Shown piece by piece: positions 1 to 50,399 of a stretch of DNA of 50,399 nt (positions are counted from its first letter, which is position 1; each line of letters starts with the position of its first letter). The DNA is from an uncultured Coriobacteriaceae bacterium. Lineage in GTDB: Bacteria; Actinomycetota; Coriobacteriia; Coriobacteriales; Eggerthellaceae. The position numbers and the translations under genes were made by a program. The stretch is from positions 1-50,399 of the forward strand of contig CACWWI010000003.1 of NCBI GenBank assembly GCA_902764575.1, written 5' to 3'. The notes beneath the pieces are model-generated. The model saw only the letters and a list, made by a program, of their open reading frames with translations. It made no database searches and was not told the DNA's origin.

Positions 1-423
1 GCTTATTGCCTTTATAAAAATGGCGAATATGACATTAGCCGTTTTGCTTTGCAGTCCATTCTCGATGCAGGGGATGCCCACCCGTTTTATCATGAAGGCT
101 TGAATCTTCTTTCTCTCCTTGAAGAAAAGGGCGATTTTACGGAGCAGGCGATTGCGGCTCTCGAAAAAATGCTTGCCGATTCGAGCGGAACGCCTTATAT
201 GCGCGGTCGTGCCCATATGCGACTTGCTTCGTTGTATTTTAAGTCGCAAAACTATCCCAAGGCGCGGGAGCATTACCGTGCCAAGGAAATCGTGGAACTC
301 AACCAGGACGTCATTACCGACAAGGGGTACCATCCGGCGCACTGCATCGACGACAGCCAGTGCACCGGCTGCGCGACGTGCGCGACCATGTGCCCCGACG
401 TTGCGATCACGGTGTACAGGTAG
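1..423 (+). CDS. TPR-like region fused to a half-ferredoxin (delta-subunit-like) domain of 2-oxoacid:ferredoxin oxidoreductase; the 5' end runs off the window
   Basis: Frame 1 is open from nt 1. The C-terminus KGYHPAHCIDDSQCTGCATCATMCPDVAITVYR matches the second half of Kor/Por delta subunits. The stop abuts the alpha subunit gene. Confidence 0.6.
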   Translation, partial: AYCLYKNGEYDISRFALQSILDAGDAHPFYHEGLNLLSLLEEKGDFTEQAIAALEKMLADSSGTPYMRGRAHMRLASLYFKSQNYPKAREHYRAKEIVELNQDVITDKGYHPAHCIDDSQCTGCATCATMCPDVAITVYR

Positions 424-1497
424 GTGGTGAGCATGTCAGAGAAAGTTTTGATGAAGGGCAACGAGGCCATCGCCGAGAGCGCCATCCGCGCCGGTTGCAA
501 GTTCTTCTTCGGGTATCCCATCACGCCGCAGACCGAGCTCGCGGCCTATATGGCCAAGCGCATGCCCAAGGAGGGCGGCACGTACCTGCAGGCGGAATCC
601 GAGATCGCGGCCATAAACATGGTGTACGGCGCTGCGGCAGCCGGCGCGCGCGTCATGACGAGCTCCAGCTCGCCGGGAATCTCACTCAAGAGCGAGGGCG
701 TCTCCTACATAGCGGGCACCGACCTGCCCTGCCTCATCGTCAACATCGAGCGTGGCGGCCCGGGCCTCGGTTCCATCCAGCCCTCGCAGTCAGACTACTG
801 GCAGGCCACGCGCGCGCTCGGCCATGGCGATTTCCAGATGGTCGTGTATGCGCCGGCTACCGTGCAGGAGATGTCCGACGTCGCCTATAACGCGTTCGAC
901 GTCGCCGACAAGTACCGCATGCCCGTCATGATCCTGGGCGACGGCATGCTCGGCCAGATGATGGAGCCCGTTGAGCTTCCCGAGCCCAAGACCGAGCTTC
1001 CCGAGAAGCCGTGGGCGACGACAGGCCATGGCAACAAGCGCAAGAAGAACATCGCGAACTCGCTGTACCTCGACGCCGAGAAGCTCGCGCGCACCAACGA
1101 CGAGCGGTACGAGCGCTACGAGATCGTGAAGGCCAACGAGCAGCGCGCCGAGCTCGTCGACTGCGACGATGCCGATATCATCGTCGTGGCGTTCGGGGCC
1201 TCGTCGCGCATCGCGCGCTCTGCCGTGCGCGCCGCCCGCGAGGAGGGCATCAAGGCCGGCCTGTTCCGCCCCATCACGCTGTGGCCGTTCCCGGTCGATG
1301 CGCTGGAGGCCACGAAATCCCATGCGAAGGCCTACCTGTCGGTCGAGATGAACATGGGGCAGATGGTCGAGGACGTGAAGCTCGTCGTGCGCGACAGTGC
1401 GCCCGTCGACTTCTACGGCCGCGCGGGCGGTGTCATTCCCACGCCCGTCGAGGTGCTCGACAAGATTCGCCAGATCAAAGAAGGGCTCGGTGAGTAA
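424..1497 (+). CDS. korA: 2-oxoacid (2-oxoglutarate-type):ferredoxin oxidoreductase alpha subunit
   Basis: The N-terminus KGNEAIAESAIRAGCKFFFGYPITPQTE is typical of Kor/Vor alpha subunits. It sits in a 4-gene delta-alpha-beta-gamma order. The start may be ATG 433. Substrate specificity cannot be resolved. Confidence 0.85.
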   Translation: MVSMSEKVLMKGNEAIAESAIRAGCKFFFGYPITPQTELAAYMAKRMPKEGGTYLQAESEIAAINMVYGAAAAGARVMTSSSSPGISLKSEGVSYIAGTDLPCLIVNIERGGPGLGSIQPSQSDYWQATRALGHGDFQMVVYAPATVQEMSDVAYNAFDVADKYRMPVMILGDGMLGQMMEPVELPEPKTELPEKPWATTGHGNKRKKNIANSLYLDAEKLARTNDERYERYEIVKANEQRAELVDCDDADIIVVAFGASSRIARSAVRAAREEGIKAGLFRPITLWPFPVDALEATKSHAKAYLSVEMNMGQMVEDVKLVVRDSAPVDFYGRAGGVIPTPVEVLDKIRQIKEGLGE

Positions 1498-1498
1498 C

Positions 1499-2410
1499 AT
1501 GGCCCAAACAGAAGAGAAAATCGTGTACCAGCGCCCGCATTCGCTGCTCCCGGTTGTCACGAACTACTGCCCGGGCTGCACGCACGGCATCGTGAACCGC
1601 CTCGTGGCCGAGACGATCGACGAGCTCGGCATCGAGGGCGACACCATCGGCGTATCGCCGGTGGGCTGCTCGGTCATGCTCTACGACTTCTTCGCGTGCG
1701 ACTTCCTCGAGGCCGCCCACGGGCGCGCGCCCGCGGTGGCCACGGGCGTCAAGCGCGTGCATCCTGACAAAGTCGTGTTCGCTTACCAGGGCGACGGCGA
1801 CCTCGCATCCATCGGCATGGCCGAGACGGTGCATGCGGCCACGCGCGGCGAGAAGATCACCATCATCTTCATCAACAATGCCATCTACGGCATGACGGGT
1901 GGCCAGATGGCTCCGACCAGCTTGCCGAACCAGGTGACCCAGACGTCGCCCTACGGGCGCGACGTGTCGACGGCGGGCTATCCCGTGCGCGTGTGCGAGC
2001 TTCTGAGCTCGCTCGACGGCGTGGCGTACCTCGAGCGCGTCACGGTCGACAGCCCCAAGAACATTCGGAAGGCCAAGAAGGCCATCAAGAAGGCGTTCCA
2101 GAACCAGATCGACGGCATTGGCTACTCACTCGTCGAGGTCGTTTCCACGTGCCCGACGAACTGGGGCATGACGCCGACCGACGCCTTCGCGTGGATGCGC
2201 GAGAACATGCTGCCGTACTATCCGCTCGGGGTGTACCGCGACGTCGTGGCCGAGGGTTACGCCAACGCAGCCGAGGCCGCAGCCGCGCGCGCTGCCGCAT
2301 GTCCCATCGCCATGGCCGACAACCCGCAGCTCGACGAGATCCATGCGTCGTTGCCGTCCAAGGCCAAGGTGCAGGATGCCATGAACAAGGCGCAAGGAGG
2401 CGATCGCTAA
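1499..2410 (+). CDS. korB: 2-oxoacid:ferredoxin oxidoreductase beta subunit (TPP-binding)
   Basis: ATG at 1499 lies 2 nt after the alpha stop. Motifs NYCPGCTHG and GDGD...INNAIYGMTGGQ are the TPP/Fe-S beta-subunit signature. The upstream part of ORF 1397-2410 overlaps the alpha gene and is not used. Confidence 0.9.
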   Translation: MAQTEEKIVYQRPHSLLPVVTNYCPGCTHGIVNRLVAETIDELGIEGDTIGVSPVGCSVMLYDFFACDFLEAAHGRAPAVATGVKRVHPDKVVFAYQGDGDLASIGMAETVHAATRGEKITIIFINNAIYGMTGGQMAPTSLPNQVTQTSPYGRDVSTAGYPVRVCELLSSLDGVAYLERVTVDSPKNIRKAKKAIKKAFQNQIDGIGYSLVEVVSTCPTNWGMTPTDAFAWMRENMLPYYPLGVYRDVVAEGYANAAEAAAARAAACPIAMADNPQLDEIHASLPSKAKVQDAMNKAQGGDR

Positions 2411-2943
2411 TGCAGGAGATGCGCATCGTTTTCGCTGGATTCGGCGGCCAGGGCTTGCTGTTCGCCGGCAAGGTGGTCGCTTACGCCGGCCTCATCGACA
2501 ACCACGAGGTGTCTTGGCTTCCCAGCTACGGGCCAGAAATGCGTGGCGGCACGGCCAACTGCTCGGTCACGCTTTCCGACGAGCCCATCGGCAGCCCGCT
2601 GATCATGGACCCGAACAACCTCATCGCCATGAACCAACCCTCGCTTCTAAAGTTCGAGCAGGACGTCACGCCCGGCGGCCACATCTTCGTGGACACCTCG
2701 CTGGTGACGCGCCTTCCCGAGCGCGACGACGTGGAGGTGTTCGCGCTCGAGGCCACGAACATGGCCGAGGAGGCCAAGCTCAAGGGATTGGCCAACATCG
2801 TGCTCGTGGGCAAGATGCTCAAGGAGACGGGCTTCTGCTCGCTCGAGACGGTAGAGGCGGCCATCCGCAAGGCCGTTCCGCCCAAGAAGGCGGCCCTCAT
2901 CGAGAAGAACCTGCAGGCCCTCAAGATCGGCATGGAAGCATAA
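2410..2943 (+). CDS. 2-oxoacid:ferredoxin oxidoreductase gamma subunit
   Basis: MQEMRIVFAGFGGQGLLFAGK...SYGPEMRGGTANCSV is the gamma-subunit motif. The TAATG junction overlaps the beta gene stop by 1 nt. Confidence 0.9.
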   Translation: MQEMRIVFAGFGGQGLLFAGKVVAYAGLIDNHEVSWLPSYGPEMRGGTANCSVTLSDEPIGSPLIMDPNNLIAMNQPSLLKFEQDVTPGGHIFVDTSLVTRLPERDDVEVFALEATNMAEEAKLKGLANIVLVGKMLKETGFCSLETVEAAIRKAVPPKKAALIEKNLQALKIGMEA

Positions 2944-2999
2944 CCGGACAGGCAGTGTAGGGGGCGCTCGCACGGGCGCTCACCGAGCGTAGATTGCAT

Positions 3000-3026
3000 G
3001 TTGGGGCGCACATCGTGCGCCCCAAC
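3000..3026. terminator. GC-rich hairpin between the convergent kor operon and the barstar gene
   Basis: gttggggcgca-catcg-tgcgccccaac forms an 11-bp perfect stem. There is no clear U-tract on either strand. Confidence 0.4.
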
Positions 3027-3030
3027 GCTC

Positions 3031-3315
3031 TTACGGGTGTTCGATGATGAGGGACACGTTCTCGTTCACGAGCGCCTCCCGTGCGCACACCTGAACGAGC
3101 TTGATCACGTTGGCATGCATTTCGGGGGGAAGCGCATCTGGGTCTATGCGCACGTTGATCAGCATCGGCAGGCCTGCTTCGGCCAGGCAATCGGCCAATG
3201 CGCTCATGTTGCGCCCGTAGTAGTCGGGAAAGCCGAGCGCTTCCTTCAGGTAATCGTGCAATCCGTCGTAGGATTGGCACACATCGTTCGTTATCGTTGC
3301 TTCGCGTAGCTTCAT
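3031..3315 (-). CDS. Barstar-family ribonuclease inhibitor
   Basis: MKLREATI...LHDYLKEALGFPDYYGRNMSALADCL aligns with barstar [26 protein letters not shown]. The internal ATG at 3315 is chosen. The gene lies immediately downstream of the barnase-like gene. Confidence 0.8.
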   Translation of the reverse strand: MKLREATITNDVCQSYDGLHDYLKEALGFPDYYGRNMSALADCLAEAGLPMLINVRIDPDALPPEMHANVIKLVQVCAREALVNENVSLIIEHP

Positions 3316-3373
3316 GTTTTCTCCGCTCGCTAGAAAACGGGGTCCAGCCGTCAGCGCCCCCGAATCCCCATCG

Positions 3374-3880
3374 TCAATACAGTTGCTCGAACGTGTTGTA
3401 ATGGTCGTCCGTGTAGAAGACCAGCCCGTCGTTGGAGAACACGATGCGCTTGGCGTTTCGGCGTCCGCCCGCGTAGCGCCTTCCCGCGGCATCGGGGAGC
3501 TGCCCGTCGTCGTTGTGGTACTCGCTTCCGCCGATGCTCTTGCCGGGCAGGACCTCCCAGAGGTTGCCCTTCTCGCTCACCCAGCCGGCTTTGCGCGCCT
3601 TCGTCTTCGAGATGAAGTTGGAGGGAAGGTGCCCGTACGTGTGGACGTAGAGCGCGACGGAATCCTTGTCGGAGTACTCGCCGTCCTCCTGCACGTTCAC
3701 ACTGGCGGAGGCCTGGGCGCTCGCGGTGCTCGAGGCGCTCACGATGCCCGCCGAGGACGTGCTGGCCTTGCTGCCCCCACTCGAGCTGACGCCGCTCCCG
3801 CACGCGGCGAGGCACAGCGCCATGACGGCGGCCACCAGGATGACGATCGAGCGCTTGAGCATTTTCTTCATGGCAGGCAT
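3374..3880 (-). CDS. Barnase-family (microbial guanyl-specific) ribonuclease with a lipoprotein signal peptide
   Basis: The signal peptide plus lipobox is MPAMKKMLKRSIVILVAAVMALCLAAC. The C-terminal domain HTYGHLPSNFISKTKARKAGWVSEKGNLWEVLPGKSIGG...FYTDDHYNTFEQLY aligns with barnase. The rest of the 335-aa ORF upstream is the antisense shadow of pyrR. Confidence 0.8.
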   Translation of the reverse strand: MPAMKKMLKRSIVILVAAVMALCLAACGSGVSSSGGSKASTSSAGIVSASSTASAQASASVNVQEDGEYSDKDSVALYVHTYGHLPSNFISKTKARKAGWVSEKGNLWEVLPGKSIGGSEYHNDDGQLPDAAGRRYAGGRRNAKRIVFSNDGLVFYTDDHYNTFEQLY

Positions 3881-3914
3881 TATACCAAGCGCGCTTGTTG
3901 TATGATTCACCCAG

Positions 3915-3947
3915 TCCTTTAAGGCGGTACGGAGAGACCGGTAAGGA
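3915..3947 (+). promoter_or_regulatory. Candidate PyrR-binding RNA stem-loop overlapping the pyrR ribosome-binding site
   Basis: In UCCUU-UAAGG-CGGU-ACGGAGAG-ACCG-GU-AAGGA, the lower stem is tcctt/aagga, the upper stem cggt/accg, with a purine-rich GGAGAG loop and a UUUAAGG internal segment like known PyrR binding loops. It lies directly 5' of pyrR. Confidence 0.5.
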
Positions 3948-3949
3948 AA

Positions 3950-4546
3950 GTGAGGTGCCCTTTGGCTAACTCTGCACTGAAGTCCATCGTCATGGACGAG
4001 AGCGAGATCGAGCGTTCGCTCACTCGCATCGCGCATCAAATCCTGGAGAAGAACAAGGGAGCGGGCAACATCGCGATTGTCGGCATCGTCACGCGCGGCG
4101 ACCTGCTCGCCAAGCGGCTCGTCGAAAAGATCGAGGAGATCGAGGGCGTGCACGTTCCGCTCGGACGGCTCGACATCAGCTTCTACCGCGACGATTTCGC
4201 GACCTACCTGTCGCCCGAGGTTCTGTCCACCGACATCATGTTCGACATCGACGGGCGCGACATCGTGCTCGTCGACGACGTGCTGTACACAGGCCGCACC
4301 ATTCGGGCAGCGCTCGACGCGCTCATGGACATCGGGCGTCCCGAGACGGTCCAGCTCGCCGTGCTCGTCGACCGCGGGCACCGCCAGCTTCCCATACGCG
4401 CCGACTTCGTGGGCAAGAACGTTCCCTCGGCGGCGAACGAGAGCGTGCGCCTGTTCCTACAGGAGACCGACGGGAAAACCGAGGTCGAGATCCTGCAGGT
4501 GGAGCCGGGCAAGCGCGCCGGCAGCGCCCCGTTGGGAGGTGAGTAG
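3950..4546 (+). CDS. pyrR: PyrR, bifunctional pyr operon regulator / uracil phosphoribosyltransferase
   Basis: [27 protein letters not shown]...[13 protein letters not shown]...[16 protein letters not shown] aligns with B. subtilis PyrR. The start is ambiguous (GTG 3950 or TTG 3962). Confidence 0.9.
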
Positions 4547-4549
4547 GCC

Positions 4550-5488
4550 ATGAGCTTCGACCACAAGCACCTCATCGACATACGCGAGTACTCAGCTGAG
4601 GACATCACGCTGCTGCTCGACACGGCCGAGCGGTTCAAGGCCATCAACGAGCGCCGGATCAAGAAGGTTCCCGTGCTCAAGGGCTACACGGTCGTGAACA
4701 TGTTCAACGAGCCCTCCACGCGCACGCGCAGCTCGTTCGAGATCGCCGAGAAGCGCCTGAGCTGCGACACGCTCAACTTCGGCGGGAGCTCCACGAGCAC
4801 GGTGAAGGGCGAGAGCCTCGACGACACGGTCGAGACGCTGTGCGCCTACAAGATCGACATGATCGTCGTGCGCGACAAGCACGCCGGCGTGCCCTACAAA
4901 GTTGCCGCGAAATCGGGCGTGTCGGTTATCGACGCGGGCGACGGCAAGCACCAGCACCCGACGCAGGCGCTGCTCGACCTGTACACGATCCGCGAGCAGC
5001 TGGGGCACCTCGACAGCCTGCGCGTCGGCATCGTCGGCGACATCGGGCATTCGCGCGTGTGCGGCTCGCTCGTGCCGGCGCTCAAGATCATGGGCGCCCA
5101 CGTGACGCTCATCGCCCCGCAGACGCTCATGCCGCCCGCCCCCGAGGTCCTCGGCGCCGACGCGGTGACGAGCGACCTCGATGCAGCGCTTCCCGAGCTC
5201 GATGTGGTGTACATGCTCCGCATCCAGCAGGAGAGGCTCGAGGGGGCGCCGTTCCCGAGCTTGCGCGAGTACAGCATGCTCTTCGGCCTGAACGAGCGCC
5301 GCGACAAGCTGCTGCGCCCCGAGGCCATCGTGTGCCATCCCGGCCCGATTAACCGCGGCGTCGAGCTCGACGCCTTCATGGCGGACCATCCCACGCGCTC
5401 GGTCATCCTCGACCAGGTGTACGCTGGCGTGCTCGTGCGCATGGCCGCGCTCTACTTGCTGCTCGGCGGCTCGGATGAAATGGAGTAA
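4550..5488 (+). CDS. pyrB: Aspartate carbamoyltransferase catalytic subunit
   Basis: Motifs STRTRSSFE, HPTQALLD and HPGPINRG are present. The gene follows pyrR. Confidence 0.95.
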   Translation: MSFDHKHLIDIREYSAEDITLLLDTAERFKAINERRIKKVPVLKGYTVVNMFNEPSTRTRSSFEIAEKRLSCDTLNFGGSSTSTVKGESLDDTVETLCAYKIDMIVVRDKHAGVPYKVAAKSGVSVIDAGDGKHQHPTQALLDLYTIREQLGHLDSLRVGIVGDIGHSRVCGSLVPALKIMGAHVTLIAPQTLMPPAPEVLGADAVTSDLDAALPELDVVYMLRIQQERLEGAPFPSLREYSMLFGLNERRDKLLRPEAIVCHPGPINRGVELDAFMADHPTRSVILDQVYAGVLVRMAALYLLLGGSDEME

Positions 5489-5491
5489 AAC

Positions 5492-6799
5492 ATGGCTTTG
5501 TTGTTGAAGAACGCTCATGTTGTCGACCCTCAAGTGGGGATCAACGAAGTATGCGAGGTGCTCGTCCGCGACGGCGTCATCGTCGAGGTCGGGCACGATC
5601 TCGAGATGCCCAAGGGCGTCGAGCGCGACTTGGGAGGGAAGATCCTCGTACCCGGCCTCGTCGACATGCACGTGCATCTACGCGATCCGGGGCAGGAGTA
5701 CAAGGAAGACATCGAAACCGGTACGCGCGCGGCTGCCCATGGGGGATTCACCGACATCTGCTGCATGCCCAACACGAACCCCATCATCGACACGGGCGCC
5801 GTCGTCGAATACGTTCTGACGAAGGCGGCCGAGGTGGGGAAGTGCCGCGTACATGTTGCCGGCGCCTGCACGGCTGGCGAGAAGGGCGAGGCGCTCTCGG
5901 AGATGGGCGACATGGTCGCCCACGGCGCCGTCATGTTCACCGATGACGGGCGGGGCGTTCAGGACGCGGGCATGATGCGCCGCGTCATGGACTATGCGGT
6001 GCAGTTCGGGAAGGCCGTGAGCAGCCATTGCCAGGACGAGAGCCTGGTGGGCAAGGGCCAGATCAACGAAGGCTCCGTCTCGACGAAGCTCGGGCTGCTC
6101 GGCTGGCCCGCCACGGGCGAGGAGATACAGATCGGCCGCGATATCGAGATGTCGGCGCTCACGGGCTGCCCCATCCATATCCAGCACCTGTCGTCGGCGC
6201 GCGGCATCGAGCTCGTGCGAAGGGGGAAGTCCGACGGCGTGAAGGTGACGTGCGAGGTGACGCCGCACCACCTGTTCCTCACCGAGGAGTGCATCGGCGA
6301 CGACTACAACACCAACTTCAAGGTGAACCCGCCCCTGCGCACAGCGGCTGACGCCCAGGCGATCGTCGAGGCCGTCGTCGACGGCACGGTCGATTGCATC
6401 GTCACCGACCACGCCCCGCATGCGGCGCACGAGAAGGCGCGCGAGTTCGAGCTGGCGCCCTTCGGCATGACGGGCATCGAGACGAGCGTCGGGTGCATTG
6501 TCGGGAACCTCGTGAACACGGGGAAGATAACCTGGGAGCGCATGGTCGAGCTCATGAGCGTGAACCCGCGCCGCATCCTCGGCATCGACCGCGTGGCCAT
6601 CGAGCCGGGATCGCGCGCCGACCTCACGGTCATCGACCCAAACCTGAAGTGGACGGTAACAGAGGAGGAATTCGAGTCGAGGTCGTCGAACTCGGGCTTC
6701 CTCGGCTGGGAGCTCACCGGCCGCGCAACCGACGTGTACGTGGGCGGCTATGCCACGATGGAGGACGGAAAGATAACCGGCGAGCCAATCCACCTGTAG
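5492..6799 (+). CDS. pyrC: Dihydroorotase
   Basis: Motifs PGLVDMHVHLRDPG and TDHAPH are present. The length is 435 aa, in pyr operon context. Confidence 0.95.
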   Translation: MALLLKNAHVVDPQVGINEVCEVLVRDGVIVEVGHDLEMPKGVERDLGGKILVPGLVDMHVHLRDPGQEYKEDIETGTRAAAHGGFTDICCMPNTNPIIDTGAVVEYVLTKAAEVGKCRVHVAGACTAGEKGEALSEMGDMVAHGAVMFTDDGRGVQDAGMMRRVMDYAVQFGKAVSSHCQDESLVGKGQINEGSVSTKLGLLGWPATGEEIQIGRDIEMSALTGCPIHIQHLSSARGIELVRRGKSDGVKVTCEVTPHHLFLTEECIGDDYNTNFKVNPPLRTAADAQAIVEAVVDGTVDCIVTDHAPHAAHEKAREFELAPFGMTGIETSVGCIVGNLVNTGKITWERMVELMSVNPRRILGIDRVAIEPGSRADLTVIDPNLKWTVTEEEFESRSSNSGFLGWELTGRATDVYVGGYATMEDGKITGEPIHL

Positions 6800-6935
6800 G
6801 GAAGATAGGCCGATTTCCCCTGGTTAAGCCCATCGATCGCTCGGGAGAATACGTTGAAGCATGAGTTAACTGTGTTAAACTTCTACCGTGCGAACGAGAT
6901 CGTTTGCGGCGATTTCAGATGAAATGGAGCCGAAC

Positions 6936-9104
6936 ATGAAGCAGAGCAAGAAAAACGTCGCGAAGAGCGTGGGCTATTCGTTCCTGAGCCTGGCCCTCGC
7001 GTCGGCGACGCTCGTTCCCGCCGTCGCCATCGCCACCGAGAGCGGCGAGGCGGTGCTCCCAACGGGAGGTCCCGATAAGGCGAAGGAGTCGGGCTCCGCG
7101 AGCACGGCGCCCGAGAACCCCGCGAGCAAGGACGAGACGGTGTACGTCTACACGAAGGCGGACGGCTCGGTGAAGAACGTGGAAGTGCGCGCGACGTTGA
7201 AAAACGGGGACGACGCCGCCGAGCTCGCCGACTCGTCCAACCTCTCCGGCATCGAAGTCGACGAGGGCGACGGCGTGTATTCGGGGTCGCCATCCAGCAT
7301 GGTTTGGAGCGCCAACGGGGGAGACGTCACCTACAAGGGCGCGACTGACGCCGCAGCCCCCATCGAGGTGTCCGTCACGTACACGCTCGACGGGAAGCAG
7401 GTGAGCCCCGAGGAGCTCGCGGGCAAGAGCGGTCACGTGGTCGTGCGCTACGACTACGCCAACAACTCGAAGGAGACGGTGGAGGTGAACGGCGCGAGCC
7501 AGGAGGTCTACACGCCGTTCGTTGCCGTCACGGCGGTCCTGCTCGACGGCGACGTGTTCAGCAACGTGTCGGCCACCAACGGGAGGATCGTGGAGGACGG
7601 CGACCGCACGATCGTCGTAGGTTACGCGATGCCTGGCCTCGAGGAGAGCCTCGACCTTTCCGGGAACGATATCGCCATACCCGGTTATTTCGAGTTCGAG
7701 GCGGATGCGAAGAACTTCGCGCTCAAGTCCACGCTGACGATGGCCAGCCCCAACCTGTTCGATGATATGGACCTCGACTTCAACACGTCCGAGCTATCCG
7801 ATGTGTCGGGCTCGCTCACGCAGGCCATGGGCCAGATCGTGAACGGGTCGTCCGAGCTCACGGACGCAATCGAGAAGATCTCCGAGGCGGCGAACGCCGT
7901 GTCGGAGGGCAGCAGCGCGCTGGCTGGACAGTCATCGGCGCTGCCCTCGTCGGCACGCCAGCTCGCATCGGGCGCGCAAGGCGTGTCGGTCGGCATCGCG
8001 CAGGTGCTCGCGTCCGCGCAGGAGCTCGACAAGGGCTTGCTCCAGGTTATCGGTAGCCCCGGTGGCGGCACTGCAGAGGCGTCGGGGCTTGCAGGCGCCG
8101 CAGCCCAAACGGGCCAGCTCAAGCAGGTGGCAAACACGCTCTACGAATCGCTCAAAGCCTCAGCGGGGTCGCTGGGCTCCTCGTCGCTCCAGACGCAATC
8201 GACGAGCTCCAATTCTGAACTGTCCAACCTCGCCGACCGCGTGGCCAACGAAGCGGCCGCGAACCAGTCGGCCATGCAAGACGTCCAAAACACCGCAGGC
8301 CAAGTTGCTGTGTCTGCCTCCCAAGCGCAGGCCGACGCGAGCGCCGCTCAGGCAGCGCTGCAGTCGGTCAATTTGAGCTCGATCGAGGACGCCGCCGTCC
8401 GCGCCCAGGTGCAGGCCCAGCTCGACGCCGCGAGCGCGAGCCTTTCGCAGGCGAATGGGTCGGCCCAGGCGGCAGCTGATGCAGCTGCGAGCTTGCAAGC
8501 TGCCTCGTCGACCATCGACACGAGTGCGGCCACCGAAGCGGCGAGTGCGTTCGGGGCCGTGGGTTCCGGAACGCTGTCAGCGCAGGGGACGGGCGACACC
8601 TCGGCCGTGACTGGCAGCCAGGAGCAAATAGCCATGGCGAAGACGCTCCTCGACGGCCTAACTGCGCTCGAGTCCGGCCTGAACCAAGCGGTAGAGGGCC
8701 TTAGCACGATCGAACAGATGGTTTCGGGCAAGATGCTCGACAAGAGCGGGCTTCCCGCCCTCGCGAACGGCGCCGCGCAGGTGGCCCAGGGCGCTTCCGC
8801 GCTCAGCAACCAGGCACCCGCGCTCGTGGGCGGCATGGGCCAGCTCGCAAGCGGGACGAAGGACCTCGCGGGCGCGCTGGGCGCGTTGGCGACGGGCTCC
8901 CAGGAGCTCACGAGCGGCCTCCAGCAGTTCAGCGACCAGGGCATCTCCGCGCTCGCAAGCGCGCTCGACAGCAAGCTCGTGAGGCCACTCACCCGTTTCG
9001 ACGCCGTTGCGCAAGCGGGCCGCGACTACAAGAACTTCAGCGGCATAACCGAGGGCACCAAGGGCTCGGTGAAGTTCGTGTTCGAAACGGACTCCATAGG
9101 GTAG
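6936..9104 (+). CDS. Secreted protein with a beta-rich N-terminal domain and a long Ala/Ser/Gln-rich xxxLxxG heptad-repeat (YhgE/Pip-like) region
   Basis: Signal peptide MKQSKKNVAKSVGYSFLSLALASATLVPAVAIA. The repeat region is e.g. LTDAIEKISEAANAVSEGSSALAGQSSALPSSARQLASGAQGVSVG. There are no C-terminal TM segments. ATG 6936 is chosen inside ORF 6888-9104. Confidence 0.7.
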   Translation: MKQSKKNVAKSVGYSFLSLALASATLVPAVAIATESGEAVLPTGGPDKAKESGSASTAPENPASKDETVYVYTKADGSVKNVEVRATLKNGDDAAELADSSNLSGIEVDEGDGVYSGSPSSMVWSANGGDVTYKGATDAAAPIEVSVTYTLDGKQVSPEELAGKSGHVVVRYDYANNSKETVEVNGASQEVYTPFVAVTAVLLDGDVFSNVSATNGRIVEDGDRTIVVGYAMPGLEESLDLSGNDIAIPGYFEFEADAKNFALKSTLTMASPNLFDDMDLDFNTSELSDVSGSLTQAMGQIVNGSSELTDAIEKISEAANAVSEGSSALAGQSSALPSSARQLASGAQGVSVGIAQVLASAQELDKGLLQVIGSPGGGTAEASGLAGAAAQTGQLKQVANTLYESLKASAGSLGSSSLQTQSTSSNSELSNLADRVANEAAANQSAMQDVQNTAGQVAVSASQAQADASAAQAALQSVNLSSIEDAAVRAQVQAQLDAASASLSQANGSAQAAADAAASLQAASSTIDTSAATEAASAFGAVGSGTLSAQGTGDTSAVTGSQEQIAMAKTLLDGLTALESGLNQAVEGLSTIEQMVSGKMLDKSGLPALANGAAQVAQGASALSNQAPALVGGMGQLASGTKDLAGALGALATGSQELTSGLQQFSDQGISALASALDSKLVRPLTRFDAVAQAGRDYKNFSGITEGTKGSVKFVFETDSIG

Positions 9105-9143
9105 GGCCGAGGCCGCCCGCCCCGAAGGCGCAGCGCTCGGGCA

Positions 9144-9152
9144 TGCTACAAT
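9144..9152 (+). promoter_or_regulatory. Candidate extended -10 (TGcTACAAT) upstream of pyrK
   Basis: The sequence tgctacaat lies 35 nt upstream of the pyrK ATG, in the 82-bp gap after the inserted secreted-protein gene. Confidence 0.35.
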
Positions 9153-9186
9153 CAATCCGTAAGCATTTGCGGAGTGGGAGGGAGCA

Positions 9187-9999
9187 ATGCCCCAGCTCGT
9201 AAACGAAAAGGCGCGCATCGTCTCGAACGAGCAGGTCGGTCCGCGCCTGCACGTCATGGTGCTCGAGTCGCCTCAGATAGCGCGCGATATCAAGCCCGGC
9301 CAGTTCGTGCACATGAAAGTTCCCGGCGCCGAATCACACGTGCTGCGCAGGCCGTTTTCCATCTATGCGCGCGATGCGGCCGCGGGCATCGTGGAGATCC
9401 TCTACCAGGAAGTCGGCTCGCTCACATCGTTCATGCCGGGCATCGGCGAGGGCTTCGCCGAGCTCATCGGCCCCGTGGGAAACGCCTGGGCGGGTCCTGC
9501 GCTGTACGCGGAGGGCGCCTGCTCGCATGCGCTCATCGTGGGCGGGGGCGTGGGAGCGGCGCCGCTCTTCATGCTCGTCGAGCAGCTGGTGAGCGCAGGA
9601 TGCGCGACGGACGTGGTCTTGGGCGCGCAGACGAAGGACGCGCTCGTGACGTGCGGCCGCTACGAGGCGCTGCTCGGCCGCGAGCCGATCGTCGCAACCG
9701 ACGACGGCACGTACGGGTACGCGGGGTTCTGCACCGTTCCGGTGGCCGAGCGCTTGCGCGATGGCTCCACTGCAGACGGCGCGCCCTACGATTACGTCGC
9801 CGTATGCGGCCCCGAGCCGCTCATGAAGATCGTCGCGGGCCAAGCGGCCGAGGCGGGAGTGAAATGCCAGGTGTCGATGGAGAAGCGCATGGCATGCGGC
9901 ATCGGCGCGTGCCTGTCGTGCGTGGTCGACACCGTATCGGGCAAGAAGCGCTCGTGCGTGGACGGCCCCGTGTTCGACGCGAGCGAGGTGGTTTGGTAA
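9187..9999 (+). CDS. pyrK: Dihydroorotate dehydrogenase (class 1B) electron-transfer subunit
   Basis: The protein has an FAD/NAD-binding fold, RPFSI, GGGVGAAPL, and a C-terminal 2Fe-2S motif CGIGACLSCV. Confidence 0.9.
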   Translation: MPQLVNEKARIVSNEQVGPRLHVMVLESPQIARDIKPGQFVHMKVPGAESHVLRRPFSIYARDAAAGIVEILYQEVGSLTSFMPGIGEGFAELIGPVGNAWAGPALYAEGACSHALIVGGGVGAAPLFMLVEQLVSAGCATDVVLGAQTKDALVTCGRYEALLGREPIVATDDGTYGYAGFCTVPVAERLRDGSTADGAPYDYVAVCGPEPLMKIVAGQAAEAGVKCQVSMEKRMACGIGACLSCVVDTVSGKKRSCVDGPVFDASEVVW

Positions 10000-10934
10000 T
10001 GGTCGCGAAACCTCGAGAAACGTCGGTAAAGCTCGCCGTCGACCTGGGCGGTCTTGCCATGAAGAACCCCGTGACGGTTGCGTCGGGCACGTTTGCCGCC
10101 GGGCGCGAATACGCCGATTTCGTCGACGTGGCCAGCCTCGGCGCCGTCACGACCAAGGGAGTCTCGCTCAACGGCTGGGAGGGCAACGCCAGCCCGCGCA
10201 TAGCGGAAACCCCCTCGGGCATGCTCAACTCCATCGGGCTGCAGAACCCGGGCGTCGAGCACCTGAAGGAACACGAGCTCCCCTGGCTGCGCACCGTGGG
10301 CGCCACGACCATCGTGAACGTGTCGGGCCACAGCTTCGGCGAGTACGTGGACGTCATAGAGTCGCTCGAGGGCACCGGGCTGGTGGATGCCTACGAGATC
10401 AACATCTCGTGCCCCAACGTGGACGCGGGCGGCATGACCATCGGCACCGATCCCAGAAGCGTCGAGCAGGTGGTGGGGATGTGCCGCGCTGCCACCAAGC
10501 TCCCCATGATCGTCAAGCTCACGCCCAACGTCACCGACATCACCGAGATCGCGCGCGCGGCCGAAGCGGCGGGTGCGGACGCGCTCTCGCTCATCAACAC
10601 GCTGCTCGGCATGGCCATCGACGCGCGCACGCGCCGGCCGCAGCTCGCCCGCGTGGTCGGCGGCCTCTCGGGCCCGGCCGTCAAGCCGGTTGCGCTCAGG
10701 CTCGTGTGGGAGACGAGCAAGGCGGTCAAGGTGCCGCTGCTCGGCATGGGCGGCATTGCGACGGGAACCGACGCCATCGAGTTCATGTTGGCGGGTGCCT
10801 GCGCGGTGGCGGTCGGCACGGCCAATTTCACGAACCCGACTGCTACGGTCGATGTTCTGAACGGTATGATTGATTACTGCGAGCAGCAGGGAGTGGCAAA
10901 CATCAACGAGCTGATAGGAGCACTGCAATGCTAG
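9999..10934 (+). CDS. pyrD: Dihydroorotate dehydrogenase (class 1B) catalytic subunit
   Basis: MVAKPRETSVKLAVDLGGLAMKNPVTVASGTF...NISCPN...GGIATG. The TAATG junction overlaps the pyrK stop. The upstream part of ORF 9174-10934 is an out-of-frame shadow of pyrK. Confidence 0.95.
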   Translation: MVAKPRETSVKLAVDLGGLAMKNPVTVASGTFAAGREYADFVDVASLGAVTTKGVSLNGWEGNASPRIAETPSGMLNSIGLQNPGVEHLKEHELPWLRTVGATTIVNVSGHSFGEYVDVIESLEGTGLVDAYEINISCPNVDAGGMTIGTDPRSVEQVVGMCRAATKLPMIVKLTPNVTDITEIARAAEAAGADALSLINTLLGMAIDARTRRPQLARVVGGLSGPAVKPVALRLVWETSKAVKVPLLGMGGIATGTDAIEFMLAGACAVAVGTANFTNPTATVDVLNGMIDYCEQQGVANINELIGALQC

Positions 10935-11656
10935 AGAGCGTATTCACGAGCACGCCAGCGGCCGAGCGCATCATCGTCGCCTTGGATTGCACACGCGAAG
11001 AGGCCATGGACCTCGCCGAGATCCTGCGCGGCAAAGCGCGCTGGGTGAAGGTGGGCATGACGCTCTACTATGCCTGCGGGCCCTCCATCGTCGCCGCGTT
11101 CAAGCAGCGCGGCTTCAACGTGTTCCTCGACCTGAAGCTCCACGACATCCCGTTCCAAATCGAAGGGGCGGCGTACGCTGCCGCCATGACGGGTGCCGAT
11201 ATGATCACGATGCACACGCTCGGCGGCGTCGACATGCTCAAGGGCGCCCAGCGCGGCGTGGAGAAGGCCGCGCGCGAGCGCAACGGCAACATCGCCGTGA
11301 CGCTCGGCATCACCGTGCTCACGAGCATGGACGAGGCCGCGCTCAACCAAATCGGGATTGACCGCGCGCCTGCCGACCAGGTGAAGCTCCTCGCGGGCGT
11401 GGCGCAGGAGGCCGGCATCTCGGGCGTCGTAGCATCGCCGCAGGAAGCGGCCATGCTGCGCGAGGCGCTCGGGCCCCGCGCGTACGTTGTCACGCCGGGC
11501 GTGCGCCCCGCAGGAGCCGACAAGGGAGACCAGAGCCGCGTGGCAACGCCGGCCCAAGCGTTCGAGAACGGCGCCTCGCACATCGTCATCGGCAGGCCCG
11601 TCACCAAGGCCGACGATCCGGCCGCGGCCTTCGATGCCATCGTGGCCGAGCTATAG
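10928..11656 (+). CDS. pyrF: Orotidine 5'-phosphate decarboxylase
   Basis: Motifs IVALDC, VFLDLKLHDIP and IVIGRPVT are present. The gene overlaps the pyrD end by 7 nt. Confidence 0.9.
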   Translation: MLESVFTSTPAAERIIVALDCTREEAMDLAEILRGKARWVKVGMTLYYACGPSIVAAFKQRGFNVFLDLKLHDIPFQIEGAAYAAAMTGADMITMHTLGGVDMLKGAQRGVEKAARERNGNIAVTLGITVLTSMDEAALNQIGIDRAPADQVKLLAGVAQEAGISGVVASPQEAAMLREALGPRAYVVTPGVRPAGADKGDQSRVATPAQAFENGASHIVIGRPVTKADDPAAAFDAIVAEL

Positions 11657-11724
11657 CGTATATCCAAGAAGCTCGCGTATACCTGAGCTACTCGCGTATA
11701 TCTGGGATTTAAGTCGCATATACC
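11656..11724 (+). repeat. Four direct copies of the decamer CG(C/-)RTATAYC at 18-22 bp spacing
   Basis: The copies are gcgtatatcc (11656), cgcgtatacc (11674), cgcgtatatc (11693) and cgcatatacc (11715). They lie immediately after the pyrF stop. Confidence 0.5.
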
Positions 11725-11809
11725 AGTTGTGCATGCGCTGGTCAAGTGAAGAATACGTGGTTTGACAGACTTTTTTGGTCACTTTTATCGACGAATTGCG
11801 GCTTTTTCC

Positions 11810-11839
11810 TTGTCAGCTGGCTGACAGGCGTACTAGAAT
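11810..11839 (+). promoter_or_regulatory. Candidate promoter (TTGTCA-18-TAGAAT) with a perfect palindrome TGTCAGC-TG-GCTGACA over the -35
   Basis: The hexamers and the 16-bp palindrome (11811-11826) were read directly from the sequence. The site lies about 155 nt upstream of mihF. Confidence 0.35.
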
Positions 11840-11995
11840 GTGCCTACGTCAGGCGCAACGCACTCCAATCGCAACATCGCTCAATTGAAAGCTACGGGCA
11901 GTAGTCGAATTGTGATGTTATTGCGCACTGATTGCAAGTGCACGTGAGTGGGGTAATATTTCGCAGGCGTTTTACGAGAAAAAAGGAGAGGGCAT

Positions 11996-12304
11996 ATGGC
12001 TATCCCCAAACTGACCGAGGCTGAGCGCAAGGCTGCGCTCAAGAAGGCCAAGGAGGCCCGCATCAAGCGCGCCAAGGTTCGCGAGAAGCTGAAGACCGGC
12101 AAGCTTACGCTTGCGCAGGTTATCGACATGAAGGACGACCCGGTCGTGGGCCGCATGAAGGTTTCGACGCTCATTGAAACGCTTCCCGGCTATGGCAAGG
12201 CGAAGTCCGAGAAGATCATGAACGAGCTGCAGATTGCCGAGAGCCGCCGTCTGCGCGGTTTGGGCGAGCGCCAGAAGGCCGCCCTGCTGGAGCGCCTGGG
12301 TTAA
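11996..12304 (+). CDS. mihF: Actinobacterial integration host factor (mIHF)
   Basis: MAIPKLTEAERKAALKKAKEARIKRAKVREKLKTGKLTL...; RBS aaaggagag; conserved pyrF-mihF-gmk-rpoZ order. Confidence 0.85.
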   Translation: MAIPKLTEAERKAALKKAKEARIKRAKVREKLKTGKLTLAQVIDMKDDPVVGRMKVSTLIETLPGYGKAKSEKIMNELQIAESRRLRGLGERQKAALLERLG

Positions 12305-12311
12305 ATAGTTC

Positions 12312-12884
12312 ATGCGCTGCGGTAACCTCTTTGTGATTTCAGGGCCATCGGGTGCCGGTAAAGGCACCTTGGTGGCCCGCCTTTTGCACGACGTTCCCGA
12401 CGCCTGGCTATCGGTGTCGGCTACCACGCGGGCCCCTCGCGAAGGCGAGGTTGACGGCGTGCACTACTACTTCGTGTCCCGCGAGCGCTTCGAGGAGATG
12501 GCGCAAGCGGGTGACCTGCTGGAATGGGCGGAGTACGCGGGCAACTGCTACGGCACGCCCCTTTCGAGCGTCCTCGAGCAGATGAAGGCCGGTAAGCAGG
12601 TCATCCTCGAGATCGACGTTCAGGGCGGTTTCCAGATTCGGGAAAAGATGCCCGAGGCGCATCTCGTGTTCATCGAGCCGCCTTCCATGGAGGAGCTCGA
12701 GAAGCGCCTTCGGGGCAGGGGAACCGAGGACGACGAGACCATCGCTCGCCGATTAAAGGCTGCGGAGCTGGAACTTTCCCGCAAAGAGGAGTATGATATA
12801 CGGCTCGTGAACGACAACCTCGACGAAGCCGCGCGCAAGCTCGCGGCCTACGTCGACGAGCAAGCTGAACTAGCAAGGGAATAG
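12312..12884 (+). CDS. gmk: Guanylate kinase
   Basis: P-loop GPSGAGKGT, then SATTRAPREGEVDGVHYYF. Confidence 0.95.
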   Translation: MRCGNLFVISGPSGAGKGTLVARLLHDVPDAWLSVSATTRAPREGEVDGVHYYFVSRERFEEMAQAGDLLEWAEYAGNCYGTPLSSVLEQMKAGKQVILEIDVQGGFQIREKMPEAHLVFIEPPSMEELEKRLRGRGTEDDETIARRLKAAELELSRKEEYDIRLVNDNLDEAARKLAAYVDEQAELARE

Positions 12885-12890
12885 GGTGTT

Positions 12891-13151
12891 ATGAGCATTA
12901 TCGAACCGAAAATCGACGTCCTCCTCGACAAGACCGACAACGACCGCTTCCTGCTGTGCTCCCTGGCCAGCAAGCGCGCGCACGACATCAACGACATGCT
13001 GCGCGGCCAGCGCGACCGCGCCATCCAGATGCAGACGGCCGTGGAGATCGCACGCGCGTCCGACCGTAAGCCGCTCTCCATCGCGTTCGGCGAAATCGCG
13101 CGCGAAGACGTGTCCTACGACCCCGAGTCCATCGACGTCAAGTACCACTAA
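12891..13151 (+). CDS. rpoZ: DNA-directed RNA polymerase omega subunit
   Basis: IEPKIDVLLDKTDNDRFLLCSLASKRAHDIN is omega-like. The gene follows gmk. Confidence 0.9.
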   Translation: MSIIEPKIDVLLDKTDNDRFLLCSLASKRAHDINDMLRGQRDRAIQMQTAVEIARASDRKPLSIAFGEIAREDVSYDPESIDVKYH

Positions 13152-13160
13152 GGTGCGCTC

Positions 13161-14366
13161 GTGGAAGAGCGTCACCAGCGGATCTGCCTGATCCATTATC
13201 ACGAAATCGGCCTGAAGGGCCGCAATAGGTCAGTGTTCGAGAAGCGCCTTCTCAAGAACGTGGAGGCGCTTCTCTCTGATTTTCCCGTCGTTACCATCCA
13301 CCGCATTTCGGGGAGGCTGTGCGTGTTCCTGCGCGAGGGGACCACGTTCGAGCGAGCCCTCGAGGTGGCCGCCACGGTGCGCTACGTGCCCGGCGTGGCG
13401 CGCGTGTCGTGCGGGTTCAAATGCGAGCGCGACCTTTCCGTCATGAACGAGGTGGCCATTAACGCGCTTGCCGAAACCGGGGATTTCGAATCGTTCAAGG
13501 TGCATGCGCGGCGCAACCACACCGACTTCGAGACCGACTCGATGCAGATGAACCAGATCGTCGGCGCAGCCCTGTGCGGGGCGTTCCCCGACAAGAAGGT
13601 GAAGATGAAGGATCCCGACGTCACCGTGGCCGTCGAAGTCGTGCAGAACGCCGTCTACATCTACGCGCGCAGCGAGCGCGGCGTGGGCGGTTTGCCGGTT
13701 GGCAGCTCGGGACGCGTGGCGTGCCTGCTCTCGAGCGGGATCGACTCTCCAGTGGCGCTCTGGAAGATGGCGCGACGCGGCGCCATCTGCATCGGCGTGC
13801 ACTTCTCGGGCCGTCCCCAGACGTCGGACACGAGCGAGTACCTCGTCGACGACATCGCGCACGTGCTCGAGCGGACGGGCTGCATCGCCCGCGTGTACGT
13901 GGTTCCGTTCGGCGATTACCAGAAGGAGATCGCGCTCACGGTTCCGCCGTCGCTGCGCGTGATCATGTACCGCAGGCTCATGTTCAAGGTTGCCGAGCGG
14001 ATAGCCCTGCGCGAGAAGGCGGGCGCCCTCGTTACCGGCGAGAGCCTCGGCCAAGTTGCCTCCCAAACCCTCGACAACATCCGCGCGACCGATCACGCGG
14101 TTGACATGCCCGTGTTCAGGCCGCTCATCGGCAGCGACAAGCTCGACATCATCGAGGATGCGCAACGGCTCGGCACGTTCGAGATATCGTCGCAGGACGC
14201 GCCCGATTGCTGCACGCTGTTCATGCCCCGCAACCCGGAGACCCATGCCAAGATCCCCGCGGTCCTCGAGGCGGAGGCAGCATTGCCCCTCGACCGTTGG
14301 ATCGACGAGCTGGTGGAAAGCGCCGAGCCGCACGATTACGCCTGCCCGTCGTACCGTCCGCGCTAG
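13161..14366 (+). CDS. thiI: tRNA 4-thiouridine synthase ThiI
   Basis: The N-terminal ferredoxin-like/THUMP region has IGLKGRNR. The PP-loop is LLSSGIDSPVA. The start is GTG. Confidence 0.9.
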   Translation: MEERHQRICLIHYHEIGLKGRNRSVFEKRLLKNVEALLSDFPVVTIHRISGRLCVFLREGTTFERALEVAATVRYVPGVARVSCGFKCERDLSVMNEVAINALAETGDFESFKVHARRNHTDFETDSMQMNQIVGAALCGAFPDKKVKMKDPDVTVAVEVVQNAVYIYARSERGVGGLPVGSSGRVACLLSSGIDSPVALWKMARRGAICIGVHFSGRPQTSDTSEYLVDDIAHVLERTGCIARVYVVPFGDYQKEIALTVPPSLRVIMYRRLMFKVAERIALREKAGALVTGESLGQVASQTLDNIRATDHAVDMPVFRPLIGSDKLDIIEDAQRLGTFEISSQDAPDCCTLFMPRNPETHAKIPAVLEAEAALPLDRWIDELVESAEPHDYACPSYRPR

Positions 14367-14601
14367 CTGCAGGGGCGGGCTCGGGCGGCTCCGCCGGTGC
14401 GCGTTGTCGTCTCCGTTTTGAATATCTGTAAGATTCCCGTAGTAACGAGGGTGCCGTAATCGGGCGCCCTTGTCGTGCTGTAGGGGCAATCAGGAAGGCC
14501 CAGCGTAAGGAATCGGGGAAACGGGGCGGGGCCGACGCGGGTTGCACGGTAAGGTTCGGGAAGTATGGTGGCTTCGCCAAAGGAAGCGAGGTCACGAGAA
14601 C

Positions 14602-15267
14602 ATGCGCCTTACGTCGTTCGAACCCCCTGTCGAAAAGCTCGGCCTCGCTTCTCTTGGCAAGCCGGCAATCGTGGGCGCGATAGCGCTTGTGGTGATGGTG
14701 GCAGTCGTTGCCGGCCGCATCATGATCGATACTGCCACCGCCAATGTCTTCGAGGTTGAGCCTGCTCGAGAACAGGCGGAGCAAACGGAGCAATCCGGGC
14801 AGGCCAACCCAGGCGCTGTATACGTACATGTGGCAGGATGCGTGGCGAGCCCGGGCGTGGTGGAGCTCCAAGAAGGCGCGCGCGTGGGAGATGCGGTGGC
14901 CGCGGCGGGAGGGTTCGCGCCCGATGCCGCCGAGGATGCCGTCAACCTCGCGAGGGCCGTGAAAGACGGCGAGCAGGTGTACATTCCCTCAACCGATCAG
15001 GCGTTGTCTGATTCCGCGGAACAGGGGCCGGGGCGGGAAGCTCAGGCAGGCCAGACCGCAACGGGCGGCCAAGCGGCGCTTGTGAACATCAACACGGCCG
15101 GGTCAACCGAGCTGCAGTCGCTCCCTGGCATAGGCCCCTCCACGGCGGCCAAGATCGTCGATTACCGGAACGCGAACGGGTCGTTTTCGGCGTGCGAGGA
15201 CCTCAAGAACGTCTCGGGCATAGGCGATAAGAAGTACGAGGCCATCGAAGGCCTCATCTGCGTATGA
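14602..15267 (+). CDS. comEA: ComEA-family DNA-binding competence protein (helix-hairpin-helix)
   Basis: N-terminal TM segment; SLBB-like VYVHVAGCVASPGVVEL; C-terminal HhH INTAGSTELQSLPGIGPSTAAKIVDYR. ATG 14602 is chosen. Confidence 0.85.
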   Translation: MRLTSFEPPVEKLGLASLGKPAIVGAIALVVMVAVVAGRIMIDTATANVFEVEPAREQAEQTEQSGQANPGAVYVHVAGCVASPGVVELQEGARVGDAVAAAGGFAPDAAEDAVNLARAVKDGEQVYIPSTDQALSDSAEQGPGREAQAGQTATGGQAALVNINTAGSTELQSLPGIGPSTAAKIVDYRNANGSFSACEDLKNVSGIGDKKYEAIEGLICV

Positions 15268-17615
15268 GCGAGGCAGGGCGCGATTGGCGCTTCGATGCGC
15301 GCAGGCCCTCGCTTCCGCTCCCGTTCGTTTGCGGCATGGCGCTCTGGGCTGGTTGCGCGGCCTCGTTCACGTGGGCGCGGGGCCTCGATGCGCAACGGTG
15401 CCTTGTTGCCGCGCTCGCGTGCGCAGTGGGTTCGCTTGCCGCGGGGTTTCTTGCAGCCGTCCTCCGTAGAACGCTCGGGCGCTGGGGCGCGGGTGCTATA
15501 CCGATATGCATACTGTTGCTTGGAAGCTGTTTGGGCTTGGCCCAAGGCGGTGCGCTTCATGCGGATGCGCAACGGTGGGATGGTTGGGCGTCCGCCTGTG
15601 AGATGACCATGCTCGAGGACTCGAGCGAGGGCGCCTATGGGGAACGGTGCCTCGTTGCAGCGAAGCTCGAGGGCGGCGAGGTGGTTCGGGCCATCGCGCG
15701 GCTCCCCGACGGGTGCGAGCTCCGGTATGGGGAGCGCATCCGCGCATTCGGCACGTTCGGCAAGGCTGACTTCGTAAGGGGCGATTACGAATGGGGCCGG
15801 GGATGCCCGCTCACCGTGCGGGTGTCAGCCGTCGAAAGAGAGGACTCTCTTCCACCTCAGAGCTGGCTCATCGCCTTGCGCGCGAAGGCCATCGAAGCGC
15901 TGGGGGATGGGTCGGGGGCAGGCTCCCTCCTCCAAGCGCTCGTATGCGGATACCGCCGCGATGTCCGCGGTTCGCAGCTCTACGCAACCTTCCAGACCTG
16001 CGGGCTTGCGCATCTCATCGCCGTGTCGGGCGCGCATCTCGTCATCGTGACGGGGCTGTTCGCGAGCGTTCTCAAGGTGCTTCGCGCGCCGCGGAAGGCG
16101 AGCGTGGGCGTGCTCGTCGCTGTCATGGCGTCGTATCTCGTGTTCTCCGGCGCCCCCGTGTCCGCAATCCGCGCGACGATCATGTCGAGCGTGGGCATCA
16201 TGGCGCTCTTCGCGCGCAGGAGGCCTTCGGCCCTCGGGGCGCTCGGCGTATGCCTCGTGGTCGTGGTATGCGCCTCGCCCAGCGCCGCCGTCTCGCCCTC
16301 CCTGGCCCTGTCAGCGCTCTCCACGACGGGCATCGTGGTGTTCTCGCCCCTCGTCGAGGGGTGGATCGGCGCAACGCCGCTCGGCAAGGTGCCGGCCGTG
16401 GCCGAGCCGCTCGCGCTCACGGTTGCAGCTTCGGTGCTCTCGCTTCCCTTGGCCTGCGCGTTGTTCGGCAAACTGCCCCTCGTATCGCCAATCGCCAACA
16501 TCGCATGTGCGCCGCTCTTTCCGCTCTGCTGCGCGTTCGGGCTGGTTGCTGCTTTGGTTGCCGCGCTCTTGCCGCCCCTTTCAACAGCGCTCCACACCGT
16601 TGCGGCAATGGGCGCCAACATGCTAAGCGCGATTGCCGGCGCGCTCTCGGCGCTCCCGTACGCCTCCGTTCCCATAAGTGCGTCACCTTTGGAGGGGATC
16701 GCCTGCTCATGCGCGTTGGCAGCGGTGCTATGGGCCGCCTGGTCGCAGCTCAGGCCGCGTCACGTCATAGCGGCGGCCGGCGCGGGCTGCCTGTTTCTCG
16801 CATTGGCGTCCGTCTCCCTGATGGGCGACCGCATCGTCATGCTCGACGTGGGGCAGGGAGACGCGTTCCTCCTGCAAAGTAGGGGAAGGTCGCTGCTCAT
16901 CGACACGGGTAATCAGGACACGGCACTGCTCAAGGGGCTGGGGGCCAACGGTGCCGCGCACATCGACAGCGTGCTTGTCACCCACGCCGACGATGACCAC
17001 TGCGGGTCGCTTGACGCCCTGGCGAGCGCCGTCGACGTCGACCGCGTGCTCGTCGCCAACGGCGTGCTCGCCGATGGCGACGAGGCGTGTGTTGCCCTGG
17101 TGGGCAATGCGCGGGAAGCTGCGCGCGACGTGGTGGAGCTCAGCTACGGGGATCGGTTCGAAGTAGGGGCTTTCTCACTTACCGTGCTGTGGCCCCGCAC
17201 GCTCGCCGACCATGCGGGAAACGCGGATAGCGTCTGCGTCCTCGTGGAATACGACGGCGACTCCGACGGCTCCGCGGACGTTACCGCGCTATTCACCGGG
17301 GATGCCGAATACGAGCAAGTCGCGCAGATCCTTCAGGAAACGGGGCTGCACGGCGTCGACATCCTGAAGGTGGGGCATCACGGCTCGCGCAATGCGATGA
17401 CCGAAGAACAGGCTAGGGCTCTGAGCCCACGCATCGCGCTCATCGGTGTTGGAGCGCACAACCGCTACGGCCACCCGACCCAGGAGGCCCTCGCAGCGCT
17501 CGATGCGGCGGGAAGCGCAGTCTACCGCACCGACGAGGACGGCGAGGTGCGCTGTGTGCTTTCTCCCCAGAGCATGCGCATTTCATGCGAGAGAGCGGAT
17601 GCATTCGAAGGCTAG
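15264..17615 (+). CDS. comEC: ComEC/Rec2 DNA internalization channel with a C-terminal metallo-beta-lactamase domain
   Basis: Polytopic membrane core; MBL motifs VGQGDAFLL and THADDDHCG; ATGA overlap with comEA. Confidence 0.9.
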   Translation: MSEAGRDWRFDARRPSLPLPFVCGMALWAGCAASFTWARGLDAQRCLVAALACAVGSLAAGFLAAVLRRTLGRWGAGAIPICILLLGSCLGLAQGGALHADAQRWDGWASACEMTMLEDSSEGAYGERCLVAAKLEGGEVVRAIARLPDGCELRYGERIRAFGTFGKADFVRGDYEWGRGCPLTVRVSAVEREDSLPPQSWLIALRAKAIEALGDGSGAGSLLQALVCGYRRDVRGSQLYATFQTCGLAHLIAVSGAHLVIVTGLFASVLKVLRAPRKASVGVLVAVMASYLVFSGAPVSAIRATIMSSVGIMALFARRRPSALGALGVCLVVVVCASPSAAVSPSLALSALSTTGIVVFSPLVEGWIGATPLGKVPAVAEPLALTVAASVLSLPLACALFGKLPLVSPIANIACAPLFPLCCAFGLVAALVAALLPPLSTALHTVAAMGANMLSAIAGALSALPYASVPISASPLEGIACSCALAAVLWAAWSQLRPRHVIAAAGAGCLFLALASVSLMGDRIVMLDVGQGDAFLLQSRGRSLLIDTGNQDTALLKGLGANGAAHIDSVLVTHADDDHCGSLDALASAVDVDRVLVANGVLADGDEACVALVGNAREAARDVVELSYGDRFEVGAFSLTVLWPRTLADHAGNADSVCVLVEYDGDSDGSADVTALFTGDAEYEQVAQILQETGLHGVDILKVGHHGSRNAMTEEQARALSPRIALIGVGAHNRYGHPTQEALAALDAAGSAVYRTDEDGEVRCVLSPQSMRISCERADAFEG

Positions 17616-17632
17616 TCGATTACAATGGAGGT

Positions 17633-18601
17633 ATGGCAAGCAACGAACAACAGAAACTCCTGCCCGCCTACCTGGTAGTGGGGGAGGACGCGCTCAAGCG
17701 CAGGACAGTGCTCAGCCGTCTGCGCAAGCGCGTCGCCGCGCTCGGTGACCTCGACTTCAACCACGAGGAGTTCGACGGCGCCACGGCAGACGGGGGCGAT
17801 ATCGCCATATCGTGCAACACGCTCCCGTTCGCGAGCGACATCCGCCTCGTGGAGGTGCGCAACGCCGAGAAGCTGCGCAAGCAGGATGCGGAAGTCCTCG
17901 TGGCGTACCTCGCTTCTCCCAACATCACGACCGTCCTCGCACTGTCCGCCGAGAAGCTGGCCAAGAACACGCGGCTCTACAAGGCCGTCGCCGCGCTCGG
18001 CAAGAACGCAGTCATCGACTGCGCCCCCATGAAGCGCTACGAGCTCGCGCGCGCGTTGCGCGAGATGGCGGTGGGGCACGGGTTCACCATGACGGGCGGA
18101 GCCGCCGACAAGCTCCTCGCCCTCGTGGGCGAAGACACCGTCCGGCTCGACTCGGAGCTCAGGAAGCTTGCGCTCGCCCACAAGGGGTCGGGCCCGGTTA
18201 CCGAGCAGGAAGTCGAGATGCTCGTGGCACGCACCTCCGAGGCGAAGCCGTGGGAGTTCACCGATGCCTTCTCAGCGCGCGATGCCAAGCGCTGCCTCAG
18301 CGTGAAGGCGCGCCTCGACTCCGCATCGCCCTATGCGCTCATCGCCATGTGCACGAACCGCCTGCGCGAACTGTGCTGCGCGAAGTCGCTCGCCCAGCGG
18401 GGGGAGGGCGCACGTCTCGCCGAGGTGCTCAAGGTGCCCGCCTGGCGCGTGAAGAACCACGATGCCTGGGCCCGCGGCTTCTCCGACGAGGAGCTGCGCG
18501 CCGCGTTCTCGAGCGCGCGCGATTGCGAGCGCGCCATGAAGTCCGGCGCCGATCCCGAGCGCGCCTTCGAGGAGTGGTACCTGGGCGTCATCGGCCGCTA
18601 A
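17633..18601 (+). CDS. holA: DNA polymerase III delta subunit
   Basis: MASNEQQKLLPAYLVVGEDALKR...; about 320 aa; conserved comEC-holA order. ATG 17633 is chosen inside ORF 17585-18601. Confidence 0.85.
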   Translation: MASNEQQKLLPAYLVVGEDALKRRTVLSRLRKRVAALGDLDFNHEEFDGATADGGDIAISCNTLPFASDIRLVEVRNAEKLRKQDAEVLVAYLASPNITTVLALSAEKLAKNTRLYKAVAALGKNAVIDCAPMKRYELARALREMAVGHGFTMTGGAADKLLALVGEDTVRLDSELRKLALAHKGSGPVTEQEVEMLVARTSEAKPWEFTDAFSARDAKRCLSVKARLDSASPYALIAMCTNRLRELCCAKSLAQRGEGARLAEVLKVPAWRVKNHDAWARGFSDEELRAAFSSARDCERAMKSGADPERAFEEWYLGVIGR

Positions 18602-18661
18602 GCCGTTCCGCGGGGGAGCGGCACGACCCACGTTCCGGCACGTTCGTTTATCATTACACGC

Positions 18662-19642
18662 ATGCAAGGCCTCTTCGGTACATACCGCGTGCTCCTCGCG
18701 CCCATGGCGGGCGTGAGCGACATCGCCCTGCGCACGCTCTGCCGCGAGCAGGGCGCCGACATGACGTACACCGAGATGGTGTCGGCCAAGGGGCTCTCGT
18801 ATGCCAACGAGAAGACGCGCCATCTCCTGGACCTCGCGCCCGGCGAGGACAAGGTGGCCGTGCAGCTCTTCGGGCATGAGCCGCAGACGATGGCATCGCA
18901 AGCGGTGTGGATCGAAGATACCCTGGGCGATGCGCTCGCGTACCTCGACGTGAACATGGGTTGTCCCGTGCGAAAGATCGCTGGGAAGGGCGACGGATGC
19001 GCGCTCATGCGCGACCCCGCCCTGGCCGCGGACATCCTGGGCTCCATCGTGAAGGCGGTGAGCCACCCGGTGACGTGCAAGTTCCGCAGGGGCTGGGCCT
19101 TGGGCGAGGAGACGGCCCCCGAGTTCGCGCGCCGCATGGAACAGTCGGGTGCCGCCGCGGTGGTCGTGCACGGGCGTTTCGGCGAGCAGATGTACCGGGG
19201 CCAAGCCGATTGGGGCGCGATACGGCGCGTGAAGGACGCCGTGTCGATTCCCGTCGTGGGAAACGGCGACGTAAAGTCGGGCAGCGACGTCGTGGCGATG
19301 GCGGGTGAAACCGGCTGCGACGCCGTCATGATCGCGCGCGCGGCCCAGGGAAACCCCTGGGTGTTCGCCGAGGCGAAGGCCGCGCTCGAAGGGCTTCCTT
19401 ACCATGGGCCCGATGTGGGGGAGCGAATCGCCATGGCGCGCCGCCACGCCGAGCTGCTCACGCAACGCGAAGGCCGCAACATCGTGCGCATGCGCAAGCA
19501 CGCCGCGTGGTATGTCACGGGCCTTCCCGGCGCGGCGAAGGCGCGCAGCATGTTCAACGAATGCACGAGCCTGGAAGATTTCAACCATGTCTTCGACCTG
19601 CTCGAGGAGAGGGGGCAAACCCATGCCGCACCATCCTTATAA
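18662..19642 (+). CDS. dus: tRNA-dihydrouridine synthase
   Basis: LAPMAGVSD, DVNMGCPVRKI and PVVGNGDV form the Dus family TIM-barrel signature. Confidence 0.85.
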   Translation: MQGLFGTYRVLLAPMAGVSDIALRTLCREQGADMTYTEMVSAKGLSYANEKTRHLLDLAPGEDKVAVQLFGHEPQTMASQAVWIEDTLGDALAYLDVNMGCPVRKIAGKGDGCALMRDPALAADILGSIVKAVSHPVTCKFRRGWALGEETAPEFARRMEQSGAAAVVVHGRFGEQMYRGQADWGAIRRVKDAVSIPVVGNGDVKSGSDVVAMAGETGCDAVMIARAAQGNPWVFAEAKAALEGLPYHGPDVGERIAMARRHAELLTQREGRNIVRMRKHAAWYVTGLPGAAKARSMFNECTSLEDFNHVFDLLEERGQTHAAPSL

Positions 19643-20738
19643 AGCGCTCTACATCCACGTTCCCTTCTGCGTGAAGCGGTGCGGGTACTGCGATTTCGCA
19701 ACGCGCGCCATCGACCGCGACGACCCGCGCATCGATGCGTACGTCGAGCAGCTCGTGGCAGATGTGAGACGCTATTCCAAGCAAGGCGAGCTCGTCGACA
19801 TCGAAAGCGTCTACATCGGCGGTGGCACGCCATCGCACATCGGGCTGTCGCGGCTCTCGAGCCTGCTCTATGCGCTGTCGGTGTCGATGGACCTCACGCG
19901 CGAGGGCCTCGAGTTCACCATGGAGGCCAACCCGGAGAGCCTGAACGACCGCATGGTGCACGACATCTGGGCGCTTGGAGTGAACAGGCTCTCGCTCGGC
20001 GTGCAGAGCTTCGACGACGGGGTGCTTGCGATCCTCGGACGCGCGCATGACGCCCAGCGCGCCCGCGATGCGGTGCGGGAGGCGCAGGATCGTTTCGAGA
20101 ACGTGAGCATCGACCTCATGTGCGGCATACCCGGGCAGACGCTGGAATCGCTCGAGGCCTCCGTACGCGAGGCCGTGCAGCTCGGCGTGAAGCACGTGAG
20201 CATGTACCCGCTCACGATCGAGCCGCACACCGCCTTCGACAAGGCCGTCCTGCGCGGCGAGATGCCCGAGCCCGACGACGACGTGGAGGCGGAGCACATG
20301 GAAGCCGCCGAGCGCATCCTGAACGACGCGGGCTTCAAGCGCTACGAGGTTGCGAGCTACGCGCTCCCCGGCTTCGAGTCGAAGCACAACACGTCGTACT
20401 GGACCGGCGTGCCCTACATCGGGATAGGCGAGAGCGCCACGACCATGACCCAGAACGACGAGCGCCGGATGCGCGTGACGAACAACCAGGTGGTCGACGA
20501 CCTCGACCGTCGTCAGATGGAAGCCGAGGACCTCATGCTCGGCATGCGCATGGCCAGGGGCATATCCGACGACCGTCTCGCCCGAGCATGCGATTTCATC
20601 CCCGAAGCCGCCGCCACGATGCAATCCCTAGCCGAGGACGGCTACGTAGAGCATATAAACGCCGCCTGGCGCCCCACAACCCAAGGCTGGCTCTGCGGCA
20701 ACGACCTCTACAGCAGACTCCTAGACCTAGCTCCTTAA
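19623..20738 (+). CDS. hemW: Radical SAM heme chaperone HemW (HemN-like, oxygen-independent coproporphyrinogen oxidase family)
   Basis: LYIHVPFCVKRCGYCDF carries the CX3CX2C motif. ATG 19623 is chosen. The gene overlaps the dus end by 20 nt. Confidence 0.9.
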   Translation: MPHHPYKALYIHVPFCVKRCGYCDFATRAIDRDDPRIDAYVEQLVADVRRYSKQGELVDIESVYIGGGTPSHIGLSRLSSLLYALSVSMDLTREGLEFTMEANPESLNDRMVHDIWALGVNRLSLGVQSFDDGVLAILGRAHDAQRARDAVREAQDRFENVSIDLMCGIPGQTLESLEASVREAVQLGVKHVSMYPLTIEPHTAFDKAVLRGEMPEPDDDVEAEHMEAAERILNDAGFKRYEVASYALPGFESKHNTSYWTGVPYIGIGESATTMTQNDERRMRVTNNQVVDDLDRRQMEAEDLMLGMRMARGISDDRLARACDFIPEAAATMQSLAEDGYVEHINAAWRPTTQGWLCGNDLYSRLLDLAP

Positions 20739-20740
20739 CC

Positions 20741-20985
20741 GAAAATCGCACTAACCCGCACATCTGATACATTTCACCCCACCGCCATGCACCAGATCGC
20801 CGGTTAAGTGCGATTTTCCCCAAGGCGAAAATCCGCGACCAGGCCTTTTGCAAAGCGGAACCGGGAAAGAGGGCCGAAAAATCGCACTAGATCGAACATC
20901 CCGTGCACTGACCGACCCCCGAATGCACCAGATTGACGGGTTAGTGCGATTACATGTCTGAGATTTACGGTTAAGTGCGATTCGA
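20741..20985. repeat. Two tandem ~75-bp hairpin units bounded by inverted AAATCGCACTAA / TTAGTGCGATTT termini, plus a third solo terminus
   Basis: The aatcgcacta(a/g) motif is at 20744 and 20880. Its reverse complement tta(a)gtgcgatt is at 20804, 20941 and 20971. There is a shared internal block atgcaccagat. Confidence 0.7.
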
Positions 20986-21019
20986 AAAAGTAATAAGCAT
21001 CAAGAACGAACAACCAACC

Positions 21020-21445
21020 ATCCCCTTTCCTTCCAGCGGAAGAGCATAGCCCTTGCCGGCGGTGGGGGATGTTCGCCGCTTTCGCAGTCACCAAACCTTG
21101 CTAGAAGCAGCGGATAGCCTGCGGGACCGCGGGGACGGGCGTCAGCCGCCTCCGCGCTCGATATTCCTCCAACCGGCAAAGAGCAGCCCTCGGCGGCGGC
21201 GGGAGGGGGCGTAGCCGCTTCCGCAGGCGCAAAATTAAATTACAAAATCGAACCGAGGACGCCGTAGGCCTAGCCCCCTCCCGCCGCCGCCGAGGGCGGA
21301 CGTGAGGTTAACCGCACCAACCGAGGACGCCGTAGGCGGACGCCCGTCCCCGCGGTCCCGCAGGCGGGCGGGTGGAACGGGGGCAATTAAGCCGTAGGCG
21401 AACGCCTTTCCCACCGCCGGCGAGGGTGGACAGGGGGACAGACGC
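21020..21445. repeat. Three concentric palindromic modules (nested inverted repeats) filling the hemW/lepA convergent gap
   Basis: Perfect inverted repeats: 21187-21210 / 21273-21296 (24 bp) and 21118-21143 / 21339-21364 (26 bp). A near-perfect pair lies at 21050-21066 / 21410-21426 (17 bp, one G-T). Each is flanked by the same linker motifs. Confidence 0.85.
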
Positions 21446-21447
21446 GC

Positions 21448-23277
<1,830 letters not shown>

Positions 23278-23378
23278 TGCCCATCTTTCTCAATACTTTT
23301 TGGTGCGTCGGAACATTTTATGATACCCTTTACGAGTTTTCGTCTGGAAACAAGACATTACATACGGAGGAATAAAGA

Positions 23379-23933
23379 GTGGCAAACATCAAGAGTCAGA
23401 AGAAGCGTAACATCACCAACGAGAAAGCGCGTATGCGTAACCGCGCTGTGAAATCCGAGCTTAAGACCGCGACCCGCCGCGTGAAGGATGCCGTGGCTGC
23501 CGAGAACGGCGCCGAGGCCTTCGCCGCCGCCATGGCCGCGTGCCGCCTGATGGACAAGGCCGTCTCGAAGGGCGTCATCCACAAGAACCAGGCCGCCAAC
23601 CGCAAGAGCGGCATCATGGCCCTCGTGAACCCGATCGTCACCGACGAGGATCGCGCCGCCTACGAGAAGCCCGCTCCCAAGAAGGCCAACACCGGCTCCA
23701 AGAAGGCTGCCCGCAAGGCCGAGCGCGAGGCCGAGATGGCCAAGGCCAGCGAGGAGAAGGCGAAGCGCCGCGAGAAGCAGCTGAAGGAAGAGAAGAAGGC
23801 TGCCGAGCGCAAGGCCAAGGAAGCCGAAGAGGCCGCGAAGGCCGAGGCAGAAGCCGCAGCAGCAGAAGCCGCCGAGGCAGAGGCCGAGGGCGAAGAGGCC
23901 GCCGAAGAAGCAGCCGAGGAGGCCGCCGAATAG
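23379..23933 (+). CDS. rpsT: 30S ribosomal protein S20 with a ~100-aa Lys/Glu/Ala-rich C-terminal extension
   Basis: [30 protein letters not shown]... is the S20 core (about 85 aa). It is followed by [75 protein letters not shown]. Confidence 0.9.
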
Positions 23934-23970
23934 CAAAATGCATGGACCAAGGTCCATCCGCATATCAAGG

Positions 23971-24006
23971 CAACCTGGCTCCCACAACGGGAGCCAGGTT
24001 GTTTTT
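23971..24006 (+). terminator. Rho-independent terminator of rpsT
   Basis: caacctggctccc-acaac-gggagccaggttg forms a 13-bp stem followed by TTTTT. Confidence 0.9.
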
Positions 24007-24009
24007 GCC

Positions 24010-24190
24010 CCACCCACCCCTTCCTTCCAGCGGGAAAGCGTAGCCTACATCTGTGGAGGTCGGCCGATGGCCCGGGGAGGAGCGTAGCCGCTTCCGCAGG
24101 TACCAAATTAAATATATTTAAGCGAACCGAGGACGCTGTAGGCCTAGCTCCTCCCCGGGCCATCGATGTAGGCGGACATGAGGTTAAACG
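24010..24190. repeat. Single-module copy of the palindromic element family seen at 21020-21445
   Basis: The copy has the same constant blocks (ccttccttccagcgg, cgtagccgcttccgcagg, cgaaccgaggacgcYgtaggcctagc, ggcggacRtgaggttaa). Its 19-bp perfect stem is different: 24065-24083 / 24147-24165. Confidence 0.85.
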
Positions 24191-24216
24191 TATTTTTCAC
24201 GAGTGAGTAACGCTGT

Positions 24217-24243
24217 TTATCACTCTCGCGCGGAGACTGCTAA
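24217..24243 (+). promoter_or_regulatory. CIRCE operator (HrcA binding site)
   Basis: TTATCACTC-N9-GACTGCTAA has one mismatch per half-site against consensus TTAGCACTC-N9-GAGTGCTAA. It lies 52 nt upstream of hrcA. Confidence 0.75.
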
Positions 24244-24294
24244 AATCGGAGAACTGAGCACAGTTGGATTCGTCGAGCGAAAGGAGGACGCGAA

Positions 24295-25014
24295 GTGCTA
24301 TCGGATAGGCGGCAACGCGTATTGGCGGCGCTCATCGAGGAATACGTAGCACGCGCGCTTCCCGTTGGCTCACGAACGCTCACCGAGAACTACGGGCTCG
24401 GCGTGAGCCCGGCGACGATCCGCAACGAGCTCTCGGCGCTCGAGGACGAGGGGTACATTTCGCAGCCCCACACCTCCGCAGGGCGCGTTCCGACCGATTT
24501 CGGCTACCGCACGTTCGTCGACGACCTCGTGGAATCGGGCGCGATAGCCGATACCCCCGAGGCCGAGGAGACGGTGAGGAAGCTGCGCGAGCAGGCAAGC
24601 GAGCTCGACGAGCTCATCGAGCGCACGTCGAGGGCGATTTCGCAGTTCACCGACTGCCTGTCGGTGGTCACGCCGCCCAACTTGTCGCACCCGCGCAAGC
24701 TCGGCATCATGTCGCTCATGAGGCAGCCCGAGTTCGCCTACACCGAGGCCCTGCTTCCCATCATGCAGGTGCTCGAGGACGACACCGTGCTCCTCCACGT
24801 GCTGGATGCCACCGCGCCCGAAGGCGAGGGCGCGCAGGTGCGCATAGGAAGCGAGAACGAGGCCGAGCAGCTCTCGGGCGTCTCGGTCGTGGCGTGCCGG
24901 TACGGCGTGGGGCCGGATGGGGGCATCGTTGCCGTCATAGGCCCGACGCGCATGGATTACACGAAGGCGATCAGCGCCGTGAGAATAGCAAGTAGGACGC
25001 TCGGCGGCGAGTAG
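24295..25014 (+). CDS. hrcA: Heat-inducible transcription repressor HrcA (short form, 239 aa)
   Basis: N-terminal wHTH LSDRRQRVLAALIEEYVARALPVGSRTL...ATIRNELSALEDEGYISQPHTSAGRVPT; C-terminus IGPTRMDYTKAI; GTG start. Confidence 0.9.
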   Translation: MLSDRRQRVLAALIEEYVARALPVGSRTLTENYGLGVSPATIRNELSALEDEGYISQPHTSAGRVPTDFGYRTFVDDLVESGAIADTPEAEETVRKLREQASELDELIERTSRAISQFTDCLSVVTPPNLSHPRKLGIMSLMRQPEFAYTEALLPIMQVLEDDTVLLHVLDATAPEGEGAQVRIGSENEAEQLSGVSVVACRYGVGPDGGIVAVIGPTRMDYTKAISAVRIASRTLGGE

Positions 25015-25044
25015 CCGGGCGTGATGGAAAGGATGCATTAGGTT

Positions 25045-26181
25045 ATGGCCAGAGATCTGTACGAGGTCCTCGGCGTTTCGCGCGATGCAACGGACGACGA
25101 TATCAAGAAGGCGTTCCGCAAGCAGGCGCGCAAGCTGCACCCCGATGTAAACAAGTCGCCGAACGCGGAAGAGGAGTTCAAGGAGCTCAACGAGGCGTAC
25201 GACGTCCTATCCGATCCCAACAAGCGCGCCTACTACGACCGCACGGGCTCAACCCCGGGCGCCGCGGGCGGGGGAAGCCCGTACGGCGGCGGCTACGTCG
25301 ACTTCGAAGACATCTTCGGAGGCGGCTTCGGCGGCATGGGCGACATCTTCAGCTCGTTCTTCAGCGGCATGGGCGGGGGCGGAAACGTCCGCCGCGAGGG
25401 CCGCGACATGGGAGTCGGGCTGCGCCTGAAGCTCGAAGAGGTCGCGACCGGCGCCAAGAAGGAGATCGTCTACGACCGCCTGTCGCCGTGCCAGGACTGC
25501 AACGGCACCGGCTTGGGCGAGGGCGGCAAGGAAGTGTCGTGCCCCGAGTGCAACGGCTCAGGGCGCGTGTACACCGTACAGCGCACGTTCCTCGGCGACA
25601 TGCGCACCACGTCGTCGTGCACGCGCTGCGGGGGCACGGGCCGCACGATCGACAATCCCTGCCCGGAATGCGAGGGCCAGGGCCGCGTCCCCGACCGTCA
25701 GCGCGTCACAGTCGAGGTTCCTGCGGGCATCCGCGATTCGCAGCAGCTGCGCATCACCGGGTTCGGCGAGGCGGGCTTGCGCGGCGCCACCCCGGGCAAC
25801 CTCATCGTCACATGCCGCGTTCAACCCCACGAGTTCTTCGAGCGCGAGGGAGACAGCCTGCACGCCCGTGCGAACGTGTCGATGGTCCAGGCGGCGCTCG
25901 GCGCCGAAATCGAGATCGACGGCATCCTGCCCGATGAGAAGGTGAACGTCCGCATTCCCGAGGGCTGCCAGAACGACCAGGTGATCCGCGTCAGGGGCAA
26001 GGGCATGCCGAAGTTCCGCAGCGACCTTCGCGGCGACATGTTCGTCCACGTGGGCGTGTCCATCCCCAAGAAGCTCAACAAGACGCAGCGCGAGCTTCTT
26101 GAGAAGCTCGCCAAGGAGCTCGGCGAGGACTACGCCAACCCGCGCTCGCCGCTCGAGAAGCTGCGCGACGCCTTCATCTAG
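25045..26181 (+). CDS. dnaJ: Molecular chaperone DnaJ
   Basis: The J-domain has HPD (KLHPDVN). A G/F-rich linker and four CxxCxGxG zinc-finger repeats follow. Confidence 0.95.
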
Positions 26182-26184
26182 GGC

Positions 26185-27396
26185 ATGCTGCGCGAACACC
26201 AAACGTTCCACATCGTAAACCTCGGCTGCAAGGTCAACCGCGTCGAGTCGGATTCCATGGGTGCGGCGCTGCTCGCGAACGGCTTGGAAGCAGTCGACGA
26301 GGATGCGGCCGACCTCGTGATCGTGAACACCTGCACCGTCACCGGCGAGGCCGAGAAGAAGACGCGCAAGGCCGTGCGCCACGCTCTTGCCGCGAATCCC
26401 AAGGCCGACGTCGTCGTGACCGGTTGCGCCGCGGCGATAACCCCGGAATTCTTCGAAGGGCTCGATTCCCGGGTAGTCGTGATGGGCAAGCGCGAGCTCG
26501 AGCAGCAGCTCGAGTGCGGCGGCGTGCAGGGTCGCCTGCGCGTGGGCGCAGGGTTCCGCACGCGCGTGGGCGTGAAGGTTCAGGACGGATGCGACCATGC
26601 CTGCACGTACTGCATCGTGCACGTGGCGCGCGGACCCGCATGGAGCCGCAGTGCGAACGATGTCGTGGCCGAATCGCGCCGCTATTTCGAATCGGGCGTC
26701 AAGGAGCTCGTGCTCACGGGCATCGACATCGGGGCGTACCGGGATGGCGCCGTCGCGCTGCCCGAGCTCGCCAACATGCTCGTCGAGCAGGCGCAGCTAG
26801 TATGCCCTCAGGACGAGCGCCCCGCGCGCATCCGCATATCGAGCATCGAGCCCATGAACGTGACGGAAGGGCTCGTGGACGCGCTCGCACGCCACGACGG
26901 GCTCGTATGCAGGCACCTTCACTTGCCGCTGCAATCGGGAAGTGCCAAGGTCCTGCACGAGATGGACAGGCCCTACACCCCCGAGGAGTTTTCGCGCATC
27001 GTGGACGACCTGCGCCGCAACGTACCGCAGATCGCGCTGTCGACCGACGTCATCGTCGGATTCCCCGGCGAGACAGAAGAGGATTTCAAGGCCACGTGCG
27101 ACCTCGTGCGCGAGGTGGGCTTCATGCGTCTGCACGTGTTCCCTTACTCGAGGAGGGCCGGAACGCCCGCAGCGGAGCGCGCCGACCAGGTGAGCCCCGA
27201 GGTCAAGCGCGACCGGGCAGCTCGCTTGCGGGCCATCGGGAAGGAGCTGGCGGCCGCCGACCTCGAAAGCCGTGCCGGCACGACCGAGTTCGCGCTCGTG
27301 GAAGACGCGACGTGCCTCACCGAGAGCTACCACGAGCTCCCCGCGCCCAAGGGCGCCGAGACGGGCTCGCTTGTCCCCCTCGTCATACGGCGCTAG
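26185..27396 (+). CDS. mtaB: Radical SAM methylthiotransferase, MtaB-like (tRNA ms2t6A)
   Basis: N-terminal UPF0004 domain NLGCKVN...NTCTVT; radical SAM motif CDHACTYC; location after dnaJ as in Firmicutes. Confidence 0.8.
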   Translation: MLREHQTFHIVNLGCKVNRVESDSMGAALLANGLEAVDEDAADLVIVNTCTVTGEAEKKTRKAVRHALAANPKADVVVTGCAAAITPEFFEGLDSRVVVMGKRELEQQLECGGVQGRLRVGAGFRTRVGVKVQDGCDHACTYCIVHVARGPAWSRSANDVVAESRRYFESGVKELVLTGIDIGAYRDGAVALPELANMLVEQAQLVCPQDERPARIRISSIEPMNVTEGLVDALARHDGLVCRHLHLPLQSGSAKVLHEMDRPYTPEEFSRIVDDLRRNVPQIALSTDVIVGFPGETEEDFKATCDLVREVGFMRLHVFPYSRRAGTPAAERADQVSPEVKRDRAARLRAIGKELAAADLESRAGTTEFALVEDATCLTESYHELPAPKGAETGSLVPLVIRR

Positions 27397-27489
27397 CAAG
27401 CTGGGTGGACGCACAGGTTCGATAACCTAGCCAAATACTGGGAAAACTAGCCGCGCGCGTGCTACAATCTCCGTCAAGAAACCGAGGGG

Positions 27490-28443
27490 ATGGGGGAGTG
27501 CCCTATGCGCAAGTGCGACCTTCACGACATCATCGACGAGATCAAGAAGACCTACGATTCGAGCGACGAGATCTTCTTCACCGACCAGGACCGCAGGATG
27601 CCTAGCCGAAACGACGTGATCGGCATCCTCAAGGACATGAGAAACATCATGTTCCCGGGGTACTTCACCGACGGAGCGCAGACCACGGCGGACGCGAGCT
27701 ACTTCATCGGCAACACCGTGCTGCGCGTGGAGGAGAACCTCATCCGCCAAGTGCGGCTCGCGCTGTATTTCCGCGAAGGAAGCGAGAAGACCTTCGAGGA
27801 AATCGACACGAGGGCCAAAGAGGTAGCATCGGCCATGCTCTGCCAGCTTCCGAGCATCCAGCGCATGCTCTACAAGGACATCCAAGCTGCGTTCGACGGC
27901 GATCCCGCAGCGCAGTCCAAGGAAGAGATCATCTATTCGTATCCGGGCTTCTTTGCGATCTGGGTATACCGCATCGCCCACGAGCTCTATTGCATGGACG
28001 TGCCGCTCATCCCGCGAATCATGACCGAGTACGCGCACAGCAGGACGGGCGTCGACATCAACGCGGGTGCTAAGATCGGTGAGTACTTCTTCATCGATCA
28101 CGCCACGGGCGTCGTCATCGGGGAGACAACCGTCATCGGCAACCACGTGAAGATCTACCAGGGCGTCACCCTGGGCGCGCTCTCGACGCGCGGCGGCCAG
28201 CGCCTCGCGGGCGTGAGAAGGCATCCGACGATTGAGGACAACGTCACCATCTATGCGAACGCCTGCGTCCTGGGCGGCGACACCGTGGTGGGCGAGGGCT
28301 CGGTTATCGCCGGCAGCGCCTTTGTAACGGCATCGATCCCGGCAGGCAGCCGCGTGTCGCTCAAGAACCTAGACGTCGACGTCCGAAGCGCCCGTCCATC
28401 CCGCAAGCCCCCCTGCCTAGACATCATCGAGGGAATCGAATAA
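27490..28443 (+). CDS. cysE: Serine O-acetyltransferase (long N-terminal type)
   Basis: Left-handed beta-helix hexapeptide repeats: GVDINAGAKIGEYFFIDHATGVVIGETTVIGNHVKIYQGVTLG...IEDNVTIYANACVLGG. The start may be ATG 27505. Confidence 0.8.
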   Translation: MGECPMRKCDLHDIIDEIKKTYDSSDEIFFTDQDRRMPSRNDVIGILKDMRNIMFPGYFTDGAQTTADASYFIGNTVLRVEENLIRQVRLALYFREGSEKTFEEIDTRAKEVASAMLCQLPSIQRMLYKDIQAAFDGDPAAQSKEEIIYSYPGFFAIWVYRIAHELYCMDVPLIPRIMTEYAHSRTGVDINAGAKIGEYFFIDHATGVVIGETTVIGNHVKIYQGVTLGALSTRGGQRLAGVRRHPTIEDNVTIYANACVLGGDTVVGEGSVIAGSAFVTASIPAGSRVSLKNLDVDVRSARPSRKPPCLDIIEGIE

Positions 28444-28513
28444 GCGCAGAGCGCGTTAGAAGTTTCCTTTTTCATCTAACGAGACGTCTGAGCGCATTTG
28501 GAAAACGGTCGCC

Positions 28514-28561
28514 GCGCTCGGGATGCTCGCCCGCGCGCGCCAGGGCGAGCATCCCGAGCGC
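28514..28561. terminator. 19-bp perfect inverted repeat between convergent cysE and queD
   Basis: gcgctcgggatgctcgccc-N10-gggcgagcatcccgagcgc. Confidence 0.6.
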
Positions 28562-28575
28562 CCCCATTGGACTCT

Positions 28576-28995
28576 TTACTTCCTATAGAATGCGCGGTTG
28601 TTCGGCGTCTCGTCGACTTCCACTTGCGCCACGGGGAAGCCGTCTGCCTCGAGGCGGTCGAAGAAGTAGCGTGCGAGGTTCTCGGCTGTAGTGCGGAAGG
28701 GCAGGATGGTAAGCGTGAAGCCCTCGCCTTCGAGTGCTTCGATCGTCGCGGGCTTAAGCGAGCCCTCCTCGACGAGGAACGTGTGGTCGAGTTCTTCGGC
28801 GAGAGCGCGAACCGCCTTCTTGAACACGCCGAAATCGAGCACCATGTCGCGCATCGTTCCCTCGGTTTGCAGCTCTTCCTGCTCGAGGGTCACCTCGACG
28901 CGCCAGCGGTGGCCGTGCAGGTTCTCGCATTTGCCGTAGTAGTCGGTGAGGAAGTGCGAGGAATCGAACGCGGCTTCGGTATTGAGTCCGTACAT
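28576..28995 (-). CDS. queD: 6-carboxy-5,6,7,8-tetrahydropterin synthase
   Basis: FDSSHFLTDYYGKCENLHGHRWRVEV is the QueD/PTPS family signature. Confidence 0.9.
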   Translation of the reverse strand: MYGLNTEAAFDSSHFLTDYYGKCENLHGHRWRVEVTLEQEELQTEGTMRDMVLDFGVFKKAVRALAEELDHTFLVEEGSLKPATIEALEGEGFTLTILPFRTTAENLARYFFDRLEADGFPVAQVEVDETPNNRAFYRK

Positions 28996-29060
28996 AGAGC
29001 CTCCTGCCCAATTGGATTTCTGCTATTGTAAATGATGCGTCGCATCGAGGAAGGAATCGT

Positions 29061-29660
29061 ATGAACATCGTTTGCTTGGATATGGAAGGCGTGCTCGTCC
29101 CCGAGATATGGATAGCCTTCTCCGAAGCCAGCGGCATACCGGAGCTTTCGCGCACCACGCGCGACGAGCCCGACTACGACAAGCTCATGAGGTACCGCCT
29201 CGACATCTTGCGCGAGCATGGGCTCGGGCTCGACAAGATCCAGGAGGTCATCTCCACCATCGACCCGCTGCCGGGAGCGCGCGCGTTCCTGGACGCGCTG
29301 CGCGAGAAGACGCAGGTCGTCATCCTCTCCGACACGTTCGAGCAGTTCGCGCAGCCCCTCATGGCCAAGCTCAACTGGCCGAGCCTTTTCTGCAACACGC
29401 TCGAAGTGGAGTCCGACGGCATGATCGGCGGCTACCGCATGCGCTGCGAGAAGTCCAAGCTCACCACCGTGCGCGCGCTGCAATCGTGCGGGTTCGAAAC
29501 CATAGCGGCGGGCGACAGCTTCAACGACCTCGCGATGATCCGCGCATCGAAGGCCGGGTTCCTGTTCCGCAGTACGCAGGGAATCATCGAGGACAATCCC
29601 GACTTGCAGGCGTTCGAGGAATTCGACGACCTGCTCAACGCGATCCTCGCGGCGCTCTAG
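29061..29660 (+). CDS. thrH: HAD-family phosphoserine phosphatase / homoserine phosphotransferase (ThrH-like)
   Basis: MNIVCLDMEGVLVPEIWIAFSE..., ...AAGDSFNDLAM; about 200 aa, as in ThrH. Confidence 0.7.
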   Translation: MNIVCLDMEGVLVPEIWIAFSEASGIPELSRTTRDEPDYDKLMRYRLDILREHGLGLDKIQEVISTIDPLPGARAFLDALREKTQVVILSDTFEQFAQPLMAKLNWPSLFCNTLEVESDGMIGGYRMRCEKSKLTTVRALQSCGFETIAAGDSFNDLAMIRASKAGFLFRSTQGIIEDNPDLQAFEEFDDLLNAILAAL

Positions 29661-29739
29661 AAGTCGGGTGCGCACGCGTTATAACCGAGCTGAATACTTT
29701 CACTTTTCTGTATTAATAATCGTCAATGTGCTATTATGC

Positions 29740-30079
29740 TTTGATGTAGGTTTAGTGAATTAAACCTGCACTGCTGAAGGAGAGCCTGGTGAACAACGTG
29801 TTATCGGGCCGTTTCGGCAGGGGTAAACAGAGAAGAGCGAAAGGAGGAGTTCCTGCAGTCGTTTCTTCCGGCATGAGCCGAACAGGACGCGGGTAAGCCT
29901 TTTAGGGGATGGCGTAAATACGGAGGCGTCCGTAAGTCATGAATGCGAATGCGTCCGTGATTTCCCGCATGTTTGAGCCGGCTGGTATTGCCACTGCAGA
30001 GTGAGCGTGGGCTCACAGTTGGGCGATAGGGGAAATACCGCCCGATTGTCTTTAAGGAAATCCTTTAAAGGAGGGATTG
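29740..30079 (+). promoter_or_regulatory. Long (~330 nt) structured 5' leader upstream of the MFS transporter, class unknown
   Basis: No credible ORF is present. Hairpins: aggttta-N6-taaacct (29749-29768), gggcg-N13-cgccc (30021-30043), and tttaagga-aat-tcctttaaa overlapping the SD aaaggaggg. A long-range pairing ctgcactg / cactgcag is possible. Confidence 0.3.
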
Positions 30080-31807
30080 ATGGACGGCAAAGAATTTACC
30101 GTTTCCGAAGTTATCGACTCGTTCGGTATTAACGGTCATACCTGGCTGATGTTCATCCTGCTGGGTCTGGCAAACATCTTCGACGGTTATGACTTCATGG
30201 TCATTAACGTCACCAACTCTTACGTTGCAGCTACCTTCTGGCCCGACGCCTTCGTTCTCAACGAGGCCACCGGCAAGATGGCTCTGCAGCCGCAGTATTC
30301 CGCTTTGATGGGCTCCCTCACCACGTGGGGCCTGCTGGGCATGGTGCTCGGCGGCGCAACTGGCGGCATCCTCTCCGACCGCATCGGTCGTAAGAAGATG
30401 CTGACGATCGCCGTTCTGTTCTACGGCGTGTTCACGCTGCCGCAGGCGTTCGCGAATGACGTTTACTTCTTCGCGGCGTTCCGTCTGATCGCCGGCTTCG
30501 GCGTCGGCTCCTGCATCCCGGTTGTTACGACCTGCTTCTCTGAGACCATTCCGTCTCAGCACCGTGGCGTGTTCGTAACCTTCGGCATGGCCTTCATGGT
30601 CGCCGGCTGGGTGCTCGCTGGTCTGATCGGCAACCCGATCGCCTCGAACCCGCAGTCGATCCTGGGCGACCTCACCGCTGGTGAAGTCGTCACCGCCGCC
30701 AGCCTCCGTCCGGACGGCTCCATGGTCATCTTCTGCCAGAACTGGCGTCTGTGCTACCTGATCGGCGCTCTGCCCATCATCTACGGCATCCTGCTGTTCT
30801 TCCTGATGCATGAGACTCCGCACTGGTTCGCCAACAGCGGCCAGAAGGAGAAGGCATGCAAGGCTCTGGAGGACATCGCTCACAAGCATCATGATGACAG
30901 CGCTCATTATGATCCCAACCTGCTGGTCGTCCCGCCGAAACCGGCGAACATTGGCCCGCAAGTTCTGTTCTCCAAGAAGTACATCGTGGCAACCGCCGCT
31001 ATTTGGACCACGTACTTCGTTGGTCAGTTCTGCGTGTACGGCATGAACGCCTGGATTCCGACCTGGTTCCAGGGCGTCGGCTACTCCGCCGCTGACTCCA
31101 CGAACCTCCAGACGTGGAACAACTTCGCAGCTATCCTGTCGAACATCTCCGTAGGCTTCGTCTCCGACCGTATCGGCCGTAAGAAGAACCTCGCCGGTTC
31201 CTGGATTGCCTGCATCATCGCCATCATCCTTTGCTCGGTGTTGGTGCAGCCGAACAACATGATGCTGTGCGTCGTTCTGATGCTCCTCTTCGGCTTCTGC
31301 CTGAACTACGCCATCACGGCCGTTCAGCCGCTGATGCCCGAGAGCTATCCGACCGCTCTGCGCAACACCGGTGTTGCTTGGTGCCAGGCGTTCGCTCGCT
31401 TCGGTGGTTCTGGTTCCTCGATCGTTCTCGGCGCTATTGCGGCGAATGCGATCTTCAAGACCGCGGAAGGTGCCACCAACTGGTCGATGGTCGTGCTCGT
31501 TCTCATCGTTCCGTTCCTGCTCGGCTTCATCTGCACGCTTATGTTCGTGCGTGAGACCGGTGGTAAGACGATGGACCAGCTCGCTGCGGAATCCACAACC
31601 GAGGACAAGTCCGACACCGGCAACGCTCTGTTCGGTATCATGATGGTCGTGGCGGCAATCCTTGCAGTTCTCTGCATCGTTTGCCCGCTCGTTGTCCAGG
31701 GTTGGTCTCAGAGCTCGATGGCTCTGCCGCTCATGACGATCGGCATGCTGCTCCCGTTCATCTTCTTCTTCATCTTCGCGACTCCGCAGATCAAGAACAG
31801 CCGTTAA
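30080..31807 (+). CDS. MFS transporter (aromatic acid/H+ symporter-like, extended C-terminus)
   Basis: Polytopic. MFS motifs GILSDRIGRKKML and GFVSDRIGRKKNL. SD aaaggaggg lies 4-5 nt upstream of ATG 30080. Confidence 0.85.
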   Translation: MDGKEFTVSEVIDSFGINGHTWLMFILLGLANIFDGYDFMVINVTNSYVAATFWPDAFVLNEATGKMALQPQYSALMGSLTTWGLLGMVLGGATGGILSDRIGRKKMLTIAVLFYGVFTLPQAFANDVYFFAAFRLIAGFGVGSCIPVVTTCFSETIPSQHRGVFVTFGMAFMVAGWVLAGLIGNPIASNPQSILGDLTAGEVVTAASLRPDGSMVIFCQNWRLCYLIGALPIIYGILLFFLMHETPHWFANSGQKEKACKALEDIAHKHHDDSAHYDPNLLVVPPKPANIGPQVLFSKKYIVATAAIWTTYFVGQFCVYGMNAWIPTWFQGVGYSAADSTNLQTWNNFAAILSNISVGFVSDRIGRKKNLAGSWIACIIAIILCSVLVQPNNMMLCVVLMLLFGFCLNYAITAVQPLMPESYPTALRNTGVAWCQAFARFGGSGSSIVLGAIAANAIFKTAEGATNWSMVVLVLIVPFLLGFICTLMFVRETGGKTMDQLAAESTTEDKSDTGNALFGIMMVVAAILAVLCIVCPLVVQGWSQSSMALPLMTIGMLLPFIFFFIFATPQIKNSR

Positions 31808-31851
31808 CGGGTGATATGCATCGAAAGCGAATCCTTTGGAATCGCTTGAGG

Positions 31852-31882
31852 AGGAACCCCCGCATCGCGGGGGTTCCTTTTT
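31852..31882 (+). terminator. Rho-independent terminator of the MFS gene
   Basis: aggaacccccgc-atc-gcgggggttcct followed by TTTTT. Confidence 0.85.
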
Positions 31883-31976
31883 GCCTGCGTACGGTTTCAG
31901 GTGAACGAATGGGCGGATACTTGCTATACTGATGCTTCGCGTTCAGGACCCAACCATACGAAGAGGGTTGATTACT

Positions 31977-32324
31977 ATGGCAGCTAAGCTTTCGAAGAAG
32001 CAGCGCGTGGCGCTCAAGCAGATAGACGAGCTTTCAAGCAAGCGCAAGCAGCAGCTCATCTTGGGCTTCGCGTCCATCGGCGTTATGGTGCTCGTCATCG
32101 TGGGGTACAACACCCTCACGTATCAAATGGGAGTCATCGACGAGGGCAACACCATCATCCGTGCTGCAATTTACATGACCGCCATGGTGATTGCGGGCTT
32201 CTGCGGCATCATGCTGATGCGCGCCTCGCGAAACAAGACCAAGATAGATGCCATGCGCCAATCGGTCGGCATCTCGCGCGAGACGCTCGATGCCTGGAAC
32301 CGGGGCGAGTACGAGAACCAGTAG
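31977..32324 (+). CDS. Small two-TM membrane protein, unknown function
   Basis: MAAKLSKKQRVALKQIDEL... has two hydrophobic helices (LILGFASIGVMVLVIVGY, AAIYMTAMVIAGFCGIMLM). It is followed by a terminator. Confidence 0.55.
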   Translation: MAAKLSKKQRVALKQIDELSSKRKQQLILGFASIGVMVLVIVGYNTLTYQMGVIDEGNTIIRAAIYMTAMVIAGFCGIMLMRASRNKTKIDAMRQSVGISRETLDAWNRGEYENQ

Positions 32325-32337
32325 CTTCGCACACGAA

Positions 32338-32369
32338 AACGGCCGCTCATCGTTGAGCGGCCGTTCCTT
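32338..32369. terminator. Bidirectional hairpin between convergent genes
   Basis: aacggccgctca-tcgt-tgagcggccgtt forms a 12-bp stem. Confidence 0.75.
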
Positions 32370-32410
32370 ATTACGGTAGCGAGCCGGTTCTATGGGATGC
32401 TAACCGTCGC

Positions 32411-33049
32411 CTATTTCTGTTGGGCGGCTTCGAGCTCGGCTTCCTTCATCGCCAGGATCTCTTCGTACGGGATGCCCTTGTTCGTGGTGATGCGCTCTTT
32501 CCACTTGGCCCAGCCCTTCTTCTCGATGGGCTCGCCCATGCTCTTGCCCTTCCAGCTCTCCTTGATGGCCATGGCGATGACGCAGCAGGCGGCGATGCGC
32601 AGTTTCGAGATGTCCTTCACCTTTATCTCGTAGCACTTGCCCTTGTCGCGGAACTTCACGCGGCTGATGCGCACGTCGAGCTTGCCCGTGCCCTCGTTGC
32701 GGAAGTCGAGAGGCGGTTCCTGCAAGGTTCCCAGGATGTCCCAGAGCATGCCCTTGAAGAAGTAGTGCTCGAAGATCGTGTAGGTATGCAGCTCGTACTC
32801 GTAGCGCTCTACGCCGACGAAGTACACCAAGGTGTTCGGGTCGAAGCGGATGCGCGCCATCTGTCCGCCGAGCCGGTTGTAGATCTCGACGCGGTCGTTC
32901 TCCTTGGTCCAAGCCGATTTGACGGTGATGAATTCGTCGCCATCGGCATACCAGAGCGCGAAGTCCTCGCGCTTGTCGATGGCGTCCACCTGCATGTACA
33001 CGCGGTTGTTCTTCAAAAGGGTCCTCCTCGTTGTTTTGAGCGCATCCAA
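32411..33049 (-). CDS. Hypothetical protein, possibly a tubby-C/YxjI-like beta-barrel
   Basis: The ORF has coding-like composition and alternating beta-strand pattern (VEIYNRLGGQMARIRFDP...YEYELHTYTIFE...). The family assignment is tentative. The start may be internal (32995). Confidence 0.5.
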   Translation of the reverse strand: MDALKTTRRTLLKNNRVYMQVDAIDKREDFALWYADGDEFITVKSAWTKENDRVEIYNRLGGQMARIRFDPNTLVYFVGVERYEYELHTYTIFEHYFFKGMLWDILGTLQEPPLDFRNEGTGKLDVRISRVKFRDKGKCYEIKVKDISKLRIAACCVIAMAIKESWKGKSMGEPIEKKGWAKWKERITTNKGIPYEEILAMKEAELEAAQQK

Positions 33050-33064
33050 TTATACAGAAGATGC

Positions 33065-33802
33065 TCAGCGAAGGAGCGGGCGCAAAACGGCATAGGAGTT
33101 CATGATCCCCGAGCGCCCGTCGGCCTTGAAGCGCGCCAAGGTCTCGAAGGGGGCGGGAAGCGCGTCAAGCAGCGCGTCTACTTCGTCGTCTGAGAAGCTG
33201 TGGCAGTACCGGTATGCGTCGCATGACCCGTTCCATCCCAAAAGGTAGTCACCGTCGTCGAGGGCTATGCCGGTTTCCTCCAGGCCCCTGAGCGTGGTCT
33301 CCATAGCCTTTCGACGCATGTTTTCGTCGCATGCAAACTGCCAGAACGATACGGCGATCGTGCCGTTGGGGGCGCATGACTCTGCTAGAAACCTCAGGGT
33401 ACGGGACCTGAGCTCGACGTCGGGCACGTGGTGCATGAACCCGAAGCACGCAATGAGGTCGTGTTCCTGCGGGATACCCGACGGGAGCGATACGCGTTCG
33501 CCCAGCAAGTCGACGGGGCAGAAGCGGTCCTGCAGATCATCGGGAACGAGGTCGTCGCACGAGTCGAGCCCGAAATAGGCCACGCCCTCCCCGTACGCCT
33601 CGTCGAGGAACCGCTTGAACCTCATGTTGCCGCACGCGACGTCGAGGACCGATTCCGGGCGATGGGGGAGCAGCTCCGCCACCTTGCGCCATCCATCCCA
33701 GGCGTGCTGGCGCGACGCCGAGAACGATGCGGCGTTCGCGCGGTAGAAACCGTTGTTTAGCTCGACGAGCCTTTGTATCGTGAGGGCGTCCATAGCGGCC
33801 AT
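33065..33802 (-). CDS. Class I SAM-dependent methyltransferase, Trm9/ALKBH8-MT-like
   Basis: FYRANAASFSASRQHAWDGW, VLDVACGN, CFGFMHHV, VSFWQF, DYLLGW and RYCHSFSDDEV are collinear with yeast Trm9 blocks YNEIAPHFSQTRYKPW, DVGCGN, VVHHW, IYCWALEQ, DVFVPW and RYYHLYREGEL. ATG 33802 is chosen. Confidence 0.7.
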   Translation of the reverse strand: MAAMDALTIQRLVELNNGFYRANAASFSASRQHAWDGWRKVAELLPHRPESVLDVACGNMRFKRFLDEAYGEGVAYFGLDSCDDLVPDDLQDRFCPVDLLGERVSLPSGIPQEHDLIACFGFMHHVPDVELRSRTLRFLAESCAPNGTIAVSFWQFACDENMRRKAMETTLRGLEETGIALDDGDYLLGWNGSCDAYRYCHSFSDDEVDALLDALPAPFETLARFKADGRSGIMNSYAVLRPLLR

Positions 33803-33814
33803 TGTAAAACAAGG

Positions 33815-33828
33815 TACAATCACGGTCA
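33815..33828 (+). promoter_or_regulatory. Candidate -10 (TACAAT) placed 7 nt before the Elp3 ATG, suggesting a leaderless mRNA
   Basis: TACAAT lies at 33815-33820 and the ATG at 33828. There is no SD between them. Only 25 bp separate the divergent start codons. Confidence 0.4.
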
Positions 33829-35486
33829 TGGACGAGGCGATTAGCGACATACTCGACGCGCTGAGGGGGCGCGAGGCTCTCGATGCCGCGCAGCTCGACC
33901 GCATCGTGAGGAAGCACAGCAGGCGCGCCCGCGACGGCAGGCGCCTGTTCGCCAAGAAGCGCCTCCTTTCTTATTACTTACATGAACGCGAAGCTGCAAG
34001 CGAGGCTTGGGAGCGCTGGAACGTCGACGAGGAGCTGCATGCGCGCATGATGCGCACGCTGCAGATGAAACCGCGCAGGACGGCCTCTGGCGTTGCGACC
34101 ATCACCGTCATCACGAAGCCTTGGCCCTGCGCGAACAACTGCGTGTATTGCCCGAACGACCCGACGATGCCCAAGAGCTACCTGCGCGACGAGCCTGCAT
34201 GCCAGCGCGCCGAGCGCAACGGGTTCGACCCCTACCTGCAAGTGGCGAGCCGCCTGCGCACGCTCCAGCGCATGGGGCATGCCACCGACAAGGTGGAGCT
34301 CATCGTGCTCGGCGGCACGTGGATGGACTACCCCCGGGAATACCGGCTGTGGTTCGTGGGCGAGCTCTTCCGCGCCCTCAACGATTCGGACGAAGCCAGG
34401 GACGAGGCTCTGGCGAAAGAGTCGGCTGCGGGACAAGCGCAGGGCGACCTCTCCAGTTTGCACAAGGCAAACGAGTCCGCCGAGCATCGCGTGGTGGGGC
34501 TCGTGGTGGAAACGAGGCCCGACACCGTGACGCCCGCTGCGCTGCGCGAGATGCGCGAGCTCGGTTGCACGAAGATACAGATGGGCGTGCAGTCCATCGA
34601 CGAGCGCATCCTAGCGCGGAACGGGCGCAACGAAACGCCCGAGGACATCAGCCGAGCCCTCGACCTCGCACGGCTCTTCGGGTTCAAGACCCATACCCAT
34701 TTCATGGTCAACCTCCTGGGGGCCACCCCGGAAAGCGATCGCGCCGACTACGAGGCGTTCGCCAACGACCCCGCCTACAGCCCCGATGAGGTGAAGCTCT
34801 ATCCCTGCGCGCTCGTGGAGGGAACGCAGCTCGTCGAGGAGTACGAGCGCGGTGCATGGCGACCGTACTCCGAAGAGGAGCTGTTGGATGTGCTCTGCGC
34901 CTGCATGGAGGCAACGCCTTCGCACATGCGCGTGTCGCGCATGATCCGCGACATTTCCGCGAAGGACATCCTCGTGGGGAACAAGAAGACGAACCTCCGG
35001 CAGCTCGTCGACGAGCGCCTCTCGGACGAAGGGACGAGCATCCGGGAAATACGGTTTCGCGAGATCGCAACCGGAGAGGTGGGCATCGACGACCTCAGGA
35101 TGGATGAAACCTCGTACGAAACGCATGCCACGAAGGAGCATTTCCTGCAATGGGTTACCCCGTCGAACCAGATTGCGGGGTTCTTGAGGCTGTCGCTTCC
35201 CAAAGAAAGCGCGCTCGCCGCCTACGATGGCCTGCCCGTGGAGCGGGGTCAGGCGATGATCCGCGAGGTCCACGTATACGGTGTGGCCACACGCGTCGGA
35301 GCGACGGGCGAATCCGCCCAGCACCACGGCCTGGGAAAGCGTCTCGTCATGAGGGCCCTGGAAATCGCCCGGGAGGCGGGATACGGCACCGTCAACGTCA
35401 TAAGCGCAGTTGGCACGCGTGATTATTACAGGAGCCTCGGTTTCGCTGACAACGGCCTATACCAAACCGTTTGCAGGCCAAATTAG
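33828..35486 (+). CDS. elp3: Bacterial Elp3 homolog (radical SAM + GNAT acetyltransferase; tRNA U34 cm5 modification family)
   Basis: KPWPCANNCVYCPN carries the CX3CX2C motif, followed by an Elp3-type central region. The C-terminal GNAT has QHHGLGKRLVMRALEIAREAGY. Confidence 0.85.
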   Translation: MDEAISDILDALRGREALDAAQLDRIVRKHSRRARDGRRLFAKKRLLSYYLHEREAASEAWERWNVDEELHARMMRTLQMKPRRTASGVATITVITKPWPCANNCVYCPNDPTMPKSYLRDEPACQRAERNGFDPYLQVASRLRTLQRMGHATDKVELIVLGGTWMDYPREYRLWFVGELFRALNDSDEARDEALAKESAAGQAQGDLSSLHKANESAEHRVVGLVVETRPDTVTPAALREMRELGCTKIQMGVQSIDERILARNGRNETPEDISRALDLARLFGFKTHTHFMVNLLGATPESDRADYEAFANDPAYSPDEVKLYPCALVEGTQLVEEYERGAWRPYSEEELLDVLCACMEATPSHMRVSRMIRDISAKDILVGNKKTNLRQLVDERLSDEGTSIREIRFREIATGEVGIDDLRMDETSYETHATKEHFLQWVTPSNQIAGFLRLSLPKESALAAYDGLPVERGQAMIREVHVYGVATRVGATGESAQHHGLGKRLVMRALEIAREAGYGTVNVISAVGTRDYYRSLGFADNGLYQTVCRPN

Positions 35487-35550
35487 AGATTTTTTCGAAT
35501 TGCCCCTCTTAAATAGTTGCAAAATGCCTATAATGCTTTCTTGTCACCGA

Positions 35551-35576
35551 AGCCCTGGATTGGGGCAGGGCTTTTG
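35551..35576 (+). terminator. Weak terminator-like hairpin after elp3
   Basis: agccctg-N8-cagggct followed by TTTT. Confidence 0.4.
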
Positions 35577-35639
35577 ACAGCGAAGGGCCCGATGCGGCAC
35601 ATGACGCTTCGGGGTTAGTTTTGACATAAGGAGGAAATC

Positions 35640-35906
35640 ATGTGCTTTAGACCTGATTCCGCAGGTGGCGGCGGCCCGATGAAGTGCCCTGGCTGTGGCA
35701 AGCCGATCCAGATGATCGCGGGCATCGAGCTCAAGGCGTGCCCGTTCTGCAAGGAAGACTTCACGCCGTACCTCAACGGCGAGAAGCCGATTCCCGGCCA
35801 GGAAGGCGCAGCTCCTGCTGCCCCCGGCGCCCCCAAGGCCCCCGGCGCCCCCAAGGCTCCCGGCGCCCCCAAGGCTCCCGGTGCTCCCAAGGCTCCTGGT
35901 GCGTAA
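35640..35906 (+). CDS. Small zinc-ribbon protein with a C-terminal APGAPK tandem repeat
   Basis: SD aaggagg lies 7 nt upstream. The zinc ribbon is CPGCGKP...CPFC. The tail is (APGAPK)x4.7. A strong terminator follows. Confidence 0.6.
   Translation: MCFRPDSAGGGGPMKCPGCGKPIQMIAGIELKACPFCKEDFTPYLNGEKPIPGQEGAAPAAPGAPKAPGAPKAPGAPKAPGAPKAPGA
35820..35903 (+). repeat. 18-bp tandem repeat (gcccccggcgcccccaag) x 4.7 within the CDS
   Basis: The units start at 35820, 35838, 35856, 35874 and 35892. Only synonymous third-position differences separate them. Confidence 0.9.
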
Positions 35907-35928
35907 GAGCATCTCGACAGGGATATGC

Positions 35929-35960
35929 GGTGCCCGCTTCGGCGGGCACCTTTTTATTTT
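35929..35960 (+). terminator. Rho-independent terminator
   Basis: ggtgcccgc-ttcg-gcgggcacc followed by TTTTTATTTT. Confidence 0.9.
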
Positions 35961-36038
35961 GAGTTGTTATTGGATTTACTAACGCTCTTCTCTTAGAATG
36001 GTCGGGCACACTTTTACGACATAGGAGGCAAGGAGCTT

Positions 36039-36521
36039 ATGAAACTTGGTTCTACCGTGCGCCTTATCTACACCGGCACGTTGAAGGACGGTACCGTCTT
36101 CGGGTATGCCAAGACCGAAGAGCCCATGGAGTTCCAGACGGGCATGGACCTCGTCATCGACGGCCTGGAGCGCGAGATCCTGCAGATGGAGGCCGGCGAG
36201 AAGAAGACGTTCACCATCGGCATGTACGACGCTTACGGCGAGTACCTCGACGACTTCATCGAAGTCGTGCCCGTGGAGAACGTTCCGCTGAAAAACGTTG
36301 AGATCGGCAACCGCATCTGGCTTTCGGGCGAGAACGGCGAGAAGATTCCCGTGAAGATCCTCGACATCAACTCCAAGGAGATCACGTTCGATATGAACCA
36401 TCCCCTTGCGGGCGAGGACCTCACGTTCGAGGTTGAGATCCTGAGCGTCGAGGAGCCTCCCGAGGGCTGGGAGCCCCCCAAGAAGCACGATCCCATGGAG
36501 TACGTGAACCAGCTCACGTAA
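36039..36521 (+). CDS. slyD: FKBP-type peptidyl-prolyl cis-trans isomerase (SlyD-like, with IF insert)
   Basis: VRLIYTGTLKDGTVFG...FQTGMDLVIDGLEREILQMEAGEKKTFTI...NHPLAGEDLTFEVEIL. Confidence 0.85.
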   Translation: MKLGSTVRLIYTGTLKDGTVFGYAKTEEPMEFQTGMDLVIDGLEREILQMEAGEKKTFTIGMYDAYGEYLDDFIEVVPVENVPLKNVEIGNRIWLSGENGEKIPVKILDINSKEITFDMNHPLAGEDLTFEVEILSVEEPPEGWEPPKKHDPMEYVNQLT

Positions 36522-36641
36522 GGGCGTTCAGCCGTGCGGGGTATTCGGATAACGAATAGGATTGACCGCTCTAGATAATCCCAGTGAATCGGGCTGGTTT
36601 TCTGTTATCTACCTGCGAGAACAAATATATGGTGAAGATAT

Positions 36642-36678
36642 GGAGCCGCGGTGCGCAATCCGCGGCTCCTTTCGTTTC
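36642..36678 (+). terminator. Terminator hairpin downstream of slyD
   Basis: ggagccgcgg-N8-ccgcggctcc followed by TTTCGTTTC. Confidence 0.7.
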
Positions 36679-36959
36679 ATTCTGTAGTGAATACCATTGT
36701 GAAACGGCACAATATGTATTTAACCGCATCGAAACATTACGCCAAATCTATCCTCAAAATAGATAGTACCCACTCGGCCCTTTTTTCAGTTTCGCTTAGG
36801 CAACACTGCTATCATGAATCCTGTTGGTATGAGCAGGTTCCACGTTGCCCCAGTTATAACCAACATGGGACCGGCATCATGCTGACAATATTAAAAGGGG
36901 AGTGAAACTCGGATTGTAACTGCCCTTCCGCACCAGTTCAAAAGCTCATACGGTTTCGG

Positions 36960-37133
36960 TTACCCACTTGCCAACCGGAGCCGCAAAAGCCGGAGGACGA
37001 GGCCGGGAGGATCGGTTTCCCCAGAAGTCGAAGGAAGAGGCTTTCCCCTAGAGCCGAATCCCGAAGACGGACGAGTCGTCGCAAGGCGAACCGAGCGAAG
37101 CTTCCAAGGGTAAACGAGAAAAGGAGTAACAGT
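36960..37133 (+). promoter_or_regulatory. GC- and purine-rich untranslated leader of the molybdoenzyme operon; a riboswitch is possible but unverified
   Basis: About 175 nt lie between an AT-rich island and the ATG. The sense strand has no ORF. Blocks agagccgaa, aaccgagcgaagc and ccaagggtaaacgagaaaaggag end in the SD. Confidence 0.3.
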
Positions 37134-39467
37134 ATGGCTTATTCCAAGGAGTGGCGTACCGAAATGCCCGACGGTACAATCGTCACCCGTTCGAACACCT
37201 GGTCGCCTCCGGGATCCCACCCCGTGGGATACGGCGTCAAGGTCGTGACCAAGGACGGCAAGCTCGTCCGCATCGAGGGCGACGATGACAACCCCATTAC
37301 CCTGGGCCGCGTCAACGCTCTGAACCTTGCGCTGCGCGAGTACACGCATCATCCCGACCGCATCATCTACCCGATGAAGCGTGCGGTCGAGGATCGTGGT
37401 AAAGACAAGTGGGTCCGCACCTCTTGGGACGAGTCCCTCGAGGTCATCACCGAGAAGGTTCGTTACTTCTGGGAGACCTATGGTCATGAGTCCATCGTCT
37501 GCTTCGGTGGCACCGGCCGTGAGGCTTGCATTTACTACTATGCTCTGACGTTCTCCGTCCTGCAGTCGCCGAACTGCTGCTACACGCAGTCTGGTTGGTC
37601 CTGCTACGGCCCGCGTTGCTCGGTTTCCGACTACGTCCTCGGCGCTGGTTACCCCGAGCTCGACTATGCTGGCCACCTGCCCGGCTCCTACGACGACCCG
37701 CGTTACACGCTGTCGAAGTACGTCGTGGTCTGGGGCAAGGAACCGCTGCCCTCCAACGGTGACGGCTTCTTCGGTCACTGCCTCGTCGACATGATGAAGC
37801 GTGGCTCCAAGATCATCTCCGTTGACCCGCGCGTCACCTGGGTTGGCGCCCATGACGGCAACATCAACGTTCAGCTGCGTCCGCAGACCGACACCTGCTT
37901 CGCCCTCGGCGTTATGAACCTCATGTTCCAGAACGACGAGTACGATCATGACATGGCTGAGAACTGGATCTTCGGCATCGACGAGCTCAAGGAGCGCGCT
38001 GCTGAGTATCCGGTCGAGAAGGTTTCCGAGATCACCACGGTTTCCGTCGAGACCATCGAGAAGGTCGCGCACATCATCGGCACCGAGCGCCCGATTGGTT
38101 GGGCTTGGGGCCTCGCGTTCGACCAGAACAAGAACGGCGTCCAGCTGTCGCAGTCGATGATCCTCCTGGCCGCTCTGGCTGGCTCGATCGACTCCCCCGG
38201 CGGCCTGACCCTCGGTCCTCCGTCCGCTCTGCTCGGCAAGTGGCGCATGGAGCAGCGTGGCGCAATGTCCGACGAGATTTGGCAGAAGCGCATCGGCGCT
38301 GCTGAGTGGCCCGGCCTGTCCACCGGCATGGCTACCACCCAGCCTGACGAGACGCTGAACACCATGGAGACGCATCAGCCTTATCAGCTGCGTTTCGCTT
38401 GGTTCAACTCCTCCAACTTCCTGGCCCCGACGTGCTCGGCTCAGCCGAAGCGTTGGCACAAGGCGCTGCTCGAGTCCATCGAGTTCTGCGTGATCCAGGA
38501 CCTCTGGATGACCCCGACGGCCATGGCTGTTGGCGACTGGTTCCTCCCGATGGCCACTTGGGCTGAGCATGACGGCATCGTCCTCACCCACTATGGCCGC
38601 AACACCGTGTTCATGGGCCCGATGAACAAGGCCCTGCAGTGCGGCGAGTGCATGTCCGACATCGAGATCTGCCTGATGTTCGGTTCGAAGCTCACCCCGA
38701 ACTGGTGGCCGTGGCTCGACAGCAACTGGATGCCGGGCGACAAGGATGGCGCTGCCATCGACCGCACCGAGCTCGACGCTGCTGTTGACAAGTTCTTCAG
38801 CGATCAGCTGGCTGAGCTCGACATGACCTTCAACGACCTCCGTGAAGAGGGTCTGTATCAGCCTGGTGCCCATGGCTTCGAGTACGACAAGTTCCGCAAG
38901 GGTCTGCTCCGCTTCGACGGCGAGCCTGGCTTCAACACCATCACTGGTCAGATCGAGGCCAACTCGATCCTCTACGCCTCCTGGGGCGAGGATCCGCTGC
39001 CTTACTACGAGGAGCCGAACTACCAGCAGATCGCCCGTCCGCAGGACGCCGAGGCTTATCCGCTGATTTCGACCTCTGGTTCCCGTCGTTACAGCTCCTT
39101 CCACTCCGAGCATCGTCAGGTTCCGTCCCTGCGTCAGATCGATCCGTGGGCATGGGTCCAGATTCCGCCCGAGACCGCCAAGGAATATGGCATCACCGAG
39201 GGCGACTGGGTCGAGGTCTACAACATGTTCGGCGAGGCGCGCTTCAAGGCAGAGATCACTCCTGTCCTGAAGCCGGGCGTCATCAACTGCGCTCATGGTT
39301 GGTGGTATCCTGAGCAGGACGGCGAAGAGCCCAACCTGTTCGGCGTGTGGAAGTCCAACTTCAACAGCCTGGTCCCGCACCAGAACATCGGCAAGCTTGG
39401 CTTCGGCGCTCCCTACAAGGGTGTCATGTGCAACATGAAGCGCGTCCGCAGCCTCGACGAGGATTAA
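37134..39467 (+). CDS. Cytoplasmic bis-MGD molybdopterin (DMSO-reductase superfamily) enzyme, catalytic subunit lacking the FS0 [4Fe-4S] cysteines
   Basis: The fold-typical blocks are DGKLVRIEGDDDNP, PDRIIYPMKR, ISVDPR and a C-terminal MGD-binding barrel (YPLISTSGSRRYSSFHSE...ITEGDWVEVYN...PGVINCAHGWW). There is no Cys in the first 122 aa and no twin-arginine signal. Confidence 0.85.
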   Translation: MAYSKEWRTEMPDGTIVTRSNTWSPPGSHPVGYGVKVVTKDGKLVRIEGDDDNPITLGRVNALNLALREYTHHPDRIIYPMKRAVEDRGKDKWVRTSWDESLEVITEKVRYFWETYGHESIVCFGGTGREACIYYYALTFSVLQSPNCCYTQSGWSCYGPRCSVSDYVLGAGYPELDYAGHLPGSYDDPRYTLSKYVVVWGKEPLPSNGDGFFGHCLVDMMKRGSKIISVDPRVTWVGAHDGNINVQLRPQTDTCFALGVMNLMFQNDEYDHDMAENWIFGIDELKERAAEYPVEKVSEITTVSVETIEKVAHIIGTERPIGWAWGLAFDQNKNGVQLSQSMILLAALAGSIDSPGGLTLGPPSALLGKWRMEQRGAMSDEIWQKRIGAAEWPGLSTGMATTQPDETLNTMETHQPYQLRFAWFNSSNFLAPTCSAQPKRWHKALLESIEFCVIQDLWMTPTAMAVGDWFLPMATWAEHDGIVLTHYGRNTVFMGPMNKALQCGECMSDIEICLMFGSKLTPNWWPWLDSNWMPGDKDGAAIDRTELDAAVDKFFSDQLAELDMTFNDLREEGLYQPGAHGFEYDKFRKGLLRFDGEPGFNTITGQIEANSILYASWGEDPLPYYEEPNYQQIARPQDAEAYPLISTSGSRRYSSFHSEHRQVPSLRQIDPWAWVQIPPETAKEYGITEGDWVEVYNMFGEARFKAEITPVLKPGVINCAHGWWYPEQDGEEPNLFGVWKSNFNSLVPHQNIGKLGFGAPYKGVMCNMKRVRSLDED

Positions 39468-39486
39468 TCGAAAGGGGAAGATCTTA

Positions 39487-39846
39487 ATGGCAGACACTCA
39501 ATACGGCCTGCTCGTTGACTACACGTACTTCTCCGGCAATCACGCTGCAGAGATTGCCTGCAAGGAGGAACTTGGTCTTCCGCTCGAGCAGTTTGGTATC
39601 AAGGAAGTCGAAGTCGGCCCCTTCCGCAAGGGCGAGGGTGACACTGGCGACGCTTGGGAATGGTTCTACATTCCTTGCCCGACCAGCATCTTCTCCGAGC
39701 ACTGGGGAGCCGGTGGCGATAAGGCCGGTCAGCGTCCCGTCGCTGTCCAGGTCGAAGAGTCTCACTCCATGTTCTATGGCCCTCTCGATGAGATGTACGC
39801 CAAGATGCAGGAGTTTGACCGCCCGACCGTTCTGTTCCGTCTCTAA
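39487..39846 (+). CDS. Degenerate ferredoxin-like (beta-subunit-derived) small subunit lacking Fe-S cluster cysteines
   Basis: YGLLVDYTYFSGNHAAEIACKEE mimics the N-terminal YG..VD...C.GC.AC..ACK.E motif of 4Fe-4S beta subunits, with 3 of 4 Cys replaced. The 119-aa protein has only 2 Cys. It lies 20 nt after the alpha stop. Confidence 0.7.
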   Translation: MADTQYGLLVDYTYFSGNHAAEIACKEELGLPLEQFGIKEVEVGPFRKGEGDTGDAWEWFYIPCPTSIFSEHWGAGGDKAGQRPVAVQVEESHSMFYGPLDEMYAKMQEFDRPTVLFRL

Positions 39847-39864
39847 AGTTTTGTGATAGACTTG

Positions 39865-39892
39865 GGTGCGGCCGTCAAGCGGCGGCCGCACC
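39865..39892 (+). other. Intercistronic 10-bp GC-rich stem-loop without a U-tract
   Basis: ggtgcggccg-N8-cggccgcacc lies between the beta-like gene and the third ORF, just 5' of the SD gaaggaggg. Confidence 0.6.
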
Positions 39893-39912
39893 TAGAAGAA
39901 GGAGGGACACAT

Positions 39913-40197
39913 ATGGATCGTGAAGAACTTCTGGCTCTAGACAACAGCGAGATCGCGAAGCTTCTCAACGACGCAATTGCCGCAGGCAAGACCAAGGACG
40001 AGGCGCTGGCCGAGTACCAGCTCGACGCTCCTGAGCTGATGAAGCAGAACATCTTCTGGGTCAAGGACAAGTTCCTGGCTCGCGCGTGGTCTGGCTACAC
40101 CAGCACGAAGCGTTCCGGCAACGAGTATGCTCAGGAAGGCGACGGCTGGCGCGGCGACGACGTCAAGGACTTCAAGGGCCGCGAGGTGCCTTGGTAG
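39913..40197 (+). CDS. Hypothetical 94-aa protein, third gene of the molybdoenzyme operon
   Basis: SD gaaggaggg precedes ATG 39913. Codon style matches the upstream genes. A strong terminator follows. No family was recognised. Confidence 0.55.
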   Translation: MDREELLALDNSEIAKLLNDAIAAGKTKDEALAEYQLDAPELMKQNIFWVKDKFLARAWSGYTSTKRSGNEYAQEGDGWRGDDVKDFKGREVPW

Positions 40198-40229
40198 GCC
40201 AACCGCTGTTCTAGCAGCTAAGCTTTTTT

Positions 40230-40254
40230 GGGGTGGCTTCGGCCACCCCTTTTC
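40230..40254 (+). terminator. Rho-independent terminator of the molybdoenzyme operon
   Basis: ggggtggc-ttcg-gccacccc followed by TTTTC. Confidence 0.9.
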
Positions 40255-40398
40255 TATGCTGAAATACTGCTGTTTACAAGGCGCTTCGAAATAGGGCATG
40301 GGCCCTGCGCACGCGAGCTCATCCCTTTGCTATAATACTCTGCACGCAATAATGCATAGCCGTATACCGGAATCCGAAAGGGAAGGTGATGTGAGGTT

Positions 40399-40725
40399 AT
40401 GGCAACCGAAGAAGAGATCCGCGCAGAAGGTCGTTTGACCGAAGAGCAGGAGAACATCCTGTACAATATCGCGCTCAGGCAGGACGAGCTCGGCCGTGAG
40501 CCTACCAACGTCCTGCTCTCCAAGATCGAGAATAACCCGGTTTATCAAGGCATGATCGACCGCGAGCTCCTCACCTATCAGGTGTACAACCATGGCGGGG
40601 AAGGCGCTCCTGTTGTGGCGAGCCTCATCGTCACCCTCAAGGGCATGCGCTACTGCATCATGTACGGCGACGAGATCGAGCCTCGCCGCAAGTACGACAC
40701 CGCCGGTCGCCGTAGGGACCTGTAA
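40399..40725 (+). CDS. Hypothetical 108-aa protein
   Basis: The ORF starts at an ATG after ggaaggtgatgtgagg. No family was recognised. A terminator-like hairpin follows. Confidence 0.5.
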   Translation: MATEEEIRAEGRLTEEQENILYNIALRQDELGREPTNVLLSKIENNPVYQGMIDRELLTYQVYNHGGEGAPVVASLIVTLKGMRYCIMYGDEIEPRRKYDTAGRRRDL

Positions 40726-40770
40726 GGTTCTGGCTTGCTAAGCAGGCGCCAAGAAGAACCGGTGATAAAA

Positions 40771-40800
40771 GCCCACAGCCAACGAGGTTGCGGGCTTTTT
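40771..40800 (+). terminator. Imperfect terminator hairpin
   Basis: gcccaca...ttgcgggc followed by TTTTT. Confidence 0.55.
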
Positions 40801-40852
40801 CCTTTCTAAAGTAGAATCGAACCGTTCGAGGAAACAGGGCAAGGAGCAGTTC

Positions 40853-43120
40853 GTGGCATTAGGTGATGGGGTATCGGCAATAGCGTCGCTAGGCACGCTG
40901 GGAGTTACGTTCGGCGGCTTCTCGCCAACATTGATGAACGGCGTCGACACCTCCAAGGAGATGGTGGCGCAGTACGAGGCGATACACGAGCAGCGCAAAG
41001 AGGCCAAGAAGAAGCAACGTGAGCTTGAGTCGGCGCGCACGTCCAAGCCGATGAGCTTGGTCGATGAAAACGGCAACGTCTGGACATACGTCATCATAGA
41101 CGAGCGCGTGGCGCGCATCACGAAATGCGAGACGAGGAACGCGCGGGTTGAGTTTCCTGCTGAAATCGGGGGCGTTCCCGTGTATGCCATCGGCCCGGAG
41201 GCGCTTTCGGAGAACCCCGCTGTAGAGGAAATCGTATGCGCCGATTCCATCGAGAGCATCGGGGCTTGCGCGTTCAGGCTCAACGACAACCTCAGAAGGG
41301 TCGTGTTCCCGTACAACGTCACCGACTTCAACGAGAGCTGGGTCCGGCGATGCCCGCGGCTACAGGAGCTCGTGCTGCCGGGGTTGCTCGACGAGATAAA
41401 GCTGCACGTGCTCGATAACAGGAGCTTGAAGAGGCTCGTCATCGGGAAGAACGTATACAGCATCGAACCCGGCGCGTTCCAGAACACGCAGCTGTCCGAG
41501 GTGACCATCGATAGCGAGAACCCGTTTATAAAAACCGATGGCATAGGGATATACTCCTCGGACAACTCGGCGCTCTATGCGCTCGCGCGCCCAGTCGATC
41601 GCTACGAAGTGCTCGATGGTTGCACTGTGCTTGCGAAGAAGAGCTGTTATGGCATAGAAGCGCTGAAATCGATAACGTTGCCCGAGAGCGTGGAGCAGCT
41701 CGACGCATTCGCGCTATCGCATTCGGGCATTACCGGGTTCGTGGCCCCGAGCGCGCTGCGGACAATCGGGGAGAAGGCGTTCTACTACTGCAAGGACCTT
41801 GCGAGCGTGCGGCTCAACGACGGCCTCGTTTACCTCGGCGATTCGGCGTTCGAGGAAAGCGGGCTGTCCGCCTTGCGCATCCCTGCAAGCATCGAGCACA
41901 TCGGCACTTCCATTACGGCACGAACCGAGGTGGTGCATTCGGGCGACGGTTGCACGCTCGAGATCGATTCGCTATGCGAGCGCTTCTTCCTCGACGGAGC
42001 AGGTGGGCTCTACCGCAAGGCCGAGGACGGGGCACATCTCGTTCAGCTGATCGACCGCGAGATGCGCACGTACGAGATGGGGGCCGATGCGGTCGCCATC
42101 GACCCCTATGCGTTCGCGTACCATACGGTTGTCGAGCGGGTGGTCGTGAACGACGGCGTTAAGGTCATCGGGAGGAACGCGTTTCGCGTGTGCAACAAGC
42201 TCACGCAGGTCGAGCTGCCCGATTCCGTCGTCGAGATTGGGGATGAGGCGTTCCTCGACTCGAATCTCAAGTCGTTCAGGGTGCCCGCGAGCCTCGAGAA
42301 GCTCGGCAAGAACGCGCTCATAACGTATGGCGCGCATCACGGCGGCGCTATGCCGTCGCTTGCGCACGTGGAGGTGGCGCCTGGCAACGAACGCTTCTAC
42401 CTTGTGTCGGGCATGCTCTGCGAACGGCGCGAGTCGGGGTCGGCGGTCATCATATTCACGAGCTCGGAGGAGCACGTCGTGTTCCCCGAAGAGATAACGC
42501 GCGTTGAGGAGTTCGCCTTCAACAACGCGCGCGGGATAGACTATCTGGGACTCAATCCCGGTCTCAAGACGATTGGGCTATCCGGGCTGGCCACCTGGTG
42601 CTGGATTCGCCATATCCACGTGGAGCTCCCAGAGCCGCTCGAGGGGCGCACGGAATACGATTTCTTCTTTCCCGACACGCCCAAGGGCATCCACGGCATC
42701 TGTAACGGCATCGGTGGATCCGCGTGGGTGAACGTGCCAGCGATCATGGCGCAGTACGACAACTGCATCGTGAACGCGCGCGATTACAACTCGCCGATGA
42801 GCAGCGACAACATTACGGCATACGAGCAGGCGAAGCTCATACTCGGGCGTATGAACGACCCTATCATGCTCACGGATGTCAACCGTGGCATGTTCGAGCG
42901 GCTGCTGCGCACCTATATCGGCGAGATCTGCGTCGACATCGCGCGTCATGACGACCGCGAGGCGATGGACGAGCTCATAGACCGTGGGTTCGTGAACGAG
43001 GATAATCTCGAGAGCATAATCACGCGGGTGGGGCGCTTGCAGGATGCCGCCATGACCGCGCATCTGCTGGAAGTGAAGCGCCTAAGGTTCAACAAGGCCA
43101 TCATAGATTTCGACCTCTAA
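40853..43120 (+). CDS. BspA-type leucine-rich repeat (LRR_5-like) protein, no obvious signal peptide, helical C-terminal domain
   Basis: SD aaggag lies 6 nt before GTG 40853. There are many ~23-25 aa repeats of the type L..V.IP.SV..IG..AF..C..L, e.g. LKSITLPESVEQLDAFALSHS, LASVRLNDGLVYLGDSAFEES and LTQVELPDSVVEIGDEAFLDS. Confidence 0.8.
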   Translation: MALGDGVSAIASLGTLGVTFGGFSPTLMNGVDTSKEMVAQYEAIHEQRKEAKKKQRELESARTSKPMSLVDENGNVWTYVIIDERVARITKCETRNARVEFPAEIGGVPVYAIGPEALSENPAVEEIVCADSIESIGACAFRLNDNLRRVVFPYNVTDFNESWVRRCPRLQELVLPGLLDEIKLHVLDNRSLKRLVIGKNVYSIEPGAFQNTQLSEVTIDSENPFIKTDGIGIYSSDNSALYALARPVDRYEVLDGCTVLAKKSCYGIEALKSITLPESVEQLDAFALSHSGITGFVAPSALRTIGEKAFYYCKDLASVRLNDGLVYLGDSAFEESGLSALRIPASIEHIGTSITARTEVVHSGDGCTLEIDSLCERFFLDGAGGLYRKAEDGAHLVQLIDREMRTYEMGADAVAIDPYAFAYHTVVERVVVNDGVKVIGRNAFRVCNKLTQVELPDSVVEIGDEAFLDSNLKSFRVPASLEKLGKNALITYGAHHGGAMPSLAHVEVAPGNERFYLVSGMLCERRESGSAVIIFTSSEEHVVFPEEITRVEEFAFNNARGIDYLGLNPGLKTIGLSGLATWCWIRHIHVELPEPLEGRTEYDFFFPDTPKGIHGICNGIGGSAWVNVPAIMAQYDNCIVNARDYNSPMSSDNITAYEQAKLILGRMNDPIMLTDVNRGMFERLLRTYIGEICVDIARHDDREAMDELIDRGFVNEDNLESIITRVGRLQDAAMTAHLLEVKRLRFNKAIIDFDL

Positions 43121-43172
43121 CTTGTTTATACTTAGCGATGATACATTGCTGAGTAAACGTTAGGTAATCGAA

Positions 43173-44843
43173 TTGGCACAGGTGGTCGATCAGAAGCAAG
43201 TGCGCCAAGAGCGCGCTCGCAAGTTGGCGTTGGATGTCATCGACGAGTGCCGCGTGCAGCTGATGCTCAAGTTCCGCTTCCTCGATTTGGCGTTGTGGCG
43301 CATGGAATCGGAGGCGACCAGCGTCCAGGCGCGCTATGCCCTCGCGACCGACGGCCAGCGCGTGTACTTCGAGCCGTTTACGGTGCTCGGTCGGTTCGAC
43401 GCCAGCTTCAACGAGATGGTGCGCGACTACCTTCACCTGGTGATGCACTGCATATTCAGGCACCCGTTCGACAAGCTGCACGACCGCCACGAGGCATGGT
43501 GGCTCGCGTGCGACGTCATCGCCGAGAGCGTTTCCATGGAGATGTGCGGAGGCCGCTTCGAGAGCGAGCTCGACAAGGAACGGCGCGGCGCGCTCTCCGA
43601 GCTCAAGCTCATGTGCGGGGCGCTGACGCCCGGCAAGCTGTACGGGCTGTTCATGAAATCGCTCACCGCGCCCGAGGGAAGCTCCATGCAGGTGCTCAGC
43701 GACGCGCGCATGAACGAGTTCCGCGCTCTGTTCGAGCGCGACAACCACGAGGCATGGCCCTCCTACGCGAAGGGAAAGCCCGAGGAAACGCCGGGCGACA
43801 TCGAAGAGCTCGCGCAGCCGGGCGACGAAGGGGACGAGCCTGCCGACACCGAGCAGCAGATGGTCGTTGACGGCGAGATGGAGGAAGCCGACTCCGAGAA
43901 CCAGGAAGTGAAGAACCCCGAGTCATCCGAGGAATCCAGCGACTCCGAGGACGAGGCCGAGGGAACGTCTGCCGACGCGAACGATACGACCGATGCCGAA
44001 GACGCCGAGGACACCATAGAATCGGGCTTCCAGGGCAGCTCCTCGTCCGACGACGAGGACAGCGACGAGGTTGAGGACGAGAAGTCCGAGGACGAGCGCG
44101 ATTGGGAGGAAATCGCCAAGCAGATCGAGATGAACCTCGAGACGTTCTCGAAGGAGTGGGGCGACGAGGCGGGGAGCCTCATAACGAGCCTCACCATCGC
44201 CAACCGCAAGAAGTACGACTACTCCGACTTCCTGCGGCGCTTCGCGGTGCTCTCCGAGGAGATGAAGATCAACGACGACGAGTACGACTACGTGTTCTAC
44301 ACCTATGGGCTTGAGCTGTACGGCAACATGCCGCTCGTCGAGCCGCTCGAGTACAAGGAGACGCAGCGCATCCGCGATTTCGTCATCTGCATCGACACGT
44401 CGGAGTCGTGCAGGGGCGACCTCGTGCGCAAGTTCGTGGAGCACACGTTCAACGTTATCAAGAAATCAGAGGACTACGCCCATGAGGTGAACATCCACGT
44501 CATCCAATGCGATGCGAAGGTGCAGGCCGACACGAAGATCACCGATCTGCGCGACGTGGACGTGTTCATGGACGGGTTCTTCGTTCGCGGCATGGGCGGC
44601 ACCGATTTCCGCCCTGCGTTCGCGTACGTGAACCAGCTCGTGGACAGGGGAGAGCTGCCCGACATGAAGGGCATGATCTACTTCACCGACGGCCTGGGCC
44701 AGTATCCGGACAAGGCGCAAGACTACGACGTCGCGTTCGTGTTCATGGACGACGGGCAGAACAACATCCCGTCGGTGCCGCCCTGGGCCATGCGCGTGCT
44801 CATTGACGAAGAGGGTATCAACCGCTTTAGGAGCGAACTGTAG
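43173..44843 (+). CDS. DUF2201-type protein: degenerate metallopeptidase-like N-domain, acidic linker, C-terminal vWA domain with intact MIDAS
   Basis: The N-domain has HLVMHCIFRH where relatives carry HExxH. The linker is ~110 aa and D/E/S-rich. The vWA MIDAS residues are DTSES...GGTD...FTDG. The start is TTG (or nearby GTG). Confidence 0.8.
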   Translation: MAQVVDQKQVRQERARKLALDVIDECRVQLMLKFRFLDLALWRMESEATSVQARYALATDGQRVYFEPFTVLGRFDASFNEMVRDYLHLVMHCIFRHPFDKLHDRHEAWWLACDVIAESVSMEMCGGRFESELDKERRGALSELKLMCGALTPGKLYGLFMKSLTAPEGSSMQVLSDARMNEFRALFERDNHEAWPSYAKGKPEETPGDIEELAQPGDEGDEPADTEQQMVVDGEMEEADSENQEVKNPESSEESSDSEDEAEGTSADANDTTDAEDAEDTIESGFQGSSSSDDEDSDEVEDEKSEDERDWEEIAKQIEMNLETFSKEWGDEAGSLITSLTIANRKKYDYSDFLRRFAVLSEEMKINDDEYDYVFYTYGLELYGNMPLVEPLEYKETQRIRDFVICIDTSESCRGDLVRKFVEHTFNVIKKSEDYAHEVNIHVIQCDAKVQADTKITDLRDVDVFMDGFFVRGMGGTDFRPAFAYVNQLVDRGELPDMKGMIYFTDGLGQYPDKAQDYDVAFVFMDDGQNNIPSVPPWAMRVLIDEEGINRFRSEL

Positions 44844-44856
44844 ATAGGAGAGCTGC

Positions 44857-47289
44857 ATGAACATCGCAACAGCGAAAGAGCAGATCAAGGACACCGTAGA
44901 GGCGTACCTGCAGAAAGACGACGCGGGGATGTACGTCATCAGCCCGTCGCGGCAGCGCCCGATGTTCCTCGTGGGCGCGCCGGGCATCGGCAAGACGGCC
45001 ATCATCGAGCAGATAGCGCAGGAGCTGCAGATCGGCGTGGTGTCGTACTCGATGACGCATCACACGCGCCAGAGCGCGCTCGGCTTGCCGCGTATCGTGC
45101 ACTGCGAGTTCGAGGGGTTCGAGTACGAGGCCTCCGAGTACACGATGAGCGAGATCGTGAGCGCGATCTACGACTACATGGAGCGCTCGGGCGAGCGCAA
45201 GGGCATCCTGTTCCTCGACGAGATCAACTGCGTCTCGGAGACGCTGTACCCGTCGATGCTCCAGTTCCTGCAGTTCAAGACGTTCGGCCGCCACAAGGTG
45301 CCCGATGACTGGATCATCGTGTGCGCGGGCAACCCGCCCGAGTACAACAAGTCGGTGCACGAGTTCGACATCGTGACGCTCGACCGCCTGCGCGAGATCG
45401 ACGTCGAGCCCGATTACGCCGCGTTCAAGCGCTACGCCACCGAGAAGGGCATCCATCCGGCGGTGACGACGTTCCTCGAGGCTAAGCCCGACTGCTTCTA
45501 CAAGGTTGAGAGCAAGCCGGGCGGTGGCAAGAGCTTCGTGACGGCGCGCGGCTGGGAAGACCTCGCCGAGGTGATAACGCTCTACGAGCAGCTGGGCAAG
45601 CCGTGCGACCGCGAGCTGTTCGTGCAGTTCCTGCGCGACGACGACATCGCCGATCGCTTCTCGGTGTACTACAGCCTGTTCGACAAGTACCGCTCCGACT
45701 ACCAGATCGGCAAGATCTTGGCCGGCTCCGCGAGCCGCGACGTGGTGGAGCGCGCGAAGAACGCGCCGTTCGACGAGCGCGTGGCACTGCTGGGCCTGGT
45801 TCTGGACGCACTCGCGCTGCAGTGCTCCGCCACGCTCGACCAGGAGGGCCTGGTCGTCGCGATGCGAGACGAGCTGCGCTTGGCCAAGCCGCTGCTCATG
45901 GAGGGCTACACGGTCGAAGACGCCATCGTGAAGCCGCTCCACGCACGCGAGGACGCGCTCGACCGCAAGCTGGCCGCAGGCACGGCCAAGAAGTCCTTCG
46001 TGCGCAGCGAGAACCTCTACCTGCGCAAGATCCGCGACGTCGTGGACGCCTGCGTGGCCGAGCACACCGAGGAGGGCCCCGCGGCGTTCGAGACGGTGAA
46101 CAAGAGCTATCGCGCCGAGGTGGACAAGATCAGCCCGCTCGTCGAGGAAACCCAGAAGAAGATGAACAACGCGTTCGCGTTCATCGAGGACAGCTACGGC
46201 AATAACCGCGAGATGCTCGTCTTCATGGCAGAGCTCACGACGCGCGCGATCACGACGCAGTTCATCGCGCATTACGGCAACGACGCGTACTACGCCCACA
46301 ACGACGAGCTGAAGGTCGACGAGGCGCGCAAGGGCCTCACGGAGCGCGTACGCGAGCTGAGCAACCTCGAGGAGGAGGTCAGGAGCTCGCAGGCGCTCGA
46401 GTCGAACGACCTCGACATGGGCAGCGCCGTCGGGTTGGGCCGAGCGGCATCGAGCGTTCCCAAGCCGGAGCGTTCCGGCGAGGAGCCGGGCTCTTCGCCC
46501 GCTGAGGGGAATGCGCATCCGGAGCTCGACTCGTATTACGAGGACAAGCACGAGCGCGAGGACGGTTTCGACAGCGCATGCCGCATGACGCTTCCCGTGG
46601 AAGGCGACATAGACGGCTACTACCACAACCGCGAGCACGAGTTCGGGTTCGCCTCCATGAGCCGCATGACGCTGCCCGGCATGAAGGGCCAGCGCGTGCT
46701 CAACGTATGCTGCCGTCGCGGCAAGGGCGTGTTCAAGATGTCGGCTATGGTGGGGAAGAAGGGCCGCGTGATCGGAACCGACTGGTCGCCGTCCTACATT
46801 GCCGAGGCAGAGGCCGATTCCGAGCGCGCGTGGCGCAAGAACCACCTGCAGGAAAGCAACATGGAGTTCCATGTGGCGTACCCCGAGGACCTCATGGAGG
46901 CAGGTATCGGCGACAATTCGGTCGACATGGTCTACATCAACAATGTCATGACGCTGCTCTACGACCAGGAGAAAGCCATCAAGGAGTTCTACCGCGTGCT
47001 AAAGCCGGGCGGGCTGCTCGTGTGCGAGACCATCTTCTCCGACAAGGAGCGCGACGACGAAGTCGTGCGCAAGGCGCGCGCCATAGGCAACAGCGTCCAG
47101 GCCGGCCGCACGAAGGAGGAGCTGTTCGCCCTGCTGTCGGCCGCCGGGTTCGGTAAGCCCGAGATCGTCGACGAGTTCGAGGTGGCTGCCGACCAGGGGT
47201 TCAAGGCCAATCGTACCGTCGAGGTCGTCGAGAGCGACGAGGACGTGACGTTCTCCGCCGTCGCCATCAACGTGAGGAAGCCCGAATAG
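44857..47289 (+). CDS. MoxR/AAA_5-type ATPase fused to a long helical region and a C-terminal class I SAM-methyltransferase-like domain
   Basis: Walker A is GAPGIGKT and Walker B is ILFLDEIN. The C-terminal region is VLNVCCRRGKG...VIGTDWS...VDMVYINNVM...LKPGGLLVCE (ArsM/Methyltransf_31-like). SD aggaga precedes the ATG. Confidence 0.8.
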   Translation: MNIATAKEQIKDTVEAYLQKDDAGMYVISPSRQRPMFLVGAPGIGKTAIIEQIAQELQIGVVSYSMTHHTRQSALGLPRIVHCEFEGFEYEASEYTMSEIVSAIYDYMERSGERKGILFLDEINCVSETLYPSMLQFLQFKTFGRHKVPDDWIIVCAGNPPEYNKSVHEFDIVTLDRLREIDVEPDYAAFKRYATEKGIHPAVTTFLEAKPDCFYKVESKPGGGKSFVTARGWEDLAEVITLYEQLGKPCDRELFVQFLRDDDIADRFSVYYSLFDKYRSDYQIGKILAGSASRDVVERAKNAPFDERVALLGLVLDALALQCSATLDQEGLVVAMRDELRLAKPLLMEGYTVEDAIVKPLHAREDALDRKLAAGTAKKSFVRSENLYLRKIRDVVDACVAEHTEEGPAAFETVNKSYRAEVDKISPLVEETQKKMNNAFAFIEDSYGNNREMLVFMAELTTRAITTQFIAHYGNDAYYAHNDELKVDEARKGLTERVRELSNLEEEVRSSQALESNDLDMGSAVGLGRAASSVPKPERSGEEPGSSPAEGNAHPELDSYYEDKHEREDGFDSACRMTLPVEGDIDGYYHNREHEFGFASMSRMTLPGMKGQRVLNVCCRRGKGVFKMSAMVGKKGRVIGTDWSPSYIAEAEADSERAWRKNHLQESNMEFHVAYPEDLMEAGIGDNSVDMVYINNVMTLLYDQEKAIKEFYRVLKPGGLLVCETIFSDKERDDEVVRKARAIGNSVQAGRTKEELFALLSAAGFGKPEIVDEFEVAADQGFKANRTVEVVESDEDVTFSAVAINVRKPE

Positions 47290-47303
47290 AATCGCGGGGA
47301 ATG

Positions 47304-47340
47304 GGGCTGTAGCATCACATTTGCTACAGCCCATCTCTTG
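47304..47340 (+). terminator. Terminator-like hairpin ending the LRR-vWA-AAA operon
   Basis: gggctgtagc-N9-gctacagccc followed by aTcTcTT. Confidence 0.5.
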
Positions 47341-47431
47341 GCGTTTGGGCATGAGGTGACATTGGGGACTGCCCCCTTGCCCCCCTTTACAATGGCGTTC
47401 GCTATTTTGCCCAGCTTGAAACGAAGGTGTT

Positions 47432-48211
47432 ATGGAACGGGAAATAGAACTGGTTGCATGTGATGTGGACGGCACGTTGCTGTTCGATTACGCACCCGCG
47501 CTTCCCGCGAGCACGCTCGAAGTCGTGAAGCAGCTGCTCGACCAGGGCATCATGTTCGTGCCGGCAAGCGGACGCGCCCACGATAGCCTGTGCAACTTAT
47601 TCGGGCCGCTGGCACAGCGCATGACCCTCATAGCCAACAACGGCACCATCGCCTACCGCGACGGCGAAGTGGTATTCCGTTCGGTCATGGACCGCGCGCT
47701 CGGCGACGAGCTCGTCGACGCGATGCTCGCCGACGACGACTGCGAGGCATTGGTGACGGGCGCTCGCACGAGCTACATGCAACCGAAGAGCCCCGATTTC
47801 ATCGCGTTCATGCGCGAGACCGTTGGTTTCCATATCACCGTCGTCGACGATTTGAAGGCGGTGGACGAGCCGTACACGAAAATCTCGGCGTATTATCCGT
47901 CGCGTATCGTCGACGAGAAACCCTGGGCAGCCCGGTTCGGCAGCCGGTGCTCCATTGCCACCGCAGGCTTCGGATGGCTTGACGTGATGCCCTTGGGAAC
48001 GAGCAAGGCCAGGGCGCTTGCCGCCGTGCTCGAGCAGCTCGGCGTGTCGCCCGAGCATGCGATGGCCTTGGGCGATGCGCGCAACGACCTGGAAATGCTG
48101 CAGCTCGTGGGCTCGTCGATTGCCATGGAAGACGGCGACCCGCGCACTATCGAAGCCGCAGACCGCACCACCGCGAGCGCCGAGGGCGAATTGCGCAAGC
48201 TGCTCGGGTAA
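47432..48211 (+). CDS. Cof-type HAD-IIB phosphatase
   Basis: ACDVDGTLL carries the DxD motif, followed by PASGRA and GDARNDLEML. Confidence 0.85.
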   Translation: MEREIELVACDVDGTLLFDYAPALPASTLEVVKQLLDQGIMFVPASGRAHDSLCNLFGPLAQRMTLIANNGTIAYRDGEVVFRSVMDRALGDELVDAMLADDDCEALVTGARTSYMQPKSPDFIAFMRETVGFHITVVDDLKAVDEPYTKISAYYPSRIVDEKPWAARFGSRCSIATAGFGWLDVMPLGTSKARALAAVLEQLGVSPEHAMALGDARNDLEMLQLVGSSIAMEDGDPRTIEAADRTTASAEGELRKLLG

Positions 48212-48389
48212 TCTCGGCTTCTCGAAGAGGCTGTATCAGAAGCTAAGAAGTTGGCAGACGCTGTCATTCATCGAAATTGCTGTACTGCTTGGGATGTAAA
48301 TACGTCTTGGCATGATATACTCACTCAGTTATGAAATCGGCCCACTTCAAGGGGATAAATGGGTTCGATAACGATGCAAAGGGGATGAT

Positions 48390-49319
48390 ATGAAACCATA
48401 CAAGACAGTAATCTATTCGTTCCTGCTCGGTGGCTTGTTCTGCCTCATCGCGCAGGCGCTGTTCGGGTTCTGGAACTTCGCCCTCACCGGAACTCCCATG
48501 GAGTTCTTCAAGGGCGGCGCCGTGCTCGTGAGCCTTGGTGTCATCGGCTTTATCCTCGGTGGCCTGGCGATTTACCAGTATTTCGAGGAATGGGCGACCT
48601 TCGGTGCCCTGTTCCCGTTCGCCGGCTTCGCTATGGCCGTCGGCATGAAGATGGTCGTGCCCTGGACGAAGGGCGAGTCGCTCGGAAAGTCGATCTGGCC
48701 AGGCGCGTGGTTGGTCATATGGTTTAACGCCGTCGGCGCCATCGTGTGCATCGCCGGTGGTTACCTGGCAGCCATGCTCGGCTTCCAGCCGCCTGTGACC
48801 TCGCCGATCGTTGCTTCGTCGGATCCCATGCTCGCGCTCACCATCGGCGCCCGCGCCTTCGTCGGCGGCGGCCTCATCTGCGCCGTGTTCCAGATCGTCT
48901 GGCTCCTCGTCAAGAAGGCCATTCCGTCCGCCAAGCATGTGTGGATCCTGATGGGCGGCTGGATGTGCGGCGCCATCTTCTGCCTGCCTGGCCTTTCCTA
49001 CTGGCTGGTGGAGCAGTTCGGTCAGGGCTTCCAGTGCCTGATCCCCGTCGGCGGCTATAACATGTTCGCCGTCGGCATCGACCTGTTCCATGGCGGCGAG
49101 CATGCGGCTGCTGGCCTCGTGCACCTCGGTTCGTTCGGCCTGGCGGTGTTCGGCCTGTTCTTCACGGGTCTTGGCACCTTCGCCGTTTGGAACGCCAAGT
49201 TCGGCCGCAAGACGCTTCACCAGGTTCACCTCGAGAAGGCCCAGCATGCGCTGATCGAGGCTGGCGGCGAGCTCGCTCCCAGCACCCCCGTCGAGGAAGC
49301 TGTCGCGAAGAAGGAATAA
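48390..49319 (+). CDS. Membrane protein made of two tandem SpoVAC/SpoVAEb-like (SpoVA family) halves
   Basis: Half 1 (SFLLGGLFCLIAQALFGFW...FGALFPFAGFAMAVG) and half 2 (RAFVGGGLICAVFQIVW...FQCLIPVGGYNMFAVG) both resemble SpoVAC AFLVGGLICAIGQ...AGSAVPVTGFANS. Confidence 0.65.
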   Translation: MKPYKTVIYSFLLGGLFCLIAQALFGFWNFALTGTPMEFFKGGAVLVSLGVIGFILGGLAIYQYFEEWATFGALFPFAGFAMAVGMKMVVPWTKGESLGKSIWPGAWLVIWFNAVGAIVCIAGGYLAAMLGFQPPVTSPIVASSDPMLALTIGARAFVGGGLICAVFQIVWLLVKKAIPSAKHVWILMGGWMCGAIFCLPGLSYWLVEQFGQGFQCLIPVGGYNMFAVGIDLFHGGEHAAAGLVHLGSFGLAVFGLFFTGLGTFAVWNAKFGRKTLHQVHLEKAQHALIEAGGELAPSTPVEEAVAKKE

Positions 49320-49343
49320 CCTGATTCCAGAGACGCAATGAAG

Positions 49344-49372
49344 AAGGCCGCCCCCATGGGCGGCCTTTCTTG
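49344..49372. terminator. Bidirectional terminator between convergent genes
   Basis: aaggccgccc-ccat-gggcggcctt followed by TCTTGTT. Confidence 0.8.
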
Positions 49373-49390
49373 TTGTCTGGCGCTTTCCGC

Positions 49391-50399
49391 TTAGCCGTTT
49401 ACCGGGTGGATGGCAACCTCCCGGACAAAGGAGCCTTGTTCGTCTGCGTCGAGGACGTGGAACGCTATTGCGGGCTCGACATCGAGCGCGCTGAGCGTAT
49501 CGAGGTAGCGCAGGGGGAAGGCGATGGACTGCTCCATGTCGTTCGGCATGAAGTCCGTACAGCCGGCTGCGGTGAGAGCATCGTATGCAGCCTCGCGGTC
49601 GTCGCCGTACACCTTCGCGCATTTCAGGAAGAAGTCCCCCTCGTCGAAGGACAGGATGGGCGTCATGTGCGCGCCGCGTTCGTTGCGCAGGCGCATCTCG
49701 CTGCGGTGCTTGTTGTCGAGCGAGCAGTAGTGCATGCCGAAGGGCACGTCGTGGTCGATGCCCCAGAGCATCAGCTCCAGGCAGAGCTCCTCGCTTCCCG
49801 CAACGGGCAGGCCGCCCGAGTACCCGTAGTCGTACATGACGTCGAACGGCGGGTTGCGAATCTCGAAGCCGCGCTTGGCGTATTCCTCCCAGCTGTGGAA
49901 GGGGAAGCAGAACTCGAGCAGGTTGATGCCGTCGATGCCGATTTCGGCCCAGCGTCCGAACAGCTCGTGCATGCGCTCGTCGGTGTTCGGGATGATGGGC
50001 ATTTCCACCATAATCGACGGAATGTGGCGGCGCGCGATCTCCATGGCCGCAAGCACGCGTTCCTGGCGCTCGATGGGGTCGTCTTGCTTCACGCTGAAGC
50101 GCATCTCGTCGAGGCCGACGTCGTGCAGGCGCTTAGCGCCCTCCTCGGTGAGCAGGTCGCCCGATGTGTACATGCGCTTGTGGGCAGAGGGGAACCGACG
50201 CCCCGCCTCTTCGAGCAGGGCGATCGAATCGTCAAGCACGAGCAGGGGTTCGCCTCCGGTCAGGCCCAGGACGGCGAGATTGTCGTGCCCGTAGCGCCTT
50301 TCGGCATCGTCGAGCCCATCGCGCCAAGGGCAGCCCTCGCGCACGAACTTGTCGTAGTCGGCGACGTTGTAGTTGAAGCAGAAGTAGCAGTCGCGGTGG
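49391..50399 (-). CDS. Radical SAM domain protein (N-terminus beyond the window edge)
   Basis: The frame stays open to nt 50399. The upstream translation ...HRDCYFCFNYN supplies the last two Cys of CX3CX2C. GLTGGEPLL is the SAM-binding GGE motif. Confidence 0.75.
   Translation of the reverse strand, partial: HRDCYFCFNYNVADYDKFVREGCPWRDGLDDAERRYGHDNLAVLGLTGGEPLLVLDDSIALLEEAGRRFPSAHKRMYTSGDLLTEEGAKRLHDVGLDEMRFSVKQDDPIERQERVLAAMEIARRHIPSIMVEMPIIPNTDERMHELFGRWAEIGIDGINLLEFCFPFHSWEEYAKRGFEIRNPPFDVMYDYGYSGGLPVAGSEELCLELMLWGIDHDVPFGMHYCSLDNKHRSEMRLRNERGAHMTPILSFDEGDFFLKCAKVYGDDREAAYDALTAAGCTDFMPNDMEQSIAFPLRYLDTLSALDVEPAIAFHVLDADEQGSFVREVAIHPVNG

Follow-up and report, generated by a model that had tools for sequence, protein, structure and literature searches.

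An ortholog of the molybdoenzyme Hcdh without canonical Fe–S ligands in either subunit

What reaction would a molybdoenzyme catalyze when the Fe–S ligands are missing from both its catalytic subunit and its ferredoxin-derived partner? The question is raised by a gene group in a 50,399-nucleotide stretch of an uncultured Coriobacteriaceae genome (CACWWI010000003.1), referred to here as the window. An earlier interpretation made from the DNA alone, referred to here as the sequence-only reading, had proposed a complex of three proteins that descended from a redox enzyme and had turned to hydratase, transhydroxylase, or isomerase chemistry, perhaps on a phenolic substrate.

Results

Layout of the locus

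The features of the locus, with positions counted from the first nucleotide of the window, are as follows.

30077..31807, plus strand: MFS transporter (PF07690), orthologous to the transporter adjoining hcdh in Gordonibacter pamelaeae (70% identity to the MFS protein of locus L041)
35640..36521, plus strand: Zn-ribbon ORF (35640–35906) and SlyD-like FKBP isomerase (36039–36521), assigned from synteny and FKBP_C
36642..36669, plus strand: terminator-like hairpin following the FKBP gene, on the upstream side of the operon (10-bp stem, 9 GC pairs, T-rich tail)
37134..39467, plus strand: hcdhA-like catalytic bis-MGD subunit (alpha), 777 aa, predicted cytoplasmic, without FS0 cysteines (PF00384 and PF01568)
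37188..37331, plus strand: former FS0 segment of alpha, residues 19–66, with N21, Y33, N61, and N64 in place of four cysteines
37602..37604, plus strand: codon for Cys157, predicted as Mo ligand from its alignment to the ligand cysteine of acetylene hydratase
39487..39846, plus strand: hcdhB-like accessory subunit (beta), 119 aa, ferredoxin-derived, without cluster ligands (match to GpHcdhB)
39913..40197, plus strand: gamma-like 94-aa ORF (gamma), role unknown, probably not an enzyme subunit (synteny)
40230..40249, plus strand: terminator-like hairpin after gamma (8-bp stem, 7 GC pairs, TTTTCT tail)
40399..40725, plus strand: conserved downstream 108-aa ORF with its own terminator-like site (synteny)

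The beta gene starts 19 nt past the end of alpha. The gamma ORF has an ATG start at 39913 with a GGAGG ribosome-binding site, and an alternative GTG at 39853 would extend it to 114 aa. Terminators had been said to bracket the three genes, and hairpins are indeed located on both sides; however, the six terminator-like sites in the region are no more than the 4.7 ± 2.4 found in shuffled sequences. The codon usage of alpha (Nc 31.6 at GC3 0.82) shows the strongest bias in the window for its GC3, which is consistent with the high expression that had been proposed but is no proof of it. The mapping of the trio suggested in the sequence-only reading gave about 75 syntenic Eggerthellaceae loci.

Catalytic subunit

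Alpha contains the Pfam domains PF00384 and PF01568, while the Fe4S4 domain PF04879 scores 16.8 bits, under the cut-off of 22.7 bits, as had been expected. The earliest cysteine is residue 123 by direct count. The four FS0 positions are occupied by Asn21, Tyr33, Asn61, and Asn64 in 53 of 53 clade members, whereas the same positions are cysteines in 48–51 of 51 relatives at 55–60% identity. The former FS0 segment retains a WSPPG.HPVG.G frame including an invariant His29. The first 45 residues contain no RR motif, and alpha is predicted to be cytoplasmic with no Tat leader, in agreement with the sequence-only reading.

Cys157 in the WSCYGPR motif is invariant across 81 sequences and is aligned with the tungsten-ligand Cys141 of acetylene hydratase (chain position 138), suggesting that Cys157 is the Mo ligand. 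Acetylene hydratase (PDB 2e7z) is the best PDB match of alpha by sequence (E 1e-62) and again the top hit in the fold search (TM 0.81/0.86). The alpha model has a pLDDT of 89, and its lowest-confidence block lies in the former FS0 segment (pLDDT 63). Membership in the cluster-free BisC/TorA type, which would have placed alpha in a characterized clade, is not found: the scores against bisC_fam and torA are 106.8 and 74.5 bits, far under the respective cut-offs of 1017.55 and 1465.

Small subunit

Beta contains two cysteines (25 and 64). Profile searches against Pfam and NCBIfam gave no family and no Fer4, only a weak match to the DmsB N-terminus (E 0.002). The relationship is visible in direct comparison with 111–123-aa partner subunits (35–43% identity, BLASTP E 5e-26), including a Cys-rich Geobacter partner (41% identity, E 5e-26). 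These partners carry CxxCxxCxxxC plus CxxC...CxxxC..C, and at their cluster-cysteine positions beta has F, N, A, C25, then F, H, A, E, S, retaining one of roughly nine cluster cysteines of small ferredoxin subunits. Across 55 beta homologs, conservation is limited to C25 and H19. No PDB chain was matched by the beta sequence; the AF2 model (pLDDT 91) gave PsrB and FdhB as the best fold matches, both weak. Judging from these alignments, beta is a ferredoxin-derived protein from which the cluster ligands have gone, as the sequence-only reading had deduced from the F, N, and A replacing cysteines.

The Ka/Ks values of alpha (0.13–0.25) and beta (0.01–0.18) show that both are under purifying selection. 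Cluster-bearing relatives could be aligned for both subunits, supporting the earlier proposal that the complex descended from a cluster-bearing alpha-beta enzyme. All canonical Fe–S ligands are gone from both subunits: the FS0 Cys motif and the beta Cys groups of canonical redox complexes (DmsAB, PsrAB, and FdnGH type) are both missing. FS0 segments with at least four cysteines are present in about 100 among 113 full-length representatives at 50% clustering plus two references, and the total loss of ligands (FS0 and partner) is confined to this Eggerthellaceae clade among the sequences examined.

Neighboring genes

The 94-aa gamma protein had been described as lacking a recognizable family, and searches against Pfam and NCBIfam were likewise empty; a homolog search found only close "hypothetical proteins". 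Gamma had also been counted as a member of the complex. We dropped this assignment because a search for three tryptic peptides of gamma found none of them in the proteomics tables published for fractions from the purification of G. pamelaeae (Gp) Hcdh; in addition, gamma homologs are located 3' of cluster-bearing relatives (L084 and L085). Gamma (Ka/Ks 0.09–0.58) is probably a conserved neighbor and not an enzyme subunit. The 108-aa ORF has no Pfam or NCBIfam family either; it is syntenic in most loci with 46–91% identity (Ka/Ks 0.09–0.34), and the two of its tryptic peptides that were searched are absent from the same proteomics. Cys and His are both missing from gamma, and the 108-aa ORF encodes a single Cys and a single His.

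The Zn-ribbon and FKBP pair recurs beside hcdh loci and may encode maturation factors. The Zn-ribbon protein was considered as a rubredoxin-like donor and rejected because, in L085, the ORF and the FKBP gene are paired on the opposite strand.

Identity with Hcdh

The alpha and beta subunits are 81% and 86% identical, respectively, to those of the ortholog locus L041 of G. pamelaeae, whose alpha gene is located at L041:6001-8310. L041 exactly matches peptides of the natively purified GpHcdhA (A0A369M2P7, 770 aa) and GpHcdhB (A0A369M407, 119 aa). The matching proteomic peptides, which include SNTWSPPGSHPVGYGVK and YALLVDYTYFSGNHAAEIACK, span Cys-less segments of both subunits. The same Cys-less N-terminus is found in the published sequences of SSN cluster 9 (= Unk-9 = Gp Hcdh). 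That cluster was defined by a 72% identity threshold, and the window alpha exceeds it with 81% identity to GpHcdhA; it shares with the cluster the absence of a Tat signal and the two-subunit architecture, with the 119-aa HcdhB-like beta directly downstream. The 71 orthologs form one group with less than 22% average distance. The window genes are thus, by sequence, those of a close relative or ortholog of characterized Hcdh, an enzyme whose function is already known. The sequence-only reading had been aware of no enzyme with this configuration, though Bae et al. 2024 (PMC11585353) had described the two-subunit Gp Hcdh (HcdhA/HcdhB).

Gp Hcdh converts hydrocaffeic acid (HCA) to 3-hydroxyphenylpropionate (mHPPA) and needs reduced methyl viologen (MV/dithionite) (Bae et al. 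2024, PMC11585353), with a kcat of 28 per min and a Km of 0.24 mM; the enzyme holds about one Mo per protein (PMC11585353). The hcdh gene is induced more than 250-fold by HCA, and a deletion mutant loses both the activity and HCA-dependent ATP formation (PMC11585353). In cultures, mHPPA builds up, and the HCA reaction supports growth and ATP formation as DMSO does (PMC11585353). The earlier guess of a phenolic substrate is borne out by these data. By contrast, the predicted hydratase, transhydroxylase, or isomerase reaction is contradicted, since the orthologous enzyme carries out a net two-electron reductive dehydroxylation of HCA with reduced methyl viologen.

The window and Gp loci share the Cys-less FS0 segment, the Cys-less HcdhB, the gene order A-B-gamma-orf108, the lack of a Tat leader, and a nearby MFS ortholog, which is kept beside many hcdh orthologs. 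They differ in that the window belongs to a distinct sub-lineage (777 aa against 770 aa for alpha) and its MFS gene is 5 kb away behind unrelated genes. In addition, the gene for a LuxR-type regulator that is membrane-bound, present in L041 and beside 38 loci, is co-localized with Gp hcdh, whereas tblastn found no match in the entire 50-kb window; the gene is also missing from the closest relatives of the window.

Discussion

Proposed mechanism and alternatives

HcdhA is most probably a reductase of the acetylene hydratase/catechol dehydroxylase clade acting on HCA or a close analogue, with a vestigial HcdhB and no Fe–S relay. The cytoplasmic bis-MGD molybdoenzyme, with Cys157 as its predicted Mo ligand, would remove the para-hydroxyl group of the catechol (HCA or a close phenolic-acid analogue) to give a 3-hydroxyphenyl product. 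This dehydroxylation would be a net 2e−/2H+ reduction in which the oxygen departs via Mo. His29 on the former FS0 loop is probably the proton donor in the active site, and HcdhB, a vestigial mini-ferredoxin, would still be attached in a structural or accessory capacity. Since there is no internal Fe–S relay, electrons would reach Mo or pterin directly, either from a diffusible reductant through the substrate funnel, as with methyl viologen in vitro, or from a transiently docking redox partner. It is difficult to square a part in ATP-yielding electron transport with an enzyme that has no electron relay. We tentatively consider, at somewhat less than even chance, that Hcdh is truly Fe–S-free and that its Mo or pterin is reduced in vivo directly by two electrons from such a donor or partner, the ferredoxin serving only as a scaffold or docking surface.

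A reaction with no external reductant, either non-redox or internally balanced (hydration, isomerization, or transhydroxylation at Mo), would suit the lack of Fe–S ligands in both subunits and the non-redox nature of acetylene hydratase, the nearest solved structure; moreover, the published accounts consulted name no physiological electron donor of Gp Hcdh, and in vivo the oxygen might, on formal grounds, pass to a sacrificial acceptor. We judge it highly improbable, however. With no reductant added other than reduced methyl viologen, the purified ortholog carries out a net reduction of HCA that yields mHPPA, its product accumulates in cultures where the reaction feeds growth and ATP formation, and in the fold search pyrogallol transhydroxylase comes no higher than rank 15 (TM 0.70), a distant match. 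DorA, TorA, and BisC are well-known cluster-free bis-MGD enzymes that are also reductases, and therefore non-redox chemistry never followed from a missing FS0. It is extremely improbable, too, that the clusters persist in disguise through non-Cys ligands or a further partner (gamma, the 108-aa ORF, or the Zn-ribbon protein). Conserved residues do exist (His19, Glu22, and Cys25 in beta; His29 in alpha), and a Zn-ribbon ORF (CxxC...CxxC) is often located upstream; however, cluster-bearing relatives have these His, Glu, and Cys residues to the same extent, and they are therefore not replacement ligands. The substituted F, N, A, and Y residues fill the cavity and are not metal-binding. Regarding the further partners, the lack of Cys and His in gamma, the single Cys and His of the 108-aa ORF, the absence from the purification proteomics of all five of their tryptic peptides that were searched, and the opposite-strand Zn-ribbon and FKBP pair of L085 also argue against a disguised relay.

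A different catechol acid as substrate of the same enzyme type, with different regulation, is a less remote alternative for the window sub-lineage, which consists of the window and L001–L004 (uncultured Eggerthellaceae/Coriobacteriaceae MAGs, one from roe deer jejunum), though still an unlikely one. The HCA-active species belong to genera with orthologs 89–95% identical to Gp Hcdh, against 81% for the window, which counts against HCA itself, and the Hcdh authors regard less than 80% identity as indicating a possibly different substrate. The missing LuxR regulator, the length difference of seven residues, the distinct flanking gene order, and the neighboring enzyme Gs Vadh, which acts on a related phenylvaleric acid, point in the same direction. 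On the other hand, the window lies inside the published 72% threshold, all 71 sequences fall into the one group, and the MFS ortholog is kept. We infer the exact substrate of the window's 81%-identical copy from its relatedness to Gp Hcdh; the preferred reading remains the reductive dehydroxylation of HCA or a close analogue.

What is added here is that, among the sequences examined, Hcdh alone lacks both the FS0 and the partner ligands while still being a two-electron reductase. We found no paper stating this ligand loss, and reviews and general descriptions have the small subunit of Gordonibacter-type enzymes bind Fe–S; the loss is apparently an unremarked property. It turns the electron donor and the coupling to ATP into a testable question, and Hcdh would offer a natural minimal system for catechol dehydroxylation at Mo with no Fe–S spectroscopic background. 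If the Fe–S-free direct reduction is true, the reduction route would be new for the clade and the ATP link of Hcdh would run outside a conventional electron-transfer chain.

Comparison with known systems

Dodh, SSN cluster 16, and the remaining two-subunit catechol dehydroxylases of the Gordonibacter type, together with their relatives in Firmicutes and Geobacter, resemble the window enzyme in clade, size, cytoplasmic location, the invariant SCY.PR active-site motif, and a small downstream partner; a gamma-like ORF and a gene for an MFS protein are often present as well. They differ in the FS0 cysteines: all four are kept in the Dodh sequence (GPGCHNGCG...GRLCLRCL), and other relatives keep RTC..VGCG..GRLCVRC. 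The partners of L081 and L083–L086, the relatives compared on this point, keep CxxCxxCxxxC plus CxxC..CxxxC..C. Lineages of the L085/L086 type have lost FS0 and retain the clusters of beta.

Acetylene hydratase of Pelobacter acetylenicus (2e7z), the closest solved structure by sequence and fold, shares the Cys ligand and the cytoplasmic location. It is 24% identical to alpha, monomeric, and non-redox, binds W, and retains the FS0 [4Fe-4S] cluster, whereas the ortholog of the window enzyme has a co-purifying beta. When alpha is aligned with acetylene hydratase and Dodh, His29 appears to occupy the position of the hydratase's catalytic Asp13.

Pyrogallol-phloroglucinol transhydroxylase (4v4c) is likewise a bis-MGD enzyme whose substrate is a phenolic ring, and its alpha subunit, which lacks FS0, is accompanied by a beta. 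Unlike the window beta, however, its beta keeps three [4Fe-4S] clusters, and the enzyme is distant in the Foldseek ranking, depends on a co-substrate, and causes no net redox change.

The Type III enzymes without FS0 (DorA, TorA, BisC, and MtsZ) are bis-MGD reductases whose catalytic subunit holds no Fe–S cluster at all and in which electrons pass directly to Mo or pterin. They have a Ser ligand, are monomeric, belong to another branch, and are not known ever to have carried a vestigial ferredoxin subunit. Despite these differences, they are the closest functional parallel to the way in which Hcdh may be reduced.

Gene organization

The three ORFs proposed in a sequence-only reading were verified at their positions, and terminator-like hairpins were found on both sides of them, as that reading had also stated.

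36642-36669, terminator-like hairpin with a long GC-rich stem
37134..39467, + strand, alpha, the HcdhA-like bis-MGD subunit
39487..39846, + strand, beta, the HcdhB-like accessory subunit
39913..40197, + strand, gamma, third small ORF (94 aa; the ATG at 39913 is the gene-caller start)
40230-40249, terminator-like hairpin with a long GC-rich stem
Downstream region 40853-47289, BspA-type leucine-rich-repeat protein, 755 aa
Downstream region 40853-47289, DUF2201/VWA protein, 556 aa
Downstream region 40853-47289, MoxR-like AAA ATPase-methyltransferase fusion, 810 aa

The alpha and beta genes are separated by 19 nt. The codon bias of alpha (Nc 31.6) is the strongest relative to GC3 among the genes of the window, in line with the high-expression style noted previously. 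Between the stop codon of beta and the start of gamma lies a GC-rich hairpin (GGTGCGGCCG-TCAAGCG-CGGCCGCACC, 39862-39890) with no T-run behind it. It may act in mRNA stability, processing or attenuation and thereby separate gamma expression from hcdhAB. The BspA-type and DUF2201/VWA genes are kept 3' of the operon in many loci.

Gamma-like small ORFs are also found behind beta in cluster-bearing relatives (L084 11073-11336, L085 8798-9031 and L086 7690-7902). Those of L084 and L085 show 38-41% identity to gamma; that of L086 has a gamma-like N-terminus by eye and a helix-turn-helix-like stretch, TVADICQELGISRAQLQGLG. These observations suggest a possible role for gamma as a small regulator instead of a subunit of the enzyme. 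An ORF for a Zn-ribbon protein, with a CxxC...CxxC motif and a Pro/Ala-rich tail, recurs beside dehydroxylase loci together with the gene for a SlyD-like FKBP isomerase (35640-36521 in the window, 1119-1827 in L085). In many of these loci, the Zn-ribbon ORF precedes alpha by about 250 bp. The pair may act as maturation helpers.

Identity with hydrocaffeic acid dehydroxylase

The window genes are orthologs of those for hydrocaffeic acid dehydroxylase (Hcdh), and the enzyme, for which the sequence-only reading named no described counterpart, is already known. It was natively purified from Gordonibacter pamelaeae 3C as Unk-9, later Gp Hcdh, and consists of a 770-aa catalytic subunit and an "accessory subunit" (Bae et al. 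2024, PMC11585353). The SSN cluster 9 sequences in Table S1 start with MAYGKQWRTELEDGTVVTRSNTWSPPGSHPVGYGVK, and the Table S4 peptides include SNTWSPPGSHPVGYGVK for GpHcdhA (A0A369M2P7, C1877_07565) and YALLVDYTYFSGNHAAEIACK and AGQRPLAVQVEESASMYYGTLEEMQAK for GpHcdhB (A0A369M407, C1877_07560; 119 aa, 70% coverage) (PMC11585353). Each of them occurs without mismatch in the G. pamelaeae locus L041, to which the window proteins are 81% (alpha) and 86% (beta) identical. Since the peptides of the purified enzyme match L041, the two Cys-less proteins are both made in the cell and purify together as the active enzyme.

In the presence of methyl viologen and dithionite, Gp Hcdh turns hydrocaffeic acid, a phenolic substrate as had been anticipated, into 3-hydroxyphenylpropionate (kcat 28 per min, Km 0.24 mM; PMC11585353). 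It contains approximately one Mo per protein, and hydrocaffeic acid induces it more than 250-fold (PMC11585353). A gene for a membrane-bound LuxR regulator adjoins Gp hcdh, and deletion of hcdh in G. urolithinfaciens abolishes both the activity and substrate-dependent ATP formation (PMC11585353). The gene order in L041 is LuxR (minus strand), MFS, Zn-ribbon, hcdhA, hcdhB and gamma.

The window copy differs from Gp Hcdh in some respects. Together with L001-L004, from uncultured Eggerthellaceae/Coriobacteriaceae MAGs, it forms a separate sub-lineage with 80-83% identity to the main group, while the G. pamelaeae enzyme shares 89-95% identity with its orthologs from Raoultibacter, Paraeggerthella, Adlercreutzia and Ellagibacter. 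The MFS ortholog (70% identity) lies 5 kb upstream, and a LuxR ortholog is missing both from the entire 50-kb window and from the surroundings of its closest relatives. Because of this separate position, the identity level and the absent LuxR ortholog, the substrate of the window copy is only presumed to be that of Gp Hcdh.

The alpha subunits of L041, L045, L046, L034 and L007 (Gordonibacter, Raoultibacter, Paraeggerthella and Adlercreutzia) are mutually 94-95% identical. This is unusually high across genera, suggesting recent horizontal spread of Hcdh among human-gut Eggerthellaceae.

Loss of the cluster ligands

Alpha contains the Molybdopterin and Molydop_binding domains, and the Fe4S4 model scores 16.8 bits, below the 22.7-bit cut-off. 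No Pfam family matched beta or gamma, and NCBIfam gave a weak DmsB N-terminal match for beta. By direct counting, the first Cys in alpha is residue 123, and beta and gamma contain two and no Cys, respectively; no twin-arginine motif is present in the first 45 residues of alpha. The earlier expectations for domains, Cys content and Tat leader were thus borne out.

Close homologs of alpha, with 67% identity or more and all of them from Coriobacteriia, lack PF04879; the domain is present in homologs with 55-60% identity from Peptococcaceae, Sporomusa, Geobacter and some Coriobacteriales. In the alignment, the segment of FS0, the N-terminal [4Fe-4S] cluster, reads RTC-GWSPPGDHPVG-C-G...GRL-C-VR-C in relatives and RSN-TWSPPGSHPVG-Y-G...GRV-N-AL-N in the window. 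The four positions are N21, Y33, N61 and N64 in 53/53 clade members and Cys in 48-51/51 relatives, and no compensating Cys set was found in the alignment of these two groups. The former loop is otherwise conserved, with His29 invariant. Aligned through Dodh, another Gordonibacter-type catechol dehydroxylase (GPG-C-H-NG-C), and acetylene hydratase (C12-D13-IN-C16), His29 would correspond in position to Asp13, the catalytic residue of the latter. Cys157 is invariant and aligned with the metal ligand of acetylene hydratase; Cys149 and Cys162, on either side of it, are family-wide. Clade-specific Cys residues occur at 106 (47/53; Thr in the window), 148 (46/53) and 719 (49/53), where cluster-bearing relatives have Val, Val and Ala.

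The beta partners of Sporomusa (L081), Geobacter (L083) and Coriobacteriales (L084, L085 and L086) carry CxxCxxCxxxC plus CxxC...CxxxC..C. Window beta shares 35-43% identity with them (E 5e-26), and where they have these Cys it carries F, N, A, C25 and F, H, A, E, S. Only C25 and H19 are conserved among 55 Cys-less beta homologs, and both also occur in cluster-bearing proteins. The bulky F15, F69 and W73 of beta and Y33 of alpha fill or adjoin former ligand positions. Derivation from a redox alpha-beta enzyme that lost its relay, as originally proposed, is upheld.

A family survey covered 113 full-length representatives, drawn from 1.84 billion scanned representative proteins, and two reference sequences; in about 100 of this set, the FS0 segments retain four or more Cys. 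FS0 is lost in one other lineage (P0297/L086) and degenerate in another (P0066/L085), and both retain a Cys-rich beta. Among the sequences examined, complete loss of Fe-S ligands is therefore confined to the window's clade. The residues at the FS0 positions are C,H,D,T in L085 (6001-8720) and N,A,P,M in L086 (5001-7653), with all beta cluster Cys kept. This state suggests that the family can do without FS0, whose loss probably preceded that of the beta clusters.

Conservation and predicted structures

In essentially every one of the best 80 genomic loci (Gordonibacter, Adlercreutzia, Raoultibacter, Paraeggerthella, Ellagibacter, Slackia and many MAGs), synteny holds for the alpha, beta and gamma genes as well as for an additional ORF of 108 aa. 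Ka/Ks values of the window genes against seven loci are 0.13-0.25 (alpha), 0.01-0.18 (beta), 0.09-0.58 (gamma) and 0.09-0.34 (108-aa ORF), indicating that the Cys-less beta is strongly constrained. AlphaFold2 models of alpha (pLDDT 89.3, pTM 0.90) and beta (pLDDT 91) are confident. The best structural match of alpha is acetylene hydratase (TM 0.81/0.86), and those of beta are the ferredoxin subunits PsrB and FdhB, though weak.

Mechanistic implications

Loss of the Fe-S relay does not entail non-redox chemistry. The cluster-free bis-MGD reductases DorA, TorA and BisC have long been known, and electrons enter them directly at Mo or the pterin. Since these enzymes and the characterised ortholog are reductases, the hydratase-, transhydroxylase- or isomerase-like chemistry deduced from the missing relay does not hold. 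Transhydroxylase-like chemistry in vivo is disfavoured, as net reduction driven by viologen counts against it. In the reductive mechanism best supported, Mo in the Cys157-ligated bis-MGD centre would shuttle between IV and VI, and the para-oxygen of the catechol would be abstracted. His29 on the kept former FS0 loop probably supplies protons. Reducing equivalents would enter non-canonically, from a diffusible donor via the substrate funnel or from a transient partner, with HcdhB retained as a scaffold.

A statement that Gp Hcdh is Fe-S-free was not found in the text of four publications that mention it. According to a 2024 review, the Fe-S motif present in Eggerthella enzymes is missing from Gordonibacter catalytic subunits, which use fewer clusters, and in a 2025 paper the small subunit of the Gordonibacter type is said to bind Fe-S. 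Neither fits Hcdh exactly. Dodh keeps four Cys, whereas Hcdh has no canonical cluster Cys in either subunit. What remains of interest is how electrons enter a member of this family that is entirely free of clusters.

Follow-up and report, generated by a model that had tools for sequence, protein, structure and literature searches.

The window analysed here, 50,399 nt of DNA from an uncultured Coriobacteriaceae bacterium, contains three adjacent genes for an LRR repeat protein, a vWA protein and a MoxR-class ATPase with a methyltransferase-like domain, which raises the question of whether these proteins form one ternary system and, if so, what that system acts on. The first-pass annotation had leaned towards conflict or signalling, with the ATPase-methyltransferase as the energy and effector module. 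To our knowledge, few AAA+ systems are as poorly understood as MoxR/vWA pairs, and clients are known for only a handful of the latter. The three genes are co-directional and closely spaced, as first described, with gaps of 52 nt between genes 1 and 2 (61 nt if gene 2 opens at GTG 43182) and 13 nt between genes 2 and 3. Their features are as follows.

40853-43120, + strand: gene 1, LRR_5 repeat protein, 755 aa, with a conserved N-terminal FGGF[ST]P motif, LRR_5 repeats (residues ~95-600) and an ankyrin-like helical domain (~640-745)
43106-43117, + strand: DFDL tail at the C-terminus of gene 1
43129-43155, + strand: 12-bp hairpin between genes 1 and 2, no U-run (dG -16.5, z -3.4)
43173-44843, + strand: gene 2, DUF2201-type vWA protein, 556 aa as an ORF
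43434-43448, + strand: HxxxH, together with E118, in the divergent, predicted zincin-like DUF2201_N domain of gene 2
~43758-44102, + strand: linker of gene 2, disordered in the AlphaFold model, ~110 aa, 40% D/E
44394-44408, + strand: MIDAS motif DTSES of gene 2, completed by T477 and D506
44857-47289, + strand: gene 3, AAA_5 ATPase with methyltransferase-like domain, 810 aa
44857-46380, + strand: gene 3 residues 1-508, AAA_5/MoxR-class core and long helical domain
44974-44997 and 45208-45228, + strand: Walker A and Walker B of gene 3
46381-46665, + strand: gene 3 residues 509-603, disordered acidic or low-complexity linker of variable length (pLDDT <50, variable alignment columns)
46666-47289, + strand: C-terminal ArsM-fold class I methyltransferase-like domain of gene 3
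46708-46728, + strand: CCRRGKG of the methyltransferase-like motif I, VLNVCCRRGKG
47296-47345, + strand: strong hairpin 3' of gene 3, no U-run (dG -25.2, z -5.3)

The domain assignment proposed for gene 2 held for the most part. The protein matches Pfam DUF2201 above the cut-off (E=1e-8, 35.8 bits versus 26.4), as do 40 of 40 orthologues, and its AlphaFold model retrieves vWF-A and integrin I domains in Foldseek (E about 1e-5), confirming the vWA fold at the level of the model; the complete MIDAS and the acidic linker of ~110 aa also stand. The DUF2201_N assignment was matched in only 17 of 40 orthologues (best E 1.5e-7), the protein of the window itself giving no match at E<=0.01. Both the MIDAS and the HxxxH…E signature are at least 95% conserved among 62 homologues. 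The N-domain motif reads H-[LMSTAC]-x-x-H in all 62, with H88, H92 and E118 conserved, and the catalytic Glu that follows the first His in HExxH is missing from every one of them; the domain is predicted to be zincin-like and catalytically dead. Pfam and the AlphaFold model reveal no effector domain on gene 2, nor any domain other than the vWA and the zincin-like one that the linker joins.

Gene 3 had been read as an AAA_5 ATPase followed by a helical region and a C-terminal methyltransferase-like domain, and Pfam, the sequence motifs, the AlphaFold model for the helical region and, for the C-terminal domain, Foldseek bear this out. The AAA_5 family (PF07728) is matched over residues 36-177 at 36.1 bits against a cut-off of 22, the GAPGIGKT and LFLDEIN motifs are invariant in 42 orthologues and 20 distant homologues, and the helical region spans residues ~181-508 of the AlphaFold model. 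This N-terminal part of gene 3 corresponds to the ATPase protein of about 500 aa that is found family-wide. As to the helix-2 insert and pre-sensor-1 hairpin that characterise the clade, the model offers a beta-hairpin (residues 81-92) after the strand at 60-65, at a pLDDT of only 50-74. The best PDB match of the ATPase profile is midasin (E=3e-9), in the P-loop region only, and no AAA+ protein is among the top 50 Foldseek matches listed for gene 3, which are filled by methyltransferases. With the bpMoxR profile (PF20030) gene 3 scores 21.8 bits, under the cut-off of 27.

Several Pfam class I methyltransferase families are matched above cut-off at residues ~603-760, and the C-terminal domain, modelled at a pLDDT of ~90, aligns with ArsM over ~220 columns at an rmsd of 2.3 Å (Foldseek E=4e-15). 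While ArsM/AS3MT is its best match in both structure and sequence, an assignment as ArsM was rejected: the NCBIfam score is 70.6 bits against a cut-off of 263, and Asn and Ser stand in the places of the As-binding C174 and C224. The Gly-rich SAM motif I (GxGxG) of ArsM/AS3MT is likewise not present in gene 3, where VLNVCCRRGKG aligns with VLDLGCGTGRD such that the first Gly becomes Cys or Ala and the second becomes Arg. This unusual motif is invariant in the 42 orthologues (C619, R620, R621, G622 and G624) and is also found in a free-standing copy at locus L057. Because an Arg takes the place of the second Gly of SAM-binding enzymes, methyl transfer by the domain is doubtful, judging from the sequence. 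The domain is a Coriobacteriia-only addition to the ATPase, and this restriction, combined with the atypical SAM motif, makes it premature to call the methyltransferase an effector.

Gene 1 is an LRR_5 protein (Pfam E=2e-55, with LRR_5 structures matched in the PDB) that has a helical C-terminal domain and neither signal peptide nor anchor, in agreement with its original description. Its LRR_5 membership, its weak scores against NCBIfam adhesin models, far under their cut-offs, and the hairpin that separates it from gene 2 might suggest an exported BspA-type surface adhesin, independent of the MoxR/vWA pair and merely lying beside it. That reading is close to refuted. BspA-type proteins share the LRR_5 repeats, but their export signal and anchor are missing from gene 1, which shows neither a basic n-region nor a hydrophobic core (maximum KD19 1.28); the N-termini of its orthologues are polar rather than hydrophobic. 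No signal peptide or transmembrane segment is predicted in gene 1 or in any other protein of the seven-gene block described below, and all seven are predicted to be cytoplasmic. The linkage of gene 1 to the vWA and AAA genes is constant, and its conserved helical domain and tail are shared by LRR-less ANK partners. A cytoplasmic cognate partner of the vWA and AAA proteins, rather than an adhesin, is the role that this evidence supports.

An acidic-hydrophobic tail (…DFDL-COOH) terminates this third protein in nearly every case: the pattern [DE][FYWLIM]x[LIV]-COOH closes 56 of 78 third components, compared with 9 of 887 other ORFs. Ank matches are found in the gene 1 counterparts at loci L082 and L063, and the alignment of the LRR protein with its paralogue at L003 extends through the C-terminal domain.

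To ask how widely the three proteins travel together is to find that they recur as a set. There are at least 599 matches in species genomes, the ATPase (E<=1e-30) gives at least 492 clusters at 50% identity, and homologues of the trio co-occur at more than 100 loci in two phyla, so that conserved three-gene co-occurrence, on which the idea of a ternary module depended, is borne out. Coriobacteriia carry orthologues and paralogues of the trio, among them a paralogous triad at L003 with 56%, 40% and 25% identity, and many Clostridia have it without the methyltransferase; there the three genes are the sole conserved neighbours. Wherever the flanking sequence suffices (83 genome loci, and 31/31 metagenome loci), the vWA gene lies next to the AAA gene. 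The earlier analogy to MoxR/vWA pairs is sound. Every Coriobacteriia locus, and the majority of those in Clostridia, also has LRR or ANK genes, which differ in order and copy number; at a locus seemingly without a repeat gene, a 308-aa gene carries the same helical domain and tail. The trio represents an uncharacterised, predicted ATP-driven machine of three cytoplasmic proteins that is widespread among gut anaerobes. It defines a large MoxR/vWA subfamily, with at least 492 clusters at 50% identity from hundreds of gut species, that has a constant third subunit and a testable candidate docking element in its C-terminal ΦDL tail, which would face either the complete MIDAS or the dead zincin pocket.

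The surroundings of the trio bear on what this machine might act on. The first-pass annotation had treated the operon as an isolated unit; in evolutionary terms it is part of a seven-gene block, whose upstream features are these.

37134-39467, + strand: acetylene-hydratase-like Mo/W-bisMGD protein (the Mo protein), 777 aa, first gene of the block
39487-39846, + strand: b119, 119-aa ferredoxin-like small subunit, present in 33 loci
39913-40197, + strand: p3, conserved small protein of ~94 aa (tblastn, ~27 orthologous loci)
40230-40255, + strand: terminator-like hairpin after p3, with a U-run (dG -18.9, z -4.1)
40399-40725, + strand: p4, 108-aa conserved small protein (tblastn)
40762-40806, + strand: terminator-like hairpin between p4 and gene 1, with a U5 tail (dG -19.8, z -5.1)

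The genes for the Mo protein, b119, p3 and p4 lie upstream of the trio at ~27/32 orthologous loci, down to ~54% AAA identity, and the block keeps together while both outer flanks change, those downstream included. It looks vertically inherited across Eggerthellaceae genera. The Mo protein matches Pfam Molybdopterin and Molydop_binding and carries no TAT signal; acetylene hydratase (2e7z, E=1e-62) heads its PDB matches, and the two proteins align at the ligand Cys. Relative to its paralogues the Mo protein has lost all four FS0 cysteines and kept the Mo-ligand Cys, and in the alignment b119 lacks seven of the eight cluster cysteines that its own paralogues retain as CxxCxxCxxxC and four further Cys. 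No Pfam or NCBIfam family matches p3. At the paralogous loci L038, L039 and L040, ORFs of 874-890 aa begin with a p4-like sequence that runs on in frame into the LRR protein. Two more paralogous groups of triads (L003/L007/L009 and L052/57/59/60/64/66/72) adjoin Mo and small-subunit pairs of their own, accompanied by MFS transporters, LysR or sigma-54 regulators and a trigger-factor paralogue, and Oscillospiraceae have a triad downstream of, and co-directional with, an XDH-family Mo-enzyme operon. The association has clear limits. Five orthologous loci of the ATPase-methyltransferase fusion (L012, L013, L024, L025 and L036) have no Mo block, a Mo enzyme lies beside the triad in 1/80 Clostridia-type metagenome loci, and in the inverse direction no triad occurs within 10 kb of Fe-S-type two-subunit Mo enzymes at 6/6 loci, which were picked through the small subunit. 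Since Eggerthellaceae carry many Mo enzymes, some adjacency is also expected by chance.

We tentatively favour, at a little under even confidence, a remodelling machine of the MoxR/vWA type that works through a repeat-protein adaptor and has the neighbouring Mo protein as its likely client. Its parts would be a divergent MoxR-class (AAA_5) ATPase of ~500 aa; a vWA domain with a complete MIDAS, joined by a flexible acidic linker to a dead zincin-like DUF2201_N domain; and an LRR_5 and/or ankyrin-like repeat protein with a tail that is nearly always …D-F-D-L-COOH. The analogy to CbbQ/CbbO, NorQ/NorD, CoxD/CoxE, class I chelatases and midasin suggests that the tail of the repeat protein may be captured by the MIDAS, or perhaps by the pocket of the dead peptidase, that a client may be held on the repeat surface, and that the ATPase ring would turn ATP hydrolysis into pulling or remodelling. 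In MoxR-vWA pairs the vWA domain captures a substrate peptide, after which the ATPase acts (PMC7159879), and CoxD/CoxE mature a Mo enzyme (PMC4240915). In Eggerthellaceae, the ATPase carries in addition a tethered ArsM-fold methyltransferase-like domain, and the module shares a genomic block with the Mo genes. It is this linkage that makes that Mo-protein complex the most likely client there, for maturation, assembly or activation and perhaps with methylation. The client step is nonetheless weak because all six of the related Mo-enzyme loci sampled lack the trio.

The same facts can be read as a general MoxR/vWA/repeat-protein chaperone whose LRR/ANK surface recognises clients unrelated to the Mo protein, the block being an inherited gene order, which we regard as possible but rather less probable. 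The Clostridia neighbourhoods, the 6/6 Mo-enzyme loci, the five fusion loci without the Mo block and the terminator-like hairpins that split the units all favour this, and the neighbouring FKBP and trigger-factor genes may be mere housekeeping synteny. It sits less easily with the p4-LRR fusion, which links a gene of the Mo block to the triad, with the movement of the block as one between changing flanks, and with the three triad orthogroups that each adjoin their own Mo and small-subunit pair. A chelatase-like insertase for metal or cofactor, with a CobS/BchI-like AAA_5 motor, a CobT/BchD-like vWA subunit, a third subunit that holds the target and an N-domain zinc site that hands the metal over, appears very unlikely. 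Class I chelatases (CobS/CobT/CobN, BchI/BchD/BchH) do resemble the trio in having an AAA+ motor, a vWA subunit whose MIDAS domain follows an acidic linker, and a large third subunit; the N-domain keeps HxxxH…E but not the catalytic Glu, and Mo enzymes of two different families adjoin triads. In contrast, Pfam and NCBIfam give no CobN/BchH-like, CobT or Mg_chelatase family matches, the third subunit is an LRR/ANK repeat protein without an obvious cofactor pocket, and no XdhC/CoxF-type partner is seen in the window. CobSTN assembly is reportedly the subject of a preprint.

A conflict, defence or signalling role is poorly supported and in our judgement improbable. On that view an invader or ligand would be sensed by the fast-evolving LRR protein, with the vWA protein as adaptor and the ATPase-methyltransferase as both switch and effector. 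Ternary MoxR-vWA conflict systems do exist, with the same logic of MoxR, vWA and a variable third component (VMAP, iSTAND, TERNS3 or beta-propeller; Kaur et al. 2020/2021; component definitions taken from PMC8195603 and PMC7159879). The LRR protein also evolves much more rapidly than its partners (~40% identity, against ~68% for AAA and ~80% for Mo), individual loci carry between 1 and 4 LRR genes (L053, L063 and L067), a Septu pair is inserted inside the triad at one locus, and a few defence genes lie nearby in Clostridia. Against this, the locus lies in core housekeeping DNA, with pyr, thiI, comEC and holA genes around it, the block appears vertically inherited with normal codon usage, and viral contigs yield only 2 matches in 2.9 million. 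PADLOC reports no system, leaving genes 1 and 2 without a match and giving gene 3 only the generic mad2 (methyltransferase) and IetA (P-loop). The trio has no VMAP, iSTAND or TERNS3 component, no effector domain on the vWA protein and no EAD/Death-like adaptors; its third component is LRR_5/ANK, its vWA domain lies C-terminal to a dead zincin, its bpMoxR score is under the cut-off and its hosts are unicellular gut anaerobes.

The favoured remodelling reading, with the repeat protein as adaptor, draws its plausibility from systems that the trio resembles in part. CoxD/CoxE/CoxF, which serve the Mo-Cu CO dehydrogenase, likewise combine a MoxR-class ATPase with a vWA-MIDAS protein, in genes next to those of a molybdoenzyme, and the Oscillospiraceae triad comes after an XDH-family FAD/2Fe-2S/MoCo operon, an arrangement that it shares with the cox genes. 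This is a likeness without demonstrated sequence orthology: the trio has a repeat protein as its third member and no CoxF/XdhC-like gene, the enzyme next to it in the window is of the DMSO-reductase family without Fe-S, and most triads have no adjacent Mo enzyme. In CbbQ/CbbO (Rubisco activase) and NorQ/NorD (NO reductase maturation) the motor is an AAA_5 hexamer and the adaptor a single vWA protein, whose MIDAS takes hold of an acidic residue in the client; the finished enzyme is then remodelled at the expense of ATP. These are two-component systems that act directly on the enzyme, whereas the trio adds a constant LRR/ANK member with a conserved tail, and its ATPase is longer by a helical domain of ~150 aa plus the methyltransferase-like domain. 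Midasin/Rea1 has AAA_5 modules, a D/E-rich segment leading to its MIDAS and, as the ligand of that MIDAS, an acidic residue on a repeat protein (Ytm1/Rsa4), all akin to the trio, but it is one giant eukaryotic polypeptide with six AAA modules as opposed to three separate small proteins, and the similarity of the ATPases around the P-loop only makes this an analogy, not a demonstrated relationship.

Carried further, the midasin analogy suggests a split bacterial extraction machine that matures or activates the cytoplasmic two-subunit bis-MGD enzymes of Coriobacteriia of the Gordonibacter catechol-dehydroxylase type, including an Fe-S-less derivative, with the MIDAS gripping the …DFDL of the LRR/ANK adaptor and the ArsM-fold domain methylating the client or binding a ligand on it; we consider this unlikely in its full form. 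Polyphenol-dehydroxylating gut enzymes are hard to express heterologously, and the midasin-like reading, if true, would help explain the difficulty of expressing them outside Coriobacteriia. The Eggerthellaceae module adjoins homologues of these enzymes and is coupled to a strongly conserved molybdopterin protein without any Fe-S ligand. If the trio matures or activates its neighbours, it would be of practical use to the gut-microbiome field, and the few MoxR functions on record would come to include service to a Mo-bisMGD client.

Details of expression complete the description of the locus. Both hairpins said to flank the trio as terminator-like structures are real, the upstream one with its U5 tail and the downstream one without a U-run; the U-run hairpins likely split Mo-b119-p3, p4 and genes 1-3 into separate transcripts. 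A horizontal origin of gene 1, proposed from rare codons, is not supported, as its codon indices (GC3 of 0.80, CAI-like index of 0.62) lie within the range of the housekeeping genes of the window (0.52-0.84). The good Shine-Dalgarno sequence reported for gene 1 is AAGGAG, 6 nt 5' of its GTG, and gene 3 has AGGAG 5' of its ATG. For gene 2 the database gene call opens at GTG 43182, probably the true start, to give 553 aa. The ORF of p3 opens at GTG 39853, and its orthologues favour ATG 39913.

The three-gene set of the window belongs to the MoxR-vWA systems and is distinguished among them by a constant LRR/ANK third subunit with a conserved tail, a lineage-specific methyltransferase-like fusion being a further distinctive feature of trios of the window type. 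We found the three plus-strand ORFs at the same coordinates as the first-pass annotation, and the hairpins that it had reported on either side of them are real by folding energy and z score.

Genes and hairpins of the trio.
40762-40806, hairpin 5' of gene 1 (dG -19.8 kcal/mol, z -5.1, U5 tail)
40853-43120, plus strand, gene 1, LRR_5 repeat protein of 755 aa (GTG start, AAGGAG 6 nt ahead of it)
43129-43155, 12-bp hairpin within the 52-nt spacer that separates genes 1 and 2 (dG -16.5, z -3.4, without a U-run)
43173-44843, plus strand, gene 2, DUF2201-type vWA protein of 556 aa (TTG start)
44857-47289, plus strand, gene 3, ATPase-methyltransferase-like fusion of 810 aa (ATG start, AGGAG ahead of it)
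47296-47345, hairpin 3' of gene 3 (dG -25.2, z -5.3, without a U-run)

In the database, gene 2 is annotated from a GTG three codons further in (43182, 553 aa), and the spacer hairpin may set an expression ratio or serve as a processing site. The proposal that rare codons in gene 1 betray a horizontal origin was not borne out, as its GC3 of 0.80 and CAI-like index of 0.62 lie within the limits set by the housekeeping genes of the window. Neither a signal peptide nor a transmembrane segment was found in the LRR protein or in any protein examined, and its identity as a surface adhesin was rejected on this ground.

The ternary MoxR/vWA/LRR module is real, for the co-occurrence of the three genes elsewhere, which had been proposed as a test, was found in Coriobacteriia, in Clostridia and among paralogues at locus L003. 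The best 120 of 8000 scored relatives of the ATPase-methyltransferase fusion are all full-length at 57-94% identity, and the named ones among them come from Eggerthellaceae or other Coriobacteriia. A scan with the best-conserved peptides of the ATPase, in which each species was represented by a single genome, gave at least 599 matches, from which 80 loci were retained: about 45 encode fusions, all from Coriobacteriia except for a few contigs whose bins are oddly named, and the other ~35 encode ATPases of ~500 aa without a methyltransferase, taking in Lachnospiraceae, Oscillospiraceae and other Clostridia at ~50% identity. Nearly all of the 492 clusters (50% identity, E<=1e-30) recovered by an exhaustive HMMER search with the ATPase are likewise ~500 aa long, and the fusion is essentially one of these clusters. 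Coriobacteriia-type fusions at ~51-59% identity also occur on contigs titled Bacteroidaceae, Ruthenibacterium and Hallerella (L019, L027 and L046), which are probably mis-binned rather than transfers.

When the window proteins were compared with these loci by tblastn, the vWA gene adjoined the ATPase gene wherever the contig permits, and in every Coriobacteriia locus the gene immediately 5' of the vWA gene encoded an LRR protein. The third gene of the Clostridia loci is found before, between or after the vWA/ATPase pair in one to four copies. Metagenome loci with enough flank carry a vWA gene in 31 of 31 cases and a detectable repeat gene in 24 of 31, and the one inspected of the seven apparent negatives has, between its vWA and ATPase genes, a 308-aa gene whose product shares the helical domain and tail. 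The second, paralogous trio of L003 matches the window proteins at 56% identity for the ATPase (which is without the methyltransferase), 40% for the vWA protein and 25% for the LRR protein, the last value covering the C-terminal helical domain too.

The constant part of the third protein is this helical, ankyrin-like domain together with the C-terminal tail, not the LRR array. Ank matches were obtained for the equivalent proteins of L082 and L063, and 56 of 78 third proteins end in [DE][FYWLIM]x[LIV]-COOH, as against 9 of 887 other ORFs of these loci. DFDL is the ending of the window protein, and most third proteins outside the pattern are near-matches (for example …KFEL, …IWEL and …EFAL). The tail is present even on an ankyrin protein devoid of LRRs (L082) and on short single-repeat proteins (L090), while in one subgroup from Lachnospiraceae the helical domain is N-terminal and the tail is missing. 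Single trio loci at L053 (1432-7571), L063 (2285-9972) and L067 (1590-9998) contain three to four paralogous LRR genes in tandem, an arrangement that suggests several adaptors for one motor. Our literature search found no description of the constant LRR/ANK third subunit or of its tail.

The families expected by the first-pass annotation were recovered by Pfam for LRR_5 (E=2e-55), DUF2201 (VWA-like, above cut-off), AAA_5 and the methyltransferases, the exception being DUF2201_N, whose threshold the window protein does not reach and which 17 of 40 orthologues match. In the N-domain of gene 2, H88, H92 and E118 are at least 95% conserved and the first His of the motif is followed by Glu in none of 62 homologues, so that the site appears zincin-like but without a general base. 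The MIDAS residues D408, S410, S412, T477 and D506 are also at least 95% conserved, and the predicted structure contains a vWA fold that resembles vWF-A and integrin I domains in Foldseek. A disordered D/E-rich linker (100-200 aa, 30-44% D/E) is specific to the vWA proteins of Coriobacteriia. A PDB sequence search with gene 2 returned no match, and nothing on DUF2201 function was found in the literature that mentions the family.

In gene 3, residues 36-177 match AAA_5 and residues ~603-760 match several class I methyltransferase families. The Walker motifs of the ATPase are invariant and the stretches SYSMTHHTRQSALGLP and GILFLDEINCVSETL.PSMLQFLQ are strikingly conserved. In the PDB the ATPase profile matches midasin best, with an alignment confined to the P-loop region, and the Foldseek matches listed for the gene 3 model were saturated by methyltransferases and gave no structural class for the ATPase. 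The C-terminal METHYLTRANSFERASE-like domain is confidently predicted (pLDDT ~90) with ArsM/AS3MT as its closest match (Foldseek E=4e-15); the arsenic-binding Cys174 and Cys224 of ArsM are replaced by Asn and Ser, and an assignment as arsenite methyltransferase was rejected on the score and on these missing cysteines. SAM motif I reads VLNVCCRRGKG as against VLDLGCGTGRD, with Arg at the position of the second glycine, and CCRRGKG (46708-46728) is invariant in 42 orthologues. The same motif I occurs in a free-standing methyltransferase gene after the trio of Gordonibacter sp. 28C (L057 12425-13147).

Genes 1-3 are not the isolated operon of the first-pass annotation and belong to a block of seven, in the order 777-aa Molybdopterin/Molydop_binding protein (Mo), 119-aa small subunit (b119), p3 (~94 aa), p4 (~108 aa), LRR, vWA and ATPase-methyltransferase. 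The same seven genes recur in the orthologous loci L001-L003 (~60-80% identity) with different downstream flanks, and the four upstream genes are found in ~27 of the 32 orthologous fusion loci whose flanks are long enough and are absent from L012, L013, L024, L025 and L036. Terminator-like hairpins, including one with a U-run after p3 at 40230-40255, divide the block into Mo-b119-p3, p4 and genes 1-3, which are probably separate units. In three genomes, p4 (40399-40725 in the window) and a paralogous LRR protein share one reading frame, with p4 at the N-terminal end (L038 3907-6579, L039 5271-7907 and L040 5619-8243), which ties at least p4 to the trio. We rejected the idea that p3 and p4 are degenerate forms of the two Zn-ribbon proteins that occupy this position in type C loci, a trio orthogroup (hhalign probability <1%). 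A radical SAM gene lies just upstream of the p4-LRR fusion in two of the three cases; that of the window (49391-50344, minus strand) recurs directly downstream of the trio in L001 and after the second trio in L055, and a second radical SAM type adjoins the paralogous trios of L036, L038, L039 and L054. Two further genes that recur around the main block are one for an FKBP/SlyD-like protein (36039-36521) and that for the housekeeping trigger factor.

By sequence the Mo protein most resembles acetylene hydratase (E=1e-62). Its metal-ligand Cys is preserved, but all four cysteines of FS0, the N-terminal [4Fe-4S] site, are replaced, and b119 has lost seven of eight ferredoxin cysteines that, like those of Mo, are fully retained in paralogues of the pair. 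Mo and b119 (37134-39846) are nonetheless 79-96% conserved across Eggerthellaceae genera, and Mo appears from its sequence to be a bis-MGD protein without an electron-transfer chain. Its architecture, ~770 aa plus a small subunit and no TAT signal, matches that of the two-subunit Gordonibacter catechol dehydroxylases (PMC11585353, PMC7028382), in whose literature our search found no mention of AAA, vWA or LRR accessory genes.

Two further trio orthogroups adjoin their own Fe-S-containing Mo and small-subunit pairs, one with a LysR regulator (L003, L007, L009) and one with two Zn-ribbon proteins and MFS transporters or a PAS-sigma-54 activator (L052, L057, L059, L060, L064, L066, L072). Within the latter, a 279-aa trigger-factor paralogue (tig, E=5e-22) lies directly 3' of the ATPase gene in L059, L060 (11516-12355), L064, L066 and L072, and a separate methyltransferase gene is present in L052 and L057. 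In Oscillospiraceae, a vWA-LRR-AAA trio follows a complete XDH-family FAD/2Fe-2S/MoCo operon on the same strand (L080 2532-11515, L083 1184-10282 and L087 2220-11497, the gaps in L080 and L083 being 18-165 nt), a layout resembling coxMSL-coxDE, and in L074 the trio and an XDH-family gene are divergently oriented. As a general rule, adjacency to Mo enzymes was rejected. A Mo enzyme adjoins the trio in 1 of 80 Clostridia-type metagenome loci, and in a reverse test of six diverse loci picked via the Fe-S-type small subunit (nine enzyme pairs in total, including Eggerthellaceae, other Coriobacteriia, Adlercreutzia and Dehalobacter) none of the six had an LRR_5, DUF2201 or MoxR-like gene within 10 kb; proximity to the trio is thus no general property of this enzyme family. 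The Clostridia trio loci show no conserved client gene.

In MoxR/vWA pairs such as CbbQO, NorQD, CoxDE, RavA-ViaA, the chelatases and midasin, the vWA MIDAS grips a substrate peptide or acidic residue and the ATPase ring supplies mechanical work (PMC7159879, PMC4240915). By analogy, the conserved …DFDL tail would be the obvious candidate ligand of either the MIDAS or the catalytically dead zincin pocket, and the LRR/ANK surface would hold the client protein. The likeliest client in the window is the neighbouring Fe-S-less Mo-protein complex, an assignment we offer as doubtful; the tie of the trio to molybdoenzymes is suggestive but unproven, and reading the trio as a general remodeller is much safer than the Mo-client claim.

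The genes, domains and ternary module of the first-pass annotation therefore stand, but its conflict flavour, operon isolation and horizontal origin are not supported. The faster divergence and variable copy number of the LRR gene and a Septu insertion inside one trio speak for a defence or conflict system, against which stand the following: the window is housekeeping in character (oxoacid:ferredoxin oxidoreductase, pyrB/C/D/F, thiI, comEC, holA), PADLOC returned generic domain matches and no system for the three proteins, gene 3 scores below the bpMoxR cut-off, the vWA protein lacks an effector domain, and viral contigs gave only two matches, both with the same cellular-type triad. The ternary conflict systems described so far have third components of other kinds and come mainly from multicellular bacteria (PMC7159879, PMC8195603).

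The Septu-like pair, PtuA (E=2e-173) and PtuB, separates the vWA gene from the LRR gene in a trio from Lachnospiraceae (L061 2780-4729). Elsewhere in the window, a 738-aa ORF without a Pfam match (6888-9104), situated between pyrC and pyrD in the pyrimidine cluster, encodes a protein with a clear signal peptide at its N-terminus and a long region rich in Ala, Ser and Gln.
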